From Ulvibacterium sp. (GTDB lineage Bacteria; Bacteroidota; Bacteroidia; Flavobacteriales; Flavobacteriaceae): a stretch of 64,000 bases of DNA. The notes under the pieces were generated by a model. It was not told where the DNA came from and searched no databases. It saw only the letters and a program-made list of their open reading frames with translations. The stretch spans positions 1,264,528 through 1,328,527 of the forward strand of contig NZ_OZ245846.1 in NCBI RefSeq assembly GCF_965228935.1, written 5' to 3'. A program made the position numbers and the translations under genes. This document shows, one piece after another, positions 1 to 64,000 of the stretch (the first letter of the stretch is position 1; each line of letters begins with the position of its first letter).

Positions 1-23
1 TGACTTCTTTCTCCCTATCCACA

Positions 24-45
24 AAAAAGTGCCCGACAGGGCACT
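24..45 (+). terminator. Hairpin (agtgccc-gaca-gggcact) followed by a T-rich tract. Candidate rho-independent terminator of a gene upstream of the window.
   Basis: Inverted repeat with 7-bp stem and 4-nt loop, followed by ctattttaaa. Seen directly in the sequence. Confidence 0.3.
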
Positions 46-265
46 CTATTTTAAACCAAATTGTCTTGCGTTGTAACGGCAATTTACCTTGCCAAATATT
101 GAATATTCAGCTAATTAGAGATATGTGAGAATATCTCAATATTACAACTCCGATTATGTAATCTTCATAGGATTAGATTAGAAATAAAGACTAAAAAAAA
201 TACATTTGTAATATAAGTAAAGTAGTACATTCTTACTCTTTTGATAGCATTTAAAGATTTAGCAA

Positions 266-1426
266 ATGAGCGAAAAACTATCGCACTTATCGAATGATGA
301 GATATTAGAATTAATTGAAAGATATTATAGTAAAGAAAAGGTTTCGAATCTTATAAGTGATTATAAACTAGATTTACGGCCGAGCCAACTCGTCAGACAC
401 TTGCCTCCAGAAGTTTTGGATACCAAATGTACTTACTGTGAAGTAAACCTTATCAAGCCAAGATTACCTAGGGATTATCAATCTTGGAAAATGGTTCTCG
501 AATATTGCCCTAGCTGTGGACATGAAGAGGGTGGGTTCTGTTCATGTAAGAACTGCAAGGCTATCGAGTGGTATCATCAAGATAGAGAACGGCAAGAAAA
601 ACAAGATTTTTTGGATATATGGCTAAATCATGAAGATGAAGAAAAAATTGAGTTGGAAGATTTAACATTTACCGAAAAAGTCTATCTAGGAGCTTTATTG
701 AGAGAGGGAATTTCAGAAGACTATAATTACATCAAACCTATTGAAAGTTTCATAAGCCCTTTAACACCTACCTACGAATTCCGTTCAGAAATAATCAATA
801 CTTTAAGCGATATAGGTTCAATTGTAATTCATCATAGTACAGATTCAGAATTCATTGAAATAGTAGATTATGAAGAAGGAAACTATCGATATTATCCTTA
901 TAAAGTTAAATGGGCATTAAATATAAGGTCCAGAGAACTGAACAAGGTACCCTTGGTAGAATCCATAATCAATCCTTCAGAAATTCAAGAAACCGATTAT
1001 GATGAGGCTTTCCTTTTATGGAAGAAAATAGCATTATATGAATCAATTGAATACTTCGAACATAGTGTAAACAACATTTTAGGGATTGACTACAACATTG
1101 GAGAAAAAACCAGAACAGTATTAAATGATTTAACAAACGACTTTTCCGTCTCTCAGATATATGGAATTTTATATAGATCTACAAACAATGCCCTTCGATT
1201 TCAGGCAGAAAGAGGTGTATCTATGAAACATGCATCGAATACCATTGTTGGCAATGCACAAAGTTTTGCCGAAAGAGCGCGAATCAACAAATGGGAATTG
1301 CAAAAATATAATCGTATTAAGAACTTACCTCAAAGTGCATTGAGCAGATTCTTCTTCGAACGAATTATCAAAATTGGGTTTGATGGTTTTAACGAAATAC
1401 CAGATTTATCAAGAATAAGAAATTAA
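266..1426 (+). CDS. Hypothetical protein with an N-terminal Cys-rich zinc-ribbon-like cluster (CTYC...CPSCGHEEGGFCSCKNCK).
   Basis: Long ORF. First gene of four tightly spaced plus-strand ORFs (gaps of 22, 51 and 6 nt). Multiple CxxC pairs. Confidence 0.5.
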   Translation: MSEKLSHLSNDEILELIERYYSKEKVSNLISDYKLDLRPSQLVRHLPPEVLDTKCTYCEVNLIKPRLPRDYQSWKMVLEYCPSCGHEEGGFCSCKNCKAIEWYHQDRERQEKQDFLDIWLNHEDEEKIELEDLTFTEKVYLGALLREGISEDYNYIKPIESFISPLTPTYEFRSEIINTLSDIGSIVIHHSTDSEFIEIVDYEEGNYRYYPYKVKWALNIRSRELNKVPLVESIINPSEIQETDYDEAFLLWKKIALYESIEYFEHSVNNILGIDYNIGEKTRTVLNDLTNDFSVSQIYGILYRSTNNALRFQAERGVSMKHASNTIVGNAQSFAERARINKWELQKYNRIKNLPQSALSRFFFERIIKIGFDGFNEIPDLSRIRN

Positions 1427-1448
1427 ACTTTGCCCATAATTTTAAGGA

Positions 1449-2150
1449 TTGAATAGAATGCCAGTTCACACGAAGAAAATTTACGGTGACGTCACCCCAC
1501 AAAGTGTTGAAGATATTCTGCTAGCTGAATTACCTTCGAACGCTTGGTTAATAGACGAAACTATCAAATATGCAAAACAGCTAAATGACCACATATCAAT
1601 ATTGGAAGATTTACAGAACGTAAAAGAGCTGATTCAAGAATTAACGATTATCCGCAAACGAGAATTATCAAATAATACCGGAGAAAGAAGGTTGCTAAAA
1701 AGGGCATTGTTTACAAATGCCATAATAGGTTATGGGAGATGTTTTAATTATACCAAAAAAGGTGGGCGAAATTCCATTGATATAAAAATCATAAAAAAAG
1801 ACTTTCCTGGACAAAACGGCATTAAGGTTAATGACCTGATTCGGTTTCATAAATATATTATTGGTTTAAGAAATTCGTTTGTAGCCCACGCTGACAAAAG
1901 CATCTATGAAACCGATAGGGCGCACATTGAATTTCAATATGATGGCTCTACATTAAACTCTATCTTTAGTCATTACTCTATCAAGGTATATAGCTTTGAT
2001 GAGGTACAACTTAAAAACTTCTCAATACTAACAGATTTATTAGTGGTTAAAGTAGAAGAGAAAAAAAGCGCACTAGTAGATAAATTGAAGAGCGAAATCG
2101 GCGATAGCAAGCTTATAGATATAGGTTTTAAAATAGCAAAAAAGGTTTAA
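1449..2150 (+). CDS. Hypothetical protein. A possible HEPN-like Rx4-6H motif (GLRNSFVAHADKS) suggests an Abi/RNase-type domain.
   Basis: ORF is tightly coupled to its neighbours. RNSFVAH matches the Rx5H spacing of HEPN motifs. The assignment is inference only. Confidence 0.4.
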   Translation: MNRMPVHTKKIYGDVTPQSVEDILLAELPSNAWLIDETIKYAKQLNDHISILEDLQNVKELIQELTIIRKRELSNNTGERRLLKRALFTNAIIGYGRCFNYTKKGGRNSIDIKIIKKDFPGQNGIKVNDLIRFHKYIIGLRNSFVAHADKSIYETDRAHIEFQYDGSTLNSIFSHYSIKVYSFDEVQLKNFSILTDLLVVKVEEKKSALVDKLKSEIGDSKLIDIGFKIAKKV

Positions 2151-2201
2151 ATAGAATTATTTTTCTTACTAACAAAAATCTGTATAGTTCAATCGTGTTT
2201 T

Positions 2202-3062
2202 ATGGTAAAAGGAATTTGTGCTTTGTACGGCAATGAGACAGATTTAATGGAAAGCCACATCTTTCCAAAATTTGTAATCAAGCATACCAAAAAGACAGGC
2301 TCAAAGTTTTTAAGGAAATTGGTTGAACCCAATAAAAGAGAGCAAGATGGCATAAAACACCATTTGTTAAGTTTTAAAGCAGAGCAAGACTTTGCTGTAC
2401 GGGAAAAATGGTTCGCAGAAAACATTTTTGAACCTTACCTGCAAGGGTATACAGAGCTAGACTATAATGAAAATCTCTATTATTTTTCGGTGTCATTTTT
2501 ATGGAGGATTCTGTTGTCCGAATTTAAAACGACAGCAAATTTGAAGAATCAATGGTACTTCAAACTACTACAAGAAGTAGAAGAGGAATGGAAACTTTAT
2601 TTACGGATCGGTACTATTCCTAGAAAGTTTCACAATGTAAATCTTTTTTTGACCGATAGGATTGAATCACATACTACAGATTTAAAAGGTGTCGACTTCT
2701 ATTTTACCAGGGCCTTGGACGGAACAATTGTTACTGGCCCAAACCAAGAGCACTTAATACTGTATGGAAAGTTTAACAGGTTTATTTTTTGGAGTGTCAT
2801 CAAAAGCCCTAAATATTTAGATGAACTTTATGATGTTGAAATTCACCCAAAAGGAGGCAATATTGAAATACCTCAACCATTGGAATATGAGCCGATAATA
2901 AATTTTATGACCAATCGCATAAAAAAAATTAGCGAGTTTGCTTTACCGAATGAAACACAACAAGATAGGATAGCACAAGAAATTATGAAGGATCCCGAAA
3001 GTTTTTGGAAATCTGATGTGGGTCAATCTTTATACAATGATAGATTTAATCTAGAAAAATAG
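2202..3062 (+). CDS. Hypothetical protein.
   Basis: 286-aa ORF in the same operon. No recognised motif. Confidence 0.45.
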   Translation: MVKGICALYGNETDLMESHIFPKFVIKHTKKTGSKFLRKLVEPNKREQDGIKHHLLSFKAEQDFAVREKWFAENIFEPYLQGYTELDYNENLYYFSVSFLWRILLSEFKTTANLKNQWYFKLLQEVEEEWKLYLRIGTIPRKFHNVNLFLTDRIESHTTDLKGVDFYFTRALDGTIVTGPNQEHLILYGKFNRFIFWSVIKSPKYLDELYDVEIHPKGGNIEIPQPLEYEPIINFMTNRIKKISEFALPNETQQDRIAQEIMKDPESFWKSDVGQSLYNDRFNLEK

Positions 3063-3068
3063 TCAGTT

Positions 3069-3701
3069 ATGATAATGACCTATCTAGATATGACTATCAA
3101 CAGAAAAGAAGATATTGAGATTGTTCAAGACCTGATTCGGCAAGTACATATTGACGCCCCAGTGTTCATAATCGAGTTTGAGGACAGGTATGAGGTCAGT
3201 TTCGCTGATGATTACGAACAATGGGAATTGGAAAGTGCAATTGAACAAGCCTTTCCAGAATACGAATTCACCGAAGATTTAGGCAAAGGTCGCAAAGAAA
3301 TCAGAATTGAATTTGCGAGACAGCAGTCAAGTTTCTCAACCGATGACTGGGGGAGACCATTGGAAAATCCAATCAATGAAAAGAAATACTTAATTAAAAA
3401 GTCAAAAGAAAAGATTGTAAAATTCAGCCCTCAGGTAAAAGCACTTTTCGGAGATTCAGATTCGTATTATTTCATAAATATTGTTAGTGGAATAGATAAA
3501 AAATCCAATAAAACAGGGTATTTGGTACTGGACGATTTTAAGGAATTTGACAAGGATAAGGACGGTGGTTTTTTGAGAAATGAGCTTTATGAAACTCCAA
3601 TGAAAGCTTTTTGGAGTGGAGTCAGAGAAATTAAACATATTGCCGAATCTGATTACGCAGAGTTTGTGAAAAATACTAAACGAAAGGGAAAAAGGAGGTA
3701 A
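3069..3701 (+). CDS. Hypothetical protein (acidic N-terminus, basic C-terminus).
   Basis: 210-aa ORF. Its start lies 6 nt after the stop of the preceding gene. Confidence 0.45.
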   Translation: MIMTYLDMTINRKEDIEIVQDLIRQVHIDAPVFIIEFEDRYEVSFADDYEQWELESAIEQAFPEYEFTEDLGKGRKEIRIEFARQQSSFSTDDWGRPLENPINEKKYLIKKSKEKIVKFSPQVKALFGDSDSYYFINIVSGIDKKSNKTGYLVLDDFKEFDKDKDGGFLRNELYETPMKAFWSGVREIKHIAESDYAEFVKNTKRKGKRR

Positions 3702-3803
3702 TGATCAGATTTTTATGAGCAATGTTCCAAGAAACAGAATTTTTTCTAAACTATTGAAATATATAATGAATTGCTTCGCCGGGAGGGTAGGAAATTGTAA
3801 GAT

Positions 3804-3841
3804 AAACCCAAACGGACGATTTTTTTCGTCCGTTTGGGTTT
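3804..3841. terminator. Near-perfect 15-16-bp inverted repeat (aaacccaaacggacga / tcgtccgtttgggttt) with a T7 loop. Candidate bidirectional terminator between the 4-gene operon and fic.
   Basis: Palindrome seen directly. Located 100 nt downstream of the ORF ending at 3701. Confidence 0.4.
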
Positions 3842-3903
3842 ATGCGCGGTTTCAACTTCCGCAGAGACACGGATAGGCTGTATGTAGAGAACGTTATTTA
3901 AAA

Positions 3904-4093
3904 TTATAATGGAAAATATTTTACTGTTTTGTGGCTTTACTGTAAAATTTTTTGCAAAATATCCCCATTAATTCAACTTATTGGAAAATAACACGGGCAA
4001 TTATAATGGAAAATATTTGTCAAAAACCTATTTATAATAGAAAATATTTTGCAGCTTTGTGTCGTTAATGCGTGATAATGGAAAAAAATGTGC
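3904..4093. repeat. Three to four direct repeats of the roughly 17-nt motif TTATAATGGAAAATATTT (copies at about 3904, 4001, 4032 and 4075). Iteron-like or operator-like array upstream of, and overlapping, the fic start.
   Basis: Copies read directly: ttataatggaaaatatttt, ttataatggaaaatatttg, ttataatagaaaatatttt, gataatggaaaaaaatgtg. Confidence 0.5.
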
Positions 4094-5550
4094 ACTTACA
4101 GGAAATTATTTATAGCTCCCCGGATTCCGTAACCTCACGTCGTATCTCCAAATGGGAAGACGAAGGCAGTATACGGAAGATAGCCCCTCGTATTTACACC
4201 TCAAATTTTGAGGATACTCCTGAAAATATCATACGGCGCAACCTGTTTCCTATCTTGGGAAATCTTTATCCCGGAGCCGTTCTCAGCCATAGATCTGCCT
4301 TTGAATTTGCGCCCACACCAAGTAACCAAATTTTTGTAACCTATAAATACACAAAAAAAGTCAAGCTTCCTGGAATCACCATTCGTTTTTTAGAAGGCCC
4401 ACAAGCCATTGATGGGGATACATCCTTTTCAGGGGAATTAATGGTCTCCCAACGCGAGCGGGCGTTTTTGGAAAACCTACAAACCTCACGACAAAGAGGA
4501 GCCAATTCCAAAACGTTGGCTTATCCACAATTAGAGGAAAAACTGGAAAAAATAATAAGGGTTAACGGTGAGGCGGAATTGAACGAACTACGTGATAGAG
4601 CACGTAAAATATCCAAGGAATTGGGCATGGAAAAGGAGTTTGAAAAACTCAATAAAATCATAAGTGCCCTGCTTGTAACAAGGTCGGCAAATGAGCTAAA
4701 ATCCCCATTGGCGACGGCACGTGCCGTAGGCAACCCTTATGATCCTGCCCGTATTCAACTGTTTGAAATCCTCTTTCGGGAATTGAAACAAAACGAGTTT
4801 AAATACCGCAAAGAAAAGAATACGACCACGGAGGCCTATCGCAATTTTGCATTTTACGAAAGTTATTTCTCCAACTACATTGAGGGAACGGTATTTGAGA
4901 TTGATGAGGCAAAACAAGTAATTGCCACCCAACAACCCCTACCCGCTAGAAATGAGGATTCACATGATATATTGGGTACGTATCAATTGGTTTCCAACAA
5001 GCAGGAAATGAAAATTGTCCCATATTCTGCTGAAAACTTGTTGGAAATCCTTCAATACCGCCATGAAATCCTGCTTAGTGCAAGGGAAGATAAAAAGCCA
5101 GGAAAGTTTAAGGACAAGAACAATAAAGCCGGCGACACTTTTTTTGTCGATATGGAACTTGTACGCGGCACTTTATTGCAGAGCTTAGATTTTTATAAAG
5201 CCCTTGTCCATCCTTTTGCAAAGGCAGCTTATATGATGTTCGTTGTTAGTGAGGTTCATCCTTTTTTGGACGGTAACGGCCGTCTGGCCCGTATTATGAT
5301 GAACGCAGAACTTTCCACTGCCCAACAAACCAAGATCATCATTCCCACTGTTTATCGTGAGGATTATCTAGGAGCTTTGCGTCGATTGACCCGTAATAGC
5401 GACCCCAAAGTTTATGTTCGAATGTTGGAACGTGCCCATGCATTTAGCGATACCCTCTTGGCAAGTGATATGGAAAGCATGGAGGAGCAATTACGAAAGA
5501 GCAATGCCTTTAAAGAGAGCAATGAAGGGGTTTTGAAGATTGTTGGGTGA
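4072..5550 (+). CDS. fic: Fic/DOC family protein (probable AMPylating toxin/effector).
   Basis: Canonical Fic motif HPFLDGNGRLARIMM, of the form HPFx(D/E)GNGR. Confidence 0.85.
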   Translation: MIMEKNVHLQEIIYSSPDSVTSRRISKWEDEGSIRKIAPRIYTSNFEDTPENIIRRNLFPILGNLYPGAVLSHRSAFEFAPTPSNQIFVTYKYTKKVKLPGITIRFLEGPQAIDGDTSFSGELMVSQRERAFLENLQTSRQRGANSKTLAYPQLEEKLEKIIRVNGEAELNELRDRARKISKELGMEKEFEKLNKIISALLVTRSANELKSPLATARAVGNPYDPARIQLFEILFRELKQNEFKYRKEKNTTTEAYRNFAFYESYFSNYIEGTVFEIDEAKQVIATQQPLPARNEDSHDILGTYQLVSNKQEMKIVPYSAENLLEILQYRHEILLSAREDKKPGKFKDKNNKAGDTFFVDMELVRGTLLQSLDFYKALVHPFAKAAYMMFVVSEVHPFLDGNGRLARIMMNAELSTAQQTKIIIPTVYREDYLGALRRLTRNSDPKVYVRMLERAHAFSDTLLASDMESMEEQLRKSNAFKESNEGVLKIVG

Positions 5551-5577
5551 TCACGGGTTGGGAGCGATTCCATAAAA

Positions 5578-7284
5578 TCAAAAATTGAGCAGATTGTTTC
5601 CCTTGTTTTTCGGTGGTTCCAAAATACTTTTGGCTTCCCCAATAATTTGGTGATATTTTTTCTGAATATCCGTTTCGGTGGCCATCATCGGAAAGTCAAA
5701 ATTGTCTCCCCAAAACTCTTGATTGATTTGAAATTGTTCTTTCAAAATCTCTTGTTCGTTTCCTTCTGCAATAAACCCATAAAATTCACCAAGACGTAAG
5801 TTCATAATGTCAGTAATCTTTACCCTGTCCCGTTCCTGAATACTCTCGTTAGTACTCTTGTTGAGGGAATTGGTATGCTTCCCAAAAATAGAGGATTGGT
5901 AATAATTGTCCCCGTGGTTGGTGGTCTTAAAGGTTTTGTCTGCTTTGCCAAAAAGTTGGCTTATCATTTGGGCAGAATCCTTGTTGACCGTTCTTCCGAA
6001 AAACTGGTTGCCCATATTGGATAGAATGACTTGGGCCTTGTCCCTTCCGTATCGGTCCACCAATTGGCTAAAGTCCTGACAGGCCAAAACCGTAGCTACT
6101 TTATTGCTTCGTGCCGTGGCCGGTGTTTGTTCCAGTTTGTTGATATAGAGCGTTGGAAGTTCATCCACCAAGACCATTGACTTATGCTTATGGGGCTGGT
6201 TCATTTGCTTTAATGCTACCGAAAGGATTAAAGAAATTACCGGGGCGTAGGTTTGAGACAAGGTGCTTTCGTTACCAATACTGACAAATTTGGGATTGGA
6301 TGGACTATTGATGTCCAAATCAAAATCATTCCCCGAAAGAATCCAAAAAATATCCGGGGTATTCAATTTGGCCAAGTTGGTCTGTAAGGTACTGACTACG
6401 CCAGAGACCTGTCTGCTTGATTCACTTTTGATGGCCTGGTATAGACTGGCCATATAGCCTGCTGCCTCATAGTTTTTCGAAACCTTTTTGACCAACTCCC
6501 CAATATTGCCATGGAGTACCAAACTGATCAGATGGGGCAGGGTACAATAGTGGGGATATTCCAATTTCAAATACCAAATCAATCCCGTCAACACACTTTT
6601 GGCCTCAATGACCCAATAATCCTCGTTTTTGATGTTGTTGGGGGATAGGTTGTACATCAGGGTCTGGGCATATTCGTGTGCATAGGCTGTCTTGGTCATT
6701 AGGTCAGGTTGTAAGGGATTGACCCGCGCACTTCTTTTGGCATCCTTAAAATCCACAAAATAGGGTTTGATACCGGATTGGAAATTATCCATTTGCGTGA
6801 ACAGAAAGCTACTCAGTTCGGGGGATTTAAAATCATAGCAGATACCAGAAAAATGCTGAGTAACGGCCTGTTCCAATATGGGATAGACCAATGAAGCTGA
6901 TTTTCCGCTTCCCGCCCCGCCTTGGATGTATATGCCGCGGTAGGGATTTTCCAATAGTATCGTTTTGTTGTCAATTCGAAATGGGAAATCCCCTTCCTTA
7001 ATCTTGATTGGTCTTTCTACCTTCACACTTCGAATTGTTTTGAAAAGTATTTTGAGAATGTGGTAGGCCAACCACAAAATGAGATAAGCTGGCAAAGTCC
7101 AGGTCACGGGAAAAATTAGGGCAATGAAATAAGACAAAGGTGCACCGAGGATGATGGAAATTTTCAACTTTTTTCTAAGGAAAAGAGTGTAGACCACCGT
7201 ACTTACAACTATCAGTAATGACCTGTAGTAGATACCCTTGGCCCCAAGAATATACTCGACAAAGAAGGTGTTTTCCATGGTCAT
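5578..7284 (-). CDS. mobC: Mobilization protein MobC. TraG/VirD4-like type IV coupling protein.
   Basis: N-terminal transmembrane segments. Walker A GGAGSGKSAS. The size and its position after the relaxase gene match Bacteroidetes mobABC operons. Confidence 0.75.
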   Translation of the reverse strand: MTMENTFFVEYILGAKGIYYRSLLIVVSTVVYTLFLRKKLKISIILGAPLSYFIALIFPVTWTLPAYLILWLAYHILKILFKTIRSVKVERPIKIKEGDFPFRIDNKTILLENPYRGIYIQGGAGSGKSASLVYPILEQAVTQHFSGICYDFKSPELSSFLFTQMDNFQSGIKPYFVDFKDAKRSARVNPLQPDLMTKTAYAHEYAQTLMYNLSPNNIKNEDYWVIEAKSVLTGLIWYLKLEYPHYCTLPHLISLVLHGNIGELVKKVSKNYEAAGYMASLYQAIKSESSRQVSGVVSTLQTNLAKLNTPDIFWILSGNDFDLDINSPSNPKFVSIGNESTLSQTYAPVISLILSVALKQMNQPHKHKSMVLVDELPTLYINKLEQTPATARSNKVATVLACQDFSQLVDRYGRDKAQVILSNMGNQFFGRTVNKDSAQMISQLFGKADKTFKTTNHGDNYYQSSIFGKHTNSLNKSTNESIQERDRVKITDIMNLRLGEFYGFIAEGNEQEILKEQFQINQEFWGDNFDFPMMATETDIQKKYHQIIGEAKSILEPPKNKGNNLLNF

Positions 7285-8180
7285 CGTGAGATTTGATTGT
7301 TCCTGTCCCGTGTCCTTTCTTTAACCATATCTGGGAGCCATTGCTCCTGATGTCGGCGTTGACGAGGTTCTTTTTCCAATTTGATTTTGTTCTGCAAGGC
7401 CAATTTCTCTTCCATAGTACCATGCTTCAAGGTTCTGAGGGTCTCAAATTTTTCCTCCAGCCCACGTTTGTATTTGAACATGTTGTCAAATGAGTCCTCA
7501 TTAAGCTGTTTCCAGTTGGAGCGGTCAAAACCACCTTTAACGGTTCTACCATTCAATACAAGTTCTTTCCCGCTTCTGGCATTGGCCAACGGGCTTAGAT
7601 TGATTCGATGGTCTTTGTGCATCCGAGAGACCGTGATATGTACATGGGTCTGCAATCCTTTTTTAGGCTCACCGCTTTTGACCTGCCCCGATTTGACGGC
7701 TGCATCCATTCCTTTGAATCGCCGTTTGTGTTCAATCTTCGCAAACCAGACAATCTGGTTTTCTTTGATGTCCTTTTTGAAATTGGCGGCATAGTTTTGC
7801 ATGGCCTGTCGCACAAAAAGTTTAATGACCTCATTGTAGTGTTCATATTCTTTTTGGTTGAGTTCATCCACGGTTGCAATCGGTCTTTTGGCAATAGTGG
7901 AGGTCAAGTGCTCCTGTTCTTTTTGGCTAAAATTCAAGGTTAACGTAAAATACCTGTCCTGTTTTTTGGCCAATCCCTTGCCTTTATTGTTATCGTCCAC
8001 CAGTGAAATCGCATTGGCCGTTGTTATCATATTTTGGTCCTGGTTAAAGAAGAATTGCTGTCGTTCTGGTTGCCCCTCTTTTTTGAGTTCCTTGTTTTCC
8101 TTATTGAGATAATGCCCATATTTGGAGCAGCTTCCTTTGTTGTCCGATGAAGTCTGATGTACGATACTTACAGGCATCAT
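7281..8180 (-). CDS. mobB: Relaxase/mobilization nuclease MobB.
   Basis: HUH-type motif (KKGLQTHVHITVSRMH). Its stop overlaps the mobC start. Its position between mobA and mobC fits. Confidence 0.7.
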   Translation of the reverse strand: MMPVSIVHQTSSDNKGSCSKYGHYLNKENKELKKEGQPERQQFFFNQDQNMITTANAISLVDDNNKGKGLAKKQDRYFTLTLNFSQKEQEHLTSTIAKRPIATVDELNQKEYEHYNEVIKLFVRQAMQNYAANFKKDIKENQIVWFAKIEHKRRFKGMDAAVKSGQVKSGEPKKGLQTHVHITVSRMHKDHRINLSPLANARSGKELVLNGRTVKGGFDRSNWKQLNEDSFDNMFKYKRGLEEKFETLRTLKHGTMEEKLALQNKIKLEKEPRQRRHQEQWLPDMVKERTRDRNNQISR

Positions 8181-8533
8181 CTTCCCATTCGTATTTGTTC
8201 AAAAATTCGATTGAGTTCATCGATAAGTTTGTTGAACAATGTCTCGGTACGTTGCCCGTTTTTGAGCAGTTGCTTTTGGATGGGATAAAGGATTTCGGAT
8301 TCCTGTGTTTTGAAGAAGGAAACAATTCGCCGATCAACGACCTTGATCATTTCAAAAGCATTCTTGCCCTTAATGGCCTGCGGGTCGGTTCCTGTCTTTT
8401 GGAAATAATGAATCATTTCCTCGGTAAATTTTCCGACCCCTCTATTGTGTTCTGAAGCCAATTTCTTGAGTTCCCTATGGCTCCTTTCGCTGATAATAAC
8501 GCTCTTTTTTCGCATGGTGATGGCTTTGTCCAA
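8177..8533 (-). CDS. mobA: Mobilization protein MobA (small, basic, RHH-like DNA-binding accessory protein).
   Basis: 118-aa ORF whose stop overlaps the mobB start. N-terminal basic region RKKSVIISERSHRELKKLA. Confidence 0.55.
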   Translation of the reverse strand: MDKAITMRKKSVIISERSHRELKKLASEHNRGVGKFTEEMIHYFQKTGTDPQAIKGKNAFEMIKVVDRRIVSFFKTQESEILYPIQKQLLKNGQRTETLFNKLIDELNRIFEQIRMGR

Positions 8534-8729
8534 ATATCATCGGTAAGGGGAAAGAAAGGTGTGCACTCGCGGGAAGTGTGCAGGACGGGACTTGTAAATC
8601 ATTGATTATTAGGAAAGCCCTGAAATGAAGTAATTTTAGGTGAATGCAACGGATTTTATAGTATTTGCCTTTGATATTCAAACAATTACATGGTCCCGTA
8701 TTAAAAAATCATAAACTGTTATAATAGAC

Positions 8730-8930
8730 GAATCCCAAACCAGAGCAGGCATAGCCTGCGGTCGCCCGCCGCAGGCGCGAGCGGGAACCACTGCGCAGCA
8801 TGGTTCCCGCTCGCTATCTTTCTTTTGAAAGATACTCTGCGGCTCATGCGGAATTTTTTGTGGTTAGGGAGAAGAATAAGGAATCAAAAAATTATAAAGT
8901 AAAGCTTATAGAATATTGATAAGCTTTATA
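8730..8930. promoter_or_regulatory. Candidate origin of transfer (oriT) and mob promoter region. It contains GC-rich nested hairpins (8735-8749 and 8777-8814, the latter a 14-bp stem gcgagcgggaacca/tggttcccgctcgc) and an AT-rich 10-bp inverted repeat TAAAGCTTAT-N9-ATAAGCTTTA (8900-8928).
   Basis: Inverted repeats seen directly. The location immediately upstream of mobA is where oriT lies in Bacteroides mobilizable elements. That placement is established knowledge, but the nic site itself is not identified. Confidence 0.4.
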
Positions 8931-9137
8931 AATATCATTGGAGAGAATTAGTCCCAAAAAAAGCCTTTGTTTATGAGATTGGGAATAAATTGCTACCAAT
9001 GGTATGGCATATACTGTGTTGGAGCGCGTATTCATTCTCCCGTTTTGGGTAGGCAAAGGCATACTCTTTGGCAAGTTTTTGGCTTGTTTATCGGTTTAAG
9101 CAAATTGTAAATGCGTAGGGCTTTTCGCGTGGGAATT

Positions 9138-11141
9138 TCAAATTTCATTGTAATATCCAAATTTCTTGTCAACCAATACAGCCCGATCCAAGTAACTGTT
9201 AAATTCTTCACACGATGTTTCAGGTAGTAAGCTGCACGAATAGCAAGCTGCTAAGTTTAGCCCGCCGATTCCTTGTCCATCAGAGTGGTAACAAATGGGA
9301 TCAGATGCACAGTCTTTGGCCCTTGTAATTGCAGAGTTTAAAATTTTCACAAATCTTTCGGGTTCTGCTTGTCGAACTAAGCCACCATAACTTCCTTCGG
9401 TTCCTGCTATCGTATAAATTAGAACACCTTGCATTTCTTTTTCGTTTGTGTACAAACGTTCTTGCATTGAAGTTGCAGGGTAGCCAGTTAAAAATTCCAA
9501 TTCTTTAATCAGTATATGAGAAAAAGTATGAATCAAAATAAACTTTGAAAGATATTGAAGGTTGCCAAGCATCTTGTTTTTCTCATCATTCATTCGATAA
9601 TCTGACCGTCCCATATTTTCAAGCATCGAGTCCATTCTTTTTTTGAATTCAGACTTATCTTTAACGCTTTCATACCAATCAATGATACTCTCTTTATCAA
9701 AGTCAATAAAAATACCTTCACCAAAGCTTTCTACACCCGGAAGAATTGTGGTTCCGTTCCCTTTTGTAGATGTGTATTTGGCTTTGATTCCTTTTTCGGG
9801 TCGTACATAGTCGTCCATAGACAACTCAGCATATAAATCCTTATCTATCGGTTCCTGACGGCTATATCCTGTTTGGACGGACGATAATTTTAATCTTTTT
9901 AATTTCAACAATTTGTTGATTTTAAAAGATTTCAAAGAATCTGATATTACTGATTCTACAACAAGATTTTGATCATTTTCGTGATTTTCCGAAAGTAAAT
10001 AGTCATATTCTCGTAATCGGTATTCTGTTTCAGAAACAAAGTCATTTTGCTCAGGCGAGATGATTTCTTTGATTTGCCCTAAAGTGAGATCAACTTGATT
10101 GTTTTCCAAAATGTTTGTTCTTATTTGCTCAGGAGTTAAATTTATATTTCTGTGTAGTGTCTTAATTACTGATTTTAATTCACTTGATATGCTTCTGGTT
10201 GGTATAAACAAACTATTGGTTATCAATGGATAGTAAACGCTATTGCTGCTACGAATTACCGGTTTGTAAAATATTTTTTGTGACTTACCTTCCTTGCTTA
10301 AAATTTCGTTTCCTTCCTTATCCTTAACTGTACTTATTTCTCCATTGGTGAAATGCGGATATATTAGCCCTAATAGCCCTGCAAGCGAGAATTGTCTTCC
10401 TTTGGTTTTGCAATCAGGATTTTTACATTGAATTCGTACACCGGAAAAATCTGAGAACTTATCAGATTTTAGGTAATAAAGATCTTGTTTTTTGCAACAG
10501 GGATTAAAATCATTAAAGAATTTTGCTGATTCGCCTTCGTCTTTCTTTTCATTACTTGATTTATCCGCTCTATTGGTCCATAAGTGCCAGGGCAAGTCAT
10601 CAATATCTCCATTTGGAGCAGTCATAATAAATCTGACTTGTTCTAAGCGAAAGAATTTACGCTTTTCTTTATTGTCTTTTGCTTTGGAATAGCATTTATA
10701 GCATACTGGAGGTTGAAAAGACTCGCGATTCCTGTTTACATCATTCGAATAGACATTACACCATCCTTTAAACCAATCATCAATGCGTTTAAATCTTCCA
10801 CATTTATTACAGTACATCCACTTGGGAAAATACTCTGCATTTACAATATGATTTCTGAGAGAAGGAATAGATGCATTGTAAAATTCCGAGTAATTAGCAG
10901 GAACTTTTGCAATAAAATTCAGGTTTTGAAAATAGTACTTAAGTCGTTTCAATAATCTATCATCTTCGATAATCTGATTTTCTGTTAATTCTTCCCGTCC
11001 ACGCTCAATCATAGCAAAGTACTGCCATTTGTCAAACTCCCTTACCTTTAAAGCACCATCAATTGTCTCCAAAATCGACCCAACTCCACCATAGGAACTT
11101 ATAAGTTTTCTTGTCTGTAATTCCGTGTACTTTTTACCCAT
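9138..11141 (-). CDS. DUF1998-like protein (DrmB-like) with Cys-rich zinc-binding clusters. The probable start is the internal Met at 11141, 4 nt after the helicase stop.
   Basis: Cys clusters CNKCGRF...CYKCYSK and a C-terminal CYHSDGQGIGGLNLAACYSCSLLPETSC, as seen in DUF1998 partners of defence helicases. Translationally coupled to the upstream helicase. Domain identity is from recollection, not a search. Confidence 0.5.
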   Translation of the reverse strand: MGKKYTELQTRKLISSYGGVGSILETIDGALKVREFDKWQYFAMIERGREELTENQIIEDDRLLKRLKYYFQNLNFIAKVPANYSEFYNASIPSLRNHIVNAEYFPKWMYCNKCGRFKRIDDWFKGWCNVYSNDVNRNRESFQPPVCYKCYSKAKDNKEKRKFFRLEQVRFIMTAPNGDIDDLPWHLWTNRADKSSNEKKDEGESAKFFNDFNPCCKKQDLYYLKSDKFSDFSGVRIQCKNPDCKTKGRQFSLAGLLGLIYPHFTNGEISTVKDKEGNEILSKEGKSQKIFYKPVIRSSNSVYYPLITNSLFIPTRSISSELKSVIKTLHRNINLTPEQIRTNILENNQVDLTLGQIKEIISPEQNDFVSETEYRLREYDYLLSENHENDQNLVVESVISDSLKSFKINKLLKLKRLKLSSVQTGYSRQEPIDKDLYAELSMDDYVRPEKGIKAKYTSTKGNGTTILPGVESFGEGIFIDFDKESIIDWYESVKDKSEFKKRMDSMLENMGRSDYRMNDEKNKMLGNLQYLSKFILIHTFSHILIKELEFLTGYPATSMQERLYTNEKEMQGVLIYTIAGTEGSYGGLVRQAEPERFVKILNSAITRAKDCASDPICYHSDGQGIGGLNLAACYSCSLLPETSCEEFNSYLDRAVLVDKKFGYYNEI

Positions 11142-11145
11142 TGTT

Positions 11146-14100
11146 TCAGATTTTAGGTAGTTCCTTTTTAATAAATGAATTGGTATCAATTTCACGCATT
11201 GACTGCATCACAGCCCATTTCTCATCTTCACCAAAATCTTTTTGTGACGGTTTTACCAACAACCCTTCCTTGCCATCATCATATTTGGTAAGACTGTGTT
11301 CTTCTATCTTATATGTCCAATCTTCAGCCAGTTGCTCTAATTTATTCTCCAACAACTTGTACATAGTTTCATTGGCTCCAAATCGTTGTTGAATTTCACT
11401 TTTCAATCCATCTAACATTTCAGGTTCGAAATGTTGGGCAGCATCATCGGCAGCCATTCCCCGTATTTTATGTCGTAAATAAGTTATCATCACACTGGTT
11501 AGCATCTTCTCTAATGTGTTCTCGGTAAAAGGGGTAAGACTTATGGGTTCAACACTCTTATAAAATGCCTGATGAAAAGGAATAAAATGTTCAAAGTGTG
11601 ATTTATCTCTCGCTCGATTCGCATCAAAAAGATTAACAACCAAACCTTTGTATTTTCTTCCTACACGACTTGATGCCTGAATGTATTCAGCGACATTTCT
11701 TGGTTGTCCATTGATGAGCATAATATTGAAGCGGTCTATGTCAATTCCAACGGAAATCATATTTGTTGCGAGTACCAAATCAATGACATTTTGAGCATAG
11801 GTTCGGCCACTTTGGGGAGTTACAATTGTATTATTCGAAAACCTATTTTCTTCTAATTTTTTAAGTGTTTGCTTAATTTTCGCACTTTCTATTCTGCTGG
11901 TCAGTTCTTCATCCCTATTATATAAATAACTATAATTAAATGCTTGCTCTGGGTTGTCGCTAAAAAGTCTTTGTTGAAGTGTGGAAGTGAAGTTGGAAAT
12001 TTCATCCCCGACTTTATTGTGAATCTTGCCTACATCTTTTAAGCTATTATAGTAAGAAACAATTGTCCAGTATTTGTCAAAGGTGCTATAATCTTTGTCT
12101 CCATTTTGAATTAACAACTTGTAAGCTTCAAGCCTTGCTACAAAAAGATGTGCAAGCAATTGTAGTTGTGTATCAATGGAAGATTTTCCAGTAGGTAAAA
12201 AGCCGATGTATCGTCTTTTACTTTCTGATTTGGCTTCTTTTGCGAAAAAGCTGTCTGCGTAAGAAAGTCCATTGGGTGGAAATATATTTACTGTTCGACT
12301 GGCTCCGTATAGTGCTTTAACTTGCTCATCGGTATTGCGTGTAGTAGCCGTTGATGATATTATTTTGGGTTTCCGATCTTCTTTGGTACAAAGTATTTCT
12401 ATTACACTTTCAAAAATTCCTGTTATCGAGCCTAATGGTCCGGTAAGCAAATGAAGTTCGTCCTGTATTATGAGGTCTGGTGGCAATTTTTCGCCATCCA
12501 ACGAATTAAAGAATCGATGTCCATTAGATTTCCAAGCAAGCATAGCAAACTTATCCACCGTGCCAAATAGTAACGTTGGAGGATTTCTATAAAGCATTTC
12601 ATCAACTACCTGAATAGGTAACTCGTTATGAAAATGGCACTTGTTATTTACACATCTAATTTTAAATGATGCATTTCGACCATTTCCATTAATTTGGAAA
12701 CCACTCGTCCAGTTTCCATATTGATTTTTGGTAATTAGTTTTGTGCCACACCACGAGCAAGAACTAATCTGAAAGACATTTTTACTTTCTGGGTTGCCGT
12801 TGTTTCCGCTATTCAGTTTGTTGCATTCTTCCCTTATTTCTTCTTCCTTTTCTAATGCTTCTTTAACAGAGTTCGGAGTTGACGACATACCTACCCACAT
12901 CCCAATAGTAATCGGTTCATCTTTTAGTTCATCGGAATAGTGACATCTTAAAAACTCCAAGGCGCAAATTAGTCGTGATGCTCGTTCAAACTGCTGTGCT
13001 GTTAACAGACGCAGCGTATATCGCATTATCACAGTAGTGCCTTCGTATCGCGTTGAGTTGGTCAGTCTTCGATAAATGATTGTAAATGCTGCAACTGCCA
13101 GATATGCTTCTGTTTTCCCACCGCCTGTTGGAAACCAAATTAGATCTACGACTTCATTTCTTGCTTCTGATTCTAAGTCTGTAATGCTATCTATATTCAG
13201 TAAGAGAAAAGCTAATTGAAAGGGACGGTATTTGGGACGATTGAAAGGCAATTGAGTGAAATCATAATCTTTGAAGAAATTGAGTTTTGCGTAATCCAAA
13301 GATTGGCTTATGTCTTCCAACTCCTTCTCCTTTCCCGAAAAATCTGCATCATTCGATATGATTATCTGAATTAACATTGCTGTATTTGCTAATTGGAAGG
13401 CTTTATAAACTGCGTTATCCTGTAATCTTCCAATGTTACTTCTCAGTCGTTCCAGATTGTAGTCCAATTTTTGAAAGATAGCTTGCTCAATATTCTTGTT
13501 TGAAGTTGAAAGTGTTCTCTGCTTAGTTATCCACTGTTCGTAAAGGCTTATAAAATCGTTAAGTCGATTCAAAACAACTTCTTGTGTTTCCGTTGTGAAA
13601 TGAGACAGATTATATATGTCCAAACCATCGTTTATAGAACTGTAAACATTTTGGTTATCAAAGTCGGATTCATCAAATGAATTTTTTGTATCTTTTACAT
13701 CATACTGCGGCAGGAAACTTGTGGCGATTCCAGATGCGTCCTTTTTCCATTCTACAGAACAATTGTGCCCAATACCGTAACTGAATTTGTCTTTATACAA
13801 ATAGTTTAAAAGTTCTGCTTCCTCATCTAAAGGATTTAACTCTGAATAGGATTTGAAAGTCTGCAACTTGGTATCCTGTACTTCGATTTTAGCCTGAAAC
13901 ACACATTTCTGATTTAGAATTTCATTGGCGTTTGAATATTTATTGACCGGTTGTTCCGTAGAGGAGTTGACCAATTGAATTTTTACATATTTGTATCCCG
14001 GGTTTTCTTGATGAGTGTAAGTCTTTACGGTGTAGCTTATCCTAATATTTACATCATCTTTTTTTGTTAAGACTTTTTCATATAACTTTTCCGGTGTGGT

Positions 14101-14868
14101 TAGATCGGTAATTTGAATTTTCCTTTTCTCCTTTATTGATTCTCTTCGCCAGGTTCTTCCAAGTAGTTTTTCAGTTTTTGTGGTTTCAATTCTATTTCTG
14201 AACTCTTTTTGATATGCATCAAAGTCGGCATAATCACCTGATCTTGGTCTGCGTTTTTTGCCAACGATATTTTTCGTTAAGAATAGATATCCGTTCTTAC
14301 AGTCTAACTTGCCTTTTAGTGAAGAAGGAAAGTGTTCATTGTTTCTAATGGTTTCATCAAATAACTGCTCGGGAAATTGGACTTTTAGATTTTCAACTCC
14401 GTACTTATCTTTTTCGTCAAGTTGAGTATATATGCCGAAGCTAAAAACCACATCAATTTGTTTAACATCATCAGCCACACAAAATGTTAGTCCAATATTA
14501 GTGGGGTAAAAAGTGCTGTGAGATACTTTTATCTCATCATCGTTTTCTGTCTTATTTCCTTTATCGTGTCCATTGTTCTGATCATTCAAATCTTCTCTTG
14601 GTTGTTCTATTTCGTCTTCTAGGTCTTCATCTTCATTATCAGTTTCACTTTCCAAAAGGCAATCGGCCAACTCATCTAATGACGCTATCCTTTGCTTTTC
14701 GGGAAATAAAATGCCGGTATAATATTGTTGCAATGGATAATTTCTGATTATCTCATTTTCAATATGAGATTTTTTAACGAACACATCAGAGCCTGGCCCC
14801 AACATTCCTTTGCGTATTCTTCCTTGAAAAAGATCTCTTGCTATTTCACCTTTTGATTTATTCATCAT
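11146..14868 (-). CDS. Large SF2 helicase (DEAH/DELH-box), DrmA-like. It has an approximately 550-aa N-terminal region of unknown function.
   Basis: Motif I FPTGGGKTEAY. Motif II IQDELHLLTG. Motif VI QASSRVGRKYKG. An inserted CxxC...C..CH zinc finger (CSWCGTK...CVNNKCHFH). Confidence 0.75.
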   Translation of the reverse strand: MMNKSKGEIARDLFQGRIRKGMLGPGSDVFVKKSHIENEIIRNYPLQQYYTGILFPEKQRIASLDELADCLLESETDNEDEDLEDEIEQPREDLNDQNNGHDKGNKTENDDEIKVSHSTFYPTNIGLTFCVADDVKQIDVVFSFGIYTQLDEKDKYGVENLKVQFPEQLFDETIRNNEHFPSSLKGKLDCKNGYLFLTKNIVGKKRRPRSGDYADFDAYQKEFRNRIETTKTEKLLGRTWRRESIKEKRKIQITDLTTPEKLYEKVLTKKDDVNIRISYTVKTYTHQENPGYKYVKIQLVNSSTEQPVNKYSNANEILNQKCVFQAKIEVQDTKLQTFKSYSELNPLDEEAELLNYLYKDKFSYGIGHNCSVEWKKDASGIATSFLPQYDVKDTKNSFDESDFDNQNVYSSINDGLDIYNLSHFTTETQEVVLNRLNDFISLYEQWITKQRTLSTSNKNIEQAIFQKLDYNLERLRSNIGRLQDNAVYKAFQLANTAMLIQIIISNDADFSGKEKELEDISQSLDYAKLNFFKDYDFTQLPFNRPKYRPFQLAFLLLNIDSITDLESEARNEVVDLIWFPTGGGKTEAYLAVAAFTIIYRRLTNSTRYEGTTVIMRYTLRLLTAQQFERASRLICALEFLRCHYSDELKDEPITIGMWVGMSSTPNSVKEALEKEEEIREECNKLNSGNNGNPESKNVFQISSCSWCGTKLITKNQYGNWTSGFQINGNGRNASFKIRCVNNKCHFHNELPIQVVDEMLYRNPPTLLFGTVDKFAMLAWKSNGHRFFNSLDGEKLPPDLIIQDELHLLTGPLGSITGIFESVIEILCTKEDRKPKIISSTATTRNTDEQVKALYGASRTVNIFPPNGLSYADSFFAKEAKSESKRRYIGFLPTGKSSIDTQLQLLAHLFVARLEAYKLLIQNGDKDYSTFDKYWTIVSYYNSLKDVGKIHNKVGDEISNFTSTLQQRLFSDNPEQAFNYSYLYNRDEELTSRIESAKIKQTLKKLEENRFSNNTIVTPQSGRTYAQNVIDLVLATNMISVGIDIDRFNIMLINGQPRNVAEYIQASSRVGRKYKGLVVNLFDANRARDKSHFEHFIPFHQAFYKSVEPISLTPFTENTLEKMLTSVMITYLRHKIRGMAADDAAQHFEPEMLDGLKSEIQQRFGANETMYKLLENKLEQLAEDWTYKIEEHSLTKYDDGKEGLLVKPSQKDFGEDEKWAVMQSMREIDTNSFIKKELPKI

Positions 14869-16645
14869 CTTTAAAAATTTGAATAGACTCTATTGTTATC
14901 AAAGGAGCATTTAGTTCGGCAAATTTCTCTATCTGTTGCTTTGTGAACTTTTGGAGTATACGTCCTTTGCTTCCGTTTTTAATAAAGTCGGTTATTTCAT
15001 CGCTCAGGTCCCTTCCCAACGCAATCATAATGCTGTTGTAGGCACTTCTTGATGTCATAATGTTTCTAAAATCTTCATCGTCTATTTCTGTTAGCTTTTT
15101 TATCAAAACCAAATCTTTTCTGCTTTGTGGAAATTTCATTCTACTTTTGATATTGATCCAACTCCGCAATGTGGCTTCACTCATTATTGAAATTCCATTT
15201 TCCTGTAGATGAGCTAAAAAATCATACAATGAAGCAAACTTGTCTCCGTAGTTTGACAAACTCGTTTTCCATAAGTTTGAGCACTGTTCTATCTGTTGGA
15301 AGTGACCATCTTCATCGGCTTCTAAGGCAATTTCATATAAAGTATCTTTTGAAACATTATCATAGATTCTTACCTTATCACCTGATTTAAGGTTTTTAAC
15401 TTTTTCATCTCTTTCAGTATTACGTACCTGGACGAGTACCGTCTTATTTTCATCTAACACCTTTGTATCTGTGCCATTATTAAAGGTCAATATGAACTCC
15501 AGATTTGTATCGTATTCAGTTGTATTGTCAGGGTTTGAAATTGAGGTCCCATCTTTTTCAAATAATCTTTTTATTAGCTCTGAAACGTCTTCAATTTGTT
15601 CAGTTTCTTGAAATGAAATCTCACATAGTTTTTCTCGGTCTTTATCTCTTATTTGTTTGTAAACATCGTTTTGGAAACGTGATTGACACAGTTGGAAATA
15701 GCTTTCTTCTTGTGGATATAATAAAAAATAGATGTTATTGGTACTATACATCGTGATTCGAAAGTGATCCATTCCATAGAAACCTAAGAATACTATTGTC
15801 TTGTTCTTATGGTCTAAGGATTTGAACTCTTTATACGATATGATATTTCTGATTCTTCGGCTATTACTTTCATCTTCCCATTGTGGTATATTGTCTTTTG
15901 GAACAACGAGATAGTCTATCCTATCAAACGAATCTAATTCAGAATACTTAGAGCAATGACTTCTTTTATATTCTATAAGAAAATCATATTTCTCGGCAAG
16001 ATGTAACCATTGATTATCTATTTCTTCCCAAAGGTCTTTATCGCAAAACTCACTTTCAAAAGAATCAAACCCACCTTTTTTAAAGTGTGCAAGATGTTGG
16101 TCTAACTGGTTAGCAAGTCGACTACTTTCATTTGGAATGGTTAATGGGAGAATGTTTCGAGCGTATTTGAGTAACCCTTTTAGGTTTGCACCAAAGCTTT
16201 GTTCAATATGCTCAATTGCTCCAAAGAAGCCATCAAATTTGTTCTGAAAATCAGGATCTTCGACTTTCACAATTTCTGGGATCTTCGATTCTACAAAAGA
16301 GAAATGGTCAAGTTCAGGTAGCGTCCAATTCCATTTCAGCATATTTGGAATAGAGTTTTCAGGAATATCTTTACTTCCAATGAGGAGGCAGTTCTCGTAT
16401 CGTTTGTTGTTTAAGTCTTCAGATATTTCTCGATATGATTCTCTGTATTTGCTTGAACCAAGTATGGCTATATTTCTAATATCAATTCCTTCTTCTAAAA
16501 TTTTTTTGCGGGCAGTTTGGTAATCGTTTACTATGAATATCATCGGGTCAATGGGAATGTTATCAGTAGTTCTGCCCGATTTGGTAACATATTGAAATGG
16601 TATAGCCTTGTGGATTTTTTGATCCTTGATTTTAAAATTTTTCAA
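14858..16645 (-). CDS. Hypothetical 595-aa protein. Third component of the helicase/DUF1998 operon.
   Basis: ORF overlaps the helicase start by 11 nt. No recognised motif. Confidence 0.5.
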   Translation of the reverse strand: MKNFKIKDQKIHKAIPFQYVTKSGRTTDNIPIDPMIFIVNDYQTARKKILEEGIDIRNIAILGSSKYRESYREISEDLNNKRYENCLLIGSKDIPENSIPNMLKWNWTLPELDHFSFVESKIPEIVKVEDPDFQNKFDGFFGAIEHIEQSFGANLKGLLKYARNILPLTIPNESSRLANQLDQHLAHFKKGGFDSFESEFCDKDLWEEIDNQWLHLAEKYDFLIEYKRSHCSKYSELDSFDRIDYLVVPKDNIPQWEDESNSRRIRNIISYKEFKSLDHKNKTIVFLGFYGMDHFRITMYSTNNIYFLLYPQEESYFQLCQSRFQNDVYKQIRDKDREKLCEISFQETEQIEDVSELIKRLFEKDGTSISNPDNTTEYDTNLEFILTFNNGTDTKVLDENKTVLVQVRNTERDEKVKNLKSGDKVRIYDNVSKDTLYEIALEADEDGHFQQIEQCSNLWKTSLSNYGDKFASLYDFLAHLQENGISIMSEATLRSWINIKSRMKFPQSRKDLVLIKKLTEIDDEDFRNIMTSRSAYNSIMIALGRDLSDEITDFIKNGSKGRILQKFTKQQIEKFAELNAPLITIESIQIFKDDE

Positions 16646-16653
16646 TTCATCAA

Positions 16654-17214
16654 CTATTTTTTGTCGGTAATTATGACCGATTTATACCTGAATTGAGAAG
16701 GAACTTCTTTATGAATCCCCTTGACTGTTTCTTTGAAAAATGATCTATAAGAACTAAAGGTGTTGTGCACCCTTGTTGATGTAGCACTTGCATACGTTTT
16801 AATGTATGATTTTAAGTTTTCAATTGGCACATTGGGATACTTGGAATTAGCTCTATCTCTTTTTATAAGTACTGCTTTATCTTTGTTGATTTTAACGATG
16901 ACATATCGATCCCTACCTTTTTGCAGCGTATCACCTTCACTGAACTCTGTTATGTTGTCCAGGTAGTTGTCAACAAAGTTGTATAGTGATAGAAGAATTA
17001 TTGTTGGTATGTAAAACTGGTGTTTCGCTCCTTTATGGGGAATATGAATAAGGGTGTTTGGCTTTCTGCGTGTATCCCGCACCGTTTGATATATCAGGTA
17101 GGAGTTGACAAAATCAAAGTCACTGAAGAGTAGATTTTCAGTATTGAAGTATTCTTGCAATTTCTTTTTTGCCACTTCTGTAAGAATCTCCAAGTATTTG
17201 CATAACTCATTCAT
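16654..17214 (-). CDS. Hypothetical 186-aa protein. First gene of the helicase/DUF1998 operon.
   Basis: Its stop lies 8 nt upstream of the next ORF start. No recognised motif. Confidence 0.45.
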   Translation of the reverse strand: MNELCKYLEILTEVAKKKLQEYFNTENLLFSDFDFVNSYLIYQTVRDTRRKPNTLIHIPHKGAKHQFYIPTIILLSLYNFVDNYLDNITEFSEGDTLQKGRDRYVIVKINKDKAVLIKRDRANSKYPNVPIENLKSYIKTYASATSTRVHNTFSSYRSFFKETVKGIHKEVPSQFRYKSVIITDKK

Positions 17215-17450
17215 TTGTCATTTAAGTTCTCTTTTTTCTGTTTCGGCAAAACCCAAATGTGCCTTGGCGGTTTGGCTATAGTTTAGTGTGTTATGGTAAC
17301 CGGAGCACCCATTTTAGCCGTATAGCTAAGTATTGTGTGTGAAGGTTTTAAGTGCCAAATCGTTAAGCCGAGTTTAATATTCAATAAATGTAGGAAAACA
17401 TCCCGGATCTTGGCAAGCTAGCACTTAATTATTGCAATTGTTGCAATGCG

Positions 17451-17846
17451 TTATTTTCTTTTTTCCATTTTAAGGTTTTCCAACCAAAACATTTCTGATT
17501 TGGAGAAAACCAAATAGGATTTGTCTTTTATATTGGCAACTGTATTGTTGAAGTTTAAACGATGTTCCTGATTAATGTCTAACTGAGGCTCATTGAAAAA
17601 TAGGATAGCTCCGTTTTCGTAAGTCCATATACCTTTTCCATGTTCACTTCCAGATTCAACTACTGAGGGACTCATTTTTCCACTACCTTTCCAATAATGA
17701 CTGAATAGAAATGACTCATCGCTATTTAGGCTTAGATGATATTTCTATCCCGAAGTTTCATAGTAATATTCACCAGAATATTCCTCTGCCTGTGCACATG
17801 ATGCGAGACTGGATAGTGATAAAAGGGGTATGAACATTTTTCTCAT
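17451..17846 (-). pseudogene. Small lipoprotein gene interrupted by one in-frame TAG (17745-17747). Signal peptide MRKMFIPLLSLSSLASC, then stop, then an in-frame continuation into the 74-aa ORF.
   Basis: Read directly. ATG at 17844-17846 and lipobox LASC. TAG after 33 codons, then 23 in-frame codons lead to the ORF 17451..17675. Confidence 0.35.
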
Positions 17847-17925
17847 AACGACTTTTTATTGTATTACAACGCACCCGTATAGGCGGCGCGACCATCTTTT
17901 GCAAGGTATGACCGCCATAGCAATG

Positions 17926-18828
17926 TTAACCATCGTTTTTATTTTTTATAGTAAACATTCTTCCTAATTCTCGCTCTTCCAAACCAAATTCCTTTTCAAC
18001 TTCCATTATCTTCATATTTATCTTAGGCTCAGTCAGATATTTATAGGTATTGTCATATTGTTTCTCAGGGAAGATGTGATTCGGAGACACATCTAGCATA
18101 TCATTTTTAAGATTAATTGGAAATTTTATGGTTGCGATAATTTCATCCTTTAAATCATAATTTTCCTTTGAATACTTGGATTTCGCTATAAATATTCCGT
18201 GTTGGAAGTGTGGTCTTAAACTCAAATCACGATGATGGTATCTTAAATCGCACCATTGAGTTTTATTACCCATACAAATTCCTTCATTGTTAACTTTAGT
18301 GTCGTAATCAGCTTTTAGAAGATAAATCCAACCAAATTCATTTTTGCTTTTTTCAATTTTATAATTTTCCTCTGCGATCCATTTCATTTGATTTCTTGCG
18401 AACCAGAGTCCAATGAAAATATTGTCTACTAAATCTAACCAAGGTGTTTTTAATCCATAATGCTGAAATGATGCTCCTCCAATTTCACCTTTAAATCTTG
18501 CTGCTGGTTTCAGTTTGTAAATTTCTTCTTTGACCTTTTTAAAAGCATTTAATCTTTTCTCTTTTCTTTCAGAATTGAGATTTTCTCCTCTAAAAATTGA
18601 GGGAACCATATTCTCATAATCGTTTACTTGACCTCTAATAAAAATGTGATTCCTTTTGTTTGGTAGATTGTATTCGAACTTCATGAACCCCAAAAATCTA
18701 ACTATCAACATTAAATCATCGATATACACATATTTTCTATTGGTTTTTGGATTCGTGTCTAATTTCAAAGAAGGGTGCTTTTTCTTCAAAAATTTCTTAT
18801 CCACGAACTTTTGTATCAATGATTCCAC
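17926..18828 (-). CDS. FRG-domain protein.
   Basis: FIRGQVNDYENMVPSIFR and ASFQHYGLKTPWLDLV match the FRG-domain signature motifs (FRGq...; QHYGlpTrlLD). Confidence 0.6.
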   Translation of the reverse strand: MESLIQKFVDKKFLKKKHPSLKLDTNPKTNRKYVYIDDLMLIVRFLGFMKFEYNLPNKRNHIFIRGQVNDYENMVPSIFRGENLNSERKEKRLNAFKKVKEEIYKLKPAARFKGEIGGASFQHYGLKTPWLDLVDNIFIGLWFARNQMKWIAEENYKIEKSKNEFGWIYLLKADYDTKVNNEGICMGNKTQWCDLRYHHRDLSLRPHFQHGIFIAKSKYSKENYDLKDEIIATIKFPINLKNDMLDVSPNHIFPEKQYDNTYKYLTEPKINMKIMEVEKEFGLEERELGRMFTIKNKNDG

Positions 18829-19233
18829 TTATTTTCTGTCAATGGTGGCTAACGCCTAGTTAGACGAAGTTACGTCCTGATTTTTAATTTGTTGTGAATT
18901 GAAGATACAGATAAAATCTAGAAGACAACTGGGGTGTTGCTAAATTGCTTTTAGTGATTCTTATGTAATGTGCGTAGCTTGAGCCGAAAACTTGGAGCGG
19001 TTTTTAGGTATTGTTTATAAGCGATTTGTTTAGTGGGGCGATACGAACATCATGAAATTAACTTTTTTAAATAGGATTCATAGTTCCTTAAACCAGCCGT
19101 TTTTAAGGGGCGGTTCCAAAAGAACCACTTTTCTCTTACGAAGGTGTCTAAATCCTGATTTTTTTGTTGTCTCGGCAATTTAACTTTTATGGGTAAATCT
19201 AATCTCCAATAAATTATTGGAGGAAGTGGGAAA

Positions 19234-19533
19234 TCAATATCTGGACTTACGGACAAATGCATTTTTCCGAGCCAAATCTAGCAGTTCCTTTTTGGAGTAG
19301 AATATCGAGCGGCCAATCTGATAATAGGGAACGATTTTTTTCTTTTTCCAACTGATTAATGAGGTAACGGATATGCCCAAAAACTTTGCAGCCTCTTTTT
19401 GGGTCAAGCGATCTTCTTCGGGATTGAGGGAAGTTTCTTGAATATACTCCGTTTTACGAAGTTCTTCCAAGACCATTTTTACGGCTCTTTTTAAATCCTC
19501 TTTTGTGTGCGTGTAAAAAAGTACATTCCCCAT
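19234..19533 (-). CDS. Excisionase-family / helix-turn-helix DNA-binding protein.
   Basis: 99 aa. HTH segment LTQKEAAKFLGISVTSLISWKKKK, typical of the Bacteroidetes excisionase-like family. Confidence 0.55.
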   Translation of the reverse strand: MGNVLFYTHTKEDLKRAVKMVLEELRKTEYIQETSLNPEEDRLTQKEAAKFLGISVTSLISWKKKKIVPYYQIGRSIFYSKKELLDLARKNAFVRKSRY

Positions 19534-19687
19534 TTGAATCGTATTTAAACCAGAGCGTATCGCTCGATAACTAAATTGGGGATAAATTCAAATAACCTCC
19601 CTGCACTTCCAGTATCAGTGCAATTTTATTGGTTGTATTGGGTGAATTGAGGAGGAAATTTTACAAGGATGAATAACATAAGTGCAA

Positions 19688-21166
19688 TCAATCATCAATT
19701 TTAAGTATAGAACGGATGCGTCTCCTTATGTCTTTGTCGGGGAAAAGATGGTGTTCATCACTTGGTATGCGTATCAGGGAACTGTAACTAAAACCGTCTT
19801 TTCCATTCTTTTCATGAATATCCTCGTCCAAAGTACGAATGATTTGGGTCTTGTTGCTAAGAATGTATTTTTTATCCGCTAAGTACAAAAAAAGTTTTGC
19901 AAAATCTTTTGCGTGTTTTGATGGTATGAAGTTTAAAGGCTTGTACCCAAAATTGCTAACAGTGCGTTTTGCAAAATCAATTTTTTCGTCATATTCGAAG
20001 GAGAAGTTTCGATATAAAAAACTTTCGATTGCCCTACCTCGCTCTTCGTCAACCTGTATTTTAAGATGATTGAAAAATTCGGTCAATACTTTTTTTAATC
20101 TGAGTTGTGACCCCTTTTTTGAGATGACAATCTGGTTTTTTGGTGGTTCTTCTGTTTCTGCTTTGAGTGAGACTTTTAAATCCCTCGCTTTCAATTTTTT
20201 TAGCCAAGTTGAAAATTGAGATGAATGTACCAATGGTGGCGAAAATGACTTGATGGTAATGATTCCGATTTCTTTGTCTTTCACCGCAAAATTTCCTTTG
20301 TCCGTGTCAATCGTCAAATCTTGAAAATACTCCTCGCCCAAGAGAGCTTCCAATTCCTTGAGGGACATTAAAAGTTTTTTCTTGAGCAAGCCAAATAATC
20401 CTTTTTGTTTTAGGGCATTCCTTACGAGCTGCCTCCATTTTTCAAAATCGACCAATACAGGCCATAAAACAACCGACCTGTCCATTATGGCAAAAGGGAG
20501 GGCCTCTTTGCCCGCGCTGACAAAAAGTTTTTTGATATGATCTCCCTCTTTTCTGATTTCGTCCGATAGCGAATGCCCCAGCCATTTGGCCTCATCAAAA
20601 AAGAGTTGCTTTAAATAATTGAGGGCATAACCATAAAAAGGGATTGGTTCTTGGTCGGGGAAGCTATGTACAGGGAAACAAAGCCGTTCTTCCAAAGACA
20701 TTAAATGCAATAACTTTTCGAAGTCAATTTCCGGTTGCCTGATGTCTTTTTTTGCCTTGAAATAGTACAAAAAACGATTTATTCGTTCCAATGAGGCCAT
20801 TTCTTCAAGAATATAATTCATGGTTCCATAATTGCTATGAAAAAATGAACGGCAATCCTCATAGAACGTGTCGGGCAAGATGGATTTTTCCGGTGTATCT
20901 ATACCAATAGGAACTGATTGCTCATTTGACGGCAGGTATTTTTTGGGGTTAAGTGTCGAAAAATCGAACAACACATCTAGATTACCCAGCAAGACATCGT
21001 CTTTTAAGTTATTGAGAACCCATTCCATGAGGTGATAGTATTGGTATGGGCTTAAGCTTTTGATTTTTCCTCGGGTAAATTGCTTGAATTCCTTGGTCTG
21101 AAAGTCGCTAAAGAAAAACAGCTTTATCGGGTCTAAAGATTCTTCTATGTTAAGGGCTTGAATCAA
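19688..21166 (-). CDS. Hypothetical 492-aa protein.
   Basis: Long ORF. No recognised motif. Confidence 0.5.
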   Translation of the reverse strand: MIQALNIEESLDPIKLFFFSDFQTKEFKQFTRGKIKSLSPYQYYHLMEWVLNNLKDDVLLGNLDVLFDFSTLNPKKYLPSNEQSVPIGIDTPEKSILPDTFYEDCRSFFHSNYGTMNYILEEMASLERINRFLYYFKAKKDIRQPEIDFEKLLHLMSLEERLCFPVHSFPDQEPIPFYGYALNYLKQLFFDEAKWLGHSLSDEIRKEGDHIKKLFVSAGKEALPFAIMDRSVVLWPVLVDFEKWRQLVRNALKQKGLFGLLKKKLLMSLKELEALLGEEYFQDLTIDTDKGNFAVKDKEIGIITIKSFSPPLVHSSQFSTWLKKLKARDLKVSLKAETEEPPKNQIVISKKGSQLRLKKVLTEFFNHLKIQVDEERGRAIESFLYRNFSFEYDEKIDFAKRTVSNFGYKPLNFIPSKHAKDFAKLFLYLADKKYILSNKTQIIRTLDEDIHEKNGKDGFSYSSLIRIPSDEHHLFPDKDIRRRIRSILKIDD

Positions 21167-21470
21167 ACTGGGATAAGTCTATTTTGAAATAAGACAATCA
21201 TAAGGTAAACCTAAAGCCAATGTATTGAAAATCTTTTATTTGAAATGTAGGATTTAACGCCAAACGGTTTGGACAATTAGGTAATCGATTTGAATATGTC
21301 TCTAAATACTGTATGGATTAATGACAACACTATTTTGTATCGAGGAAACATTCTGTTGAAAAACTATTTGAAAAGATTGTGGTAATAGAAAATCATCATA
21401 AATAAGGTTTTTTAATTTCAGTCAATGATAATTGAAAGTATTTGATACTTAATAATCTTACGCTGGAAAC

Positions 21471-21962
21471 ATGGAGAAATATAAGCCATTAATAGACGAA
21501 ATGACACGTATTACGGTAGAAGAGGGATACAGTTCAAAGGATGCTTTTTCTTTGGTGGTCAAGCAATATATTGATAACAAATGGGGAAATGTTTATCTGA
21601 ATTCTTATGATTTGGAAGAAATATTTGCTAGAGGAGCCAGTGCTGCGTCGAATATAATTTATCGAAGAGAGAAAAAGGGTACTTTAAAAAGAGAGCCAAA
21701 AGTTTTAAAAGAAAACCCTTTAACGGGAAAACCGAAAACAAAAAGCGACAAAAAATTCAGCCCGCTCTTTTCCAATATTTACGGTACACATTGGAAATTA
21801 AGAGATAAAATGTCGTCCAAATGGAAAGAGCTCAGCTATAAGCATAACAATCAATCCAAGGCTATAAATGAAATGATAAAGTTTTATGGAATTAATATAG
21901 ACGATCCTTCTGATAAGAAATTCGTTATGTTATTGGATGTTGTGAAAGAACACACAAATTAA
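21471..21962 (+). CDS. Hypothetical 163-aa basic protein.
   Basis: ORF converges with the integrase gene (stops overlap). Confidence 0.4.
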   Translation: MEKYKPLIDEMTRITVEEGYSSKDAFSLVVKQYIDNKWGNVYLNSYDLEEIFARGASAASNIIYRREKKGTLKREPKVLKENPLTGKPKTKSDKKFSPLFSNIYGTHWKLRDKMSSKWKELSYKHNNQSKAINEMIKFYGINIDDPSDKKFVMLLDVVKEHTN

Positions 21963-23203
21963 ACTTTAACTGCATTCCAAGCGTTGTCCATTTCCCTTTT
22001 CTTTAAATCCTCGGCAATTTTGACATAACGCCTAAATGTAGCCTCCTGCTTATGCCCTGTAATGTTGCGTACCACCATTTCTTTCATGCCTAATACCAAA
22101 CTATTGGTGACAAAGGTTTTTCTTGCGGTATGGCTGGTAATCAATTTCCATTTTGGCTCCGTAATGTCAATGCGCTTTTGCCCGATCCAACGTGTAATTG
22201 AAGTGGGTGTGGTGATTTTGGCAAACCGACAACACTCCTTAATATGCTTATTGAATTTAACATCCGAAATGATGGGTAAAGGTTCGTAAATGGTGTCCTT
22301 GTATTTGTCCAATAACGCTTTCGCAAAATTATTTAAGGGTACTTTGTGTGCAACAGTCTTTGTCTTTTTGATGTTCAGCATAATATGGTCGTCAAAAACA
22401 TTGGAAGCCCGAAGTTGGCTGATATCGGAGTAGCGCAATCCCGTAAAACAGCCAAAGCAATACACATCCCTAACTTGGGTCAACCTTGTATTGTGGAAGT
22501 TGTGATTATAAAGGGTCATCAATTCATCCATAGTAAGATAAATGACCTCGGTTTCCTGTCCAGCGGCCTTAAACTTTTTGAAAGCCAAGTTGGAGTGGTA
22601 CCCTCGCTCATAAGACCAATTCATAAAGGTTTTTAGGATGGAAATCAGTTTTGCAAAGTAATTGTTGAGCGTATTTTTTTCTTCAAAGCAATAATCCCTG
22701 AACTTCTCGAAAAAGTCAAGGGTGATGGTATCGAACCGCAATTGGTAGCCTGTATCTTCTGAAAAGCCCTTGTAGAAATTCAAAACGGACTTGTATTTTT
22801 TGAGAGTACTTTTTGCCTTTACGTTTTTGCCCTTTTCTATAAACTCATCAAATGAGGGTAGAAATTCATGGGAAAGATCAATGGTTGATTGCCCATTATC
22901 CAGCCTTTCCGCAATATACTTCTTGGAAGGCGCAATGTCATTCAGCAGCATATACCGAAACAGCTTCTTGGCATCGCTCTCCATATCATCCAAAATCTTG
23001 TTGTACTCTAAGCTGTAATTATATGGCTCGGATTTTCTCGGTGTTTTGATACGTTGGTTTCTTTCATCCCAATGCGATTTCTTGCAATCGATGCCCGACA
23101 CGACCTTAAAATACTTGAATCCATTGGCGGAAATCAGCATCCGAACGGGCATAGCCCCCGACTTTTTTACTTTATCCTGTCTTAAATGAAATGAAACTTG
23201 CAT
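21959..23203 (-). CDS. int: Tyrosine-type site-specific integrase (phage integrase family with an N-terminal arm-binding domain).
   Basis: C-terminal catalytic region HTARKTFVTNSLVLGMKEMVVRNITGHKQEATFRRYVK (R...H..R..Y). Confidence 0.85.
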   Translation of the reverse strand: MQVSFHLRQDKVKKSGAMPVRMLISANGFKYFKVVSGIDCKKSHWDERNQRIKTPRKSEPYNYSLEYNKILDDMESDAKKLFRYMLLNDIAPSKKYIAERLDNGQSTIDLSHEFLPSFDEFIEKGKNVKAKSTLKKYKSVLNFYKGFSEDTGYQLRFDTITLDFFEKFRDYCFEEKNTLNNYFAKLISILKTFMNWSYERGYHSNLAFKKFKAAGQETEVIYLTMDELMTLYNHNFHNTRLTQVRDVYCFGCFTGLRYSDISQLRASNVFDDHIMLNIKKTKTVAHKVPLNNFAKALLDKYKDTIYEPLPIISDVKFNKHIKECCRFAKITTPTSITRWIGQKRIDITEPKWKLITSHTARKTFVTNSLVLGMKEMVVRNITGHKQEATFRRYVKIAEDLKKREMDNAWNAVKV

Positions 23204-23339
23204 GGGTCTTTAATTTGATTTCAATGCGAAAAAAGGGGCAACAAATAGGGCAACTTTTTTAAGTTTAAAATTGTAATTTTTAATTTCAATAACCTTTGGG
23301 AGAGCCAATATAATCAATATTAGCGGGTTTAAAGGGGCT

Positions 23340-23700
23340 TTAAAAAGTAAAAGAGGAATGGTAGTCCAGGTGGGACCACATCAAGCGCAAAACCCGTGCT
23401 CCGCTAGGAGGCCGGGTTTTATTTTTTTGAATAGGAGAAGACACTTGGGTTTCTTGAGCATCAAAAAAATAAAACACAACGGCTATAGGCCATGGGTTTT
23501 GCATTTGCAGTAACGGGCCTTCTCTGGTCGCTTCCAACTTTGGAGGAAGCAACCCATATGATACCAAAAGTCTTAGCGAGAGCTAGGACTTTTTTTGTGG
23601 ATGAAACCTTGGGCGAGAAGTTTATGCTGAGCTTAGTCGAAGCAAGCCCAACCTGCCCGTCCGAAATAAAATGAAGGCGGGGCAGGGCCACTTTTAAAAT
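23340..23700. other. GC-richer non-coding segment adjacent to the integrase. Candidate attachment site and/or structured RNA of undetermined identity.
   Basis: Only short overlapping ORFs occur on both strands. GC is clearly above that of the flanking AT-rich DNA. Several stem-loops are present. I could not match it by eye to tRNA, tmRNA or RNase P. Confidence 0.2.
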
Positions 23701-24062
23701 TCGTAACTTGCTAATTATTAGTTTGTTGTGAACTTTTTGATTTATAAAATGTACGATAATTGTACGGCCACAAAGCCTTTACAAAGTCTATAAACCATAA
23801 TCATAAAGCCCCAGTGCCTTTAATCTGTAGTCCATTGCTTCTTTACTGACAATAAATTTTTTGCTTAATGAATACAATTTGGATTCGTATTCCAAATCTT
23901 CATCTAGCTGGACAAGTTCAGAGTGAATTAATTTCTTGGGCATTAAAAGACAAGTAGCAAATGTGTTTTCCTTATTCTATTGGCAATCAGGGCATCCTGA
24001 TTTTTAACCCAAGGAAAAAATCAATGGCTAAGCGCGGGATTAAGATCCGTTTTCTGGGAGGA

Positions 24063-24812
24063 TTAAAATCTAAAAGAAAGGTATGCTCCGGCCCCCGCCT
24101 GATCCACAGTTGGTGCGATTAGCAGCCTATCTGATTTCTTGAAAGGATTCCAGGAGAAAAGATAGTCGAAGTGGTAGACTAGCTTGGTCACTGCAATGCC
24201 CAGGGCAGAACCCAGGATTACATCGGAGAGCCAATGTTTATTCTTAGCCATACGTAGGTATGCCGTACTTATAGCAAAGGCATAACCGGAATAGGCTAAA
24301 ATGGGTTCGGTATTTTTGAATTCCTCATGGAGCACGGTAGCACTTGCAAAAGCCAGAGAGGTATGCCCAGAGGGGAACGCTTCCTCATTGGCGCCATTAG
24401 GCCTTTCCTTATCGATAGTTATCTTTAGGCCAGTGGTAATTGCCTGGGTAAGCAGTAAGGACAGTCCTGCATTCTTTGTTTGGTCAAACCAATGGTTCTC
24501 AGCTTTTGCGCCCAAACCGTCAGAAATATACATGACGGCCAGGGGTGCAAACCTGGTGTAATCATCGATATTTGTTTTTAGGTTACGATTGACCTTAGGT
24601 TGCAATTCCTGCTCAAAATCACCGTTGGTCATCAGCAAGGCGGTAGCCGTCAGCCCAACCGGAATTGCCATTTTTTTAAAGGTAAGCGGCTGCCTTTCGG
24701 TACGCTGATCAAAGGAGGTGGAATCGAGAATTACATCATATTGGCCGAGGCAAAGGATTGGAGAGATAAGGAGTATGAAATAAATGCTAAATAAACATTT
24801 CTTTGAGAACAT
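24063..24812 (-). CDS. PAP2-family phosphatase (secreted or membrane-associated).
   Basis: N-terminal signal peptide. PAP2 motifs KERPNG, PSGH and a C-terminal HWLSDV. Confidence 0.7.
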   Translation of the reverse strand: MFSKKCLFSIYFILLISPILCLGQYDVILDSTSFDQRTERQPLTFKKMAIPVGLTATALLMTNGDFEQELQPKVNRNLKTNIDDYTRFAPLAVMYISDGLGAKAENHWFDQTKNAGLSLLLTQAITTGLKITIDKERPNGANEEAFPSGHTSLAFASATVLHEEFKNTEPILAYSGYAFAISTAYLRMAKNKHWLSDVILGSALGIAVTKLVYHFDYLFSWNPFKKSDRLLIAPTVDQAGAGAYLSFRF

Positions 24813-24897
24813 TCGTATCTTTTTCTAGGAAGATACCTCTATAACGCAATAAATCAGGAATAAATTTTACGTTGGGTTTATTTCCTTATTTCGTTGG

Positions 24898-25075
24898 GAA
24901 CGTTGGGCGTGGCAAAAAAGAAAATGAAAGGACTGGGAAATCAAGCTGCAAAGTTCCAATTATTAGGGTAAGTATCAGAGTTTAATAAGCACTTGGAAGG
25001 GATTCAACAAGCTTTGCAAGAGCAAGTGAAAGGGAAATGAGCACACGGGCATTGAAATCACCTTTCTGGTAAAAC
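24898..25075 (+). repeat. Degenerate duplicate (pseudogene fragment) of the last roughly 40 codons plus the 3-prime flank of the giant AAA gene (compare 38225-38400).
   Basis: aaaatgaaaggactgggaaatcaagctgcaaagttccaattatt...agtttaataagcacttggaagggattcaacaagctttgcaagagcaagtgaaagggaaatgagcac is nearly identical to 38240-38370. In this copy the frame is broken by TAA (LLG*). Confidence 0.75.
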
Positions 25076-25256
25076 CCAACTTTGAATTGGAACGTTTGCT
25101 CTTGGGTTTTGGAGAATCTATGGAAGTGTTAAAACCAGAAAAACTGAGAAATCGAATTGCCGAGAAACTAAGAAATGCGGCAGGGCTATATCAAACGCGC
25201 TTGAAGTAAAAATCAATTTAAACCATACTTCACCCAAAGCATCACACTTTTTGGTT

Positions 25257-28052
25257 TTATCGAAAGTTGAGGAATGATTTAAGACGTAGCAATACCGTTT
25301 CCTTTTCAAAATACCAGTCAGCAAATGAAATGGGGAAAACTTGAACATTGGCCCTTCGTAAGATACGGATGCGCTCTATACTCAGAGCATGTTCATAAGC
25401 TCCGGGATATCCAATAAGGTCTACCCCTAGGTATTGGTCATTTATTTTGAATAAGAGATCTAACGTTGTATCCGCTATTTTATAGTTTTCCCAGTAATTT
25501 TCGAAAACCGATTGAGGCAGACTTTGCTTTACCTCCTCTAAGAAAGTGTCATAACCCGTTGGTATGTAGTCCCCTTTCGCCTTTTGTTTATTGCCTTGTG
25601 CCAAGTACTTTCGAAAAAGATTTTCCGGTTTTAGATCTGGGTGGTCTACGGAAAAATATATGTGTTGTTGATGCCGTGCACGGGTGATGGATACGTTGAA
25701 CACTTCGGGTTTGTTCAGATGGATATGGGCAGAATGATGTGTATTGCTATCCACGACCATAGATAGGTACATGACATCTCGTTCTTCACCCTGAAAACTA
25801 TATGGGGTGCCAATTTTGATGTGGTGTCTCTCAATAATTTCGAGCGTAAATTGATCAAACAACATTTTGGAGATATATTCTACTTGACTTCTGAAAGGAC
25901 TTAAAACCCCAATGGAAGTGGCCAACGAATCGGCTAGGTCGGATTCTTTCTTAATTCGATTTTTTACATCCTTCAACAGGTTCTGGGCTTCTACAAAGTT
26001 CTCGCCCTTGTCATTTCTTTCGCCCCCACACTTTATAAAATACAAGGCCTGCTCCCTATCATCTGGTTTTGTTGTCATGAGTTGGAGCCCGTTGTCATAA
26101 AATTCGCGATTACTAAAATCAATTATGGGGGGAAGACTCCGGTAATGTTCATCGAGCATAGCTACTTGATCTCCACTTTTAAGGCTGTTCATGGCGATAT
26201 CCAATATGCTGTGGTCACGGTAATTTAAAAGGAAAGAATCGATATGGTCCAACTCAAACTTACTGGCCAATAGGTGTTGCACGTTTTTGGATAAAAAAGA
26301 AATATGTCGAAGTTGACTGGGGTCGCCGGCAAAAACGACTCTTTTTGCACGTTGTATTGCCGGAATGCAGGAAGCGATATCGCACTGGGTCGCTTCGTCA
26401 ATAATTACCACATCGAACAATTCCTTTTGGAGCGGAATCTTATCTTTTACTTCGGACAAGTTGATCAACCAGACGGGGAAGGCCTTTAGAATATTGTCGA
26501 ACTCAATTTTCTCAAAGAGCTTGGTTCTTTCTGTGTCGTTGTGTGTGTTGAGCGCGCGGTAAAATTCATTAAAATCTTTCCAGTGATACTCTATGGCCCC
26601 TAGAAGGTTGGAAACATAGTTCCATTTTAGAAAATCTTTTGTCAACCTTACGACTTCCTTGTCGTTTTTCCCCAATTCGGAAACAATTACATGTAATGGG
26701 CCCTTTATGGAGAAATTAGTGCTTAGTTTAAACCAAAGCGTCTTTAGCTCATGCCAAAACCTCTTCGCTTTTCGACTTAAAAAGGAACTTTTTTCTTTCT
26801 CCGTTACCAATACGGCCTTGAACTCTTCCTCAAGTTTTGAGCTACGTTTTTTCAGCTTGGATAATTTAAACTTGAGTTCCAAAGCATGATTTCGCAGTTC
26901 ACTTTTGGTTCGAAAACTGTTGGTTTCCTGAAACTCTTTATTCAGAAAACGTAGTGGATACTTTCGGATTAACATGGATTTTAAGAAGCGCCTTACTTTG
27001 GTAATATGCTTTCTTTTTCCTCCGCCTCTTACAATACAATGTTCAAAACCTAATTGGTCATTGATCTTATCGGCGACCACATCTACGGCTTCATCGGTTC
27101 TAGAAGCAATCAAAACGGATTCTCCGCGACTCATATGCTCCAACGCAATGGCTGATATGGTGTAGGTTTTTCCTGTGCCGGGTGGCCCTACAATTAAGGT
27201 CACGGGATTATGGGTGGAAGATGACATCAATTTTTTTTGTGCCTCACTTAGAATAGTAGGGACATAACCTTTAAATGCTTTGTTGGATCCGGATAAAGTA
27301 TTTTCGCTGTTGTCAAAAAGGTAGGACAATGAAGTAGAGAAATCTGCGGATTCTCCCAATTCCTTTAATTCGTTGAGGATCCCACGTGTTTGTTTGGATT
27401 TTTCGACAATTCCCAACACACTAAAAGGTACAATTTGATAGACATCCTTCGTGCCTTTCAATTTTTTTAGTCGATATCTTAATTTACTAAGAACGATGTT
27501 TTTTGGGTAGCCCAAAAGTTCGGTATGCTCTACATTGGGGAAGTGCTTTTCAAAAATTTTGGTTAGGCCGCTAATATGTTCAAAAAGCAAAGCGTCCCTT
27601 GGTAATGCTTCAAGCAGTTTGTCTTGAAAATTATCATTTTCATCATTGCTGCTTAAAAACTGTAGCAGGGGGTAATTGAGCCTTCTTGATTTTAAGTCAA
27701 TTCGAGCAAAATAAAACTCCTCCTTCTTCTCAATATTTACATCATAGTATAATAAGGGAGCGCAAAGGGATTGTAGTTTTCCCCTGAAATCAACATAGGT
27801 GCCACAAATAAAAAGTGACCCATAAATCAATTCCTTTTCTTTTTCAAATAACGTAATATTTTTTAACAACAACTCTGCCTGCTCATTGGGCAAGGGAACT
27901 ATTGGGTATTTGCCATTAATGAGTTCTTCTTGCTCAAAATAAATTTTATGGGCTACTTTGGACCCTAAAAAATTAAAGATACTAATAGACCTATTGTCAG
28001 ATAGGTAGCATTGATGGAAATAGGTGATAATGTCGGCAAGCTTACCTGTCAT
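25257..28052 (-). CDS. Superfamily-1 (Upf1/DNA2-like, AAA_11/AAA_12) helicase with a C-terminal endonuclease-like domain.
   Basis: Walker A LIVGPPGTGKTYT. Motif II VVIIDEATQCD. Motif VI VSITRARHQQHIYF. The C-terminal segment after the helicase core resembles REase-like DUF3320/DUF559 tails. That part is inference. Confidence 0.65.
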   Translation of the reverse strand: MTGKLADIITYFHQCYLSDNRSISIFNFLGSKVAHKIYFEQEELINGKYPIVPLPNEQAELLLKNITLFEKEKELIYGSLFICGTYVDFRGKLQSLCAPLLYYDVNIEKKEEFYFARIDLKSRRLNYPLLQFLSSNDENDNFQDKLLEALPRDALLFEHISGLTKIFEKHFPNVEHTELLGYPKNIVLSKLRYRLKKLKGTKDVYQIVPFSVLGIVEKSKQTRGILNELKELGESADFSTSLSYLFDNSENTLSGSNKAFKGYVPTILSEAQKKLMSSSTHNPVTLIVGPPGTGKTYTISAIALEHMSRGESVLIASRTDEAVDVVADKINDQLGFEHCIVRGGGKRKHITKVRRFLKSMLIRKYPLRFLNKEFQETNSFRTKSELRNHALELKFKLSKLKKRSSKLEEEFKAVLVTEKEKSSFLSRKAKRFWHELKTLWFKLSTNFSIKGPLHVIVSELGKNDKEVVRLTKDFLKWNYVSNLLGAIEYHWKDFNEFYRALNTHNDTERTKLFEKIEFDNILKAFPVWLINLSEVKDKIPLQKELFDVVIIDEATQCDIASCIPAIQRAKRVVFAGDPSQLRHISFLSKNVQHLLASKFELDHIDSFLLNYRDHSILDIAMNSLKSGDQVAMLDEHYRSLPPIIDFSNREFYDNGLQLMTTKPDDREQALYFIKCGGERNDKGENFVEAQNLLKDVKNRIKKESDLADSLATSIGVLSPFRSQVEYISKMLFDQFTLEIIERHHIKIGTPYSFQGEERDVMYLSMVVDSNTHHSAHIHLNKPEVFNVSITRARHQQHIYFSVDHPDLKPENLFRKYLAQGNKQKAKGDYIPTGYDTFLEEVKQSLPQSVFENYWENYKIADTTLDLLFKINDQYLGVDLIGYPGAYEHALSIERIRILRRANVQVFPISFADWYFEKETVLLRLKSFLNFR

Positions 28053-28070
28053 TTATTTCTACTAAATCCG

Positions 28071-28850
28071 TTATCTCAATAATTCATGTAATTTTCCAAC
28101 TTCTTCTTGGATAAGGGTCAATCTTCCCTCTATCATATCGGAAAAATCAGGAATTCGATTGCAGAACACGTATTTTATCTCCCAAAGTTCTCTCACAGCT
28201 GAAACAGGCATCTCGATGTCTTCAATGTTTTTATGGTCCGTTCTAAGGGTGATTTCCCCGGAAGAAAAGAAGAACCTCCGAAAGATTACCTTGTCAGCGG
28301 TAATCAAAACGCAGTAGGTGCCGTTCTCGAGCTTCTTATAGTCTTTGCGTGCCAATTTTTGACCTATAACGATATCCTTGGGATAAAATCCGCGATCCAA
28401 ATGCGTCATTTCCAGGTTTTGTACCACGAAGGCACGAGATGATTCCGCGTTTGAAATAGGTAATTGAAGTTTGGGCAACCCTTTGATATAGGCCTCGTTT
28501 TCAAAAGAGGTGGGGTAATCCAAAATAAGCTCGTAGGTGACACAACCGATTTCTGGAAATAGATCTTTGGAAATCCTAGTTGAATCCGTGGTAAGGTCCG
28601 CTTTAAATTTGAGCAATTCGTTAACGGTGAGTTCACTGGTCAAGAGATCGTCGATGGAAATACTAAAATAATTAGCAATTCTTATGATTGTGTCGATTTT
28701 TGGCTCGCTACGCTGTTCTTCATAAGCCCCTAAAGTAGCTCTTTTCAAATCAAATATCTCTGAAAATGCCTGCTGGCTCATGTTTTGAACGCTCCGAATC
28801 TTTTTGATATTTTTTCCAAAGAAAGACATAAATGCTAATAATATTTGCAA
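28071..28850 (-). CDS. XRE-family HTH transcriptional regulator with a C-terminal domain of unknown function.
   Basis: N-terminal HTH IKKIRSVQNMSQQAFSEIF...ATLGAYEEQRSEPKIDTIIRIANYFSISIDDL. Confidence 0.65.
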   Translation of the reverse strand: MQILLAFMSFFGKNIKKIRSVQNMSQQAFSEIFDLKRATLGAYEEQRSEPKIDTIIRIANYFSISIDDLLTSELTVNELLKFKADLTTDSTRISKDLFPEIGCVTYELILDYPTSFENEAYIKGLPKLQLPISNAESSRAFVVQNLEMTHLDRGFYPKDIVIGQKLARKDYKKLENGTYCVLITADKVIFRRFFFSSGEITLRTDHKNIEDIEMPVSAVRELWEIKYVFCNRIPDFSDMIEGRLTLIQEEVGKLHELLR

Positions 28851-29060
28851 ATATGAAAACTATTTGCTATGTTTGTTAGGTAAATATAAAAAATTAAGCT
28901 GTCTCGAAGCTGTTTTTTGCTAAAAAACTGGAATTATATTGAGTTTAGCTATGCTTTTTAGCTATTTTATATGGACGGATTCATTAAAAGCAGAAATTTA
29001 TAGCTTAAATTGAGTTCCAAATTATTATCATTATTGTAATCATTAATCAACCAATACACT

Positions 29061-29456
29061 ATGGAAAAACATTTTCAAAAAGTCAAGGATTACCTGCAAC
29101 AGCTTGATTTTGACATTGCGACCGAAAACATTGGGGAAGGCATAATTGTCATCAACAAGGAACAGGAGGGGATAAAAAACTTGATACTCGGGGTTTTTAC
29201 CCCCATACTCATTATCGAACAGCACATATTCGATATCGCCGTTGGGGATATCAAGGTGTACAAAGAACTGCTTAAAAAGAACAGGGACATTGTACATGGG
29301 GCGTTCGTCCTTGATGGGTCCGGAGAAAAAGTAATTTTCAGGGACACCTTAAGGTTGCAGCACCTGGACTTGGACGAACTGGAAGGATCACTAAACTCAT
29401 TAAGCTTGCTATTGAGCGAGTATGCAGATCAAATTATAAACTATTCAAAACAATAA
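29061..29456 (+). CDS. YbjN/YjfI-like (DUF2170-type) small acidic protein. First gene of the PspA operon.
   Basis: 131 aa. Lies immediately upstream of, and 2 nt from, the PspA-like gene, mirroring the E. coli yjfI-yjfJ arrangement. The assignment is weak. Confidence 0.35.
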   Translation: MEKHFQKVKDYLQQLDFDIATENIGEGIIVINKEQEGIKNLILGVFTPILIIEQHIFDIAVGDIKVYKELLKKNRDIVHGAFVLDGSGEKVIFRDTLRLQHLDLDELEGSLNSLSLLLSEYADQIINYSKQ

Positions 29457-29458
29457 TC

Positions 29459-30175
29459 ATGGTAAATTTTTTTAAAAGACTGTTTAAAATAGGGGAGGCC
29501 GAAGCAAATGCCGTTATCGACAAGATGGAAGACCCTATTAAATTAACGGAGCAAGGTATACGGGATATGAAAGGCGATTTGGAGAAAAGCTTGGAATCTT
29601 TGGCACAGGTAAAGGCATTGGCCATACGTGCCAAGAACGATACTGAAGAGTTTTTGGCGAAAGCTGAGGATTATCAGCAAAAAGCAATGCTCATTCTTCA
29701 AAAAGGCCACAAAAATGAGATTGATGGTGCCGAGGCCGATCGTTTGGCCAAAGAAGCCCTTATCAAAAAGGAAGCAGCCAACCAACAAGCTGCCCGTAGT
29801 AAAAGCGATTCGGAAAAGTTTGATGGTTCGGTGGCCAAACTAGAGAAAAACGTACAGGAGATAAAACAGAACATCTCTCGTTGGGAGAACGAGTTGAAAA
29901 CGCTAAAGGCAAGGGTCAAGGTCTCTAAGGCCACCAAGAACCTGAACAAGCAAATGGCGGAAATAGACAGCTCCAGTACCGTTTCAATGTTGGAGCGTAT
30001 GAAGGAAAAAGTACAACAAGAAGAAGCCCTTGCCGAAGCCTATGGCGATATCGCAAACGCTTCCAAATCAATCGATGAAGAAATCGAAAAAGCCGCTGAT
30101 GTCTCGAACTCCAACGCCGATGCCGATTTGGCCAAGCTGAAAGAGCAACTGGGCATGAACGACAAGGAATCGTAA
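29459..30175 (+). CDS. pspA: PspA/IM30 (phage-shock protein A / Vipp1) family coiled-coil protein.
   Basis: N-terminus MVNFFKRLFKIGEAEANAVIDKMEDPIKLTEQGIRDMKGDL matches the PspA/IM30 signature. Long coiled-coil composition. Confidence 0.75.
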   Translation: MVNFFKRLFKIGEAEANAVIDKMEDPIKLTEQGIRDMKGDLEKSLESLAQVKALAIRAKNDTEEFLAKAEDYQQKAMLILQKGHKNEIDGAEADRLAKEALIKKEAANQQAARSKSDSEKFDGSVAKLEKNVQEIKQNISRWENELKTLKARVKVSKATKNLNKQMAEIDSSSTVSMLERMKEKVQQEEALAEAYGDIANASKSIDEEIEKAADVSNSNADADLAKLKEQLGMNDKES

Positions 30176-30221
30176 ATCACGACCACGACGTATACTATTA
30201 CACCTTAAACACCAACCAACT

Positions 30222-30932
30222 TTGGAAAACTACTTTGATATCATCTTTTCGCAGGTAAACATTACCTTAAGTGTATTGTTGATTATACTCATAATCTACT
30301 GGTTAATAACCATGATTAGCGGTATAGACTTCGACTTGGATGTGGATGTGGACGTCGATATAGATGCAGATGTTGATGTAGACATGGACACCGGTATTGA
30401 AGGAGGAAGCATGGACTTTTCTGATGTTGCCAATGCCGAGGTTGACCGTGAACATGTAGTAAATAAAGGTACTCGTAAACTTAAATGGTGGCAGATCATA
30501 TTGATTTATTTCAATTTTGTAGGTCTGCCGTTCATGTTCACGTTTACGTTCTGGATTTTTAATTGGTGGCTTATAAGTGTACTAACGACAATGCTTACAG
30601 TCAGCTATGATAATAGTTTCGGCTTTGTTATAGTGTTGTTGGCCATTGTTCCGTCATTAATACTTACCAAAATCTTAACGGCACCATTTAAATCCTTCTT
30701 TAAAAACCTTAATAAAGATGGGGATAAAGCGGTGGACTTTTTAGGAAGACAGGCAATACTTCTGTCCAATATTTCAGGAGAAAAACTGGGTAATGCCGAG
30801 GTGAATGTGGACGGAAACATTATGAATGTCTATGTGAAATCACTTGACGGATCGGAATTACGCTTTCGTGAAAGTGTACTCATCATCAAACAATCTGATG
30901 ACAAAAATTTCTTTTTTGTAAGTAAATCATAA
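30222..30932 (+). CDS. NfeD-like (YuaF/YqiJ-type) membrane protein with an acidic (D-x)n repeat and a C-terminal OB-fold.
   Basis: Transmembrane segments. C-terminal beta-rich domain GRQAILLSNISGEKLGNAEVNVDGNIMNVYVKS...LRFRESVLII. Lies immediately upstream of the flotillin gene, the classic NfeD-SPFH pairing. Confidence 0.6.
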   Translation: MENYFDIIFSQVNITLSVLLIILIIYWLITMISGIDFDLDVDVDVDIDADVDVDMDTGIEGGSMDFSDVANAEVDREHVVNKGTRKLKWWQIILIYFNFVGLPFMFTFTFWIFNWWLISVLTTMLTVSYDNSFGFVIVLLAIVPSLILTKILTAPFKSFFKNLNKDGDKAVDFLGRQAILLSNISGEKLGNAEVNVDGNIMNVYVKSLDGSELRFRESVLIIKQSDDKNFFFVSKS

Positions 30933-30967
30933 GTCAATTTAAACAACTAAAAAAATAAGTAACAACT

Positions 30968-33034
30968 ATGGAAGGAATCTTGCCTATCATCGTAACGGGA
31001 GTAGGGATACTGCTGTTTCTTATAATCGTATACTTTGCGATTATAGCCCTATTCTATAAAAAAGTACATCAAGGAGAAGCGCTGGTGCGTACCGGTTTTG
31101 GCGGCACCAAGGTCGCTACGGACAAAGGACTTTATGTAGTGCCTGTTTTTCACCGTGTTGAAGTTATGGATATCTCTGTAAAGAAAATCCAGATTGAGCG
31201 TATGGGTGTAGAAGGGCTAATCTGTAAAGATAATATGCGTGCAGATATTAAGGTAGCATTCTTTGTGCGTGTGAATAACGAGGTAGAGTTCATTAAAAAA
31301 GTGGCACAAACCATTGGTGTCGCACGTGCCTCTAGAAAAGAAACATTGGAAGACCTTTTTGAGGCAAAATTCTCGGAAGCATTAAAAACCGTAGGTAAAA
31401 AGTTTGAATTCACAGCGCTGTATGAAGCACGACGTGAATTCCGTGATGAGATTGTAGATATCATCGGCACGGATTTAAATGGATACACACTCGAAGACTG
31501 TGCTATTGATTACCTGGAACAAACAGCTGTATCCCATTTAAAACCGGACAACATCCTAGATGCTGAAGGTATTAAGAAGATTACCGACCTTACAGCCGCT
31601 CAAAACATCAAGGCAAACCTTATCAAAAGGGATGAGGAAAAAGTAATCCGAAAGCAAGATGTGGAAGCTAGGGAGGCTATTTTGGAATTAGATCGCCAGT
31701 TGGCTGAAAAGGAAGAGCAACAAAAGCGTGAGATAGCCAACATAAAGTCAAGGGAAGAGGCTGAAATTATCAAGGTTTCGGAAGAGGAAAAACTAAAGTC
31801 CGAGAGCGCGAGAATTGCTACGGAAGAAAAAATCCAAGTGGCTGAAGAGAACAAACAACGTCAAGTAGTGGTGGCCCAAAAAAACAAAGAACGTACCACG
31901 GCTGTTGAAACGGAACGTGTTGAAAAAGACCGAGCACTGGAAGCTACGGAGAGAGAACGAGTGGTAACCTTGGCACAGATTGAAAAAGACAAGGTGGTTG
32001 AAGTTGAGAAAAAGAACATCCAAGACGTGATTCGCGATCGTGTTATGTTGGAGAAAGGAGTTGTTGAAGAGCAAGAAAACATGAAAGATATTCAAGCCTT
32101 CAAGGGAGCTGACCGTGAAAAGCAAGTGAAAGTTACCTTGGCCGAAGCTGCTGCCCAAGAAGATTTGATCAAAACTTTGAAAGCCGCTGAAGCTCAAAAA
32201 GAGGCGGCAAAACAACAGGCCGAAGAGATTAACATAGAGGCCCAGGCCAAGAAAGAGGCCAGCGAAAAAGAAGCTGAAGCCCGAAAAACATTGGCAGAGG
32301 CCAGAGCTAAAGAGGAAGCGACTATTGGTTTATCAGAAGCTGAAGTAATGCACGCCAAAGCGGATGCCTCTGAAAGACAGGGTACGGTTGAAGCCTTGAT
32401 TATCGAGAAGAAAGCCAAGGCAGAAGCAACGGGTATAGAAGCCAAAGCCGAAGCTATTAAAAAAGAAGGGTTGGCCGAAGCTGAAGTTATAAAAGAGAAG
32501 GCCATTGCAGATGCAGCCGGTATCGAGGAGAAAGCCAATGCCATGAAGAAACTTGATGGTGTGGGCAAAGAGCACGAAGAGTTTAAACTAAGACTTGAAA
32601 AAGAACTACAAGTAGACCTCGCCCATATCAATATTCAAAAAGAGATTGCCGATGCCCAAGCAAGTGTACTATCAGAAGGATTGAAAGCAGCAAATATCGA
32701 TATCGTCGGTGGAGAATCCATGTTCTTTGACCAAATCGTAGGACAGATTACCCGCGCCAAAGGATTTGATCGTTTGGTACAGCATTCCGAACAAGTTCAA
32801 GACATCAAAGATGCCATCTTGGGCAGTGAAGATGTTGCCGGTAATTTACTTGACCGTATCAAAGAATTTGCCGTGCAGTATGATATTTCAAGCGAAGACT
32901 TGAAGAACTTATCCGTGGCCGGTTTGTTACTGCAACTTAAGAGCAAGACCACCAGCAACGAAGAGGGCAATATGTTCGACAACTTATTGAATCTTGCCAA
33001 AAGCTTGGGATTGGGCAATAAAAAACTGAAGTAA
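30968..33034 (+). CDS. Flotillin-like SPFH/band-7 protein (YqiK/FloT-like) with a long Ala/Glu/Lys-rich coiled-coil region.
   Basis: N-terminal transmembrane segment, then the SPFH core (YKKVHQGEALVRTGFGGTKV...). Extended EA/KA-rich repeats typical of flotillins. Confidence 0.75.
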   Translation: MEGILPIIVTGVGILLFLIIVYFAIIALFYKKVHQGEALVRTGFGGTKVATDKGLYVVPVFHRVEVMDISVKKIQIERMGVEGLICKDNMRADIKVAFFVRVNNEVEFIKKVAQTIGVARASRKETLEDLFEAKFSEALKTVGKKFEFTALYEARREFRDEIVDIIGTDLNGYTLEDCAIDYLEQTAVSHLKPDNILDAEGIKKITDLTAAQNIKANLIKRDEEKVIRKQDVEAREAILELDRQLAEKEEQQKREIANIKSREEAEIIKVSEEEKLKSESARIATEEKIQVAEENKQRQVVVAQKNKERTTAVETERVEKDRALEATERERVVTLAQIEKDKVVEVEKKNIQDVIRDRVMLEKGVVEEQENMKDIQAFKGADREKQVKVTLAEAAAQEDLIKTLKAAEAQKEAAKQQAEEINIEAQAKKEASEKEAEARKTLAEARAKEEATIGLSEAEVMHAKADASERQGTVEALIIEKKAKAEATGIEAKAEAIKKEGLAEAEVIKEKAIADAAGIEEKANAMKKLDGVGKEHEEFKLRLEKELQVDLAHINIQKEIADAQASVLSEGLKAANIDIVGGESMFFDQIVGQITRAKGFDRLVQHSEQVQDIKDAILGSEDVAGNLLDRIKEFAVQYDISSEDLKNLSVAGLLLQLKSKTTSNEEGNMFDNLLNLAKSLGLGNKKLK

Positions 33035-33085
33035 TAAGGAAATAGGCTCCAACTCACATTTTGGTTGTGAGCCTAAATTCCTCTA

Positions 33086-33424
33086 TTGAACTATCATACA
33101 ATGTTCAAAAGATTTTCACAATGGTTTTTCGGTATTGATGACGCTCAAAAAGAGAGAAATCCCATCAAAGAAATTCACCTAGAAAAAGGAAGAATTGAAA
33201 TAATCGTCATGCCAGACCTTGGATATGGCAAGGAATATAAAATTACCAAGTGGCATGTGCAACCTGGGCAATTGATCAAAACCGGTGATGTGGTCTGTGA
33301 TTTAGAGAACAGAACGATTTTGATGGAGTTTGAAAGCATCTACGGCGGTCGTGTATTACCGATTGTACAGTTAGACCAAAAACTTAAAGTGGGTGATGCA
33401 ATCTTTAAAATCGAAGGGGTTTAA
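33086..33424 (+). CDS. Small biotinyl/lipoyl-like (hybrid-barrel) domain protein.
   Basis: KITKWHVQPGQLIKTGDVVCDLENRTILMEFESIYGGRV resembles a lipoyl/biotin-attachment barrel fold. A candidate attachment Lys sits in KITKW, but no canonical (A/V)MKM attachment motif is present. Confidence 0.35.
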   Translation: MNYHTMFKRFSQWFFGIDDAQKERNPIKEIHLEKGRIEIIVMPDLGYGKEYKITKWHVQPGQLIKTGDVVCDLENRTILMEFESIYGGRVLPIVQLDQKLKVGDAIFKIEGV

Positions 33425-36400
33425 GATAAAAGCAGGAAGAAAAACAGGCCGTTGGAGGCGCACATCAATTAATCAAATAAAATCAATGCAGGAAGAAAAA
33501 CAAGATACTCCCAGCACTACCATACTTGATGATGGCACCTATGAAATCATCCAAGGACGATTAAAGGAACAGAAAAACGACTTACAGGTACGACTCAATC
33601 GACTGAACGACGGCCGGAAAGAGGTCTTTGGAAGCGTGGTTACCAAATTGATCGCGAACAAAAGAATCAATACCGAGAATAATTGTATCGCAAGGGATAT
33701 CATTACCATTGGAGAATACAGCATTTTGGGTTACAATGTGCATTTCGGGCTTCGTACCAATATCAAACTCGAAGATGTTTTTGGTATCTATAAGTATCAG
33801 GAAGGGAATTTCATCCCTCGGCCACTCGATTTGATCAGCGATGAAGTATTTATAAATGATTTTGTAAACCTCTATAAGTATTACCGCAATACCATTTTTG
33901 CCAAGTTCGCCATGGTCGGGAACTATCTGCATATGGTCTTTCAATTGAGTGATAGCATCTCGGATATCAAAACCTTTAAATGGTTGGTCAATGACGGTAC
34001 CTTGAAGTACCAGAATAATCGCAGTGAACATGAATTTAAAATACCGCCGCAGCATGAATTCAATTGGACAGAAACCAATCGGGATATGCAGCGGTATGGT
34101 GAACATCCTCATGTTTCTATTCTGGAAAAGGTGTTTGTTGAGACCATAGGGGGAGACCTTACCATTAAAATTGAAGACAATACGGACGAAGGGCTTGGTA
34201 TTTTTAAGGAAGATGTTCTTCATAAAGACCAGACCTTGGATGACGGGAAGTTCAGATATGCCGAAATCGGCAACCTGATTGCCATTGAAATTAAGCCTTT
34301 TCAGGAAGAATCGCGATATTTTGTATACAACCACAAGATACAGGAAGTAAAGAAAATACCTAGTATTAAAGACGCTTGCTTGCAACTTCCCAATGACCAA
34401 GGGGTCATTTACCCTAACGGTTATTATCTTCAATCTGGCACCTTTAAATTGTTTGACAATGATTTAGGAAAGGTGCAGTTTCAGGAAAAAATCAGTTCCC
34501 CTAATGGAGAAGATTTCCTTTATGTGTTTTATGAAAGCAAAGAAGGATTGTACGTGTTGATGTCCTATAATGTTATCGAGCAAGAGGTAAAGACTCCGAT
34601 TATCTGTAACGGATTCACACTTTTAAAAGATGGGGAACTTTGTTATTTCAAAACGGACAACGAACAGACCAAGCATCATGTTGTCCAAATATGGCAGACC
34701 ACTTTTATGAAAAGTACTGGCATTCCATCGGAACATACCGACACCTTACTCTATAAAATTGGCAATAAGGATATTGTTGAGGCTATGGCGGAGTGTCAGT
34801 CACTCATAACATTATTAAATAAGGAGGATAGTTATGGAGGCTTATATGATGATTTGGTCAAGTTTTCAACTGATATTCTCGACAGTTACTATTGGATCCA
34901 CGAAGAAGAAGCCCATCAGCTCAACCTGCCCCTTACCGCTATCAATGAAACGGCCAATGCGGCGATCGATGAATTTGAAAAGGTCGTTCAACTGAGGAAA
35001 ACGGCGGCAACCACCACAAAGGCGACCCAGGAAACGGCGGAAGAGATTTCCGGAAAAATAAAGAGCAGTTCCTTTAAATCTATCGATGATTTTGTCCGGA
35101 TTTTATCAAAGCTACGTTCATTTCGAGGAGAGGTCATCGGATTGAAAGAAGTACGGTATGTGGACCTTTCCTTTATCGATGCGCTTGAACAAGAGATTGC
35201 CGAACAAACCGAAAAAGTCTCCCAACGTTGCGTTCTTTTTTTGATAGACGATAAAGCGCTAGCACCCTATCAAGAACGTGTTGCCGAAAAGCAAGGCCTG
35301 CTTGATAAAGTGGCAAAAGTGGTTGAAACAAAGCAACTTCAGGATGAAGTCGGCCAGATCGCGGTAGACCTTGAAATGTTGATTGAGATCGTTTCGAATC
35401 TAAAGATTGAGGATACTTCGCAGACCACGAAAATCATTGATAACATCTCTTTGATCTTCGCTTCGATCAACCAGTTGAAAGCAGCTATTAAAAATAAGAT
35501 CAATTCACTTTCGGTGGAGGAATCAGGGGCCGAATTCGTAGCCCAACTGAAGCTGGTCGATCAAAGTGTGATCAACTACCTCGATGTTTCGAATACCCCT
35601 GAAAAGACCGATGAGTTGTTGAACAAAGTGGCCCTGCAATTAGAAGACTTGGAAGGCAGGTTTGCCGATTTCGAGGATTTTATTTCCCAAATTATTGAAA
35701 AGAGAGAGGAAGTATATAATGCTTTTGAAAATAGAAAGACGGCGTTGATTGAGGCTAGAAACAAACGAACCGTAGCTTTGGAAAACTCGGCGAACAGAAT
35801 TTTAAAGGGCGTACTCAAGAAATCACTCACTTTTGATAACCTAAACGACATCAACGGTTACTTTGCCGGTGATTTAATGGTCAGTAAGATTCGCGATATC
35901 GTTCAGCAGCTCTTGGAGCTGGAAGATTCAGGAAAGGCCGAGGCCATTGAAACCGCGGTTAAAGTAGCCAAGGAAGACGCCATAAGAAAACTAAAGGACA
36001 AGCAAGACCTATATGAAGATGGTGAGAACATCATCAAATTGGGCAAACATAAATTCGGGGTCAATAAGCAGGCCCTGGATCTTACCATCGTATACAAAGA
36101 TGAAGGGCTGTATTATCATTTGACAGGCACGGACTTTTATCAAGAAATCGAAAACGATATCCTTACCCGATCACAAGCGTATTGGAATCAAGAACTAGTT
36201 TCCGAAAATGAAACGGTGTATCGGGCCGCTTACTTGGCGTATAAGATTTTCAAAAGGGAAGACAAAACCTATTTGCATGACTTGTCGAATGCTGCTCTCA
36301 AGAAACTAGTGACCGAGGAAACGAGCAAGAATTATGCGGAAGGCTATGTAAAGGGAGTTCATGACGAAGACGCCCAAAAAATATTACAAAAACTCGTATC

Positions 36401-38369
36401 AAAACACCATGATCTAGGGGTTTTGACCTATCCGCCTAAGATTCGTGCATTTGCCCAATACTTTTGGCAGACCTTGAAGAGTGCTGAAATCGGCCACTGG
36501 AACGGAAGACTTAAAAACGCCGGACAGGTAGTAAAGACATTTCCGAATAGCACCGCCCACAAAAAAGTTGTCGCCCAATTAGCTGAGGCGATCTCTGACT
36601 TCGCCGAAGAGAACCAGGTGTTCGATACATCCTGTAGCCATGACATTGCCCAATATCTTTTTGAGGAAATCAAAGACCATAATGATTTTGTGATCAGTCA
36701 TACCGCCCAAGAACTGTATGGGCAATTTGCCAAGAAATTGAAGGGCAAAAAGTTGTACTCGAAAGTAAAGGAAAAGGTGGCAATCGACCCGCATACCGAA
36801 ATGGATGACCATCAGGAGCGAATTGCATTGGCCTGGCAATGGGTCAAAGCCTATCTTGGCGATGGTTCAGAACAACAACAGCAGTATTTACACGAAGTTT
36901 GTTGTTTATTCCTATTCCCAAATGGCACAAGGACCATTGCTACTACCCCTGAAGAGGATATTACCCAAATGAAAGGGAGTCATGCGAGCTTGATCGAGGG
37001 GGTTTTTGCTTTTAAATACCACAAGTTCGTTGCCACCCTTGAGCATTTCAATTCCTATGAAGTTAAGGCGTTCAATGCGTTTACCAAGGCAAAACATGAA
37101 TTGACAGAGCAGGTGAAGTCCGATTTAAAACTCGATGGGTTCAAGCCTAGGGTATTGTCGTCCTTTGTAAGGAATAAATTGATCGATCAAGTCTATTTTC
37201 CATTGATCGGGGATAATCTGGCAAAGCAATTGGGAAGCGCCGGCGAGAACAAACGCACCGATAGAATGGGGATGCTACTTCTCATTTCCCCCCCGGGATA
37301 CGGTAAGACTACCCTTATGGAGTACATGGCAAACCGCTTGGGGTTGATCTTTATGAAGATTAACGGTCCTGCTATTGGGCATGAAGTTACTTCGGTCGAC
37401 CCCAATACCGCGACGAATTCGGCAGCAAAGGAAGAGTTGAAGAAGCTCAATTTGGCCTTTGAGATGGGTAATAATGTTATGTTGTATCTGGATGACATCC
37501 AGCATTGCAATACGGAGTTCTTGCAGAAATTCATTTCTTTGGCCGACGGAACAAGAAAGATCGAGGGTATTTATAACGGGGTAGCTAAAACCTACGATTT
37601 ACGAGCCAAGAAGTTTTGTGTGATCATGGCCGGAAACCCTTATACCGAAAGCGGGGATAAGTTTCAAATCCCTGATATGTTGGCCAACCGGGCCGATATC
37701 TACAACTTAGGCGATATTATCGGCGACACCGCAGATTTGTTCGAACTTAGCTTGATTGAAAACGCGTTGACATCCAACCCTATCTTACAGCAGCTAAGCA
37801 GTAAGTCGTTTGAGGATGTCTACCAATTGATTCATATGGTTGTTAGTAAAACCGAAGACACCTCTTTGCTCAAAGGGAATCATACCCGTCAAGAGATTCA
37901 AGACTATTTGGCTGTTTTGGATAAAGTAGTACGCGTAAGAAATACGGTATTACAGGTGAATGGAACTTATATCAAATCAGCAGCCATGGAAGATGCCTAT
38001 CGAACAGAACCTTCTTTTAAACTACAAGGTTCGTACCGTGACATGAACAAGTTGGTGGCGAAAATTGTTCCTATCATGAATGGTGACGAATTGGAAACCT
38101 TGTTGCTGTCCCATTATGAAAACGAGTCCCAAACGCTGACCAGTGCGGCCGAGGCCAACCTGCTGAAGTATAAAGAGCTCACACAGTCGTTGTCTAAAGA
38201 AGAACAGGCACGATGGAAATCCATTAAGGAAACTTTTGTGGAAAAAAACAAAATGAAAGGACTGGGAAATCAAGCTGCAATGTTCCAATTATTGGGGCAG
38301 GTATCGGAGTTTAATAAGCACTTGGAAGGGATTCAACAAGCTTTGCAAGAGCAAGTGAAAGGGAAATGA
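33393..38369 (+). CDS. Giant (about 1630-1658 aa) protein with a C-terminal MoxR/AAA_5-like AAA+ ATPase module. The start is ambiguous (an alternative Met lies at about 33486).
   Basis: Walker A LLLISPPGYGKTTLMEY. Walker B VMLYLDDIQH. Sensor region AGNPYTESGDKFQIPDMLANRADIYNL. About 1200 aa of N-terminal sequence is unassigned. Confidence 0.7.
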   Translation: MMQSLKSKGFKIKAGRKTGRWRRTSINQIKSMQEEKQDTPSTTILDDGTYEIIQGRLKEQKNDLQVRLNRLNDGRKEVFGSVVTKLIANKRINTENNCIARDIITIGEYSILGYNVHFGLRTNIKLEDVFGIYKYQEGNFIPRPLDLISDEVFINDFVNLYKYYRNTIFAKFAMVGNYLHMVFQLSDSISDIKTFKWLVNDGTLKYQNNRSEHEFKIPPQHEFNWTETNRDMQRYGEHPHVSILEKVFVETIGGDLTIKIEDNTDEGLGIFKEDVLHKDQTLDDGKFRYAEIGNLIAIEIKPFQEESRYFVYNHKIQEVKKIPSIKDACLQLPNDQGVIYPNGYYLQSGTFKLFDNDLGKVQFQEKISSPNGEDFLYVFYESKEGLYVLMSYNVIEQEVKTPIICNGFTLLKDGELCYFKTDNEQTKHHVVQIWQTTFMKSTGIPSEHTDTLLYKIGNKDIVEAMAECQSLITLLNKEDSYGGLYDDLVKFSTDILDSYYWIHEEEAHQLNLPLTAINETANAAIDEFEKVVQLRKTAATTTKATQETAEEISGKIKSSSFKSIDDFVRILSKLRSFRGEVIGLKEVRYVDLSFIDALEQEIAEQTEKVSQRCVLFLIDDKALAPYQERVAEKQGLLDKVAKVVETKQLQDEVGQIAVDLEMLIEIVSNLKIEDTSQTTKIIDNISLIFASINQLKAAIKNKINSLSVEESGAEFVAQLKLVDQSVINYLDVSNTPEKTDELLNKVALQLEDLEGRFADFEDFISQIIEKREEVYNAFENRKTALIEARNKRTVALENSANRILKGVLKKSLTFDNLNDINGYFAGDLMVSKIRDIVQQLLELEDSGKAEAIETAVKVAKEDAIRKLKDKQDLYEDGENIIKLGKHKFGVNKQALDLTIVYKDEGLYYHLTGTDFYQEIENDILTRSQAYWNQELVSENETVYRAAYLAYKIFKREDKTYLHDLSNAALKKLVTEETSKNYAEGYVKGVHDEDAQKILQKLVSKHHDLGVLTYPPKIRAFAQYFWQTLKSAEIGHWNGRLKNAGQVVKTFPNSTAHKKVVAQLAEAISDFAEENQVFDTSCSHDIAQYLFEEIKDHNDFVISHTAQELYGQFAKKLKGKKLYSKVKEKVAIDPHTEMDDHQERIALAWQWVKAYLGDGSEQQQQYLHEVCCLFLFPNGTRTIATTPEEDITQMKGSHASLIEGVFAFKYHKFVATLEHFNSYEVKAFNAFTKAKHELTEQVKSDLKLDGFKPRVLSSFVRNKLIDQVYFPLIGDNLAKQLGSAGENKRTDRMGMLLLISPPGYGKTTLMEYMANRLGLIFMKINGPAIGHEVTSVDPNTATNSAAKEELKKLNLAFEMGNNVMLYLDDIQHCNTEFLQKFISLADGTRKIEGIYNGVAKTYDLRAKKFCVIMAGNPYTESGDKFQIPDMLANRADIYNLGDIIGDTADLFELSLIENALTSNPILQQLSSKSFEDVYQLIHMVVSKTEDTSLLKGNHTRQEIQDYLAVLDKVVRVRNTVLQVNGTYIKSAAMEDAYRTEPSFKLQGSYRDMNKLVAKIVPIMNGDELETLLLSHYENESQTLTSAAEANLLKYKELTQSLSKEEQARWKSIKETFVEKNKMKGLGNQAAMFQLLGQVSEFNKHLEGIQQALQEQVKGK

Positions 38370-38400
38370 GCACGCGGGTATTAAGTTACCTTTTTGGGAA
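38225..38400 (+). repeat. Intact copy of the roughly 150-170-bp repeat (3-prime end of the giant AAA gene plus flank) that is duplicated at 24898-25075.
   Basis: Direct comparison of the two segments in the sequence. Confidence 0.75.
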
Positions 38401-38544
38401 AATCCAACTTTAGTCTGATGATGCTTTCTTCTGTACTTATCTGACAAATCTAATTTAAAGTTTAAACCAATTTATTAAGGTTGTCGGATTAAGTCTTAAC
38501 CATCAAATATTAAAATACCACAACTAAAAGATTTCCTGTTCAAG

Positions 38545-39984
38545 TTATACCTTTTTCAAAGACATAAAGGTCTTCTGGAAACTTGACTTACCAGATTCAC
38601 ATACCGGACAGACGTAGGTTTCCGGAAGCTTCTCAAATGAAATGCCGGCATGTATTCCATTTTTTTCATCCCCCAAAGCCTCATCGTAAATGGTAAGACA
38701 TAGGGTACATTGGAATGCTTGGATTGCAACGGTTTCTTCTTCCAAGACCTCCTTGGACGTTTGCCCACCCTCTCCCAATTGTCCGAAATATTTTTTGCTA
38801 AGTTCCATTAATAGGCCGGGAAGCTCTACTTTGTCCACATCCTGTGCATAGGAAATATAGGTTTGCGTATTGGGGTCAAAGGCCTCATAGTGCAATACAT
38901 TGTATGTGGGTCGTATTTTAAAATCCTTTACTATGGTAGGGGACAGGTTTTTTTCAATGATTACCGAAGCGAAGTGTGAGCGCTTGCCTACATCGTTACT
39001 TATCCCAAAGGTTAGGCCGTACGTGCTGATGTCGTTTTCATCAAAATTGCGGACCAAAAACTTTTTCAGTTCAAAGGCATCGTTATCGCCCACCGGTAAA
39101 TGCCAGTTCATTTCCAGTTGTGAATGACGCACATTGATTCCGCGTTGCCCAATAAAACGCTCCAGTTCGGATCGGTGCTGTTGTTTAATGCCTTTTACGA
39201 CAAAGGATTTCCACGGGGTGATGCATATCTTTCCGATACTGTGGTCCAAACAAAATCCGCAGAAGTCTTTTAGAAACTGTAGGTCATAGCGATTGTTTCT
39301 CCAATACAGCCCCAACCAATATTGGTCAATGCCCATGCGGTTCATCCCCTCATAGTAAGGGAAGGTCAAATATGGGATTTCTAAATTCTTTTCCATACTC
39401 TTGTTGTTGGTATCTATGGTCTTATTGAGAAGGGCAAACAGGGAATCCAAATCCTCCACTGTATCTAACAGCGCTTCAATTGTCCTTGAAATCATGACAA
39501 TATCCCAGCTGTATATCAAAACGGGATAGTATCCAGAAATCCCAACATTGGGAATATCGATGTATAGATACCAATAATCTTCCTGCTCCGAAGCGATAAA
39601 GTTGAGGTTCCCGCTGAATAGGGGTACCAATCGCTGTCTGGGGTCGGTAATGTTTATTTTTAGTTTGGGCAAGTAATTAAACGCTTCCAAAATGTACAAG
39701 TAGGTAGAACCTTTGAGCCAATAGGTCATCTCAAAAATATCGGCGGAAACATAGGACGAAACAATATTCTGGTAACTTCTATCATCTATAATATCCGTAT
39801 TGTACTTCGTGATATTTTCCAGGGAAGTTTCATCATGGGTATTTAATGGAAACAAAAGATCTTGCCGGGAACCGAAATACACCTCGTTTAGGCCTGCAGC
39901 CTCTAACATGGCAATACTGTCCTTCAATTCCCCAGGGGAGGTGACCCCTCCTTTAATCAATATGCGGTGTAGATCGTCGTTCAT
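38545..39984 (-). CDS. Rubredoxin-domain-containing protein, adjacent and probably accessory to the nitrate reductase.
   Basis: C-terminal rubredoxin motif CTLC...YVCPVCESGK. Confidence 0.55.
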   Translation of the reverse strand: MNDDLHRILIKGGVTSPGELKDSIAMLEAAGLNEVYFGSRQDLLFPLNTHDETSLENITKYNTDIIDDRSYQNIVSSYVSADIFEMTYWLKGSTYLYILEAFNYLPKLKINITDPRQRLVPLFSGNLNFIASEQEDYWYLYIDIPNVGISGYYPVLIYSWDIVMISRTIEALLDTVEDLDSLFALLNKTIDTNNKSMEKNLEIPYLTFPYYEGMNRMGIDQYWLGLYWRNNRYDLQFLKDFCGFCLDHSIGKICITPWKSFVVKGIKQQHRSELERFIGQRGINVRHSQLEMNWHLPVGDNDAFELKKFLVRNFDENDISTYGLTFGISNDVGKRSHFASVIIEKNLSPTIVKDFKIRPTYNVLHYEAFDPNTQTYISYAQDVDKVELPGLLMELSKKYFGQLGEGGQTSKEVLEEETVAIQAFQCTLCLTIYDEALGDEKNGIHAGISFEKLPETYVCPVCESGKSSFQKTFMSLKKV

Positions 39985-39994
39985 GCCTCAATAT

Positions 39995-42900
39995 TTATGA
40001 CAATGCAGCTTTGAATTCAACATCTATAAGTGCTTTTACTTCGGGCTTGCAACTACCACAGCCCAGGCCTGCCCCGGTTTCGGAACATAATTTTGAGAAA
40101 TCGGAGCACCCGTTGCGGAGTGCCTCTTGAATGTTCCCTTCACCTACTTGGGCACAGGAGCAGACCAGCTTGCCTTTTAAAGGTTGGGTGTTTGGGGCTC
40201 CTCGTAAAAGTTCGTTGCGCTTTTCGGATAGTTCAATTTCTTCCTCTATCATTCTTTTGAACTCGGCAAACTCGTTCTTGTCTCCCATTAAAATGGTTCC
40301 CTTAAGGGTGTCGTTTTTAACGATGCATTTTTTGTAGAAACGCTTTCGCACATCCATTAGAATGATCTCCTCATAGGAACTATCATGGGCTGGTGCATTG
40401 ACCATACCAATGCTACAAAGATCCAAATCCTCAAATTTCAGGATGTTCATCGACACGGATCCGGAATAGATGCTGGACAAATCGCCTAAAATGAAATTGG
40501 CCGCGATATCGGCTTGTTGCTCAGCGGCCGAAGTAATGCCGAAAAGGGAATTTTCAAATTCCGCTATCTCCCCCAAGGCAAAGATATCTGGACGGCTCGT
40601 CTGCAAATACGAATTCACCAATACCCCTCTTCGCGTTTCCAAATCAGCTTGCTTGGCCAATTCTATATTGGGACGGGTGCCAATGGCATATACAATGGCA
40701 TTGCAGCTTATGGTACGTCCGGTTTTTAGGCTTACCAACAGGGAATGTTTGCGCTGGGCATCCTCAAAAACAGTACTTACCTCATTGTCGAAATAGAGAT
40801 GAATACCACGTTCTGCCACGTCTTCGGCAAGCAGGCGGCTGGCCACGGGATCTAGCTGACGTTCCATTAGACGGGGTGCCCGTTGGATTATACTAATGTT
40901 GATATCGATCTTTTTGAGTGAGGCGGCAAGCTCCAACCCCAAAAGCCCTCCGCCTACAATGACCACATGTTGTTCCGTGGGAGGAAGCCCGGTCTCGTAT
41001 AGGTAGCGTTTTAAGTTGTCCGCATCACTACGTTCCCGCATGGTGAATCTTCCTGGCAGGCCCATTCGCACTTCATTGGGGACAAAGGCCCTACTACCTG
41101 TAGCCATCACCAAAAGGTCATATCCATGTTGGTTGCCATGGTCATCCACTACGTATTTCTTTTGGGCATTGACTTCTGTAATTCCGTTGCCTGGATAAAG
41201 ATCTACACCCAGCTTTTCCAGCTCTCCTTGTTTCAGCTTTTGCAGGGCTTCCCAGGGCAACTCTTCATTTACATATTCAGGAAGCAATACCCTATTGTAA
41301 AATGGGTAGGGCTCTTTGGAAAAGACATGTAGTTCATCCGTTTCATTTTTTTCGCGATATGAACGTATAAAGCGGTATGCCGCCGCTCCAGCTCCGATAA
41401 CAACAATTTTTTGTTTCGGTTTTATATATTTTTCCACCCGGACGGCGCAATATTTGAAATCGGGTTCCTTGGAAATCGGGTCTACCAAATCGTTGGTCAA
41501 ATTATTGGCCCGGCTAAAATCGTTATTTAGCACTTTTCCCCAATGCATGGGAAGGAAGACCACCTTTTCGCGGATATTGAAATTGATTTTCACCTTTACG
41601 CGCACACTGCCTCTACGACTTTTTACAATTGCCATATCACCTTCTTGTAGCCCCAAAAGAAAGGCATCCACTGTGTTCATTTCCAGAAAGGGGGTCGGTA
41701 TGTGCGTCAGCAGGCGTTTTACCTTACCCGTTTTGGTTCGGGTATGCCATTGGTCCCGAACCCTTCCCGTATTCAATATCAATGGGTATTCACTATCGGT
41801 TTGCTCGGATTGGTTATACAGTTTTTTGGGAGCATTGAAATGTGCCCTGCCATCCGCGGTATGGTAGCGTTGGTCCTGAAACAATCTAGGAGTGCCCTTG
41901 TGGGCTTTATGGGGAACGGGCCATTGAAAGCTACCTTCTCGTTTAAGGCGGTCGTACGATAATCCGGATATATCGATATTGGTACCTTTGGTCATTAGGC
42001 AATATTCGTCGTATACCTCGCTGGCGCTGGTATAATCAAAACCATGATAGCCCATTTCTTGGGCAAATCGCCATAGGATTTCGGCATCGGGCAAGGCTTC
42101 CCCTGGCGCATCAACGACCTTGGGCAGGTAACTGATACGACGTTCGGAATTGGTCATTGTACCTTCTTTCTCCAGCCATCCGGCTGCCGGCAACAATAAA
42201 TCGGCATATTTGGTAGTCTCGGAATTATGTGAGATGTCCTGAACAATGACAAAATTGGCTTTTTTCAGGGCAGCCTCGACTTTATGGGCGTTGGGCATAC
42301 TCACTACCGGATTGGTACAGATGATCCAAATGGCTTTGAGCGTACCTTTTTCAAGTGCATCGAACATTTCGGTCGCGGTTAGACCGGCTTCTTTTTTAAT
42401 GGGCTTTCCGCCCCAAAACTCTTCTACTTCCTTGCGGTGTTTTTCATTGGCCAAATTACGATGGGCCGCTAATAGGCTGGCCATACCCCCCACTTCGCGA
42501 CCACCCATGGCATTGGGTTGCCCCGTAAGCGAAAAAGGACCGGAACCGGGTTTGCCAATATGCCCGGTCAAGAGGGATAGGTTCAGCAATGATACGTTCT
42601 TATCGACCCCGATAACGCTCTGGTTGAGCCCCATCGTCCACATGCTGATAAATCCTTTAGCGTTGCCGATGGCCCTAGCGGCTTTTCGGATATCGTCTAT
42701 AGGAATACCGCATTTTTTGGCTGCCTCATGAAGCGTTAGTTCAAATGCACTTTGCTTACAGGCCTCAAAGTTTGAAGTGTGTTTTTTGATAAATGTCAAG
42801 TCGATTTTTTTCTTCTCGATTAACCAACGGGCTATGGCATTGAACAGGATTACATCGGTACCGGGCAGTAGTTGTAAATGGATGTCCGCCAATGCACAGG

Positions 42901-43528
42901 TCTGGGTTTTTCTGGGGTCTACTACAATTATTTTGATATTGGGGTTTTCTTCCTTGTGCCTTTCCAACCTACGGAACAAAATAGGGTGGCACCATGCGGG
43001 GTTTGCCCCTGCAATCAAAAAGCAATCGGCCAGTTCAATGTCCGCGTAGGAAATAGGTACAGCGTCTTCACCCACGGTTTTTTTATATCCCATTACGGCA
43101 GAGCTCATACACAAGCGCGAATTCGTATCAATATTGTTGGTGCCTATAAAGCCTTTGGTCAATTTGTTGGCCAGATAGTATTCTTCGGTAAGACATTGAC
43201 CCGAAACATAAAATCCCACACTGTCGGGGCCGTGTTTTTCAATGATGCTTCCAAACACGGCGGCCGCCCTTTTTAGGGCAGTATCCCATGTTACACGTTC
43301 CAGGGAATGGTTACGGCTCCACCGCATTTCGGGATAGCGTATGCGGTCGCCGGTATCTTGGACTACGTAGTTTAGGTTCTTTCCCTTGGAACAGAGCATC
43401 CCCTTGTTTACCGGGTAGTTCTCGTTACCCTCAACGGAAAGTACCCCCTTGGTATCCTTGGTAACGGTTATTCCGCAGCCTACCCCACAATAGGAGCATA
43501 TGGTGTTATGACTTTCTTTTTTCTGCAT
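39995..43528 (-). CDS. nasA: Assimilatory nitrate reductase NasA fused to a NAD(P)H-dependent FAD oxidoreductase (NirB/NasB-like) module and BFD-like [2Fe-2S] domains.
   Basis: N-terminal 4Fe-4S motif CSYCGVGCGITV of molybdopterin oxidoreductases. MopB core and molybdopterin dinucleotide-binding region. FAD/NAD(P) Rossmann folds VVIGAGAAAY and VVIVGGGLLGLE. C-terminal CSCAQV...GCGSC. Confidence 0.85.
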   Translation of the reverse strand: MQKKESHNTICSYCGVGCGITVTKDTKGVLSVEGNENYPVNKGMLCSKGKNLNYVVQDTGDRIRYPEMRWSRNHSLERVTWDTALKRAAAVFGSIIEKHGPDSVGFYVSGQCLTEEYYLANKLTKGFIGTNNIDTNSRLCMSSAVMGYKKTVGEDAVPISYADIELADCFLIAGANPAWCHPILFRRLERHKEENPNIKIIVVDPRKTQTCALADIHLQLLPGTDVILFNAIARWLIEKKKIDLTFIKKHTSNFEACKQSAFELTLHEAAKKCGIPIDDIRKAARAIGNAKGFISMWTMGLNQSVIGVDKNVSLLNLSLLTGHIGKPGSGPFSLTGQPNAMGGREVGGMASLLAAHRNLANEKHRKEVEEFWGGKPIKKEAGLTATEMFDALEKGTLKAIWIICTNPVVSMPNAHKVEAALKKANFVIVQDISHNSETTKYADLLLPAAGWLEKEGTMTNSERRISYLPKVVDAPGEALPDAEILWRFAQEMGYHGFDYTSASEVYDEYCLMTKGTNIDISGLSYDRLKREGSFQWPVPHKAHKGTPRLFQDQRYHTADGRAHFNAPKKLYNQSEQTDSEYPLILNTGRVRDQWHTRTKTGKVKRLLTHIPTPFLEMNTVDAFLLGLQEGDMAIVKSRRGSVRVKVKINFNIREKVVFLPMHWGKVLNNDFSRANNLTNDLVDPISKEPDFKYCAVRVEKYIKPKQKIVVIGAGAAAYRFIRSYREKNETDELHVFSKEPYPFYNRVLLPEYVNEELPWEALQKLKQGELEKLGVDLYPGNGITEVNAQKKYVVDDHGNQHGYDLLVMATGSRAFVPNEVRMGLPGRFTMRERSDADNLKRYLYETGLPPTEQHVVIVGGGLLGLELAASLKKIDINISIIQRAPRLMERQLDPVASRLLAEDVAERGIHLYFDNEVSTVFEDAQRKHSLLVSLKTGRTISCNAIVYAIGTRPNIELAKQADLETRRGVLVNSYLQTSRPDIFALGEIAEFENSLFGITSAAEQQADIAANFILGDLSSIYSGSVSMNILKFEDLDLCSIGMVNAPAHDSSYEEIILMDVRKRFYKKCIVKNDTLKGTILMGDKNEFAEFKRMIEEEIELSEKRNELLRGAPNTQPLKGKLVCSCAQVGEGNIQEALRNGCSDFSKLCSETGAGLGCGSCKPEVKALIDVEFKAALS

Positions 43529-43574
43529 TCGATAGGAAAAAAAGCTCCCTTTTAAATGAGAAAATTAGAAATTT

Positions 43575-43594
43575 ACGTAGTAATACGTAGTAAG
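43575..43594. promoter_or_regulatory. Tandem direct repeat TACGTAGTAA-TACGTAGTAA upstream of nasA. Candidate operator of the nitrate-assimilation regulon.
   Basis: Read directly. Related TACGTA pairs occur at 50058-50076, 50097-50105, 51078-51087 and 51112-51130, and a single copy at 45771-45779. Confidence 0.45.
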
Positions 43595-43659
43595 AATATA
43601 GTAAAAGTATGGGCTTAAACCGAAGGATTCGTAATAATTCGCCCTTAATTTTGATAGGT

Positions 43660-44352
43660 TCAAACTTGCACCAATCGATGCTTTCTCGCTTTTTTGGAAA
43701 GATCCATCAAATTTTTCACCTGCATTTTTTTCATGAGGTTAAACCTATGGGTTTCTATGGTGCGCTTACTGTTCTGGAGTTTTTCGGAAATCTCTTTGTT
43801 GGTAAATCCGGCAAGAACCAATTCCAGTACCTGTAGCTCTTTGTTGGTAAGATCAAAAGGGATGTCCTTATCCTTTTTTGAAAGCTGAGGTGTTACTTGA
43901 TTTTTTGGGCTGATTATATTGTTGACCAATACATTTGAAATATCCCCACTGAAGTATTTTCCACCATCCTGAACGGCATGGATGGCCTTTAAGAATTCGT
44001 TTTTGTCCGTGTCCTTTAGAAGATATCCCGAAGCGCCCGCTTGAACGGACTTTAGAATATATTCCTCAGAATCATGCATGGATAGAATAATACATTTGGT
44101 TTCGGCCGCCTGGGATTTATTTAACCGCTCTACCGTTTCAATTCCACCAAGTTCGGGCATCCGAATGTCAATGATTAAAATATCCGGAGTCTTTTCGCTT
44201 ACCATTTCCAAGGCCTCATAGCCGTTGGATACCTCTCCTACGACCTCCATATCCGATTCTTCTTCCAATAACGCCCTGATACCATCTCGGACCAAGGCAT
44301 GGTCATCTGCAAGAATAATTTTGATCGTATTGCCTTGGTCAGGTTCGGACAT
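43660..44352 (-). CDS. NarL/LuxR-family two-component response regulator.
   Basis: REC domain (IILADDHALVRDGIRALL...DILIIDIRMPEL) plus a C-terminal LuxR HTH (LTNKELQVLELVLAGFTNKEISEKL). Confidence 0.85.
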   Translation of the reverse strand: MSEPDQGNTIKIILADDHALVRDGIRALLEEESDMEVVGEVSNGYEALEMVSEKTPDILIIDIRMPELGGIETVERLNKSQAAETKCIILSMHDSEEYILKSVQAGASGYLLKDTDKNEFLKAIHAVQDGGKYFSGDISNVLVNNIISPKNQVTPQLSKKDKDIPFDLTNKELQVLELVLAGFTNKEISEKLQNSKRTIETHRFNLMKKMQVKNLMDLSKKARKHRLVQV

Positions 44353-44451
44353 AGTACAAAAATAACGGATTTTGTTCAGGTTTTACAAAACACAAAGGAT
44401 CACCCCGACAGTTTAGTCGACATGACCCTTGCGAAGCAAAGCTTTTTAGTA

Positions 44452-45768
44452 TTATTTATCCGATTTTGCCGTTGTGAAGAGGGTGGGTTTTATAATGATC
44501 ATGGCCCAAGCCCAGTTTTGTGAACCTTTGAAATCCACAGGTTCCGTAGCACCCAAACGGGCGATTTCCAATTCTTCCAATCCATCTGCGGCAAATAATT
44601 GGGAATACCCTATTTGAAGTGCAAAATCCTTGAATTTTTGGGTCAATACCAGATCCAGTTCGGTACCAAGGCCGCTTTCCCCACTCGGGGTATCTTCCAT
44701 GCCCTGAAAACTCATCAACTTTGAAAAAAGCGTTGTTTTTTCACCTAACTTAAAGGTTGCACTGGCATGGATATCCAAGAGACCAACGTTGTTGATCCAG
44801 TTACCGACGTAAAAATGATCCATAAATCCATTGAACTTATGGTTGGTGCCAAAATGAGGTAAGAATGCTTCCGTACCCCCGGTAGATGGATCATCCCCAC
44901 TAATGGCTTCGATACCAAGCCCTAATTTGGTTTTTGGACTTACGCTATAAGATGCTTCCAACCCTAATAGATAGGCTCCATCGATATCAATCCCTGTAAC
45001 AAATTCCCCGGTCTGTAGGAATGCGTTTCCCTCTAAACCAAACTTTCCTTTTTTGTAAGTCAAGTGGGTGCCCGCCGTAAACGTATTTCTTATGTCGCTA
45101 GCGTCACCTGTTTCCGTATCGATTTGTTGGAACCCTAAATTGGCCAGGACTAGACTAGCACTAAACGCCTTGAATTCTTTCTTGGCATAAAGATGCTGCA
45201 TGGTCTTGTATTGAAAAGGGTTGGCCGAATTGAACTCGGTCCCGGAATTTTTGAAACCGAACAATGGTCCACCAAGGTTATCCAAATCTTGATTGAATGC
45301 CAAACCTACATCCAGCATAAAGCCTTCCTGACGAAACTTGATCATCGCTAAATCATGGTATCGTCCTTGCTGCGCCCAGTCCAATCCGCCAAAATAACGC
45401 TGATCATCATAGGACAGTACCTGGCGGCCCAATTTTGTTGACCACCCGCCACCAAATTGCAATTCGCCCCACGCTTCAAATAGAGAAAAGGAGTTGTTCC
45501 CATCCACAGGAACAAGCTGTGGGTTTTCACCCCAAATTTGAACATCTTGGACATTAAGATATATCTGATATGTTTCGGTTTTAAAACCTACTCCGATCCT
45601 TGCTCTGGTATTTGTTACAAAGCCGGCGTCGACTCCTTCCCGCTGTAGGAACTGAAAACCGTTTCTGTACTCGGTTCTTGGCCTAAATTGCGCATCCAGA
45701 CTAAACTGTGCAGATATAGACTGAACCGATAGGATAACTAGGATAAATAAACTATAACCTCTTTTCAT
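44452..45768 (-). CDS. Outer-membrane beta-barrel porin (alginate-export / AlgE-like family), probably for nitrate/nitrite uptake.
   Basis: Signal peptide MKRGYSLFILVILSVQSISAQ. Alternating amphipathic beta-strand composition ending in an aromatic C-terminus. Sits inside the nitrate-assimilation cluster. Confidence 0.55.
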   Translation of the reverse strand: MKRGYSLFILVILSVQSISAQFSLDAQFRPRTEYRNGFQFLQREGVDAGFVTNTRARIGVGFKTETYQIYLNVQDVQIWGENPQLVPVDGNNSFSLFEAWGELQFGGGWSTKLGRQVLSYDDQRYFGGLDWAQQGRYHDLAMIKFRQEGFMLDVGLAFNQDLDNLGGPLFGFKNSGTEFNSANPFQYKTMQHLYAKKEFKAFSASLVLANLGFQQIDTETGDASDIRNTFTAGTHLTYKKGKFGLEGNAFLQTGEFVTGIDIDGAYLLGLEASYSVSPKTKLGLGIEAISGDDPSTGGTEAFLPHFGTNHKFNGFMDHFYVGNWINNVGLLDIHASATFKLGEKTTLFSKLMSFQGMEDTPSGESGLGTELDLVLTQKFKDFALQIGYSQLFAADGLEELEIARLGATEPVDFKGSQNWAWAMIIIKPTLFTTAKSDK

Positions 45769-45770
45769 AA

Positions 45771-45779
45771 TACGTAGTT
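45771..45779. promoter_or_regulatory. Single ATACGTAGT copy upstream of the porin gene.
   Basis: Read directly. Same core as the tandem motifs elsewhere in the cluster. Confidence 0.25.
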
Positions 45780-45797
45780 TTAGGTGGTTATTCTTTT

Positions 45798-46631
45798 TTA
45801 ATGTTCCAAAAAGTCAATTAGGTGTTTCCGGTATTTGTAGTAATCGTCATGCTCCAATACCGCTTTTCTAGTTCGCGGACGTTCAAAGTTTATGGTAAGG
45901 ACGTCCCCAATTTTGGCACGTGGGCCACTGGTCATCATAACCACCCGATCCGCTAGGAAGATGGCCTCGTCCACATCGTGTGTGATCATGACCGCCGTAA
46001 TCTTTTCCTTGTTCCAGATTTCGATGAGGATATCCTGTAGCTCACCACGCGTTAGTGAATCGAGCATCCCAAATGGCTCGTCAAGCAGTAATACCTTGGG
46101 CTTGATGGCAAAGGCCCGTGCAATGCCCACACGCTGCTGCATTCCTTGTGAGAGCTCGTTGGCTTTTTTGTCAAAAGCGTTCCCAAGTCCTACTTTATGC
46201 AGGTAGTATTTGGCAATGTCCTTACGCTGTGCTTTTGTGGCATGTGGGAATACGCGATTTACACCCAGCAATACATTTTGTAGTGCGGTCATCCAGGGCA
46301 TCAAACTGGGCGACTGAAAAATGACCCCGCGATCGGGCCCGGGCCCCTTAATGGCATTGCCCAGTACGGCGATATTTCCTTCAGAGATGGGATTGAGCCC
46401 CGCTATCATGGATAACATGGTTGTTTTGCCGCATCCGGAATGACCGATAATTGTCACAAACTCTTCCTTTAGGATCTGAAGGTTGAGATGTTCCAGTACC
46501 ACATAGTCACCTTTTGGGGTGGGATACACTTTTTTTAGGTCGCGCAAATCGAGCATCACCTTATCCGAAGGAAATGAAATACCATTTTCGTGCGTTTCTT
46601 TTGCCGTAATCTCCTTAACTACCATAACCAT
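45798..46631 (-). CDS. nrtD: Nitrate/sulfonate/bicarbonate-type ABC transporter ATP-binding protein.
   Basis: Walker A GHSGCGKTT. Signature LSQGMQQRV. Walker B LLLDEP. Confidence 0.8.
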   Translation of the reverse strand: MVMVVKEITAKETHENGISFPSDKVMLDLRDLKKVYPTPKGDYVVLEHLNLQILKEEFVTIIGHSGCGKTTMLSMIAGLNPISEGNIAVLGNAIKGPGPDRGVIFQSPSLMPWMTALQNVLLGVNRVFPHATKAQRKDIAKYYLHKVGLGNAFDKKANELSQGMQQRVGIARAFAIKPKVLLLDEPFGMLDSLTRGELQDILIEIWNKEKITAVMITHDVDEAIFLADRVVMMTSGPRAKIGDVLTINFERPRTRKAVLEHDDYYKYRKHLIDFLEH

Positions 46632-46636
46632 TGTTT

Positions 46637-47500
46637 TTAGGCCACAAAACTTTTTGGAGTCAGTTCGGGCAATTCATAGATTTCCTGGGATACTGCTTTG
46701 CGCTCTTCTCCGATACCCATTAGATATTCGATAATGGCATTTCTCGTCTTTTTATAGACCGGATTATCATTTAATGCAGTTTTATCCCTTGGACGCCCGA
46801 TGTCGATTTTGAATTCCGGCCCCAAGGTCGCCCTTGGTCCGGGGCGTAATGGAATAATACGGTCTGCCATATAAATCCCTTCGTCCACATCATTGGTTAT
46901 AAGCAGGGCGGTACGCTTGTCCTGGCTCCAAATTTTTAAGATTTCGTCCTGAAGATTACCACGTGTGAGGGCGTCCAAAGCCCCCAAAGGTTCGTCCATA
47001 ATGATCATCTCCGGGTTCATGGCCAAGGCCCGGGCTACGGCTACACGCTGCCGCATACCTCCGGATAGTTCCTTAGGCCTTTTGTTGATGGCAGCTGATA
47101 GGTTTACCATTTCAACGTAACGGGCTACCCTTTCTTTTCTGAAACTTTTCTTTTCTCTAGGGAATGCTTCCTTTACGGCCATGGCCACATTTTGCCCAAC
47201 GTTCAACCAGGGTAATAAGGAATAGTTTTGAAAGATTACTCCACGATCGTGACTTGTGCCCACCACAGGCTTTCCTTTAAAAAGGACCTCTCCACTGGTT
47301 GGTCGTAATAATCCATTGATCAAGTTTACCAATGTGGTCTTGCCACTTCCGGTAAAACCTACAATGGCCACAAACTCTCCCTCTTCGATGTTCAGGTTGA
47401 TATTGGTCAAGACCTCCGTGGCCTGTTTTCCTTCCCCGTATGTTTTATGGATGTTCTTTATTTCCAAATATGCCATGACGTCTTTTTTAAGCTGTTGCAT
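46637..47500 (-). CDS. nrtC: Nitrate ABC transporter ATP-binding protein.
   Basis: Walker [10 protein letters not shown]. Signature LSGGMRQRV. Walker B IIMDEP. Confidence 0.8.
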
Positions 47501-48593
47501 TTTTATTAAAGGACACCATGTTTTGAATGGTCAACATGATACGGTCCAGTAGGAAACCAATGATTCCGATAACGAACATGGCCACAATGATCTTGGAGTT
47601 GGAATCGTTGGCTCCGTTCTGGAACTCTTCCCAAACGAAAGACCCCAAACCCGGGCTTTGTGCCAAAAGCTCGATCGCGATTAGGACCATCCATGCGACG
47701 GAAAGCGTAATCCGTAATCCGGTAAAAATCAAGGGTAATGAGGAAGGTAGAATCACTTTGAATACCTTCTGTAGAGGCCCTAACTTTAACACCTTGGCCA
47801 CATTGATGTAATCTTTGTCCACGGATGAAACCCCCATGGCGGTATTGACCAAGGTTGCCCACATGGCACATAGCCCTACGCTAATAAATGATATGATAAA
47901 GGCACTATCCGAATTGGAATCCTTTGTCATTGTTTTTACGATCATGAATACCAAGAGCAACCAAACTACTGGGGAAACGGGCTTGAATACCTGGATTAAC
48001 CAATTGAAGGAATCGCGCAGGGTTTCACTCAGTCCGATTACAATTCCTATCGGTACCGCAATCAGGAAGGCCAATATGAATCCGGCAAAAACAGTTTTTA
48101 AGCTGGTAAAAATCTGATCTACGAAGGAAGGTCGACCTGTGTAGGTGATGGGATCCTTTCCTTCAGCAATACGTTTTTCATTTAAGGCAGCGGTCTTCTC
48201 TTCAAAAGCCAATTTATCGGCACTAATTACCCTGTGGTCCGCAATTAGGGTATTGAAGGATTCCCAAACCTGCGTGGGCGAAGGCAATGTGTTGGGTTGA
48301 CAACTAATGTCACCCGATACGATGCACGCTTGCATGGCGTCTGCAGCTTCTTGCCCTTGATCGGTCAAGGCCTTTTGTATTTTATAATCCGCTTCAATAT
48401 TGTACAGTGCCTTGGCTCCCATATGCCAAAGCCCAACGAAAAGTAAGATGGACATCATGGGTACAACCACCTTCCTCAGTATTGTTCGAAGATCGAACTT
48501 GGGGGTTCTTAGCTTGAATTTGGCCAATGCGGCCTTAACGGCACTACCCAGCTTCAATTCCTGCGTTTTGTTTACGATTACACTTTGCTTCAT
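47487..48593 (-). CDS. nrtB: Nitrate ABC transporter permease.
   Basis: Multi-transmembrane protein. Gene order between the ATPase and binding-protein genes. BPD-type permease composition. Confidence 0.7.
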
Positions 48594-48617
48594 AATTGTA
48601 ATTTTACCGTGGGTGTC

Positions 48618-50003
48618 TTATAAGGAGGGCTCCTCTTTATTTCCGATCTTGAAGCTGTTGATATAGCCTATGGGATCCTTGGCATCATAGGTGTTATCAT
48701 CAATAAAATCTGAAGTGGCAGGCTTATATCCATCCGTAACCGGAATGTCAGAGGCTGGAATACGTCCTTCCGCTACCAATAGGTCGGCGGCCTTTTTCCA
48801 GATATCAGGTCGATATATGTCTTTAATCGTCTCTTCGTACCATGCTGCCGGTTTTGGTTCGGGAATCTGCCCCCATCTCCGCATTTGGGTCAAGAACCAG
48901 ATTCCATCGGAATAGAAGGGATAGGTAGCGTTATATTTGTAAAATACATTGAAATCGGGCATGGAACGTTTATCGCCTTTTTCAAATTCAAAGGTTCCTG
49001 TCATGGAATTCGCCAGGACAACCTCATCGGCACCTACGTATTGGGGCATGGAAAGGATTTTCACGGCTTCGGCCCGATTGCTGGGTTCATCCAACCATTT
49101 TCCAGCACGAATCAAGGCTTTGGTCACGGCAATAGCCGTATTTGGATTCTGCTCCACAAACTTTTTGGTCATTACAAATACCTTCTCCGGGTTGTTTTTC
49201 CAGATGTCGTAGTTTGTGGTTACCGGCACGCCAATACCTTTAAATACGGCCTGTTGATTCCAAGGCTCTCCTACGCAGTAACCATAAATAGTCCCAGCTT
49301 CCAAAGTAGCGGGCATTTGCGGCGGCGGGGTAACGGATAGCAATACCTCGGCGTCGATTTGTCCTTGTACGTTATCGGCAGTATACATTCCGGGGTGTAT
49401 GCCCGCAGCGGCCAACCAATAACGGATTTCGTAATTATGCGTGGATACGGGGAATACCATTCCCATTTTAAAGGGTTTCCCACTGTTCTTGTATTCTGAA
49501 ATCACAGACTTCAACGCATCGGCCTTAATGGGATGTAAAGGTTTGCCGTCCGCGCCCGTGGGAACATTGGGTTTCATTTTAGACCATACGTCATTGGACA
49601 CAGTGATTCCATTGCCGTTAAGATCCATAGAAAAAGGGGTAACCAATTCCGCTTGCCTACCAAATCCGGCACCCGCAGCGATGGGTTGCCCGGCCAGCAT
49701 ATGGGATCCGTCCAATTGACCATCGATTACACGATCCAAAACATTTTTCCAGTTTGACTGCGCCTCTACGGACACAAAAAGGCCTTCATCCTCAAAGAAG
49801 CCTTTTTCCTTGGCAATGGCCAAAGGCGCCATGTCTGTCAGTTTAATGAATCCAAAGGTCAATTGAGGCTTCTCTATCTCTAGGGAACCACTGGGTATTT
49901 TGGCCTCGGCCGTTTCTTTCGTTTTTTTCTCGGCCTTTCCACTGCAGCCCATTGCAGCGAGCAAAAGAACTAAGCCAAGGATTTTTGTTACAATTGATTT
50001 CAT
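48618..50003 (-). CDS. nrtA: Nitrate/nitrite ABC transporter substrate-binding lipoprotein.
   Basis: Lipoprotein signal [10 protein letters not shown]. Size and position at the head of the nrtABCD operon. Confidence 0.7.
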
Positions 50004-50057
50004 AATATGTATGTTTTAATGGGTTACTTATTATCACAACAAACATACAGTATTATT

Positions 50058-50105
50058 TACGTATTAATACGTAGTATTTAATAAAAAATACCTCGAACTA
50101 CGTAT
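50058..50105. promoter_or_regulatory. TACGTATTAATACGTAGTA tandem motif plus a downstream ACTACGTAT copy in the nrtA promoter region.
   Basis: Read directly. 10-bp periodicity between the TACGTA cores. Confidence 0.45.
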
Positions 50106-50259
50106 TTTTATGTGGATGGAAATTCCTCGAATCTAAAAATTGAAAGATGTCAAAAAAAGGACTTGAATATTAATGAATATGAAATCGGAAAGGTTTTGGA
50201 ACTGACAGGAAACGGATACTAAGACTCGGATATACGTATAATTATATATACCATGACGC

Positions 50260-51036
50260 TTAAATACGGGAGTGCAAAACACGGTGTACTTCGTCCTCAA
50301 AGAAGAAAGGGTGCTCTAAAACAACACTGCCTACCACAATGATGCCCGGTTTTGAAATATCTATATTTTGAAACATGGTCTCAACGTTGCCCAATGTCCC
50401 GATGAGGCAACTTTCGTTCTCCAATGTTCCATTTTGAATGAGTGCAACAGGGGTGGATTCTCCCCTATATCTTGTGATTTCACGGGCTATTTCGACAAAT
50501 TTACGAACCCCCATTAAAATCACCATCGTAGCGGACGATTGGGAGGCCAATATCAGATCCTCCGAAAAGGAACCGTCCCTTTTGGTGGCCGTCATTACCC
50601 AGAAACTGCTGGCCGCAACTCTTTTGGTCAATGGAATACCTTGGCCCGAAGGCACGGAAATAGCACTTGATACGCCAGGGACTACCTCAACGGGAATGCC
50701 AAAAGATTCCACATGTGCAATTTCCTCCGAAGCTCTCCCGAAAACAAAAGGATCGCCACCCTTTAAACGTACCACATGTCCATAGGCAAAAGCATACTCA
50801 ACCAGAAGCCTGTTGATTTCCTCCTGTTTGGCATAGTGTTTCCCGTAACGTTTCCCTACGTATACTTTTGGAATATCGTCACTAATACCATATAATAAAT
50901 CAATGTTGACCAAAGCATCATATAGAATGGCATTGGCACTTTGCAATACCCTTGAACCTCTAATAGTTATAAGGTCTTTAGCCCCTGGCCCGGCCCCGAC
51001 CAAGGTGACTTTTGGAGAATTTTGTGATTGTATCAT
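50260..51036 (-). CDS. cobA: Uroporphyrinogen-III C-methyltransferase (siroheme biosynthesis for nitrite reductase).
   Basis: VTLVGAGPGAKDLITIRG...ILYDALV N-terminal SAM-binding signature of CobA/CysG methyltransferases. Confidence 0.85.
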   Translation of the reverse strand: MIQSQNSPKVTLVGAGPGAKDLITIRGSRVLQSANAILYDALVNIDLLYGISDDIPKVYVGKRYGKHYAKQEEINRLLVEYAFAYGHVVRLKGGDPFVFGRASEEIAHVESFGIPVEVVPGVSSAISVPSGQGIPLTKRVAASSFWVMTATKRDGSFSEDLILASQSSATMVILMGVRKFVEIAREITRYRGESTPVALIQNGTLENESCLIGTLGNVETMFQNIDISKPGIIVVGSVVLEHPFFFEDEVHRVLHSRI

Positions 51037-51077
51037 TCCGATTATTTATGGATGGCTTTTACCATTTTTGCAACGAA

Positions 51078-51130
51078 ACTACGTAATTATTTAGATATAT
51101 TCACTTATTAAATACGTAAAAATACGTAAT
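51078..51130. promoter_or_regulatory. ACTACGTAAT plus ATACGTAAAAATACGTAAT tandem motifs in the divergent cobA/nirB promoter region.
   Basis: Read directly. Confidence 0.45.
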
Positions 51131-51161
51131 ATTGTTGTGGAAATAATCAAAGCATGGCACT

Positions 51162-53663
51162 ATGAAAACTGTTATTGTCATCGGAAACGGAATGGTGGGT
51201 TATAAATTTTGTGAAAAATTCGTAGCTCGGAAAACAAGCAAAGAGTTTAGATTACTTGTCTTTGGCGAAGAGCCGAGAGTAGCTTATGATAGGGTACACC
51301 TGAGCGAATATTTTGAGGATGGCGACGAAGAAAAACTAACTCTGGCACCACGGCAATGGTATAAGGAACAAGGTATTGAGCTCTTTACCAATGAGCGCAT
51401 AACGGATATTGAAAGGAAAAACAAAATGGTAACCACCTTGAGCGGAAGGGCTTTTTCGTATGACTTTCTGGTATTGGCCACCGGCTCTGCACCTTTTGTA
51501 CCCCCCATTGAAGGAATGGATAAAAAAGGGATATTCGTGTACCGTACCATAGAGGATTTAGAGCATACCATGAGCTATGCTTCCAATATCAGGAAGGGTA
51601 GGGCGGCTGTTCTGGGAGGAGGACTTCTAGGGCTCGAAGCGGCAAAAGCAGTAAAGGATATGGGGCTTGAACCTCATGTGGTGGAGTTTGCCCCAAGATT
51701 GATGCCGCGTCAATTGGATGCTGATGGCAGTGCGGCTTTGGAACGTAAAATGAAAGAATTGGGCATTTCCGTCCACCTTAACAAGGCAACACAACAAATT
51801 CTGGGTAATGGAAGTATTCAAGGTATGGAGTTTTCGGAGGGAGAAACCCTTCGTGTTGATATGCTGATTATTTCTGCCGGTATCCGTCCCAGGGACGAAC
51901 TGGCCAAATCCTGTAATCTTGAAATTGGTGTCCGCGGTGGGGTTGTTGTGGATCGTACTATGCGTACCTCGGATTCCGATATTTTTGCGATTGGAGAAGT
52001 GGCCCTCTACAAGCAAATGATTTACGGACTCGTTGCACCGGGCTATGAAATGGCACAGGTAGCCGTAGATCAGATTTTGGGTGGTGAGACCATAATGGCC
52101 GAAAGCGTTGATATGTCCACTAAACTGAAACTCATTGGTGTAGACGTTGCGAGTTTTGGCAACCCTTTTACTACGGAAGAAGAAGCCCATGCCATTGTCT
52201 TTGAAAACAAACTTCAAGGACTTTATAAACGAATCAATATTTCCAAGGATGGGAAGAAGCTGCTTGGAGGAATTCTAGTAGGCGATGCTTCGGACTATAA
52301 TATGTTATTACAATTACAACAGAATGAAATGCCATTGCCCGCTAATCCCGAGGATTTGATTTTGGGTGCCCGCAATGGGGAAGAATCCGCCATGGGAAAT
52401 GTTCTTGATTTACCTGACAAAGCGGTGGTCTGCTCCTGTGAATCGGTGACCAAAGGAGATATTTGTTGTGCCGTTACCGAAGAAGGCCTTGAGAGCGTAA
52501 AAGGCATTGCCAAGACCACCAAGGCCACTACGGGTTGTGGTGGATGTAAGCCGATGGTGACGGATTTGGTCACCGAGAGCCTGAAATCTTTGGGCAAGAC
52601 CGTAAAAGTACGGATCTGTGAACACTTCAATTATTCAAGACAAGAGCTATACGATATCGTTAAACTTCGTAATATCCAGGATTATGACGAGCTGCTCGAT
52701 ACCGTTGGGCAAGGAGATGGTTGCGAAGTCTGTAAGCCCGCCGTTGCCGCCATCTTTGGCAGTGTGTACAACGAAACGGCAAACAGACAGGAGACCATTC
52801 AAGATTCCAACGACCGGTACTTGGCGAACATTCAACGTAATGGGACATACTCCGTGGTGCCCAGGGTTGCGGGAGGTGAAATTAGCCCAAAACAATTGAT
52901 GGCCCTTGGGCGTATTGGAATGAAATATGACTTGTACACCAAAATTACGGGAGGACAACGCATCGATATGTTCGGGGCACAATTGCACGAGCTCCCCCTG
53001 ATTTGGGAGGAACTTATCAAGGAAGGGTTTGAAAGTGGTCATGCCTATGGAAAAGCTTTACGGACGGTAAAAAGTTGTGTAGGCTCCACCTGGTGTAGAT
53101 ACGGAATGGACGAAAGTGTGAGTTTTGCCATTGAAATAGAAAACAGGTATAAAGGTATTCGCTCTCCCCATAAAATGAAAGGAGGTGTTTCCGGGTGTAT
53201 TCGCGAATGCGCAGAGGCACGATGCAAAGATTTTGGTTTTATTGCCGTGGAAGGCGGATGGAATGTCTATGTCTGTGGAAATGGCGGTGCCAATCCCAAG
53301 CATGCGGAGCTTTTGGCTGAAAAAGTAGATAAGGAAACAGCAGTAAAATATGTTGATCGTTTCTTGATGTACTACATCAAAACGGCTCCGCCCCTTACTA
53401 GAACGGCAGCCTGGTTGGAAAAATTGGAAGGTGGCATCACCTATTTGAAAAATGTGGTGATACATGACGCACTAGGTATCGCGGAGGAACTTGATCTTGA
53501 AATGCAACGATATGCCGACACCTACAAATGTGAATGGAAAGAGGCTGTGGAAACCCCTGAAATACGGTCGCGCTATACACATTTTGTAAACTCTGACGAG
53601 CAGGACAGCAATATTGAATTTGTACCTATGCGAGGGCAAAAAATGCCCAAGGCCTGGACATAA
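51162..53663 (+). CDS. nirB: NAD(P)H-dependent assimilatory nitrite reductase large subunit.
   Basis: N-terminal FAD fold VIVIGNGMVGYKF and a second Rossmann fold AAVLGGGLLGLE. BFD-like Cys motifs. Siroheme/4Fe-4S region CVGSTWCRYGM ... CIRECAEARC. Confidence 0.9.
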   Translation: MKTVIVIGNGMVGYKFCEKFVARKTSKEFRLLVFGEEPRVAYDRVHLSEYFEDGDEEKLTLAPRQWYKEQGIELFTNERITDIERKNKMVTTLSGRAFSYDFLVLATGSAPFVPPIEGMDKKGIFVYRTIEDLEHTMSYASNIRKGRAAVLGGGLLGLEAAKAVKDMGLEPHVVEFAPRLMPRQLDADGSAALERKMKELGISVHLNKATQQILGNGSIQGMEFSEGETLRVDMLIISAGIRPRDELAKSCNLEIGVRGGVVVDRTMRTSDSDIFAIGEVALYKQMIYGLVAPGYEMAQVAVDQILGGETIMAESVDMSTKLKLIGVDVASFGNPFTTEEEAHAIVFENKLQGLYKRINISKDGKKLLGGILVGDASDYNMLLQLQQNEMPLPANPEDLILGARNGEESAMGNVLDLPDKAVVCSCESVTKGDICCAVTEEGLESVKGIAKTTKATTGCGGCKPMVTDLVTESLKSLGKTVKVRICEHFNYSRQELYDIVKLRNIQDYDELLDTVGQGDGCEVCKPAVAAIFGSVYNETANRQETIQDSNDRYLANIQRNGTYSVVPRVAGGEISPKQLMALGRIGMKYDLYTKITGGQRIDMFGAQLHELPLIWEELIKEGFESGHAYGKALRTVKSCVGSTWCRYGMDESVSFAIEIENRYKGIRSPHKMKGGVSGCIRECAEARCKDFGFIAVEGGWNVYVCGNGGANPKHAELLAEKVDKETAVKYVDRFLMYYIKTAPPLTRTAAWLEKLEGGITYLKNVVIHDALGIAEELDLEMQRYADTYKCEWKEAVETPEIRSRYTHFVNSDEQDSNIEFVPMRGQKMPKAWT

Positions 53664-53739
53664 TTTTCAAGTAAGACACTAGAACCCTTCATTTTAGGAT
53701 ATAGGAATTGTATTCAAAAGTGAGCATAAAAACTGAATA

Positions 53740-54117
53740 ATGATATCAGAACTGAATACCTATCAAGCAACTAAGAAAGAAAAAGTGACGGTTTGGTTCA
53801 AGGCCGCTGAAATTTCCAAATTCCCGAAAAATGGAGGGGCTTGTGTAAAATATAAGGATAAGCAGATTGCGGTATTTAATTTTACCCGAAAAGGAGAATG
53901 GTACGCTTGTCAAAATTTATGTCCCCATAAAATGGAAATGGTCTTGTCTAGAGGGATGATCGGCGGGGAGGGTGAGCATCCAAAGGTAGCTTGCCCTCTA
54001 CATAAAAATACCTTTTCGTTGAAAACCGGTGAAAATCTCAATGGTAGTTTGGACGCTATCGCAACCTATCCCATAAGAATTGAGAACAACTTTGTGTATA
54101 TTGGCTTTTCGGAATGA
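53740..54117 (+). CDS. nirD: Nitrite reductase small subunit (Rieske-like).
   Basis: 125 aa. Motifs CQNLCPHK ... CPLHKNTF. Lies immediately downstream of nirB. Confidence 0.8.
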   Translation: MISELNTYQATKKEKVTVWFKAAEISKFPKNGGACVKYKDKQIAVFNFTRKGEWYACQNLCPHKMEMVLSRGMIGGEGEHPKVACPLHKNTFSLKTGENLNGSLDAIATYPIRIENNFVYIGFSE

Positions 54118-54284
54118 TTCTTAAGGCACTCATAGGTGACAAAGCCTATCATCTTTTTGATGAAGCCAATAGAAATGACTCCCATGGAGAAATATACGAA
54201 GAGCGATTCTATCCCATGGAATTACGCTATGCCATCAGGATGACGGAGACCTTTAATGAATTTGCCTCCGCACAATAATTAGTT

Positions 54285-56129
54285 ATGGAAAGCAAACAAC
54301 AAGCATTGGACATTGCTACTTTCTTAAGGGTAAGAAAGTGGTATCTATTGGCCATTGCCGCTATTGCCCTGACCATAATTGTTGCACAGATCCTGATCCA
54401 ACAACATCTCAATTCGCAATTGAACGATTCCCGTGTTATTAACGTCGCGGGTCGACAACGTGCCCTTAGCCAAAAACTGGTCAAAGAAGCCTTGTTATTA
54501 CAGACTTTGGATTCCAATAAGTTTAGCCGGCAAGAAATCATAAACAATTTAAGCCAGACCCTTTTCACTTGGAAAACTTCCCATAACGGCCTACAAAAAG
54601 GCAATGATAGTATTGGTCTTCCGAGGGAAGGGAATGTAGCCATATTGCGGTTGTTCGCGGATTTGAATCCTCATCATGAGGCTATGGTCCTAGCCGCGGA
54701 AACCATTATCAACGATGGGGATAATCCGGATATGCGCTCCACTTCGCACCAAGAAGAACTACAGGTGCTTTTGGCCAATGAGCAACTGTTTTTGACCAAA
54801 ATGGATGCCATCGTAAACGAATACGATATTCAGAGCAAAGAAAAACTGCAAAGACTCAAATTCAAAGAGTACCTATTGCTTGCTTTTTCATTGTTGATAT
54901 TGTTTTTGGAGGTAGTGTTTATTTTTAGACCGTTGTCCATTCAGATTCGGGAGACCATATCAAAGTTGATACAAAATCAAAAAAAGTCGGAGGCCACCGC
55001 TTTTGAGGTCAAGCGACTTTTTACGGAGAAGGAAAAATCCTTACAACAGTTACAGGAACTCAATTTTGTAATAGACAATGCGGCCCTCTTCGCAAGCACA
55101 CGGAAGGATGGTACCGTGGTCTTCATCAGCAAAAAGTTTTTGGCCCTTTTGGAACGGGAAGATATTCAATTGAACATACCGTTGTCCGAGATCCTTACCG
55201 AGAACCCCGGTCAACAACAGTATCTTAGGGAAGTCTTGACCAGCAAACGCAAGAACATCCGAACCGAGGAAATTAAGATTGAGACAAAAACAGGAAAGCG
55301 TCTTTGGCTGGATATGTCGATTATCCCCATGCACCTATCGAGTTTGGAACAAAGTATATTGATTTTGTGTTCGGACATTACCGAACGCAAGAAAAATCAA
55401 ATGAAAGTTGAGGAGCTTACCAAACAAAACTATGAGGAACGCATGCGTCAAAAGCAATTGCAGGCCAGTCAAATCGTGGAAGGGCAGGAAGAGGAACGAA
55501 AGCGTATTGCCAAGGATATACATGACGGGATAGGGCAGATGCTGACCGCTTTGAAATTCAACATAGAATCCATCAACACGGACCAAAAGGAAAGGACCAA
55601 AGAAAAGATCGCGTATTTAAAAACGTTGACGGCCGACCTTATAAAGGGAGTACGTACCGCCACTTTTAACCTTACCCCGCCGGAGTTGGAAGACCACGGT
55701 ATTTTTCCGGCACTTCAAAAAATGACCATCGAACTAAGCAAACTTACAGGAAAGAATATTTTGTTTGAAAACAAGGCCGGTGGAAGTATTCGGTTCGATT
55801 CCCTTGCGGAAACCAACATTTATAGGGTGACCCAGGAGGCGGTGAATAATGCGATCAAATATGCCGATGCCAATTATATTTTGGTGTCCATCAATTACGT
55901 AGACGGCCTTTTGAGTGTAGTCATTGATGACGATGGCAAAGGTTTTGACTCCTCTATTTTGGACAAGGTGGCCAAAAATAATAGTGAGGGAGGTATGGGT
56001 GTCTTTTTTATGAAAGAACGCATTAATTATATCAATGGGCGCTTGTTTATCAATTCAATACCTGGGGAAGGAACTCGGGTTACCATAAATTACAAGGCAA
56101 GGGAAACGGTATTGAATGGAGTAGACTGA
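54285..56129 (+). CDS. NarX-like sensor histidine kinase: N-terminal nitrate-sensing (PilJ/NarX-type) periplasmic domain, a PAS-like region, and a HisKA_3 + HATPase_c core.
   Basis: Transmembrane segments flank a periplasmic region. VAGRQRALSQKLVKEALL (P-box-like). H-box ERKRIAKDIHDGIGQMLTAL. C-terminal ATPase G-boxes. Confidence 0.8.
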   Translation: MESKQQALDIATFLRVRKWYLLAIAAIALTIIVAQILIQQHLNSQLNDSRVINVAGRQRALSQKLVKEALLLQTLDSNKFSRQEIINNLSQTLFTWKTSHNGLQKGNDSIGLPREGNVAILRLFADLNPHHEAMVLAAETIINDGDNPDMRSTSHQEELQVLLANEQLFLTKMDAIVNEYDIQSKEKLQRLKFKEYLLLAFSLLILFLEVVFIFRPLSIQIRETISKLIQNQKKSEATAFEVKRLFTEKEKSLQQLQELNFVIDNAALFASTRKDGTVVFISKKFLALLEREDIQLNIPLSEILTENPGQQQYLREVLTSKRKNIRTEEIKIETKTGKRLWLDMSIIPMHLSSLEQSILILCSDITERKKNQMKVEELTKQNYEERMRQKQLQASQIVEGQEEERKRIAKDIHDGIGQMLTALKFNIESINTDQKERTKEKIAYLKTLTADLIKGVRTATFNLTPPELEDHGIFPALQKMTIELSKLTGKNILFENKAGGSIRFDSLAETNIYRVTQEAVNNAIKYADANYILVSINYVDGLLSVVIDDDGKGFDSSILDKVAKNNSEGGMGVFFMKERINYINGRLFINSIPGEGTRVTINYKARETVLNGVD

Positions 56130-56149
56130 TTTTTTGTAAAAAATAAAAA

Positions 56150-56515
56150 ATGAAAATACGGATTAAAGGAAACTCGGTACGTTATCGATTGACCAAACCA
56201 GAAGTAGCGGCTTTCTGTCAAAAAGGTCGATATGAGGAAACAACGAACTTTGGCGCAAAAACCCTAATCTATGCCCTTGAGGGCAAAGCGGGAATCAAGG
56301 AATTGGAGGCCGATTTTACGGGGGACACCATTACCCTTTATCTTCCCCAGGAGGAACTCTTAACTTGGGCCGATAACGACCGCGTAGGCTATGCCAATTC
56401 GGTGGACTGGAACGATAGCGGTGCGCTTTCGCTTTTGGTGGAAAAGGATTTTACGTGTTTGGACAATACCATAGAAGATCAATCCGATAATTACCCAAAT
56501 CCAAAACTGTTATAG
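56150..56515 (+). CDS. Hypothetical 121-aa protein.
   Basis: ORF only. Confidence 0.4.
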   Translation: MKIRIKGNSVRYRLTKPEVAAFCQKGRYEETTNFGAKTLIYALEGKAGIKELEADFTGDTITLYLPQEELLTWADNDRVGYANSVDWNDSGALSLLVEKDFTCLDNTIEDQSDNYPNPKLL

Positions 56516-56546
56516 TGGAATCGTTTTGAGCAAATGCTTTCCTAAG

Positions 56547-57671
56547 CTAAGAAATATGTTTTTTATATTCCGTGGGGGTTTGGCCCGTAAATTTTTTAAA
56601 GGCCCGGTTGAACGAGGCTTTGGAATTAAATCCACTTTCAAACGCTATCCCTAAAAGGGTAAGGTTTTGATGTTCCCCCAACCGAATTTTTTCCTGGGCA
56701 GCCTCTACGCGATACATATTTATAAAATCGAAAAAGTTCTTTCCCTCAAGACTGTTGATTACTTGGGACAAATGATTGGGTTGTACCCTTAACCTTTCGG
56801 CCAGGTTGTATAAAGTGAGCTCCTTCTCCAAATAAGGTTGTGTGGTTTTTATCAATTCCAACAAGGCGGCCTGTATCTGTTTGGATCCTTTTGTGTCCAA
56901 ACCGGAATTTCGATACTTCAAGGAATCGGGCTTTGCTATTATTTCTTCCGGCCTTTTATCGGAATATGTATAAGGATGTTGATGACCCATGAATACAGAA
57001 GGTTGATGGAGGCCAAAATACCCCATCAGGAAAATGAATAGACATATGGCAATATGGGCAATTATCCCTCCATATTGCGGGATAACTATTGCCGTAAACC
57101 GATCTAACAATAAACTGGACCCGGCAATGAACCATATAATGAGGATGCCCCAGCTTAGAAAACCGAGCCAACCTAAATTCTTGTGTTCTATATTGGAGAA
57201 AATATGGGCCACACGCGCCTTGTGCCCCCTCAACTTAACCAGTACCAGTACCAGATATACCAAGAGACTCCCCATTTTTAAGATGGTAATCATATTTCTC
57301 AGTAGTGGAACCATTTCAGTACCGGAAAAAATCTGGATCAAAAAAAGAACATATCCTACAACAAATGGTACAAAATGATAGGTATGTTCCCGCTTTAAGC
57401 CAAAACTTTCTTCGGTCAGGGATTGGGTATACAGCCAAAGTAATGGCCCATGGGCAAAAATAGAGACTTCACTGAACTCTAGGATTAAATGCTGCCACAA
57501 CGAGAATGGCACCGTGGCCTCATACAGTACAATAAGGGAAATCAGGTTTGCCACGAACACAATGAGCCAGACCACAAGAATTCGGTTCGCCAAGGATTTG
57601 TTCCTCTTCCCAAGAATCAAAGCTATGATGAAAAGGGTCAAGCTGCCGCTGGCCACAAAGAGGTACTGCAT
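56547..57671 (-). CDS. AraC-family transcriptional regulator with an N-terminal multi-transmembrane sensor domain.
   Basis: C-terminal AraC HTH LLGIAFESGFNSKASFNRAFKKFTGQTPTEYKK. Hydrophobic N-terminal half. Confidence 0.7.
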   Translation of the reverse strand: MQYLFVASGSLTLFIIALILGKRNKSLANRILVVWLIVFVANLISLIVLYEATVPFSLWQHLILEFSEVSIFAHGPLLWLYTQSLTEESFGLKREHTYHFVPFVVGYVLFLIQIFSGTEMVPLLRNMITILKMGSLLVYLVLVLVKLRGHKARVAHIFSNIEHKNLGWLGFLSWGILIIWFIAGSSLLLDRFTAIVIPQYGGIIAHIAICLFIFLMGYFGLHQPSVFMGHQHPYTYSDKRPEEIIAKPDSLKYRNSGLDTKGSKQIQAALLELIKTTQPYLEKELTLYNLAERLRVQPNHLSQVINSLEGKNFFDFINMYRVEAAQEKIRLGEHQNLTLLGIAFESGFNSKASFNRAFKKFTGQTPTEYKKHIS

Positions 57672-57828
57672 GGTTTTTTTATTAAAGGTAGAGATTTGTA
57701 AAAAGAACGAGGGATCACTTTCCAGGATTTCGTCTCATGTCTCAGGGAAAGGGTGCCAACCTTCACGTTGCGGCGCTTGGCATTCCCAATTATTCTTGTT
57801 TTGCCCTTGAAACATAAAATCGCAAAAC

Positions 57829-58584
57829 ATGGATGCCGTTCCGATTGTAAAGACAGAAGCATTGAGCAAATCGTTTAACGAGGGATCAAAAAACCATACC
57901 GGGATTGCCAATGTAACTATTGAAATCAATGAAGGGGAATTTAATGTCATTATGGGGAATTCCGGATCAGGGAAATCAACACTCCTGTATTTACTGAGCG
58001 GATTGGACCACCCCTCACAAGGACAGATTTTCCTGAACAATACCCCAATTCATAAGCTTGGCGAAAAGGCCTTGGCCCTTTTTAGAAGGAACCATATCGG
58101 TTTTGTTTTTCAGGACCATAATCTTATTTCCGAGCTTAGCTTAAGGGAAAACATTCTTATTGTAGGGTACTTGTCCAAACAGGACAGAAAGGTGGTTCAG
58201 ACAAGGACATCCTTACTTCTAAAGGAACTGGAATTGGATGGTCTTGCAGATAGATTGCCCTCTCAAGTCTCGGGCGGAGAACGTCAGCGTTGTGCCATCG
58301 CAAGGGCCCTGGTCAATAACCCTAAGATTCTTATGGCGGATGAACCTACGGGAAGCCTAAATTCCTCAGCCTCCAAAAAGGTACTTTCCTGTTTTAAAAA
58401 AGTTCACGATGAGGGGCAGACCATACTTATGGTCACCCATGACCCGAAATCGGCCTGTTATGGGGACAGGGTTCTTTTTATACGGGATGGAAAGGTGATA
58501 GACTCCCTCAAATTTGGAATAGATGACGATTTGGGAGAACGCAATGAGGCATTGTTACAATGGTTGCGGTCTCTGGGATGGTAA
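57829..58584 (+). CDS. ABC transporter ATP-binding protein (MacB/LolD/FtsE-like).
   Basis: Walker A GNSGSGKST. Signature VSGGERQRCAIARAL. Walker B LMADEPTGSLN. Confidence 0.85.
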   Translation: MDAVPIVKTEALSKSFNEGSKNHTGIANVTIEINEGEFNVIMGNSGSGKSTLLYLLSGLDHPSQGQIFLNNTPIHKLGEKALALFRRNHIGFVFQDHNLISELSLRENILIVGYLSKQDRKVVQTRTSLLLKELELDGLADRLPSQVSGGERQRCAIARALVNNPKILMADEPTGSLNSSASKKVLSCFKKVHDEGQTILMVTHDPKSACYGDRVLFIRDGKVIDSLKFGIDDDLGERNEALLQWLRSLGW

Positions 58585-58610
58585 GAATACCCTAATAAAA
58601 AGAAACGGAC

Positions 58611-60974
58611 ATGAGAAGCCTTTTACTTATACATTTAAAATACCTCGTTAAGCGCAAGAGGGAATTCCTTTTGGTAGGATTCAGTTTGGTTTTGACCATT
58701 CTTCTGTTGAGCATTGCCCTTAGCCTACTCCGAATCATCGGACAGCCCTTTGATATCACCTTTACCAATCTTAAGGCGTCCGAAATTCTTTTGTTATTCG
58801 ATAATCGAAACGATGACAAGGATAAAATCACTCAATGGTTTTCCAAACAGGATGAGGTTTTGGGCGCGTCGGCACCAAGTCCCTATATTATGGTGAATGC
58901 ACCGCTCATTCATGGGGAAAGGGAAATAGACCTCAGCGTTCAGCTGACGGAACACAACACGGGCCACTTGACCCAGGACCAGACCCGGATTTTAAAGGGA
59001 GCGTCCAGGGAACATCCAGATCATGGAGAAATATGGCTCCCGAGTCACTTTGAAAGAAGTTTTGATCTACAATTGGGGGATACCCTTGGACTGAGCATAA
59101 ATGGAGCGTTACAGCAATTGAGAATTTCGGCATTTGTGGTAGACCCCCACTATTTGAGTGCTATTTTCAATCCTACCCGGGCCTGGGTCGCCCCGGGCGA
59201 ACTCCCCTTTTTGGCACCCCTTTCGGAATTGAACAACAACATGATGGGAATCAGGCTTAAGGACAAAAACCAGTTGGATGCTTTTTGGAAACGCTTCAAC
59301 GAAAATTTTGAGTACTCCGGCAAGAGCCTACAATACCCGCTTTTCAAAAGGGCTTTTACAAGCTTTTATACCTTGCTGAGCTCCGTTCTGATGATTTTTT
59401 CGGTCATGGGGCTTTTGATATCCCTTTTAATCATCAATCATACGATTTCAAGTCATGTTTTTTCGGACTACAAGCAAATAGGGGTACTAAAGGGTGTAGG
59501 ATTTACCCCTGGGAACATGGTTACCCTTTACCTCATGCAAATGAGCTTTCTTGCCTTGCTAGCCCTTCCCTTGGGTTTATTTGTTTCATGGTTTGTGGTT
59601 CGAGCTGTGGTCAACTGGATAACTGAACCTATGGGAATACCGGACTTTACCTACGATTTAACTACACCGGTCTTGGTCTCTTTTGGGATTACGCTCTTCT
59701 TGATTTTTGCAGTTTCCTTTTTTTCAGCTAGAAAAGCGGGTCTTGTAAAACCCGTAGAGGCCATTCGGAACTCTTTTCAACGAAAGGGAGGTCGCTCAAG
59801 AAAAGCATCCAAAGCCTTTTCTTCCTTATGGCTCCCGCTGTCCCTGTTATTGGGCGGACGTTTTTTAAACAGCCAAAGAAGAAACCTGGTTCTCATGGGA
59901 ATTAATATGGCGGGAATTGTATTTGTGGTCATTTTTTGTGTGAACATCGCCAATTCCTTTGACAAGATTCATACCGACCGAACTGCATGGGGTTTTGATA
60001 AAGCTGATGTGGTAGTCAATCGCAATAGCTCCGTCGTTTTGGCCCTTAAACATGGGCAATTGATGGAAATGCTCCGGAAATACAATAACAAAATACGAAC
60101 CATTACCCCATACAATTACACCAATCTTTTTCTGCTGTCCCAGGACAACAAAGCGGTAAAGGAAATACAGGGAAAGGTCTATTCCGGCACTATTTCCAAA
60201 ACGGGATTGGAAAACATCATAGGCAATCACCCTGTTTCGGACGATGAGATATCGCTCTGTATAGGAACCGCACAGGAATTTGGAAAACAAATTGGCGATG
60301 AGGTCGCTGTTTTTATCGAGGGGCAAAATAAAGTCTTTACCATAACGGGTATCTATCAGGATGTCGGGAATTTTGGACAGGGCTTTCGTTTGCAGGAAGA
60401 GGCATTATTGGCATTAAACCCACTATTTGAACCCCGATTTTATGGCTTGGAGCTATACCCCAATGTAGAACGGGACGAATTTAGATTACGGTTGGAGAAC
60501 CAATTTGGTGAAACCATCCGAACAGAGCTGGGCGTAGAAGAAAGAAAGTCTATGGTATCCATGGTTATGAATATACGAATAGCTGTTTTTACCATTTCCT
60601 TGTTTTTCGTTTTAGTGCTGGTCTTGATCATTTACAATGATCAGAACATCTATATCCAGCAGAATAAGATATCCTTTGTAAAACTCAAATCCCTTGGGTT
60701 TACGGTTAAGAACTTGAGAATGATATTGCTTTGGAAGACCCTCTTGAATTTGGTTTTGGGGATGTCTATTGGGATTCCCCTATCCCTATGGTTGGGCCCC
60801 AAAATTATGAACATCCTTACGGCCGATATTGGTTTGGTCCGTTTCCCTTTTATCCCTTCCCCAATAGGAATGATAGTGTCAATAGTAGTTCTTTTTGTCC
60901 TGGGCGCATTATCCGTATGGTTCGCTGCCGCTGCCCTACGAAAACTAAATTTTAGAATAATCTCCAACCTGTAA
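58611..60974 (+). CDS. ABC transporter permease with two FtsX-like domains (MacB-type exporter).
   Basis: 787 aa. Two transmembrane clusters with a large periplasmic domain between them. Follows the ATPase gene. Confidence 0.75.
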   Translation: MRSLLLIHLKYLVKRKREFLLVGFSLVLTILLLSIALSLLRIIGQPFDITFTNLKASEILLLFDNRNDDKDKITQWFSKQDEVLGASAPSPYIMVNAPLIHGEREIDLSVQLTEHNTGHLTQDQTRILKGASREHPDHGEIWLPSHFERSFDLQLGDTLGLSINGALQQLRISAFVVDPHYLSAIFNPTRAWVAPGELPFLAPLSELNNNMMGIRLKDKNQLDAFWKRFNENFEYSGKSLQYPLFKRAFTSFYTLLSSVLMIFSVMGLLISLLIINHTISSHVFSDYKQIGVLKGVGFTPGNMVTLYLMQMSFLALLALPLGLFVSWFVVRAVVNWITEPMGIPDFTYDLTTPVLVSFGITLFLIFAVSFFSARKAGLVKPVEAIRNSFQRKGGRSRKASKAFSSLWLPLSLLLGGRFLNSQRRNLVLMGINMAGIVFVVIFCVNIANSFDKIHTDRTAWGFDKADVVVNRNSSVVLALKHGQLMEMLRKYNNKIRTITPYNYTNLFLLSQDNKAVKEIQGKVYSGTISKTGLENIIGNHPVSDDEISLCIGTAQEFGKQIGDEVAVFIEGQNKVFTITGIYQDVGNFGQGFRLQEEALLALNPLFEPRFYGLELYPNVERDEFRLRLENQFGETIRTELGVEERKSMVSMVMNIRIAVFTISLFFVLVLVLIIYNDQNIYIQQNKISFVKLKSLGFTVKNLRMILLWKTLLNLVLGMSIGIPLSLWLGPKIMNILTADIGLVRFPFIPSPIGMIVSIVVLFVLGALSVWFAAAALRKLNFRIISNL

Positions 60975-60988
60975 AAATTGCCGTAATC

Positions 60989-62926
60989 ATGTTAAGAAGA
61001 ATACGAACATCAAAACACCTTTTTCTGGCAATGTCTTTTTTATGGGCAACCCACAATGGCAGTGCCCAAGAACTTCGGACGTTGGATCGTTATTTAAATG
61101 AAATCTATGAAAATCATGTAATTCCCGGGTTTTCCGTGGTTGTGGTCAATCCTAAGGGATACCTTTATGCAAAGGGGTTTGGAAAGGAGCGATTGGACCT
61201 ATCGGCACCTTTCACCAAAAAATCGGTGAACGCCATTGGGTCGCTTACAAAATCATTGACCGCAATGGGCATTATGCAATTGGTGGAACAAGGAGAACTA
61301 GAGTTGGATGCCCCGGTAGTCCAATATCTTCCTTGGTTTGGAACGGCCAACAAGGATATGAGCGATAAAATCACGGTTCGCATGTTGCTCAATAATACCA
61401 GCGGACTTCAGGCCAACCCGGAACCCATTTACGACCTTTCGGACAGGGCATTGGAAAAATTGGTGCAAGACCTAAAAAGTACTTTCATCACAACAGAACC
61501 TGGATTGGCATATGAATACAGCAATCTAGGATTTAGTGTTGCCGGTTATTTGTTAAGTGAGGTATCCGGGCTTCCTTATACGGAGTATCTGGATAAGCAA
61601 ATATTTGACCCCCTTGGTATGAAAAACACCTCTACGGATCCAGAGAAGTTTGATGCTTTAGGAGCATTGGAAGGGCATTATCATGGAATTGGACAGGCAT
61701 ACCCGGCGTTCAGGGAAAGGCAGTTTGAGTCCGGGGAATATATTCCTGCGGGATCATTTACCCGTTCTACCGCAGAGGACATTGGAAAATATCTGATTGC
61801 CTTACTTAACCAAGGGAAATATAGAGATGTTCAGGTGGTGTCCAGTGAAAGTATCGAGGCAATGTGGTCCCCGAACATCTCGTTTCCCGGACTGACGCTG
61901 GAAGAAGGCGGGGATGACAGACCCATACATTATGGGCTTGGGTGGATGATATCCGAAATTGAAGGCAGAAAAATTGTTCATCATGGGGGAAGCACAGGCA
62001 AGATGTCCTCCATGACCATGATCGATTTAACAAACCAAATTGCCGTATCAGTATTGGTCAACCTTGATCTGACCTTTATTGACCAATATCAGTATCCTAC
62101 TATATACCATATGGCAAACAACATACTTCATATGGCCACTGGAGGCTCGGCTACCTCCTTTGGAAGGCCGACCATAACCGACCCCTCACGCAATGATTTT
62201 GAACTAGAAGCGACGGATACCGAAAAATATCTAGGCGATTTCATTCAGATTGGAGGAGGGGATTTTTGGGTAAATTTTGGACTTGAGCTGCATATCAAGC
62301 GCCAAAGTGGTCAGGGTCTAGAAGCTGTAGTGACCCGGGGCAAGGATACCATAAACCATTTTAAATTGGATTTTGCCTCACCGTCGCTTGCAATCGGGCG
62401 CAATATGGCCATTCCTCAGAAGTTACAGTTTAAGCTAACCCCCGACGGAACGGTCAAAGGTCTTTTCTGTTTAGGTGCAGAATTTAGCAGAGTCAACAAA
62501 AAACGTATTCAAAATTACAGAACCGTACGTGTAAAAGGTTCTATAAATTTCTCAATACCCAAAACCTGGGAACTGCGGGAAACCTCCAATAGTTTTGTCA
62601 TCAGCGATCCGGAAAACCCCAGTATCCAAATACAGGGATATGTAAAAAGTTCAACCAAAAGTGGGAATACTAATGTTCGGTTCGATGCTATTTCGGATTC
62701 CGAATCCAATCAAAGCCCATGGTTCGGGCTACGGGCGGGACAGTCGGTTTGGAAACATCAAAGTGTCCTAAACCCAAAAAACGATGGGATACACACAACT
62801 TTTCTAAGTGAAATGGGCCATGTGCCTATTCATTTGGAGATTTCAACGAAAAGCGAGAATCACACGTTGACCCTTCAGCAGGTAATGGTGCCCCTGTTAA
62901 ACTCCCTGCAAGTTGAGAGCTATTGA
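60989..62926 (+). CDS. Beta-lactamase-family serine hydrolase with a C-terminal extension.
   Basis: Signal peptide. S-x-x-K active-site motif in AIGSLTKSL. YSN-like motif in EYSNLGFS. Confidence 0.7.
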   Translation: MLRRIRTSKHLFLAMSFLWATHNGSAQELRTLDRYLNEIYENHVIPGFSVVVVNPKGYLYAKGFGKERLDLSAPFTKKSVNAIGSLTKSLTAMGIMQLVEQGELELDAPVVQYLPWFGTANKDMSDKITVRMLLNNTSGLQANPEPIYDLSDRALEKLVQDLKSTFITTEPGLAYEYSNLGFSVAGYLLSEVSGLPYTEYLDKQIFDPLGMKNTSTDPEKFDALGALEGHYHGIGQAYPAFRERQFESGEYIPAGSFTRSTAEDIGKYLIALLNQGKYRDVQVVSSESIEAMWSPNISFPGLTLEEGGDDRPIHYGLGWMISEIEGRKIVHHGGSTGKMSSMTMIDLTNQIAVSVLVNLDLTFIDQYQYPTIYHMANNILHMATGGSATSFGRPTITDPSRNDFELEATDTEKYLGDFIQIGGGDFWVNFGLELHIKRQSGQGLEAVVTRGKDTINHFKLDFASPSLAIGRNMAIPQKLQFKLTPDGTVKGLFCLGAEFSRVNKKRIQNYRTVRVKGSINFSIPKTWELRETSNSFVISDPENPSIQIQGYVKSSTKSGNTNVRFDAISDSESNQSPWFGLRAGQSVWKHQSVLNPKNDGIHTTFLSEMGHVPIHLEISTKSENHTLTLQQVMVPLLNSLQVESY

Positions 62927-63297
62927 CCCATGAGTTCGGCAAGTTTACGTATGTAGGGTAGAGAGCGTTTGTTTTCTTCTGTGAACTTTTCAGCTTATCC
63001 GATCGGGATATCGGCAACGAATCTTTGCTGAATGCTTCTTTTTCTTCCAAGGAAAGTTGCTTCAAAATATCAATAGGAAAGATCCGTCTGTTAACCGAAT
63101 ACATTTCTTTTGATCGCAATCACAAGTGCTTTTAAAACACGGGATCTGCCAGACTTGAAACTTCCATTTTTGGAAGAGTTAAATCGACATCCATAAAAAA
63201 TAGTAATGCATTCCATAATAAATATAAATATAAATAAATACAAAAAAAGAATAACCTTTGTATCCAGTTTGTATAAACCCGTCAAAAAAAGATTAAA

Positions 63298-63606
63298 ATG
63301 GAAACAAAGGAATTGGGAAAAGCTAAAAAAACAGAACAAAAAATTCAATTGGTTAAAGGAGAGTTTACCCGATCCGAGGCTTCTTTTGTTGTAAATGCCC
63401 TTATCGACGAAAAAATCAATTTTCACAAAATTCAAAGGCTTCAAATCTGGGAAGGAGATCACGGACGTGAGACCGACCAACTTGATGGCCGTATCGCGGA
63501 GCTTGAGGAAGAAAAAAGAATCGTAAAGGAATTTATTAAAGAGGCTTCCAATTTGGGACACACCTTTAAAATAAATGGCACACTTGAAATCTCCATCAAC
63601 TCTTAA
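63298..63606 (+). CDS. Hypothetical 102-aa charged protein. Preferred over the overlapping 183-aa low-complexity minus-strand ORF.
   Basis: Composition only. Confidence 0.25.
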   Translation: METKELGKAKKTEQKIQLVKGEFTRSEASFVVNALIDEKINFHKIQRLQIWEGDHGRETDQLDGRIAELEEEKRIVKEFIKEASNLGHTFKINGTLEISINS

Positions 63607-63670
63607 TACCGTTTCGGGAATCCCAATTAAAGCACTTAACAAGAATTGTAGTAAACTTTAAAAATTTAAA

Positions 63671-63940
63671 ATGCAGCTGAAAAAGAAAATTTTTTTACCA
63701 ATTTTAGGCATGGTTTTTCTGGTACTTTTGAACCTGATTTCCTTTATTAACGGAGCTCTTTTCCTGGATAAGCTCTTGGCCTGCAGTTTTATTCTGACCA
63801 TTGTTTTTGTAGGCAGAATCCGTGAAAGCCTGGCTCAACCTTCGTTAAAGGAGAAGACCAAGAAAGTTGAACGTCCAAGCTATGGGGAATCCCATACCCT
63901 CTTGCCAGAAGGGCAGTATAGTGCCGTTCGGTCAAGATAA
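63671..63940 (+). CDS. Small hypothetical membrane protein.
   Basis: 89-aa ORF with hydrophobic N-terminal segments. Confidence 0.3.
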   Translation: MQLKKKIFLPILGMVFLVLLNLISFINGALFLDKLLACSFILTIVFVGRIRESLAQPSLKEKTKKVERPSYGESHTLLPEGQYSAVRSR

Positions 63941-64000
63941 AAGCGTACCTGTGCATCTCAAAGACGGGAATCATGGAACCAAAAAAGGAGGCGAATTTCG

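Follow-up and report, generated by a model that had tools for sequence, protein, structure and literature searches.

Classical DISARM takes both its definition and its name from an association with restriction-modification, and its core consists by definition of drmA and drmB together with drmC and a methyltransferase. In class 1 DISARM, as found in Serratia sp. SCBI, DrmD, DrmMI, DrmA, DrmB, and DrmC occur with or without DrmMII, and the DrmAB complex has been solved by cryo-EM (7S9V and 7S9W). In Serratia DrmAB, a trigger loop (DrmA residues 176–232) holds the complex in an auto-inhibited state until single-stranded DNA with a 5' overhang dislodges it. Class 2 DISARM of the Bacillus paralicheniformis type consists, according to later papers that summarise Ofir et al. 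2018, of DrmE, DrmA, DrmB, DrmC, and DrmMII. In class 2, drmA, drmB, and drmE are each reported to be required, whereas drmC is dispensable and often missing, and loss of the methylase in the Bacillus system has been reported to be deleterious.

A phylogeny of YprA helicases (Bell et al. 2025, bioRxiv 10.1101/2025.09.15.676423) presents ARMADA, BRIGADE, TALON, and 'uncharacterized DISARM-like classes', and treats the split of helicase and DUF1998 into two genes as what distinguishes the DISARM branch. ARMADA is described there as a YprA helicase with a fused DUF1998/nuclease, accompanied by a BrxHII-like helicase and a PglX-like methyltransferase.

In the window (the whole 64-kb stretch of Ulvibacterium DNA that was analysed), a relative of class 2 DISARM is found that lacks methylase and nuclease in cis. 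It consists of the three genes drmE-drmA-drmB (E-A-B in the following) and is cargo of an integrative mobilizable element. For this reading as a whole, including the mechanism and the state of the copy proposed below, a probability of roughly three in four is estimated. The locus contains the following features.

9138..11141, minus strand: drmB, DUF1998/MZB zinc-binding protein; the ORF listing reaches GTG 11195 (685 aa)
9234..9311, minus strand: C-terminal four-Cys DUF1998 metal site of DrmB (C629, C635, C651, and C654 in 685-aa numbering)
11146..14868, minus strand: drmA, YprA-like SF2 helicase, 1240 aa
12451..12465, minus strand: DrmA motif II QDELH (DExH box), located in the alignment with Serratia DrmA
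12628..12759, minus strand: DrmA internal Cys/His zinc-finger-like insert CSWCG...CVNNKCHFH
13108..13125, minus strand: DrmA Walker A GGGKTE, identical in the alignment with Serratia DrmA
14509..14706, minus strand: DrmA acidic variable loop, residues 55–120, candidate trigger-loop equivalent
14858..17214, minus strand: drmE, interrupted, encoding a 785-aa DrmE-family protein once one A is restored
14858..16645, minus strand: 3' fragment of drmE, a 595-aa ORF starting at an internal TTG
16654..17214, minus strand: 5' fragment of drmE, a 186-aa ORF ending at a TAG made by the frameshift
16657..16662, minus strand: frameshift site of drmE, an A6 run read as GAC AAA AAA TAG

The first-pass annotation had described four translationally coupled genes on the minus strand. 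The coordinates and lengths of the four ORFs (685 aa from GTG, 1240 aa, 595 aa from TTG, and 186 aa) were exact, but they make up three genes, not four. Gaps or overlaps of 4–11 nt had been reported between them. There is an 8-nt gap with a change of frame between the 186-aa and 595-aa ORFs and an 11-nt overlap between the 595-aa ORF and drmA. At the drmA/drmB junction, the overlap is 50 nt if counted from the GTG start and 8 nt from ATG 11141. The latter is most likely the start of DrmB, giving a protein of 667 aa. A 91%-identical homologue has exactly this length and matches the ATG 11141 start, and the homologues of DrmB have 661–678 aa and overlap drmA by 8 nt.

The proposal that the helicase/DUF1998 pair corresponds to DrmA and DrmB was borne out. 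The helicase matched PADLOC DrmA with an E value of 2.1e-194 and Serratia DrmA (PDB 7s9v_A) with 3.4e-131, and its best NCBIfam match was DISARM_DrmAS, the 'short' type, with 856 bits, which is under the equivalog cutoff of 950. For DrmB, the values were 2.7e-59 against PADLOC DrmB, 1.8e-41 against PDB 7s9v_B, and 305.8 bits against NCBIfam DrmB_fam (cutoff 240), and the predicted DUF1998 likeness of the last gene was confirmed by Pfam PF09369 (DUF1998/MZB) with 30.3 bits at a cutoff of 24.2. The four-Cys site aligns with the Cys motif of Serratia DrmB. In the related locus L018, drmB is intact as judged by tblastn.

Judged by its sequence, the 1240-aa protein is DrmA, and its helicase motifs are intact. 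It had been described as an SF2 helicase with an internal zinc finger, and both parts of this description agree with GGGKTE, QDELH, the additional helicase motif QASSRVGR, and the pattern C-x2-C...C-x4-C-x-H of the insert, the CxWCG part of which aligns with Serratia DrmA. Residues 55–120 contain 23 D/E vs 6 K/R. This acidic stretch lies just N-terminal of PTNIGLTFCV, which aligns with Serratia residues ~226–240, and its acidic composition is retained in 14 homologues. By position and composition, the loop is a candidate equivalent of the Serratia trigger loop. DrmA and DrmB are clear sequence homologues of the solved chains of class 1 DISARM. The ATPase motifs and the CxWCG insert recur here, as do the DUF1998 Cys site and an acidic loop placed where Serratia DrmA has its trigger loop. 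Unlike class 1, the locus is without the SNF2 helicase DrmD, the N6-adenine methylase DrmMI, and DrmC, and a degenerate SF2-like DrmE occupies the place of the active SNF2 helicase of class 1.

The two ORFs upstream of drmA had not been recognised in the first-pass annotation, but they are fragments of DrmE. A match to Pfam DrmE_C was obtained with 33.5 bits (cutoff 27), and after frame repair the protein matched NCBIfam NF038316 DrmE_fam with 105.8 bits (cutoff 80). The DrmE profiles of PADLOC did not match the repaired protein or six relatives, even at E 0.1, and therefore the assignment rests on Pfam and NCBIfam. In UniRef, the 595-aa ORF carries the name 'DISARM anti-phage system protein DrmE domain-containing protein'. 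The DrmE family has 271 representatives at 50% identity. The homologues P0002 and P0003 are single proteins of 785–786 aa that span both ORFs. Their identities across the 595-aa part are 87% and 83%, respectively, and the 186-aa ORF aligns to their residues 1–186. At site 16657–16662, homologues have A7 (GAT AAA AAA ATC) or AAGAAAA instead of the A6 of the window, and one A inserted there yields ...TDKKIVDELK..., the same as in P0003. All homologous loci containing the motif (24 of 24) read through this site in frame. These comparisons show that a 1-nt deletion in the A-run has split drmE into the 186-aa and 595-aa ORFs. Structure prediction had been suggested for the two ORFs as separate proteins. 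The AF2 model of DrmE, a confident one (pLDDT 83.7), instead represents one protein that matches SF2 helicases, with a predicted two-RecA SF2-helicase fold in which the Walker A and DExx motifs are degenerate. DrmE is most likely a non-catalytic partner or sensor.

It is hardly conceivable that four independent genes constitute a new four-component helicase/DUF1998 system. Such a system would fit the separate RefSeq annotation of the two ORFs (186-aa ORF, hypothetical protein WP_422082819; 595-aa ORF, WP_422082818). However, most of the 120 listed homologue cluster representatives are single proteins of ~780–830 aa extending over both ORFs, and a start for the 595-aa ORF is available only at the internal TTG. 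In the AF2 model, the break falls within the first RecA-like domain, immediately behind its motif-II strand, and not at a domain boundary. The four-gene reading is contradicted by the homologues across both ORFs and by the uniform in-frame state at the break.

A programmed or phase-variable switch of DrmE at the A-run, by ribosomal -1 slippage, transcriptional slippage, or slipped-strand mutation, was also considered and is very improbable. A-runs are known slippery sites, and a -1 slip of tRNA-Lys on AAA AAA before the TAG would give the exact homologue sequence TDKK-IVDEL. However, an out-of-frame state at the A-run occurs in 0 of 24 homologous loci. In most of them the site reads AAAAGY or AAGAAA, neither of which is slippery, and A6 or A7 is short for efficient phase variation. 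A programmed frameshift in drmE was rejected because the site is not conserved across the homologous loci.

The possibility that the A6 run is an assembly or homopolymer sequencing error, and that the organism has an intact and functional drmE-drmA-drmB, has to be taken seriously, although it is given somewhat less than an even chance. The lesion is a single-base change in homopolymer length, the commonest type of long-read error, and the source is a single 5.88-Mb contig. Both halves of drmE retain 83–87% identity to intact homologues, and neither drmA nor drmB is truncated. Against this, 146 homopolymers of at least 6 nt in the window lie inside ORFs without a visible break, and thus the assembly is not riddled with homopolymer errors. 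An assembly error would mean that the module is intact. Otherwise, this copy of drmE, a gene of the essential type, is disrupted and the system is probably crippled, being either inactive or weakly expressed via slippage at the A-run.

With drmE read as one gene, the relation to class 2 DISARM can be described in detail. As in class 2, drmA and drmB are separate overlapping genes, DrmB directly follows DrmA, and a DrmE-family gene lies ahead of drmA in the same order. The retained trio comprises the three genes reported to be essential in the Bacillus system. DrmC and a methyltransferase, either DrmMI (N6-A) or DrmMII (C5), are absent from the operon. The differences from class 2 are that DrmMII and DrmC are missing in cis from this locus and from every relative sampled, that DrmE is distant from canonical DrmE, that drmE is frameshifted in the Ulvibacterium copy, and that DrmA stays under the NCBIfam equivalog cutoff. 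The locus is a DISARM-like variant without methylase and nuclease, but it is less exotic than the minimal or new variant suggested earlier, because DrmE, to which both upstream ORFs belong, already has a name among the class 2 components. No description of an E-A-B-only DISARM class was found in the papers searched. With helicase and DUF1998 on two genes, the locus would be placed in the DISARM-like branch of Bell et al. 2025; in the accessible text of that preprint, the E-A-B-only triplet is neither described nor named.

Around the operon, the window contains the following features.

266-3701: four ORFs without Pfam match
4072-5550: Fic gene
5578..8533, minus strand: mobilization genes (type IV coupling protein, DUF5712 relaxase-type protein, BfmA/BtgA-like protein)
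8177-8533: ORF without Pfam match
17926-18828: FRG gene
19234..23203, minus strand: integration end of the element (HTH_17 excisionase-like protein, 492-aa protein, tyrosine integrase)
19688-21166: ORF without Pfam match
21471-21962, plus strand: 163-aa ORF within the span of the integration end, without Pfam match
30222-33034: two ORFs without Pfam match
63091-63642: ORF without Pfam match

These genes support the mobilizable, defence-rich setting that had been noted in the first-pass annotation. Pfam was run on 44 ORFs of the window (43 non-nested ORFs of at least 110 aa and the 99-aa HTH_17 ORF), about nine of which had no Pfam match, the 186-aa drmE fragment among them. In agreement with the earlier claim that PLD and methyltransferase are lacking in the window, no PLD or DNA methyltransferase was matched among these 44 ORFs. 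SNF2_N and N6 methyltransferase, which would indicate DrmD and DrmMI of class 1, gave no matches in the window either. A search for the ends of the element revealed no tRNA genes and no convincing flanking direct repeats. A scan of the operon for sigma-70 promoters and terminators gave no excess over shuffled sequence, with Bacteroidota promoters differing from the sigma-70 consensus.

A survey of the conservation of the block, which had been proposed earlier, recovered the E-A-B triplet in the same order in 20 related loci of the near clade, and four more distant E-like clades are likewise E-A-B only. An intact triplet is present in Maribacter luteus, for instance. For the distant part, a word-indexed homologue search with a distant DrmE-like alignment gave six proteins, two of which were taken for neighbourhood look-ups. 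As the triplet recurs in 20 related loci and four distant clades, E-A-B is a conserved architecture and not a fragment of a canonical DISARM locus. All-vs-all BLAST of the neighbours in the 20 near-clade loci revealed no other recurrent neighbour. When 106 neighbouring proteins were scanned with Pfam, the 25 most frequent families included neither a DNA methylase nor a PLD, and each listed family was shared by at most six proteins. No DrmC PLD nuclease was found downstream of drmB in the related loci. On a Lactiplantibacillus plasmid with the order C5 methyltransferase, 801-aa protein, DrmA, and DrmB, the methylase was readily detected. The 801-aa protein was not significantly similar to the DrmE alignment (hhalign probability 1.3%) and received no DrmE call from NCBIfam; since it is not recognised as DrmE, this locus serves as a control for methylase detection only.

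Alternatively, a canonical class 2 DISARM might be present whose helicase core is the triplet and whose cytosine methylase and PLD nuclease are encoded elsewhere in the genome and act in trans. According to a proposal by Bravo et al., PLD nucleases encoded at other sites may be recruited by DrmAB; the same authors note that DrmC is often missing. Some E-A-B loci adjoin unrelated restriction-modification genes (an MmeI-like enzyme in Psychroflexus and type I restriction-modification on a Hymenobacter plasmid). However, neither a methylase nor a PLD is a conserved neighbour in the 24 E-A-B loci of five E-like clades, and none is among the ORFs scanned in this 64-kb window of a 5.9-Mb genome. Such partners in trans are unlikely; as the module travels as a bare triplet on mobile elements, it can be argued to work without a dedicated partner.

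The neighbourhoods also bear on the question of defence or repair. DrmA and DrmB are in the YprA-like helicase family, which also holds the repair helicase MrfA, and the locus could in principle be a housekeeping DNA-repair module of MrfA/YprA type. This is highly improbable. In the PDB, only DrmA and DrmB were matched and not MrfA, and the MrfB exonuclease gene is absent. The phyletic distribution of the module is patchy, and it occurs on mobile elements and plasmids amid Fic, FRG, Shedu, restriction-modification, and toxin-antitoxin genes. In MrfAB/YprAB, a single-chain MrfA helicase carries the MZB domain at its C-terminus, whereas these parts are divided between two proteins here. Druantia DruE and Dpd DpdJ share the YprA-like helicase superfamily and the DUF1998 module with this locus, but helicase and DUF1998 are fused there and split here, and no Druantia or Dpd partner genes are present. 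PADLOC gave no match of the four ORFs to DruE or any other Dru protein at E <= 0.01 and only marginal matches to DpdJ (1.6e-5). Unlike in ARMADA, helicase and DUF1998 are split and homologues of BrxHII and PglX are absent. The E-A-B clade is read as having a putative role in defence.

For a module of this kind, a mechanism can be proposed by analogy with Serratia DrmAB. DrmA is an ATP-driven SF2 helicase of YprA type, DrmB supplies its zinc-binding DUF1998 half, and the two are expected to assemble into a DrmAB heterodimer as in Serratia. The acidic loop of DrmA may keep the complex auto-inhibited until it is displaced by free 5' ends of single-stranded DNA from an invading phage or plasmid. 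The helicase might then load and either block replication or pass the DNA to a host nuclease. With neither a methyltransferase nor a PLD nuclease in cis in this clade, self and non-self would be discriminated by DNA structure or by an unlinked host methylase rather than by a dedicated methylation mark. A methylase-free version would need another safeguard, since methylase loss is deleterious in Bacillus class 2. As a tentative extension, which we consider possible but doubtful, the triplet could be a self-sufficient, methylation-independent defence without a dedicated nuclease, in which an ATPase-dead SF2-like DrmE acts as a sensor or licensing subunit that replaces self-marking by the methylase, and the helicase loads on free ssDNA ends. 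If so, the triplet would be a minimal functional DISARM and possibly the ancestral or commonest form of DrmE-containing systems.

Because DISARM is tied to restriction-modification and the Bacillus methylase cannot be removed without harm, a conserved and mobile clade with E-A-B only raises the questions of how autoimmunity is avoided without a dedicated methylation mark, which effector acts when no nuclease is encoded, and what role DrmE has. The three-protein family offers a system in which these questions can be addressed. E-A-B loci are probably under-reported by rule-based tools that have DrmC and a methylase among their requirements, as the DrmE profiles of PADLOC v2 miss these DrmE proteins. 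A practical lesson for annotation is that the frameshifted halves of drmE are listed in RefSeq as separate hypothetical proteins. The E-A-B proteins already bear family names in NCBI annotation.

The first-pass annotation described a four-gene helicase/DUF1998 operon, and four consecutive minus-strand ORFs are indeed present in the ORF listing at exactly the claimed coordinates. The gene count was corrected to three, as homologues span both the 186-aa and the 595-aa ORF, which are one broken gene. The G+C content of this drmE-drmA-drmB (E-A-B) region is 34-39%, compared with 40-47% for the chromosome to its right.

E-A-B genes (ORF listing)
16654-17214, minus strand, 5' drmE fragment, 186-aa ORF
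14858-16645, minus strand, 3' drmE fragment, 595-aa ORF with TTG start
11146-14868, minus strand, drmA, 1240-aa ORF
9138-11195, minus strand, drmB, 685-aa ORF with GTG start as listed

By sequence, the 1240-aa protein is assigned as DrmA. It matched the PADLOC DrmA profiles (best 2.1e-194) and NCBIfam DISARM_DrmAS (856 bits, under the 950-bit equivalog cutoff), and its sole match in the PDB was the Serratia DrmA chain 7s9v_A (3.4e-131). Walker A (GGGKTE), motif II (QDELH) and motif VI (QASSRVGR) were found, together with an internal CxWCG...CxxxxCxH insert. Profile matches likewise identify the last gene product as DrmB (PADLOC DrmB, 2.7e-59; Pfam PF09369, 30.3 bits; NCBIfam DrmB_fam, 305.8 bits at a cutoff of 240), and its C-terminal Cys cluster aligned to PDB 7s9v_B (1.8e-41). 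The true start of drmB is most likely the ATG at 11141; the protein then has 667 aa and the gene overlaps drmA by 8 nt, as in homologues (661-678 aa).

The earlier view of a DISARM-like locus without PLD nuclease or methylase was upheld, and its 'unknown' partners turned out to be DrmE (Pfam DrmE_C; NCBIfam DrmE_fam). The 595-aa ORF matched DrmE_C with 33.5 bits (cutoff 27). Among the matches listed (90%-identity cluster representatives), most homologues are one continuous protein of some 780-830 aa, and several carry the NCBI name 'DrmE family protein'. The closest intact homologues, P0002 and P0003, are 87% and 83% identical to the 595-aa part, and their N-terminal sequence corresponds to the 186-aa ORF, residue by residue. 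The junction sequence in the window is GAC AAA AAA TAG TTG ATG AAT TG, where homologues read GAT AAA AAA ATC GTT (A7) or GAT AAG AAA ATA GTT GAT GAA TTG. With one A added to the A6 run (16657-16662), the frame yields a 785-aa DrmE reading ...TDKKIVDELK..., which scored 105.8 bits against DrmE_fam (cutoff 80).

The junction motif is in frame in all 24 homologous loci containing it, most of them without an A-run there, so the break is a lesion or error peculiar to this sequence. On the same grounds, a programmed frameshift was rejected as very unlikely. In RefSeq, the two halves stand as hypothetical proteins on a 5.88-Mb contig from Ulvibacterium sp. Since 146 homopolymers of at least 6 nt lie within ORFs of the window without visible break, the assembly is not error-ridden in general; one residual assembly error at the drmE A-run may still be present. 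This drmE-drmA-drmB copy is probably defective.

To get an idea of the DrmE fold, an AlphaFold2 model was built with P0002 as query and 75 relatives in the alignment, and was confident (pLDDT 83.7, pTM 0.66). Foldseek against the PDB returned the SF2 helicases MDA5/RIG-I, Hef, Chd1 and XPB, which points to two RecA-like domains as the DrmE scaffold. In place of GxGK[ST], DrmE has IPHKGAKHQ in the loop that follows the first strand (IPDKETKSQ in the family consensus), and the motif-II strand ends in VIITDKK, lacking the acidic pair. Fold and degenerate motifs together suggest that DrmE is a helicase-like subunit, either non-catalytic or atypical. The frameshift lies immediately after the motif-II strand, inside the first RecA-like domain, and the two separate fragments are unlikely to form a working protein on their own.

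No PLD protein or DNA methyltransferase was found by Pfam in 44 window ORFs (43 of those of at least 110 aa and a 99-aa HTH_17 ORF); nitrate-assimilation and other housekeeping genes fill the right two-fifths of the window. Closely related (near-clade) loci were taken from a species-representative genome scan and contig look-ups. In 20/20 distinct loci long enough to judge, the DrmE, DrmA and DrmB genes are adjacent, overlapping and in the same order, and all-vs-all BLAST of all other ORFs revealed no further family common to more than two loci. Among 106 neighbouring proteins, the commonest Pfam families were sorting domains, epimerases, integrases, ResIII and TPR, with no DNA-methylase or PLD family among the most frequent. 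The same bare triplet was found in four more distant DrmE-like clades, namely a Cloacimonadota lineage, a lineage beside a Piwi/Argonaute gene, the Haliscomenobacter plasmid pHALHY02 and a Hymenobacter plasmid. A control locus on a Lactiplantibacillus plasmid carried genes in the order C5 methyltransferase, 801-aa protein, DrmA, DrmB, so a cis methylase would have shown up if present. The missing cis nuclease and methylase are a trait of the whole clade, beyond this copy.

Around single near-clade loci there are unrelated defence genes (Shedu SduA_C, Schlafen-type helicase, HNH_2 proteins, toxin-antitoxin genes) and also IS91; this variety of defence neighbours is ordinary defence-island variability. 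In Psychroflexus planctonicus (L005:18111-20822), an MmeI-like type IIG restriction-modification enzyme (PDB 5hr4, 6e-186), not conserved in other loci, lies immediately 3' of drmB. An ENA ERZ6863811 contig (L002:1-8532) carries a second, divergent DISARM-like triplet directly upstream of drmE-drmA-drmB, separated by two small genes and consisting of a protein of about 757-876 aa with no DrmE match, a 1339-aa DrmA-like helicase (34% identity) and a 711-aa DrmB-like protein (27% identity). Two distant clades (L027:12435-16027 and L030:6764-10456) have drmA as two genes, one for the N-terminal 'chassis' (300-363 aa) and one for the helicase part (790-876 aa); the L030 triplet comes after a Piwi-domain (Argonaute-like) gene. 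On Hymenobacter sp. DG25B plasmid NZ_CP010055.1 (L033:3792-18671), E-A-B is directly 3' of an hsdM, hsdS, hsdR type I restriction-modification operon in the same orientation. The two could form one super-operon; no other sampled locus offers a methylase that might be functionally linked. The annotated DISARM of Bacillus cereus plasmid NZ_AP022916.1 (L034) comprises, in this order, DrmA, a DUF1998 protein, a helicase-related protein, a DUF4391 protein, a site-specific DNA methyltransferase and a DEAD/DEAH helicase; this methylase-bearing arrangement differs from E-A-B and recurs on at least 14 B. cereus plasmids.

Published work on class 2 DISARM reports that drmA, drmB and drmE are each required and that loss of drmMII is deleterious, whereas drmC is dispensable and often missing from annotated operons. 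The E-A-B locus is a relative of class 2 DISARM and would work like it. In the Serratia DrmAB structure, a trigger loop (residues 176-232) causes auto-inhibition until ssDNA with a 5' overhang displaces it. In the window DrmA, residues 55-120 are a loop of low conservation and strongly acidic composition (23 D/E vs 6 K/R). It is framed by two conserved motifs and immediately precedes the segment aligned to Serratia residues 216-264, and an acidic loop at this position is kept in 14/14 homologues examined. Because this acidic loop is present and a dedicated nuclease and methylase are absent, it is proposed that DrmAB of the clade might be gated by DNA structure as in Serratia, with DrmE as a putative essential non-catalytic partner, and that interference might proceed via helicase loading or blocking, or via host nucleases.

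Unlike DISARM, the E-A-B locus lacks two defining features, PLD nuclease and methyltransferase, and it does not fit class 1 DISARM, ARMADA, Druantia, Dpd or MrfAB as these are defined. Bell et al. (2025) mention that the DISARM-like branch of YprA helicases holds 'many uncharacterized DISARM-like ... classes', and a literature search found no paper describing or testing an E-A-B-only class. Public annotation already has names for the component families; the E-A-B architecture and its implied methylation-independent logic are undescribed in the literature searched. The DrmE family is small: at 50% identity it has 271 representatives in a set of 1.84 billion proteins, and a word-indexed search gave 137 clusters at the 90% level. 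Its taxonomy is scattered, mostly in Bacteroidota and also in Clostridia, Bdellovibrionaceae, Cloacimonadota, Aenigmatarchaeota and Helarchaeota MAGs.

The triplet is flanked by mobilization genes on one side and an integration end on the other. These genes, with Fic and FRG around the triplet, support the proposed setting in a mobilizable element and defence island; a search for the ends of the element gave no definable boundaries.

Genes flanking the triplet
4072-5550, Fic protein related to SoFic
5578-8533, mobilization side: BfmA-like protein, DUF5712 relaxase-type protein, type IV coupling protein
17926-23203, integration side: FRG protein, HTH_17 protein, 492-aa protein, tyrosine integrase

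Between HTH_17 and integrase, the 492-aa (19688-21166, minus) and 163-aa (21471-21962, plus) proteins matched no Pfam, NCBIfam or PADLOC family, nor did four consecutive plus-strand ORFs of 386, 233, 286 and 210 aa at 266-3701, the lowest-G+C part of the window (33-34%). The 20-nt motif AATTATAATGGAAAATATTT occurs in three copies just upstream of the Fic gene (3902-4049), and a similar copy (85% identity) at 21424-21443 precedes the 163-aa ORF; the motif might serve the element as a common site for regulation or recombination. Beside the integrase, a 931-aa SF1 helicase (AAA_11/AAA_12; MkoC/MkoA-like in PADLOC, 3e-40), preceded by a 259-aa HTH_19 regulator (25257-28850, minus), could be a further pair of defence-type genes. 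Just outside the mobile element, six co-oriented genes (29061-38369, plus) look like a conserved multi-gene system, encoding a CesT_Tir_1 chaperone-like protein, PspA/IM30, a 236-aa protein, a 688-aa protein, a 112-aa biotin/lipoyl-domain protein and a 1658-aa DUF3686/DUF7902/AAA ATPase.

Follow-up and report, generated by a model that had tools for sequence, protein, structure and literature searches.

Diverged direct repeats around a 13.3-kb PspA-AAA operon segment in Ulvibacterium and a single-copy site in sister genomes suggest a Campbell-type recombination scar

How did the 3' end of a giant AAA ATPase gene come to lie, orphaned, some 13 kb upstream of the intact gene? A repeat search of the 64-kb stretch of Ulvibacterium sp. 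DNA analysed here (the window) found only one direct-repeat family of at least 40 nt. Its two copies, both on the + strand, lie at 24909-25076 and 38238-38405, align without gaps over 168 nt at 89% identity, and are spaced 13,329 nt apart, which bears out the original prediction of about 150 bp of near-identity to 38240-38390. A gapped alignment (one gap) extends the similarity to 24908-25083 versus 38237-38411. This span takes in the final 43 codons of the ATPase gene, the TGA that ends it (25038-25040 in the upstream copy and 38367-38369 in the downstream copy), and about 43 nt past the stop, in good agreement with the predicted coverage of the last 40 or so codons, the stop, and the 3' flank. 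The predicted decay of similarity over a further 50 bp or so did not hold up: past 25083/38412, local alignment of 25084-25215 with 38413-38545 was not significant against shuffled sequences (p = 0.06). Searching 23204-25260 against the rest of the window for att-like repeats recovered the known pair alone.

The left end of this span needs separate treatment. In relatives that lack the repeat (L086, L090, and L088/L089), the flank on the side of the PAP2-family phosphatase gene matches the window only as far as 24925/6. The first 17 nt (24908-24925, GTGGCAAAAAAGAAAATG), identical at 15 of 17 positions to the ATPase gene at 38237-38254 (GTGGAAAAAAACAAAATG), therefore are part of the conserved PAP2-side flank (24813-24925, flank A, conserved in all PAP2-bearing relatives) with a short homology to the gene, which marks the old junction where the left edge of the relic discussed below was made. 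The repeat proper is 24926-25083 (158 nt). This upstream orphan copy, DR-L, runs from the last 38 codons of the ATPase gene through the stop and ~43 nt into a WCX-tail fragment. The downstream copy, DR-R (38255-38411), is the functional 3' end of the gene and extends ~42 nt into the WCX fragment, in which 1 nt is deleted. Within flank A, positions 24871-24907 carry three CGTTGGG motifs, and U. marinum is without 22 nt between two of them, a small repeat-mediated indel.

DR-L and DR-R are 91.8% identical and differ at 13 positions and by one indel, and the differences form a mosaic: five fall in the left 52 nt (24926-24977), none in a core of 67 nt (24978-25044, identical to 38307-38373), and eight in the right 39 nt. 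The 67-nt perfect run is improbable if differences are evenly spaced (longest-run test with 18 differences in 178 columns, p = 0.002), and a second identical run spans 31 nt. Divergence also changes at the stop codon, with 5 differences in 115 coding positions versus 8 in 43 past the stop (Fisher p = 0.007). Such a pattern is consistent with two diverged versions of the sequence having recombined by exchange at or close to the identical block, which is a candidate crossover or gene-conversion zone. The premature TAA foreseen in the upstream copy is present at 24969-24971, where the intact gene has CAG; it is in frame, 23 codons ahead of the normal stop, and is accompanied by an M-to-K change and two synonymous changes.

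Between the repeats lies a 13.3-kb segment that holds both the SF1-helicase/XRE pair and the PspA operon, as originally described. On its left is the chromosomal anchor, the core PAP2-family phosphatase gene (24063-24812, - strand, PF01569). The first cassette gene encodes an SF1 (Upf1/DNA2-like) helicase of 931 aa (25257-28052, - strand, Pfam AAA_11/AAA_12) and is followed by an XRE-type HTH regulator (28071-28850, - strand, HTH_19/HTH_3) divergent from the operon. The operon (29061-33424, + strand) encodes a CesT/Tir-like chaperone (29061-29456), PspA/IM30 (29459-30175), a 236-aa protein (30222-30932), a putative flotillin-like protein of 688 aa with no Pfam or NCBIfam match (30968-33034), and a biotin/lipoyl-domain protein (33086-33424). 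Behind it is the giant ATPase gene (33486-38369, + strand; Pfam DUF3686, DUF7902, and AAA). The right chromosomal anchor is NirRub (38545-39984, - strand), a rubredoxin-domain nitrite-reductase-like gene that is the first of a nitrate-assimilation cluster. The ATPase had been taken to be 1658 aa long, which corresponds to a mechanical open reading frame starting at GTG 33393 and overlapping the preceding lipoyl-domain gene. A protein of 1627 aa from ATG 33486 is more likely, and it matches WP_422082832.1 (Ulvibacterium sp.) exactly from that start.

No integrase, transposase, or resolvase was detected between the repeats when all seven ORFs were screened with Pfam, NCBIfam, and PADLOC. Rfam returned no match across the window at gathering thresholds or in 23100-25400 at permissive thresholds, and a promoter and terminator scan stayed at background level. 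A protein 100% identical to the helicase is deposited for Ulvibacterium sp. and the next match, from L081, is 77% identical, so that the helicase search reveals no relative of the window genome at strain level. For the AAA protein, no relative of at least 90% identity is present in a collection of 15 billion proteins, and a protein search with its C-terminal 599 aa returned fragments of at most 82% identity and missed even the self match, making it uninformative on paralogues. An operon of CesT/Tir and PspA genes with a band-7/flotillin membrane protein and a novel AAA+ ATPase has been described (PMC11237479), in terms of its composition and not of its mobility. The segment resembles this operon type in gene content and differs from it in the SF1 helicase beside XRE, an arrangement found in only three relatives (L002, L081, and P0004).

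Both copies of the repeat extend past the ATPase stop into the same fragment of a WCX domain, the C-terminal domain of WYL-family regulators. Downstream of the orphan, an open frame at 25030-25209 (+ strand) matches PF25583 WCX (E = 7.4e-9; profile positions 40-76 of 76; window 25072-25182), and its product, right after the orphan's stop codon, ends in GIEITFLVKPNFELERLLLGFGESMEVLKPEKLRNRIAEKLRNAAGLYQTRLK followed by a stop. The complete HTH-WYL-WCX architecture is absent, with only WCX positions 40-76 represented, and no WYL regulator body lies upstream of the tail, whose frame begins within the ATPase 3' end, at 25030. The frame runs unbroken across the right edge of the orphan copy, and the complete tail is continuous with DR-L only; DR-R has the same junction of ATPase stop and WCX and the first ~40 nt of the fragment, with the 1-nt deletion, and then diverges. 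Because this junction is common to both copies, the fusion is older than the duplication. The orphan copy and the WCX tail are pseudogene fragments, not genes.

Comparison with syntenic loci, the check proposed with the original prediction, revealed the variability that it had looked for and supports its reading of the repeats as a trace of past recombination. We examined a U. marinum-like set of eight contigs (L083-L085 and L091-L095, including the type-strain assembly GCA_003626755.1). In all eight, the distance between NirRub and PAP2 is only ~330 nt, and the spacer holds exactly one copy of the fragment. By alignment, the flank of this solo copy on the PAP2 side is that of DR-L and the flank on the NirRub side is that of DR-R. 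BLAST places L083 1-9927 on window 48215-38237 and L083 9752-10946 on window 25083-23867, so that both window copies are matched by the same 176 nt of L083. The arrangement is A-X-[13.3 kb]-X-D in the window and A-X-D in the sister species, where X is the repeat and D is the NirRub-side flank (38412-38512), of which the U. marinum solo site shares the first ~70 nt. The 13.3-kb segment is thus a presence/absence polymorphism flanked by direct repeats of ~158 nt. Homology of the NirRub-side flank to the spacer of the repeat-less L086 and L090 was rejected (p = 0.1-0.7), and the shared CCAACTTT was therefore taken as chance.

The L083 solo copy is 97.5% identical to DR-R, and when DR-L is compared with DR-R and the solo copies of the sister species, it is the odd one out at 12 sites. 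In the left part, DR-R differs from the L083 solo at 1 site and from the L091 solo at 4, and DR-L differs from the solos at 6-7. The corresponding counts in the core are 1, 3, and 1-3, and in the right part 2, 2, and 8. The left parts thus form a star with DR-R at its centre, 5 steps from DR-L, 1 from the L083 solo, and 4 from the L091 solo, as would be expected of orphans decaying independently from one functional sequence. The right parts of the two window copies are therefore old diverged alleles, of which the solo carries that of DR-R. At the five sites in 24926-24977 where DR-L and DR-R differ, the solos have the DR-R base at four; the exception is position 24977, where L091-type solos share an A with DR-L. 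Either DR-L decayed in its own lineage, which we prefer, or a crossover fell in the leftmost 44 nt and not in the core. The U. marinum solo exists as two haplotypes ~3% apart, one of which has a premature TAG of its own, and the solo copy is therefore itself a decaying relic. In L083 (9795-9944, minus strand of the locus), the relic is an intact 49-aa ORF that has been called as a gene: MLGTPGVIKKKMKGLGNQAAMFQLLGQLSEFNKHLEGIQQALQEQVKGK, followed by a stop.

Campbell-type recombination is a single-crossover homologous exchange, with one repeat at the empty site and two around the insert. The contrast between A-X-insert-X-D in the window and A-X-D in the sister is the signature of insertion or excision of this type: direct repeats flank the insert, the single-copy empty site has the outer flanks, and the repeats are mosaic. 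The identical runs of 67 and 31 nt are also long enough for RecA-type exchange. We consider it probable (roughly 75%) that the repeats are the junctions of a Campbell-type event that added or removed the 13.3-kb cassette between PAP2 and NirRub. The recombining sequence would be ~158 nt long, taking in the final 38 codons and the stop of the AAA gene and ~40 nt at the beginning of the WYL/WCX tail fragment.

As to direction, re-integration of a circularised cassette into a relic seems to us somewhat better than an even bet and is favoured over excision. An earlier cassette of the same kind would once have occupied the PAP2-NirRub site and would then have been lost save for its last ~230 nt, leaving a relic, A-X1-D, that was kept in U. 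marinum. A circularised second allele, C2-X2-B2, could then have integrated into this relic by one RecA-type crossover in or near the 67-nt block, with the outcome A-(X1 left/X2 right)-B2...C2-(X2 left/X1 right)-D. DR-L would consequently combine a left part from the relic, since decayed by the premature stop and the M-to-K change, with a right part from the incoming DNA and its intact WCX tail, and DR-R would combine a left part from the incoming functional gene with a right part from the relic. Re-integration would explain why DR-L has decayed in its left part and runs on into the WCX tail, why DR-R matches the solo in its right part, and why the core is identical. It costs three events, namely arrival, truncation to a relic, and re-integration.

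The main competitor, which we hold possible but less probable, runs in the opposite direction: the ancestor had orphan, cassette, and intact copy, and U. marinum lost the cassette by recombination between the repeats, leaving the solo. Such a loss yields the same flank pattern as integration, the repeats with their identical runs are long enough for it, and the agreement of the solos with DR-R at four of the five left-hand differences and through the core and right part is expected if the crossover fell in the leftmost 44 nt (24908-24951). A crossover in the 31-nt run is, however, less likely than one in the 67-nt run, and excision still needs an earlier event to make two copies that are ~20% divergent past the stop and ~4% divergent in the coding part. 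Since that prior event is itself a recombination between diverged alleles, excision amounts to the integration model with one more step.

The remaining explanations account for less of the pattern. Among the sources of a recombination footprint offered in the original prediction, Campbell-type integration gains from the one repeat at the sister's site, and deletion of a paralogous operon suffers from the non-uniform divergence. That second idea, in which the operon or its 3' end was duplicated in tandem in situ, most of the upstream paralogue was then lost, and the orphan decayed, would indeed leave an upstream 3' end in the same orientation, and the nonsense and non-synonymous changes in the orphan are the decay that it expects. 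We nevertheless judge it unlikely: neither the 67-nt perfect run (p = 0.002) nor the step from 4% coding to 19% post-stop divergence (p = 0.007) reflects even divergence, the large protein collection holds no relative of the AAA protein at or above 90% identity, and a sister with the identical PAP2-side junction but no cassette demands at least one further recombination between the repeats. Site-specific recombination, with the repeats as attL and attR of an island or cis-mobilisable element, the 67-nt block as core, and a tyrosine integrase such as that at 21959-23203 as enzyme, draws on the position of this integrase 1.7 kb from the orphan, on the resemblance of a perfect core between diverged arms to an att site, and on other islands in the neighbourhood that carry orphan gene 3' ends. 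Yet no recombinase gene lies between the repeats, and the element of this integrase ends at a tRNA-Met remnant beyond PAP2, with a core (CCAGGTGGGACCAC) that is absent from the repeats. The orphan, moreover, is 13.3 kb upstream with the gene body inside the segment, the opposite of 3'-end-targeting islands, and the solo is not composed of DR-L left arm, core, and DR-R right arm at the diagnostic sites; this explanation is accordingly very improbable. A collapsed or mis-joined repeat, a concern raised at the outset, is scarcely credible as the source of the pair, given the 13 differences and one indel between copies with unique flanks, the small size of the repeat (only ~160 nt) in a source contig of 5.88 Mb, and the solo state with matching flanks in eight independent assemblies.

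The integrase near the orphan serves a different element with a different attachment site. Positions 1-23379 of the window belong to an integrative element, mobilisable or conjugative, that is inserted in the 3' end of tRNA-Met(CAT) and whose left end lies outside the window. Its genes include Fic, a type IV coupling protein, a DUF5712 relaxase-like gene, an FRG-domain gene, and the DISARM-like genes DrmB, DrmA, and DrmE-like. The Bacteroidota-type tyrosine integrase (21959-23203) of this DISARM-carrying element has relatives of at least 90% identity in Robiginitalea, Arenibacter, and Allomuricauda. The right end of the element is the last 14 nt of tRNA-Met(CAT) (23366-23379), which is the only match of its core sequence in the window; the repeats have none. 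In the insertion-free relatives L083, L086, and L092, the tRNA-Met that separates PAP2 from the glyoxalase gene is intact. The U. marinum type strain (L091:10751-20750, RBCJ01000001.1) carries a different element at the same site by PAP2, with an integrase of the same family, HTH_17, DUF5906, NikA-like, and relaxase genes, and we found no intact tRNA-Met there. The presence of a different element at the same site marks tRNA-Met as a recurrent integration hotspot.

Among known systems, the locus is most like Campbell-type integration and excision, with which it shares direct repeats, a single-copy empty site, mosaic repeats, and no need for a recombinase. The usual homology in such events is an IS element, an rRNA operon, or a plasmid-borne chromosomal fragment, whereas here it is a 158-nt relic of the cassette's last gene. 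Islands that target gene 3' ends insert in the 3' end and duplicate it. The locus is like these islands and IMEs in having an orphan 3' end at one boundary and a variable segment, but the segment has no integrase, the orphan lies upstream rather than distal to the gene, and the repeat is ~158 nt long and diverged instead of a short exact core. The DISARM-carrying element provides an in-window control, with a tRNA remnant of only 14 exact nt beside its integrase. Solo-LTR formation likewise leaves one repeat in the sister with the outer flanks of both copies, although the repeats here are not element termini made by transposition. The old PAP2-side junction, at a match of 15 of 17 nt, resembles homology-facilitated illegitimate recombination, which accounts only for the left edge of the relic and not for the present duplication.

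Many Flavobacteriaceae carry the operon together with its divergent XRE gene, but in differing chromosomal contexts. We surveyed the best 80 of 532 related (flotillin-like) loci. Within these 80, the 688-aa protein is 78-87% identical, XRE and CesT are adjacent in about 65, and no second orphan or WCX fragment was found; even the nearest locus, L002, has only ~74% DNA identity. The operon was also missing from U. marinum among these best 80 of 532 hits, from which we infer that it is absent elsewhere in that species. The cassette lies beside PBP1C in L002 and beside MoaC/MoeA in L081, its closest relative. In L081 (4343-9530), the helicase gene is followed by 35 nt and then by MoaC and MoeA, with no WCX fragment, and the cassette is therefore at another site there. 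In L082, the closest NirRub relative (88% DNA identity), the place of the cassette is taken by a beta-lactamase-family gene and an ECF sigma factor, and homology to the window ends on the cassette side at 38512. A codon-degenerate DNA pattern of the repeat core had no match in JGI metagenome contigs, and our searches found no circular form, plasmid, circular contig, or donor with AAA, WCX, and helicase contiguous.

A conserved membrane-stress (PspA-AAA) operon thus behaves as a gain/loss cassette in Ulvibacterium. With the exact junctions and the empty site pinned, gain versus loss and RecA dependence become directly testable. Two features are peculiar to it: the homologous sequence is a leftover of the cassette's final gene with the WCX tail joined to it, and the cargo is the conserved PspA-AAA membrane-stress operon with the helicase/XRE pair. 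It is otherwise an ordinary, textbook-type recombination scar of a kind that is already well documented. Its main value is for annotation, and as a worked example that stands beside a classical tRNA-targeting element in one window.

The PAP2 gene is notably conserved. Its proteins are 93-95% identical in U. marinum, other Ulvibacterium, and Flagellimonas, and in relatives the gene is always followed by glyoxalase-RbfA-FtsX-Dus. At the DNA level, PAP2 and ~60-110 nt upstream (window 24063-24925; 10001-10750 in L083, L086, L087, and L088) are 91-95% identical among Ulvibacterium- and Flagellimonas-like genomes, and the core genes adjoining PAP2 are only 66-82% identical between genera. This high cross-genus conservation looks like recent gene flow or unusual constraint. 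We considered PAP2 as part of a mobile element and rejected this, as its core neighbours are kept in every relative. A more far-reaching idea, which we regard as a long shot, is that the cassette is a recombinase-less mobile unit that returns repeatedly to its own scar via the last-gene relic, perhaps ferried between species by conjugative or mobilisable elements of the tRNA-Met site. If so, Hfr-like co-transfer would account for how well PAP2 and its flank are conserved in nucleotide sequence across genera.

The other side of the locus is variable as well. The nitrate-assimilation cluster (38512-56147), which contains NirRub, NasA, a response regulator, a porin, NrtABC-like transport genes, a uroporphyrinogen methylase, NirBD, and a sensor kinase, is an insertion or deletion relative to L086, L090, and L087, where DUF7009 lies within about 400-800 nt of PAP2. 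Between the window and U. marinum, the cluster is 65-84% identical (mean ~75%), and the adjacent PAP2 gene and repeat copy are ~93-98% identical. Islands also occur right behind the PAP2 stop in L086 and L088 (10751-10790 in each), with nSTAND3 in L086 and an AbiE toxin-antitoxin system in L088. Both start with the orphan last ~34 nt of a NirRub gene (CCAGAAAACGGCAATGGCCTTGAAAAAGGCATAA), an unrelated second 3'-end orphan that probably arrived with elements that normally target the NirRub 3' end.

Follow-up and report, generated by a model that had tools for sequence, protein, structure and literature searches.

The closest described counterpart of the locus reported here is an operon class, CesT/Tir-PspA-flotillin-AAA+, defined by comparative genomics, with protein ANH61663.1 of the flavobacterium Dokdonia donghaensis DSW-1 as its prototype (Ravi et al. 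2024, mSystems, PMC11237479). The prototype includes a divergent HTH+protease gene, and its context string is given in the supplement; the study was conducted in silico and left the AAA+ clade unassigned. Parts of the same arrangement recur in other systems. In the yqiJ-yqiK pair of E. coli and the yuaF-floT pair of B. subtilis, the gene for an N-terminally anchored SPFH/flotillin protein follows that for a small multi-TM protein bearing an OB-fold at its C-terminus. The yjfIJKLMC-type operons of E. coli (YjfI-YjfJ/PspA plus polyamine genes) encode a CesT/Tir-superfamily protein with a YjfJ-like PspA immediately after it, and in the B. subtilis pspA-ydjGHI (samGHI) operon, PspA is brought to the membrane by a co-encoded SPFH protein. 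ESCRT-III/Vps4 systems, both archaeal (CdvB-CdvC) and eukaryotic, likewise pair a protein of the ESCRT-III superfamily, to which PspA belongs, with an AAA+ protein, and share the concept of a polymer remodeller driven by ATP. Finally, an SPFH scaffold is paired with an AAA+ enzyme in HflK/C-FtsH, in which an SPFH cage encloses the AAA+ machine.

The stretch of DNA analysed (hereafter referred to as the window) comprises 64,000 nt from Ulvibacterium sp. (GCF_965228935.1 NZ_OZ245846.1:1264528-1328527), with an operon block at positions 29061-38369. The first-pass annotation of the window had concluded that no described system fitted this block, a conclusion that we revise, because the block falls within the operon class of Ravi et al. 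(PMC11237479), and the operon type had thus already been described in silico. The window shares with the prototype its gene set, gene order, divergent HTH+protease gene and bacterial family, and two Dokdonia loci (L035 and L042) display an arrangement identical to that of the window, including the regulator, with 63-84% protein identity. It differs in that a small lipoyl-like gene, not mentioned in PMC11237479, separates the flotillin gene from the ATPase gene. The features of the locus are as follows.

28071-28850, minus strand: divergent regulator, XRE-type HTH (Pfam HTH_19, E=4e-12) with a degenerate S24 (LexA/CI-like) C-terminal domain
28867-28879: candidate operator 1, palindrome CTATGTTTGTTAG (CTAW-N5-WTAG), conserved in position and adjoining the regulator start codon
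28949-28961: candidate operator 2, palindrome CTATGCTTTTTAG, the second copy of the motif, present in 49 of 69 loci
29061-29456, plus strand: CesT/Tir-like chaperone, 131 aa, functional analogue of YjfI (Pfam CesT_Tir_1, PF22550)
29459-30175, plus strand: PspA/IM30 family protein, YjfJ-like, 238 aa (Pfam PspA_IM30, E=5.7e-43)
30222-30932, plus strand: NfeD/YqiJ-like membrane protein, 236 aa (AF2 model with Foldseek, hydropathy)
30968-33034, plus strand: long flotillin, YqiK-type, 688 aa (Band_7, YqiK BLASTP)
33101-33424, plus strand: accessory lipoyl/biotinyl-like barrel protein (Biotin_lipoyl); ORF from 33086, database annotation from 33209
33486-38369, plus strand: giant soluble ATPase, 1627 aa, 'DNA repair ATPase' in databases (NCBI identity)
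33579-34892, plus strand: DUF3686 N-terminal domain of the giant protein (Pfam PF12458, E=2.4e-174)
35253-35504, plus strand: DUF7902 helical/coiled-coil segment of the giant protein (Pfam PF25472, E=7e-25)
37275-37646, plus strand: AAA+ ATPase core of the giant protein (Pfam AAA, E=1.3e-7; AAA_5, E=1.7e-7)

The six co-directional, tightly spaced genes initially recognised are real, and correspond to plus-strand ORFs at 29061-29456, 29459-30175, 30222-30932, 30968-33034, 33086-33424 and 33393-38369. Two starts were corrected. The lipoyl-like gene probably begins at ATG 33101, because the N-terminal motif encoded from this position is conserved in two related loci (L001 and L002); the database copy of the protein is a 71-aa version. 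The start of the giant gene is most likely 33486, in which case the gene does not overlap the lipoyl-like gene; the initial length of 1658 aa is accordingly replaced by 1627 aa, at which the protein is 100% identical to an NCBI Ulvibacterium protein (P0001). With the corrected starts, the intergenic gaps are, in gene order, 2, 46, 35, about 51-66 and 61 nt, and no terminator-like site was found on the plus strand within the block.

The conservation of the block was assessed in 80 related Flavobacteriaceae loci (81 operons with that of the window). The NfeD-like, flotillin and ATPase genes occurred together in 77-78 of the 80 loci, with the NfeD-like gene present in 77 and the flotillin gene in 78, the two exceptions being cut at a contig end. 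The CesT gene was present in 68 loci, the PspA gene in 70, and the CesT-PspA pair together with the divergent regulator in 68. This phylogenetic profile identifies the block as a real gene cluster, co-conserved with the exception of the lipoyl-like gene; of the six-gene unit first proposed, five genes constitute the conserved unit, and the lipoyl-like gene, present in 5/81 operons, is not part of it. Beyond this family, the gene for a flotillin of the same subfamily lay directly upstream of the ATPase gene in all six distant loci (Hymenobacter, Pseudomonas, Streptomyces, Deinococcus, Proteus and Vibrio), with 36-50% identity, as opposed to 25-31% identity to E. coli YqiK. A Hymenobacter plasmid, from another bacterial order, carries the identical gene set in the same order, and on Pseudomonas pQBR103 the SPFH and giant ATPase genes are fused directly to a polyamine operon of the YjfI-PspA type. 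The invariant core consists of three genes, encoding the NfeD/YqiJ-like 3-TM protein, the long N-terminally anchored flotillin and the 1627-aa soluble protein. Loci of Bacteroidota add to this core a CesT/Tir-like chaperone-PspA pair, translationally coupled, and a divergent HTH/pseudo-S24 regulator. Unlike Vps4 with ESCRT-III, the ATPase tracks the flotillin rather than PspA.

Such a distribution raises the question of whether the CesT-PspA pair and the NfeD-flotillin-ATPase trio act separately and are mere neighbours in Bacteroidota. The trio occurs without CesT-PspA in six Flavobacteriaceae loci, a different PspA, with neither CesT nor the regulator, is found in three, the Streptomyces and Deinococcus loci contain the trio alone, variable genes are inserted between the PspA and NfeD-like genes in some loci, and abbreviated operons were also noted by Ravi et al. 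(PMC11237479). We nevertheless regard this separation as rather unlikely. The fusion of CesT/YjfI-PspA to SPFH-ATPase recurs in Flavobacteriaceae, Hymenobacter and the Pseudomonas plasmid with different intervening genes, which argues for a functional link, and the genes of the window are closely packed, with no terminator-like site between them.

The lipoyl-like protein was correctly recognised as a small biotinyl/lipoyl-like barrel (Biotin_lipoyl PF00364, E=2.9e-10; 40.3 bits, cut-off 22.1). The canonical position of the modifiable lysine (E-T-D-K-A / A-M-K-M motif, at the hairpin tip) is occupied by T/T/D/R/R in the five copies, from which the protein is predicted to be incapable of lipoylation. 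A homologue was found in only four of the 80 related loci, and a database search with the protein recovered only its own sequence. The gene lies in a hypervariable insertion slot at the flotillin-ATPase junction, and is a sporadic, lineage-specific passenger or adaptor outside the core.

This hotspot for variable cargo is one of several observations consistent with an anti-phage or anti-plasmid defence module, acting by membrane-level exclusion or abortive infection, in which the giant protein would be the sensor or effector and the membrane would be either protected or permeabilised by flotillin and PspA. Plasmids and megaplasmids from several phyla carry homologous operons, and defence systems commonly include giant NTPases with N-terminal sensor domains. 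Within the window, an ICE-like element 13 kb upstream bears a DISARM-like system, and the regulator has an Mko-like SF1 helicase as its neighbour. However, the ICE ends at an integrase (21959-23203), well outside the operon, and the cargo of the slot across loci consists of unrelated selfish or small genes, without defence genes. None of the six proteins gave a significant match in PADLOC-DB v2 (best match mad8, E=0.003, limited to the P-loop region), neither a nuclease domain nor one of any other toxic effector was detected, and no phage-borne homologue was found. Moreover, the operon is syntenic across Flavobacteriaceae, with its own regulator, and is apparently vertically inherited, unlike typical defence islands. 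We therefore see only a slim chance that the operon serves in defence, and return to the membrane-maintenance context suggested by its other components.

The first two genes encode the chaperone and PspA. The chaperone matches CesT_Tir_1 over its full length (E=1.4e-52, positions 1-131 of 131), in contrast to the YjfI/DUF2170 naming in yjfIJKLMC-type operons, and its stop codon lies 2 nt ahead of the pspA start. The assignment of the second protein to PspA was upheld by Pfam (PspA_IM30, 147.5 bits, cut-off 33.9). This adjacent dyad of a CesT/Tir-like chaperone and a YjfJ-type PspA is one of the features of the class of Ravi et al.; the window differs from the yjfIJKLMC-type operons in lacking DUF2491, DUF350, DUF1190 and glutathionylspermidine-synthase genes. 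A classical phage-shock PspA (PspFABC) or LiaH was considered and rejected, because the scores were below the NCBIfam equivalog cut-offs (TIGR02977, 58 bits as against 243; LiaH, 39 as against 380) and no PspB, PspC, PspF or LiaI partner gene was found within the block.

In the third protein, an acidic DxDxD loop separates TM1 from TM2-TM3, which precede a predicted C-terminal OB-fold; the three TM segments were identified by a hydropathy scan. Its AF2 model consists of three long helices and a five-strand C-terminal domain (pLDDT 75-83), for which the best PDB match in Foldseek was the YuaF NfeD domain (2K14, E=1e-4, TMt 0.74), with a further match to PH1510-C (3WWV, E=9e-3). A protein of the NfeD family is expected to have a C-terminal NfeD-type OB-fold after its TM segments and to be encoded beside an SPFH gene, and both features are present here, the gene lying 35 nt upstream of the flotillin gene. 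The initial description of an NfeD-like OB-fold membrane protein was thus borne out by the predicted fold (AF2 and Foldseek), but not by the Pfam NfeD sequence search: no match to Pfam or NCBIfam, including the NfeD and YqiJ models, was obtained even at E up to 10, and hhalign gave a probability of 0.8% for YqiJ. The protein shares with YqiJ its TM-loop-2TM-β-domain layout and differs from it in having no detectable sequence similarity and a distinctive DxDxD acidic loop; because the sequence comparison with YqiJ was negative, it is of the YqiJ/YuaF type at the level of fold and architecture only. Homologues are labelled 'OB-fold-containing' or 'DUF1449 family' in the sources. The OB-fold is probably cytoplasmic.

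In the flotillin, a single TM segment, at the N-terminus, precedes an SPFH/Band-7 domain, after which come a coiled coil of about 330 aa, rich in E, A and K, and a C-terminal region. With the full-length protein as query the SPFH domain went undetected; it was found with the N-terminal 260 aa (Band_7, E=1.7e-15, residues 32-232), in agreement with the first reading of this gene. The protein is 31% identical to E. coli YqiK (BLASTP, E=3e-49) over 468 aa including the coiled coil, and its match to the Pfam 'Flot' C-terminal domain is marginal (E=6.6). It is about 135 aa longer than the flotillins of the yqiJ-yqiK and yuaF-floT pairs, in which, unlike here, ATPase, PspA and CesT partners are all lacking. 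The B. subtilis YdjI differs further: it is a cytosolic SPFH protein, with TPM and zinc-ribbon proteins as partners and no ATPase.

The giant protein has more than the C-terminal AAA ATPase that the first-pass annotation took to be its only recognisable part, Pfam adding DUF3686 and DUF7902. Its family comprises 727 representatives of 50%-identity clusters, with DUF3686 N-terminal in matches of 1600-2036 aa, and the DUF3686-DUF7902-AAA architecture was found in all 24 diverse members inspected. Ravi et al. (PMC11237479) reported β-propeller repeats for the DUF3686 region; a profile search with DUF3686 revealed no solved structural relative in the PDB, and the sole PDB likeness of DUF7902 was a weak one, to helical bundles (syntaxin, E=0.012). 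No TM segment was found in the protein. Its sequence places an AAA+ module at the C-terminus, in which the nucleotide-binding motifs are intact and deeply conserved: Walker A SPPGYGKTT (K1274), Walker B LDD (D1336-D1337), sensor-1 N1384 and R1402 (1627-aa numbering) are invariant in 42 sequences at 28-48% identity, and across five phyla. Walker B has DD in place of DE, and hydrolysis may therefore be slow or regulatory. The AF2 models are of modest confidence overall (pLDDT 54-61), and the AAA+ core, with a pLDDT of 70-90, has a β-hairpin ahead of sensor 1. Foldseek matches to this core included RuvB, NorQ, MCM, Lon and Vps4, all at about 1e-7. The predicted structure thus confirms the AAA+ fold, and the modelled pre-sensor-1 hairpin places the module outside the classic clade, which contains Vps4 and other known polymer disassemblases. 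Vps4 itself is a classic-clade AAA+ protein of about 400 aa with an MIT domain, whereas the window ATPase has 1627 aa and the hairpin; FtsH is a membrane-anchored classic-clade protease, whereas the giant protein has neither a TM segment nor a protease domain.

Could the giant protein be a MoxR-type maturation chaperone, inserting a cofactor or activating a client, perhaps with the lipoyl-like protein as carrier and with flotillin and PspA serving for localisation only? Its AAA_5 score is above the cut-off (31.8 bits, cut-off 22), the AF2 model has the pre-sensor-1 β-hairpin, although its helix 2 bears just an irregular loop, the top fold matches include NorQ and CbbQ, both of the MoxR family, and the sequence 'NP...IPDMLANRAD' resembles, by eye, the MoxR pattern 'NP...AllDRF'. 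Nonetheless, Pfam AAA scores equally well (32.5 bits), and the fold matches are spread over families rather than MoxR-specific. No VWA/MIDAS partner gene was found in the window operon or in the related loci inspected, MoxR proteins stand alone at about 300-350 aa, in contrast to the 1627 aa here, and the lipoyl-like gene is missing from 76/81 operons and its product lacks the carrier lysine. The original MoxR label is therefore unproven, and a maturation chaperone appears improbable.

The database names 'DNA repair ATPase' and 'LexA family regulator' (NCBI and Pfam) suggest instead a DNA-damage or DNA-repair system, with an SOS-type regulon and an ATPase acting on DNA; RuvB is among the best AAA+ fold matches, and the regulator has an HTH plus S24-like architecture. 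The S24 domain, however, scores 18 bits, under the Pfam Peptidase_S24 cut-off of 23.3, and at least 90% of 70 orthologues have Glu in place of the catalytic Ser (NLEM for GDSM) and Arg in place of the Lys. The dyad required for RecA-stimulated self-cleavage is thus lost, and a LexA/CI-type self-cleaving repressor (peptidase S24) was rejected on these grounds. DNA-binding, nuclease and helicase domains were not detected in the 24 giant-family members, the RuvB match is no better than those to NorQ, MCM, Lon or Vps4, the ATPase gene is invariably linked to membrane-protein genes rather than repair genes, and a search of the literature yielded no paper backing the 'DNA repair' name. We consider a role in DNA repair very improbable. 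A literature search on DUF3686, PF12458 and flotillin with AAA+ returned no experimental work on the ATPases of this family.

The regulator, co-conserved with CesT-PspA in Flavobacteriaceae, is also present at the Hymenobacter locus, where it is annotated as 'LexA family'. The gene adjoining that of the regulator in the window encodes the Mko-like SF1 helicase. Candidate operators 1 and 2 together form direct-repeat family D1, and of 69 orthologous intergenic regions between the divergent genes, 68 contain the CTAW-N5-WTAG motif at a conserved position, with 122 sites in the 69 regions as against a mean of 2.9 in shuffles, a count inflated by the relatedness of the loci. Neither the loss of the S24 dyad nor the operator motif was found in the main text or supplement of PMC11237479. 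What is new here is the loss of the regulator's catalytic Ser/Lys, the CTAW-N5-WTAG candidate operator and the predicted ATPase β-hairpin, which is missing from Vps4-type proteins.

We interpret the locus, with middling confidence, as a repressor-controlled, flotillin-centred membrane-maintenance/remodelling operon of the Ravi et al. 2024 class. The membrane-stress or membrane-remodelling function, with an ATP-driven giant component, that was proposed at the outset is supported by domain content, predicted topology and co-conservation, and coincides with the published view (PMC11237479); it would operate as follows. The regulator would keep both its own gene and the operon repressed in the absence of an envelope or membrane signal; relief by such a signal would not involve LexA-type self-cleavage, because the Ser/Lys dyad has been lost. 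The OB domain of the NfeD-like protein would bind the flotillin oligomer and nucleate it at the inner face of the cytoplasmic membrane. PspA is an ESCRT-III-superfamily polymer, and the chaperone may hold it unassembled until its delivery to damaged or flotillin-marked membrane. The giant ATPase would oligomerise via its AAA+ module, grip flotillin and/or PspA assemblies through its N-terminal DUF3686 and coiled-coil parts, and spend ATP on remodelling or disassembling them, a role that would be functionally analogous to that of Vps4 on ESCRT-III or of FtsH inside HflK/C cages.

The first-pass annotation of six co-directional, closely spaced genes was borne out once the start codons had been corrected, with gaps of 2 nt between genes 1 and 2, and of 46, 35, about 51-66 and 61 nt between the following genes. 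A terminator scan placed no terminator-like site on the plus strand within the block; the promoter and terminator counts of the scan did not exceed those for shuffled sequence, and Bacteroidota promoters lie outside the models of the tool. A divergent gene borders the block on its upstream side, and convergent nitrate-assimilation genes follow it downstream; the window was assigned to the Ulvibacterium sp. chromosome by the 100% identity of the giant ATPase to an NCBI Ulvibacterium protein (P0001). The giant ATPase, previously taken to be 1658 aa long, probably starts at 33486, giving a length of 1627 aa that matches P0001. The features of the locus are as follows:

28071-28850, minus strand, divergent regulator
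28663-28675, third copy of the CTAW-N5-WTAG palindrome, inside the regulator gene
28867-28879 and 28949-28961, intergenic, candidate operators (CTAW-N5-WTAG)
29061-38369, plus strand, block of six co-directional ORFs
29061-29456, plus strand, CesT/Tir-like chaperone (full-length Pfam CesT_Tir_1 match, E=1.4e-52)
29459-30175, plus strand, PspA/IM30 (Pfam, E=5.7e-43)
30222-30932, plus strand, NfeD-like protein (AF2 fold and Foldseek)
30968-33034, plus strand, flotillin (Band_7 on the N-terminus; YqiK homology)
33086-33424, plus strand, lipoyl-like protein (Biotin_lipoyl, E=2.9e-10)
33393-38369, plus strand, ORF of the giant ATPase, likely start 33486 (DUF3686, DUF7902 and C-terminal AAA/AAA_5)

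Conservation was assessed by tblastn with the window proteins on 80 genome loci encoding the giant ATPase, all from Flavobacteriaceae. The flotillin was present at 78 of these loci (the two negative loci are both cut at a contig end), the NfeD-like protein at 77, PspA at 70, and the CesT-like chaperone and the divergent regulator at 68 each. The lipoyl-like protein was detected at two loci, a number that rose to four (Flagellimonas, Croceivirga and two Tenacibaculum) after the clustering of gap ORFs. Five genes of the annotated block therefore recur, and its reading as a membrane system with an ATP-driven giant component could be retained, but not as a six-gene unit, since the lipoyl-like gene is a sporadic insert. 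Beyond Flavobacteriaceae, tblastn on plasmid records yielded 13 full-length relatives (34-48% identity). A Hymenobacter plasmid (L082) carries the identical operon, annotated as a divergent “LexA family” regulator, Tir chaperone, PspA, DUF1449 protein, hypothetical protein (the flotillin) and “DNA repair ATPase”. In Pseudomonas pQBR103, a YjfI-PspA polyamine-type operon is fused to SPFH and ATPase genes, and the Streptomyces and Deinococcus loci encode a small protein, flotillin and ATPase only. A flotillin 36-50% identical to that of the window lay directly upstream from the ATPase gene in each of the six distant loci inspected, these flotillins being only 25-31% identical to YqiK. The linkage in distant loci and throughout the family indicates that the NfeD-like protein, the long flotillin and the giant ATPase form an invariant core, with the CesT-PspA pair and the regulator as recurrent additions. 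Three lineages have the same fusion, which weakens the alternative of two independent neighbouring modules (CesT-PspA and the core trio), an alternative that we consider unlikely.

The NCBIfam models of classical PspA and LiaH give the PspA of the window scores far under their cut-offs; it is therefore a YjfJ-like PspA. In three Winogradskyella-like loci (L065, L068 and L074), a divergent PspA (37-43% identity) precedes the trio, with neither CesT nor regulator, and PspA is absent altogether from loci L014, L018, L019, L020, L056 and L060; the PspA dyad has thus been lost or replaced on several occasions. Ten Aquimarina loci (among L003-L017) have a YbjQ/UPF0145-like gene (104-144 aa, recognized by eye) between the PspA and NfeD-like genes, in place of which locus L012 carries two unrelated ORFs.

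A database search with the lipoyl-like protein returned only the query itself. The canonical position of the carrier lysine is occupied by T, T, D, R and R in the five copies, so neither lipoylation nor biotinylation of the protein is possible, and a role as a cofactor carrier was rejected; its gene is an accessory insert. The window protein and those of its closest two relatives, L001 and L002, have in common an N-terminal motif, M-x-x-R-F-x-x-W-x-x-G (33101-33160; MFKRFSQWFFG in the window), indicating that the 71-aa gene call of the database begins too late; by eye, this N-terminus looks like that of the PspA encoded in the same operon (MVNFFKRLFKIG), which is amphipathic. The flotillin-ATPase junction is hypervariable in related loci (69 nt to 2.5 kb, L003-L069), with unrelated cargo identified by eye (GIY-YIG-like, REP-type transposase-like, DUF559-like, acetyltransferase-like and pentapeptide-like proteins) and, in Aquimarina, a 24-member family of small TM proteins of 76-105 aa.

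The locus had initially been left unplaced among described systems. The operon class has been described in silico, in the same bacterial family among others: the supplement of Ravi et al. (2024, mSystems, PMC11237479) includes a prototype from Dokdonia donghaensis (ANH61663.1) with a divergent “cHTH+Protease” gene, and these authors also describe abbreviated operons without PspA. The window locus differs from this class only by the sporadic, non-lipoylatable lipoyl-like insert. Popp et al. (2022, PMC9239133) describe, for Acidobacteriota, an association of PspA with band-7/FloT proteins and NfeD among its gene neighbours; HTH regulators encoded within PspA operons are also reported there. Literature searches on DUF3686/PF12458 or “DNA repair ATPase” with flotillin found nothing relevant, nor any experimental work on this family of ATPases; searches on flotillin with AAA+ and YqiK, and on pQBR103 with PspA, also found nothing relevant.

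Sequence searches of Pfam, NCBIfam and PDB, including a PDB profile search, gave no match for the NfeD-like protein, and hhalign detected no similarity to E. coli YqiJ, the partner of YqiK. The AF2 model has three long helices and, at the C-terminus, a domain of five strands (pLDDT 75-83), together with an acidic DxDxD loop that is disordered. For this model, the top two fold matches in the PDB were YuaF of B. subtilis (its NfeD domain; 2K14, E=1e-4, TMt 0.74) and PH1510-C (3WWV). The initial NfeD-like assignment was therefore correct, at the level of fold and architecture only; homologues are named “OB-fold-containing” or “DUF1449” in the source records. E. coli YqiJ has the same TM-loop-2TM-β-domain layout, but lacks the strictly alternating acidic repeat (DFDLDVDVDVDIDADVDVDMD; 30320-30480, residues 34-85) found between TM1 and TM2 of the window protein. 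The D positions of this repeat are nearly invariant among 31 orthologues, its length varies and it is disordered in the model; it may bind cations.

The full-length flotillin query had no Pfam match, probably because of coiled-coil compositional bias, and a PDB sequence search returned only noise. Residues 1-260 alone matched Band_7 (E=1.7e-15), and the protein, which has a single, N-terminal TM segment, aligns with E. coli YqiK across 468 residues (31% identity, E=3e-49), in agreement with its original identification. Several long antisense ORFs (112-145 aa) within this gene (31150-32631, minus strand) are probably not genes but artefacts of the repetitive sequence that codes for its E/A/K-rich coiled coil.

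The ATPase domain is not the only recognizable part of the giant, as had been stated: DUF3686 (E=2e-174) and DUF7902 (E=7e-25) precede the C-terminal AAA/AAA_5 P-loop domain, and no TM segment was found in the protein. The DUF3686 family has 727 representatives of 50%-identity clusters, with DUF3686 N-terminal in hits of 1600-2036 aa, and the DUF3686, DUF7902 and AAA domains were common to 24/24 diverse members. PDB sequence and profile searches matched the P-loop region only, with no solved relative of DUF3686 or the middle region; Ravi et al. describe a β-propeller in the giant (PMC11237479). The Walker A (SPPGYGKT), Walker B (hhYhDDIQH, with DD), sensor 1 (AGNPYTE) and IPDMLANRADxYNLGD motifs are invariant or nearly so, both across five phyla and in a set of 42 sequences (28-48% identity), and the C-terminal domain is a genuine AAA+ domain. 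Overall pLDDT is low (54) in the AF2 model of the C-terminal 478 residues but reaches 70-90 in the core, and the model places a β-hairpin between the Walker B and sensor-1 strands. Such a pre-sensor-1 insert is missing from the classic AAA+ clade (Vps4, p97, FtsH), and assignment to that clade was rejected on the basis of the predicted hairpin. Foldseek matched the module about equally well, at E-values of around 1e-7, to RuvB, the MoxR protein NorQ, MCM, Lon, Vps4 and CbbQ, so the earlier MoxR-like label is possible but not established. The VWA partner usual in MoxR systems is absent, and this argues against a MoxR-type maturation chaperone, an improbable reading of the operon.

The divergent regulator combines an XRE-type HTH with an S24-like domain below the Pfam threshold. 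In at least 90% of the sequences in an alignment of 70 orthologues and the Hymenobacter protein, NLEM replaces the GDSM motif of the LexA-type catalytic serine, and Arg replaces the catalytic lysine. This makes LexA-style self-cleavage unlikely, and LexA-type SOS control was rejected. Both database names, “LexA-family” for the regulator and “DNA repair” for the ATPase, probably mislead, and a DNA-repair system, for which these names are the only backing, is very improbable. Of the 69 orthologous divergent intergenic regions, 68 contain the 13-bp palindrome CTAW-N5-WTAG, 49 of them at least twice. The sites number 122, a count inflated by the relatedness of the loci; shuffled sequences gave 2.9 on average and 7 at most. 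The sites lie at conserved offsets from the regulator start codon, and their half-sites persist while spacers and flanks diverge. The palindrome is absent from the Hymenobacter regulator-operon intergenic region (L082, 5385-5425), where a different one, GCTCAA-N3-TTGAGC (GCTCAAAACTTGAGC), was found, suggesting that the operator co-diverged with the regulator (32% identity for the Hymenobacter protein).

A 931-aa SF1 helicase (AAA_11/AAA_12; 25257-28052, minus strand) lies directly behind the regulator, with Mokosh MkoA/MkoC as its best PADLOC matches (E about 1e-40), and adjoins the operon in L001 and L002 only. The convergent nitrate-assimilation cluster (38545-43528, minus strand) encodes a 1177-aa fusion of a molybdopterin nitrate reductase and a pyridine-nucleotide-disulphide reductase, with rubredoxin-C and BFD domains, as well as a 479-aa NIR_SIR-ferredoxin-like protein with a terminal rubredoxin domain; it adjoins the operon in none of the 80 related loci. 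Positions 1-23203 resemble an integrative conjugative element, with low GC (0.33-0.36 over most of 1-22 kb); a tRNA scan found no tRNA gene near the integrase that might mark the attachment site. Besides an FRG-domain protein, this stretch encodes:

4072-5550, Fic protein
5578-7284, type IV coupling protein
7281-8180, DUF5712 protein
9138-11195, MZB/DUF1998 protein of a DISARM-like defence set
11146-14868, 1240-aa DEAD/Helicase_C protein of the same set
14858-16645, DrmE_C protein of the same set
21959-23203, tyrosine integrase, at the edge of the stretch

For the operon proteins themselves, PADLOC gave no defence match, and no homologue of the giant was found in the phage collection; together with the synteny of the operon across Flavobacteriaceae, these results make an anti-phage defence module improbable.

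We give roughly even chances to a membrane-maintenance module centred on flotillin, with PspA as an add-on. In such a module, a signal from the membrane or envelope would release the operon from repression by the regulator. By analogy with the YuaF-FloT and PH1510-PH1511 pairs, the NfeD-like OB domain may act as the nucleus for flotillin assembly on the inner face of the membrane. The CesT-like chaperone would hold PspA in an assembly-incompetent state until delivery, and the giant would oligomerize, spending ATP on the remodelling or recycling of flotillin polymers, PspA polymers or both. More tentatively, and with a likelihood well short of even, the giant may have the dedicated task of using ATP to remodel or disassemble bacterial flotillin cages and also, in operons with the PspA dyad, ESCRT-III-like PspA polymers. 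It would then be the functional counterpart, in bacteria, of Vps4, from a different AAA+ clade, and the pseudo-S24 regulator would respond to a membrane signal and not to DNA damage. According to Ravi et al. (PMC11237479), the control of assembly is unknown for PspA homologues without an AAA+ partner; if this proposal is true, the energy source whose absence they note for such homologues would be provided by the giant.

The value of the finding is limited by the presence in the literature of the operon class and a prototype from the same family; our analysis adds a clearer definition of core and accessory genes, evidence against the two database names, a candidate operator and a partial AAA+ clade placement. 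Flotillins and PspA/ESCRT-III proteins are universal membrane organizers. In at least five phyla, the giant ATPase is always found with one particular subfamily of flotillins, and this operon class is a concrete, testable candidate for how bacteria may power the assembly and disassembly of flotillin and PspA polymers.

Follow-up and report, generated by a model that had tools for sequence, protein, structure and literature searches.

The 64-kb stretch of DNA analysed here (the window) carries a nitrate-assimilation locus. The gene identities proposed in the preliminary description were confirmed with Pfam and included a nasA fusion gene, nrtABCD, cobA, nirBD, a porin gene, a response regulator (RR) of the NarL family and a histidine kinase whose sensor is of the NarX/PilJ type. 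The RR gene (43660-44352, minus strand) encodes a NarL/FixJ-type protein with a receiver domain (Response_reg, 6.3e-30) and a GerE helix-turn-helix (HTH) output domain (5.1e-18, residues 168-218). Its best solved homologue was E. coli NarL (3e-33), with the GerE domain aligned to the NarL output domain. Residues D16, D17, D62, S91 and K113 (acidic pocket, phospho-acceptor, Ser/Thr and Lys of the receiver) were invariant among the orthologues, as was the recognition helix. The sensor histidine kinase gene (54285-56129, plus strand), the candidate partner, encodes a PilJ-N/NarX-type periplasmic domain (PilJ, PF13675, 2e-15 at residues 42-150), PAS, HisKA_3 (4.6e-12) and HATPase_c (4e-13) domains, and no HAMP domain was detected with Pfam. 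The kinase motif INVAGRQRALSQ resembles the P-box, which suggests that the periplasmic domain probably senses nitrate or nitrite. The two proteins had been called a NarL-family regulator and a NarX-like kinase; the family membership holds, but both scored below the NCBIfam equivalog cut-offs (RR: 144.8 bits vs 250 for NarL, NF007935; kinase: 80.9 bits vs 553 for NarQ and 66.4 bits vs 578 for NarX). On these scores, they are members of the families and not NarL/NarX orthologues.

The recurrent TACGTA pairs reported earlier from the nitrate-assimilation promoters were recovered as three exact copies of TACGTA-N4-TACGTA in the 64-kb window compared to 0.01 expected from dinucleotide-preserving shuffles, which speaks against the AT-rich composition as their source. 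All three lie in promoter regions: TACGTAttacTACGTA (read towards nasA; 43574-43589, minus strand) between the RR gene and nasA, in the nasA promoter; TACGTAttaaTACGTA (50058-50073, minus strand) between cobA and nrtA, in the nrtA promoter; and TACGTAaaaaTACGTA (51113-51128, plus strand) in the cobA/nirB divergent region, in the nirB promoter. The coordinates given before were correct apart from one start that was off by one (43574 instead of 43575). A search with TAMGTA-N4-TACKTA allowing one mismatch showed no site in the 64 kb beyond these three. The single hexamer TACGTA was found 20 times in the window (6.1 ± 2.5 expected; 20 was reached in 0 of 100 shuffles), with 10 copies intergenic within the nitrate-assimilation locus and the remaining 10 near expectation. 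Two of the single copies described before, the distal hexamer of the nrtA promoter (50099-50104, minus strand, 31 nt upstream of the dyad start) and the hexamer at 51080-51085, which is both the nirB distal and the cobA proximal element (33 nt upstream of the nirB dyad), are present and conserved in orthologous promoters. A second conserved element, ACTTTTA (ACTWTTA; 43602-43608, minus strand), was located ~12 nt upstream of the nasA dyad. The copy assigned to the porin gene is also present (45771-45776, 2 nt ahead of the start codon) but lacks conservation: none of 69 distinct upstream regions of orthologous porin genes has TACGTA within 60 nt, and the copy probably falls outside the system. 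A further hexamer just downstream of cobA (50233-50238), missing from the earlier list, is not conserved either (TACGTA within 70 nt past the cobA stop codon in just 6 of 62 loci). Judged by their conservation, the hexamers at 45771 and 50233 are probably chance occurrences.

Comparison with 80 orthologous Flavobacteriaceae loci showed that the element is conserved and that it keeps to the same promoters across ~20 genera while the surrounding sequence drifts. TAMGTA-N4-TACKTA was found within 250 nt upstream of nasA in 69 of 73 loci (exact form in 62), of nirB in all 65, of nrtA in 46 of 47 and of cobA in all 60; the same 250 nt held no dyad upstream of the porin gene (0/73) or the RR gene (0/79). 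Allowing one mismatch, the 80 loci contained 269 sites, nearly all intergenic and at the same promoters, with 260 in 1.13 Mb of cluster DNA vs 9 in the 332 kb of flanking sequence. Most of these flank sites precede accessory cluster genes (globins, NarK-type MFS transporter). At the level of cluster versus flank, the element is restricted to the gene cluster. Overall, the palindrome was found in predicted core promoters of nitrate/nitrite-assimilation genes of this marine flavobacterium and of ~100 related genomes. The predicted regulon in the window comprises nasA with the rubredoxin/NIR-like gene, nrtABCD, nirBD and cobA, and the nrtABCD unit probably continues into the porin and RR genes. 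In other genomes, narK, globin genes and a Crp-like gene join the predicted regulon, as does the kinase-regulator operon in some cases.

The arrangement within the promoters was conserved as well. In nearly all orthologous promoters the nasA ATG follows the dyad by 40-55 nt, and the TT of ACTWTTA was invariant in 66 of 66 distinct nasA promoters, including those from loci without an adjacent RR gene. Of 61 distinct nirB promoters, 50 have their distal hexamer 33 nt upstream of the dyad, and the flanks of the 51080 hexamer (CAACAAGAA-TACGTA-ATTATTT) are conserved. The distal hexamer of nrtA is kept as ATAAAAATACGTAG in many loci, and distal hexamers of nrtA promoters are spaced at 20-22 or 29-31 nt.

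The pairs had been described as direct repeats of a palindromic hexamer one helical turn apart. The spacing stands; however, since TACGTA is self-complementary, a direct repeat at 10 bp is equally an inverted repeat of 16 bp. Dyad symmetry continues into the inner flanks (T7/A10), which extends the element to TACGTAT-NN-ATACGTA with a 7-2-7 geometry. Among 316 sites, position 7 was T in 233, position 10 was A in 190, position 4 was G in 290 and position 3 was A in 69, with TTAA as the commonest spacer. Positions 1-2, 4-6, 11-13 and 15-16 were near-invariant and the flanks drifted, giving the consensus TAMGTA-N4-TACKTA, most often TACGTAT-NN-ATACGTA.

Such a palindrome might act as an RNA or DNA hairpin (an attenuator, a NasR/NasT-like antitermination target or a terminator), as folding of the 16-mer could give a stem of 6 bp closed by a 4-nt loop, and proteobacterial nitrate-assimilation operons are under leader-hairpin control (PMC3795266, PMC10783516). 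The stem has little stability (-4.4 to -4.6 kcal/mol, z-scores of -0.5 to -2.3), no Rfam match was found in the window, and most sites are upstream of or overlap the predicted -7 box and hence would be untranscribed. The stem sequence itself is conserved beyond pairing. Positions 3 and 14 showed no compensatory covariation, with 10 double variants vs ~13 expected by chance and 107 one-sided variants (C3A or G14T) that disrupt the 3/14 pair; the independent variation of these positions suggests that each half-site is read on its own, as a protein would do. In addition, the RR output domain is a GerE HTH and not ANTAR, and Pfam showed no ANTAR domain in any cluster protein. From these patterns the dyad is judged not to be a hairpin, and we give the hairpin reading almost no credence.

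The sigma-A promoter of Bacteroidota has a TAnnTTTG consensus at -12 to -5 (PMC9723704). For nrtA, a perfect -7 box, TATGTTTG (50040-50047, minus strand), is predicted 10 nt downstream of the dyad, and 10-11 nt was the commonest dyad-to-box offset among nrtA promoters. The -7-like box of nirB, TAATATTG (51127-51134, plus strand), has its TA in common with the dyad; a fused TAnnTTTG with at most one mismatch was present in 56 of 61 distinct nirB promoters, often perfect as TACTTAgtTTTG. Similarly, the -7-like box of cobA, TAGTTTCG (51074-51081, minus strand), has its TA in common with the 51080 hexamer and appears in orthologues as TATTCTTG (29) or TAGTTTTG (9). For nasA, position-specific counts in 66 distinct promoters and site-to-box offsets gave two overlapping candidates within 43560-43575 (minus strand): TAaaTTTC (43568-43575), with its TA in common with the dyad, and TAATTTTC (43560-43567). 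In nirB, cobA and probably nasA, the proximal hexamer therefore overlaps the -7 box by this TA, and in nrtA it lies one helical turn upstream of the box. Overall, the site-to-box offsets cluster at -2, 8-11 and 20 nt, which indicates helical phasing. The dyads are predicted at about -26 to -11 for nirB, about -38 to -23 for nrtA and about -34 to -19 or -26 to -11 for nasA. No -33 TTG was found in the nas promoters, and those of nasA cannot hold one because the position is taken by the invariant ACTACG. In other genera, type B nrtA promoters have a TAyATTTG box 7 nt upstream of the dyad, which would place the dyad at about +2 to +17. All sites are thus inside the predicted polymerase footprint. 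The frequent fusion of the proximal hexamer to the -7 box could mean that TACGTA is part of an extended core-promoter element (TACGTAnnTTTG) for RNA polymerase or a special sigma factor, if not an AT-rich compositional accident. Either is very improbable: there are dyads one turn upstream of the box, distal hexamers at 31-33 nt and further copies downstream of the box, and the element is confined to a single cluster with a shuffle expectation of 0.01 dyads.

The dyad is likely an operator, most plausibly bound by a dimer of the cluster-encoded NarL/FixJ-type RR. This agrees with the earlier proposal that a regulator binding as a dimer or in tandem, with the RR of the locus as a candidate, uses the motif as its operator; conservation, restriction to the cluster and co-occurrence with the recognition helix support it. 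The link between dyad and RR is based on co-localisation and on a site geometry typical of the family. The binder, the signal sensed, the start sites of transcription and whether control is positive or negative are inferred. Across the 80 loci, the RR was the only conserved DNA-binding protein in the cluster, and a neighbouring AraC gene was matched in just one further locus. Both helix and motif were invariant in these loci, which therefore offer no true covariation test. Metagenomic loci around distant RR relatives (L081-L120), whose orthologues are 46-70% identical, keep the helix RT.E.HRFN and adjoin nir/nas genes and the kinase, contain 54 dyad sites in 438 kb; the kinase gene adjoins the RR gene in several of them (e.g. 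L081-L087, L099 and L102). Loci of paralogues had no dyad sites, which as a control reveals only the background (~0.05 expected sites per locus).

Another dimeric transcription factor encoded elsewhere, of the Crp/Fnr family or a global nitrogen regulator, might bind the dyad instead, with the RR acting on a different target. A 16-bp dyad with 10-bp half-site spacing would suit many HTH dimers, and in some genera a Crp/Fnr-like gene inside the cluster is itself preceded by dyads (L086). The recognition helix also differs from that of NarL (TVKVHVKH in NarL vs TIETHRFN in the RR): the NarL base contacts, presumably K188, V189 and K192, align to E, T and F in the RR, so the specificity of NarL is not transferable to it. 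We nevertheless consider a different factor improbable. The Crp-like gene was present in 15 of 80 loci and absent from the window, whereas the motif was found in essentially all loci. The sites are confined to the cluster, unlike the spread of a global regulator, and the dyads follow the RR orthologues into distant lineages with rearranged gene order. Furthermore, the nas promoters showed no second motif common to all of them as a possible target of the RR, and single and triple hexamers in 10-bp phase fit the heptamer arrays of the NarL family, not strict Crp/Fnr palindromes.

With the RR as the candidate binder, an RR dimer would occupy the dyad and extra protomers the phased single hexamers, the RR being phosphorylated by the cluster kinase (54285-56129). 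Our preferred reading, at about even odds, is that the phosphorylated RR activates in place of the missing -33 element, turning the genes on with nitrate or nitrite. It would then fill the -33 place and the spacer on one helix face and recruit or stabilise RNA polymerase, analogous to PhoB at pho boxes. Against activation, we know of no response regulator that activates from a site overlapping -12. The bolder form, in which an array of RR protomers anchored on the -12 TA and extending to ~-36 activates from a site unused by characterised RRs, is doubtful. If true, the unusual sigma-A of Bacteroidota would be activated in a geometry of its own.

Alternatively, the same RR may repress from the same operator, occluding the -7 box without nitrate or nitrite until the signal removes it, either by a ligand-bound kinase turning phosphatase or by the lower affinity of the unphosphorylated RR. 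This is nearly as probable as activation, with an appreciable if lesser than even chance of being correct. Every site, including that of type B nrtA promoters at about +2 to +17, is within the polymerase footprint, and many -7 boxes are perfect TAnnTTTG as for intrinsically active promoters. The single, double and triple AusR operators that overlap the -7 box provide a tested flavobacterial precedent for repression (PMC7641319), and NarL shuts frdA from a 7-2-7 site at -4/+6 (PMC4549865). However, repression requires a kinase that is active without ligand, the helical phasing at -2, ~10 and ~20 nt is needless for simple occlusion, and the lack of a -33 TTG in all promoters suggests that they need an activator. 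It also counts against repression that a response regulator whose gene adjoins its target pathway is in most cases an activator and binds in the phosphorylated state.

Among known systems, E. coli PhoB/PhoR resembles the activation arrangement proposed here, as a pho box consists of two repeats ~10-11 bp apart that stand in for the absent upstream promoter element and lie ~10 bp ahead of the downstream promoter hexamer; likewise, 10 nt separate the end of the nrtA dyad from TATGTTTG. PhoB, a member of the OmpR/winged-helix family, recognises direct repeats in head-to-tail order, whereas the cluster RR is of the NarL/FixJ type and its site is a dyad. In addition, pho boxes do not reach the -12 TA, unlike the sites of nirB, cobA and probably nasA.

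The consensus heptamer of E. coli NarL is TACYYMT. The motif had been said to differ from it; position 4 indeed differs, but the half-site TACGTAT matches at up to 6 of 7 positions, a smaller gap than claimed, with the invariant G at position 4 as the mismatch. In the form TAMGTAT, C3 is the most variable position of the half-site, unlike in NarL. NarL binds 16-bp dyads as a dimer, with inverted heptamers 2 bp apart (7-2-7), activates narG from -89 and -195 and represses frdA from the position given above (PMC4549865). Both elements are 16-bp, 7-2-7 sites with TAC...GTA ends (TACCCCTAAAGGGGTA for NarL vs TACGTATTAATACGTA here), and both systems have additional single heptamers or hexamers in variable arrangements. 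Like NarX/NarL and NarQ/NarP, the cluster encodes a HisKA_3 kinase and a receiver-GerE RR, and the periplasmic sensor of the kinase is putatively of the P-box type; unlike NarX, the cluster kinase carries a PAS domain, and HAMP was not detected in it. NarL controls respiratory genes, whereas the cluster system would control assimilatory nas/nir/nrt genes of an aerobic member of the Bacteroidota, with sites that fall within predicted core promoters of the -33/-7 type. If the bolder form of activation is true, the cluster would also provide Bacteroidota with a first two-component system that senses nitrate/nitrite and is devoted to nitrate assimilation; an earlier description of the TACGTA-N4-TACGTA element was not found in the literature.

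NasS/NasT and NasR share with the proposed cluster system a pathway-specific, nitrate/nitrite-responsive control of nas/nir genes. Their ANTAR domains act on leader-RNA hairpins (PMC3795266, PMC10783516), whereas the cluster has neither ANTAR nor a covarying hairpin and its sites are at or upstream of the -7 box. Finally, AusR of Zobellia galactanivorans is a one-component GntR/FadR repressor released by alginate oligosaccharides, and its operator (TKGTN2-3ACMA) was found via motif search across marine flavobacteria (PMC7641319). It comes from the same bacterial family and its operator copies also touch or overlap the -7 box (TAnnTTTG) of genes that belong to a single pathway, whereas the candidate binder in the cluster is a two-component response regulator.

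The hexamer TACGTA occurred 20 times in the window against an expected 6.1 ± 2.5, and 10 of these 20 copies were intergenic within the nitrate-assimilation locus. The composite TACGTA-N4-TACGTA (hereafter the dyad) was found exactly three times in 64 kb (43574, 50058 and 51113) compared to 0.01 expected. The recurrent TACGTA pairs noted in the nitrate-assimilation promoters in the preliminary description were thus real, with motif coordinates accurate to within 1 base. A search with the relaxed form TAMGTA-N4-TACKTA allowing one mismatch showed no extra site elsewhere in the 64-kb window. The single hexamer upstream of the porin gene (45771), which had been listed alongside the pairs, was dropped from the system as TACGTA was present in 0 of 69 distinct orthologous porin upstream regions. 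The hexamer directly after cobA (50233) was likewise not conserved (6/62), and both copies are best treated as chance occurrences.

The gene identities first read from the sequence were borne out by Pfam. The reverse strand carries a rubredoxin/NIR-like gene (38545-39984), nasA (39995-43528; 1177 aa, fused to NAD(P)H reductase), a response regulator with REC and GerE domains (RR, 43660-44352), an Alginate_exp-type porin (44452-45768), nrtDCBA (45798-50003) and cobA (50260-51036), while the forward strand carries nirB (51162-53663), nirD (53740-54117), a histidine kinase with PilJ-N, PAS, HisKA_3 and HATPase domains (54285-56129) and a DUF7009 gene (56150-56515). An Ulvibacterium protein in NCBI matched the RR at 100% identity. 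The NasA fusion joins a molybdopterin nitrate reductase to a Pyr_redox_2/Rubredoxin_C/BFD NAD(P)H reductase module, and the adjoining rubredoxin/NIR-like gene encodes 479 aa with a weak NIR_SIR ferredoxin-like region and a C-terminal rubredoxin; both proteins were kept in all loci retrieved. The DUF7009 protein (121 aa), encoded directly 3' of the kinase gene in many loci, may be part of the signalling module. Just beyond the nitrate cluster, a 1658-aa protein (33393-38369) with DUF3686 ('ATPase involved in DNA repair'), DUF7902 and AAA domains is without relation to the operator finding.

With an alignment of RR orthologues, 80 loci including 10-kb flanks were retrieved from approximately 20 genera, among them Flagellimonas/Muricauda, Maribacter, Croceivirga, Croceitalea, Zobellia, Cellulophaga and Sediminicola, and these were annotated by tblastn with the window proteins as queries. 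The nitrate-assimilation cluster was syntenic across the 80 loci, which contained 269 sites (≤1 mismatch), almost all intergenic: 71 between RR and nasA, 74 between cobA and nrtA, 51 between nirB and cobA and 28 between cobA and the porin, an interval that arises where narK stands in for nrtABCD. TAMGTA-N4-TACKTA was present within 250 nt upstream of nasA in 69/73 cases, nirB in 65/65, nrtA in 46/47 and cobA in 60/60, and was found in none of the corresponding regions of the porin (0/73) and RR (0/79) genes. The porin gene, which almost every locus carries between nrtD and the RR gene, is therefore probably co-transcribed with nrtABCD, as it lacks a dyad of its own; its product is a candidate channel for nitrate/nitrite. 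Cluster DNA held 260 sites in 1.13 Mb versus 9 in 332 kb of flanks, and most of these nine preceded accessory genes that were absent from the first annotation of the loci, encoding truncated haemoglobin, globin and a NarK-type MFS transporter. The same dyad was observed before globin genes (truncated haemoglobin Bac_globin or single-domain Globin) at L005:294-759, L021:2584-3001, L047:3603 and L044:290-758, which ties NO detoxification into the regulon for nitrate assimilation.

Among 316 distinct sites, T1, A2, G4, T5, A6, T11, A12, C13, T15 and A16 were conserved at 92–99%, and variation was centred on C3→A (69 sites) and G14→T (59 sites). Positions 3 and 14 varied independently (10 double variants against ~13 expected), and 107 variants changed on one side only would disrupt a stem. 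The pair had been described as a direct repeat one helical turn apart; the two hexamers stand, but TACGTA is self-complementary, hence the direct repeat and a 16-bp inverted repeat are one object. The inner flanks were also dyad-symmetric (T7/A10, with TTAA as the commonest spacer), which gives TACGTAT-NN-ATACGTA, a 7-2-7 geometry. NarL dimers prefer 7-2-7 sites (TACCCCTAAAGGGGTA) (PMC4549865). A hairpin in RNA or DNA was considered and rejected: the stems were weak (about -4.5 kcal/mol as RNA), compensatory covariation was lacking, Rfam showed no match in the window and most sites overlapped the -7 box or preceded it. Given the independent variation, the weak hairpin and the Rfam result, a structural role is unlikely, and half-sites read independently by a protein would be the natural explanation.

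The RR was the sole transcription factor conserved in the cluster, and we consider it likely that the dyad is its operator, giving pathway-specific and probably nitrate/nitrite-responsive control. Its best solved homologue was Escherichia coli NarL (3e-33), whose helix residues TVKVHVKH align to TIETHRFN of the RR, consistent with a related geometry and a different half-site. The NarL-family regulator and NarX-like kinase proposed for the locus were supported by the REC and GerE domains and by the PilJ-N/NarX-type sensor, which carries INVAGRQRALSQ; both proteins scored below the equivalog cut-offs, the RR for NarL and the kinase, by far, for NarX and NarQ. Another binder or mechanism is improbable. 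As binders, an AraC-family gene (56547-57671) was matched in 1 of 80 loci (L067), many loci ending short of that side, and a Crp/Fnr-like gene was present in 15 of 80 loci and absent from the window, and was set aside on that ground as a general explanation. The latter, located between narK and nrtA (L021:3328-4095; also e.g. L007, L010, L015, L017, L046, L055, L062, L065, L068, L069, L075, L077 and L078), encodes an N-terminal Cys-rich stretch with cNMP_binding and HTH_Crp_2 domains. In L086 dyads precede the Crp/Fnr-family gene itself, and the gene points to an additional level of control (oxygen or NO?) in some lineages.

The nearest RR representatives at 50% identity clustering were 46–55% identical, and several kept the helix RT[IV]E[TS]HRFN. 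A metagenome scan seeded with distant representatives returned 80 loci. In the first 40 (L081-L120), most regulators were 46–70% identical to the window RR with RT.E.HRFN kept, mostly adjoined nirBD, nasA, narK or nrtA, and often had a kinase gene directly upstream. The dyad again preceded the nitrogen genes, with 54 sites counted over 438 kb. L107 has RR, kinase and nasA but no site, its relevant promoters, including that of nasA, lying beyond the fetched DNA. A subgroup with helix AEVHRFN mostly used the symmetric TAAGTA-N4-TACTTA; this covariation is only suggestive since the same form was also found in the IETHRFN group. The remaining loci (L121-L160) carried paralogues (35–42% identical) with other helices and without nitrogen genes; their 0 sites equal the chance expectation (~0.05 per locus, many loci being GC-richer), and this control reflects background and nothing beyond. 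In distant lineages with a kinase-regulator operon after nirBD, a single hexamer fused to a -7-like box (TTACTTActTTTA, or TACGTActTTG) precedes the operon (upstream of L081:8286, L085:498 and L086:8326), which suggests autoregulation there; this layout was absent from the window's clade, with the dyad at 0/79 RR upstream regions.

Response regulators encoded beside a pathway carry a strong prior for being activators, and this was counted in favour of activation. The RR would activate from dyads in core promoters, a reading to which we give about an even chance; repression from the same dyads is a substantial possibility, held somewhat short of even. The -7 box of flavobacterial sigma-A promoters, TAnnTTTG, occupies -12 to -5 (PMC9723704). 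At nrtA in the window, the dyad ended 10 nt before a perfect TATGTTTG, spanning about -38 to -23 as predicted from the box, with a distal hexamer 31 nt further upstream; this placement, by analogy like that of a pho box, would speak for activation, as would the helical phasing of the dyad-to-box offsets, which clustered at -2, 8–11 and 20 nt. At nirB, the last TA of the dyad was the TA of TAATATTG (predicted span about -26 to -11), and this fused arrangement was found in 56 of 61 distinct promoters, often with a perfect TACTTAgtTTTG. A distal hexamer 33 nt upstream (50/61) was fused to a cobA-facing -7-like box, TAGTTTCG in the window and TATTCTTG or TAGTTTTG elsewhere. Such overlap with the -12 TA, and the predicted location of all sites within the polymerase footprint, would favour repression. 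At nasA, two candidate -7 boxes overlap, TAAATTTC being fused to the dyad and TAATTTTC lying 6 nt downstream. These promoters all lacked a -33 TTG at the spacing expected, which would count in favour of activation; as a decider of sign it is weak, the flavobacterial TSS study giving sigma-A motifs only as -7-box variants (PMC9723704). In genera with both narK and nrtABCD, the layout at nrtA was inverted: a conserved TAyATTTG box lay 7 nt upstream of the nrtA dyad, which places the dyad at about +2 to +17 (L007:4331, L010:4328, L015:4302, L017:4346, L021:4319, L044:4269, L055:4286, L062:4287, L065:4155, L068:4309 and others). This downstream position would again favour repression, and the ABC transporter could be repressed while narK is induced. 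By analogy, so would the AusR operators overlapping the -7 box, a tested flavobacterial precedent (PMC7641319), and repression of frdA by NarL from -4/+6 (PMC4549865).

Further elements were observed around these promoters. In the other-genera nrtA layout, the TAyATTTG box was often preceded by a TACGTA hexamer, the dyad had the form TAAGTA-N4-TACGTA and the ATG followed just 14–24 nt downstream. A second conserved element, ACTWTTA, was specific to nasA promoters approximately 12 nt upstream of the dyad (ACTTTTA at 43602-43608, reverse strand); its TT was invariant in 66/66 distinct nasA promoters, even with the RR gene elsewhere, and it might bind a second regulator (nitrogen status?) or act as an UP-like element. 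In many nirB genes of other genera, TACGTA overlapped or directly preceded the start codon (TACGTATGAAR, or TACGTAattATG; L053, L055, L056, L057, L059, L066, L073, L099, L106 and L112), an odd position for a promoter element.

Overall, the analysis produced a precise, highly conserved predicted operator and a candidate sensor-regulator pair, with a predicted regulon of nasA, nirBD, cobA, nrtABCD, narK, globins and a Crp-like regulator. With this operator, genes that respond to nitrate can already be predicted in genomes and metagenomes of flavobacteria, and nitrate-responsive reporters and EMSA or deletion experiments can be designed. In addition, the site placement relative to the -7 box offers a handy test case for how transcription factors act on the -33/-7 promoters of Bacteroidota, which are poorly understood. 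The marine Flavobacteriaceae consume much of the organic matter that algae produce, and nitrate is assimilated by some members; we know of no description of how this assimilation is controlled. A literature search, which is not proof of absence, showed no account of the motif, nor of a regulator of nitrate assimilation in flavobacteria. The pathway-specific regulators known so far (NasR, NasST, NtcA/NtcB, GlnR/NnaR and TnrA) come from other phyla. The NarL-family two-component system and the 7-2-7-like operator are familiar, and the half-site, the assimilatory role, the phylum and the core-promoter placement are new.
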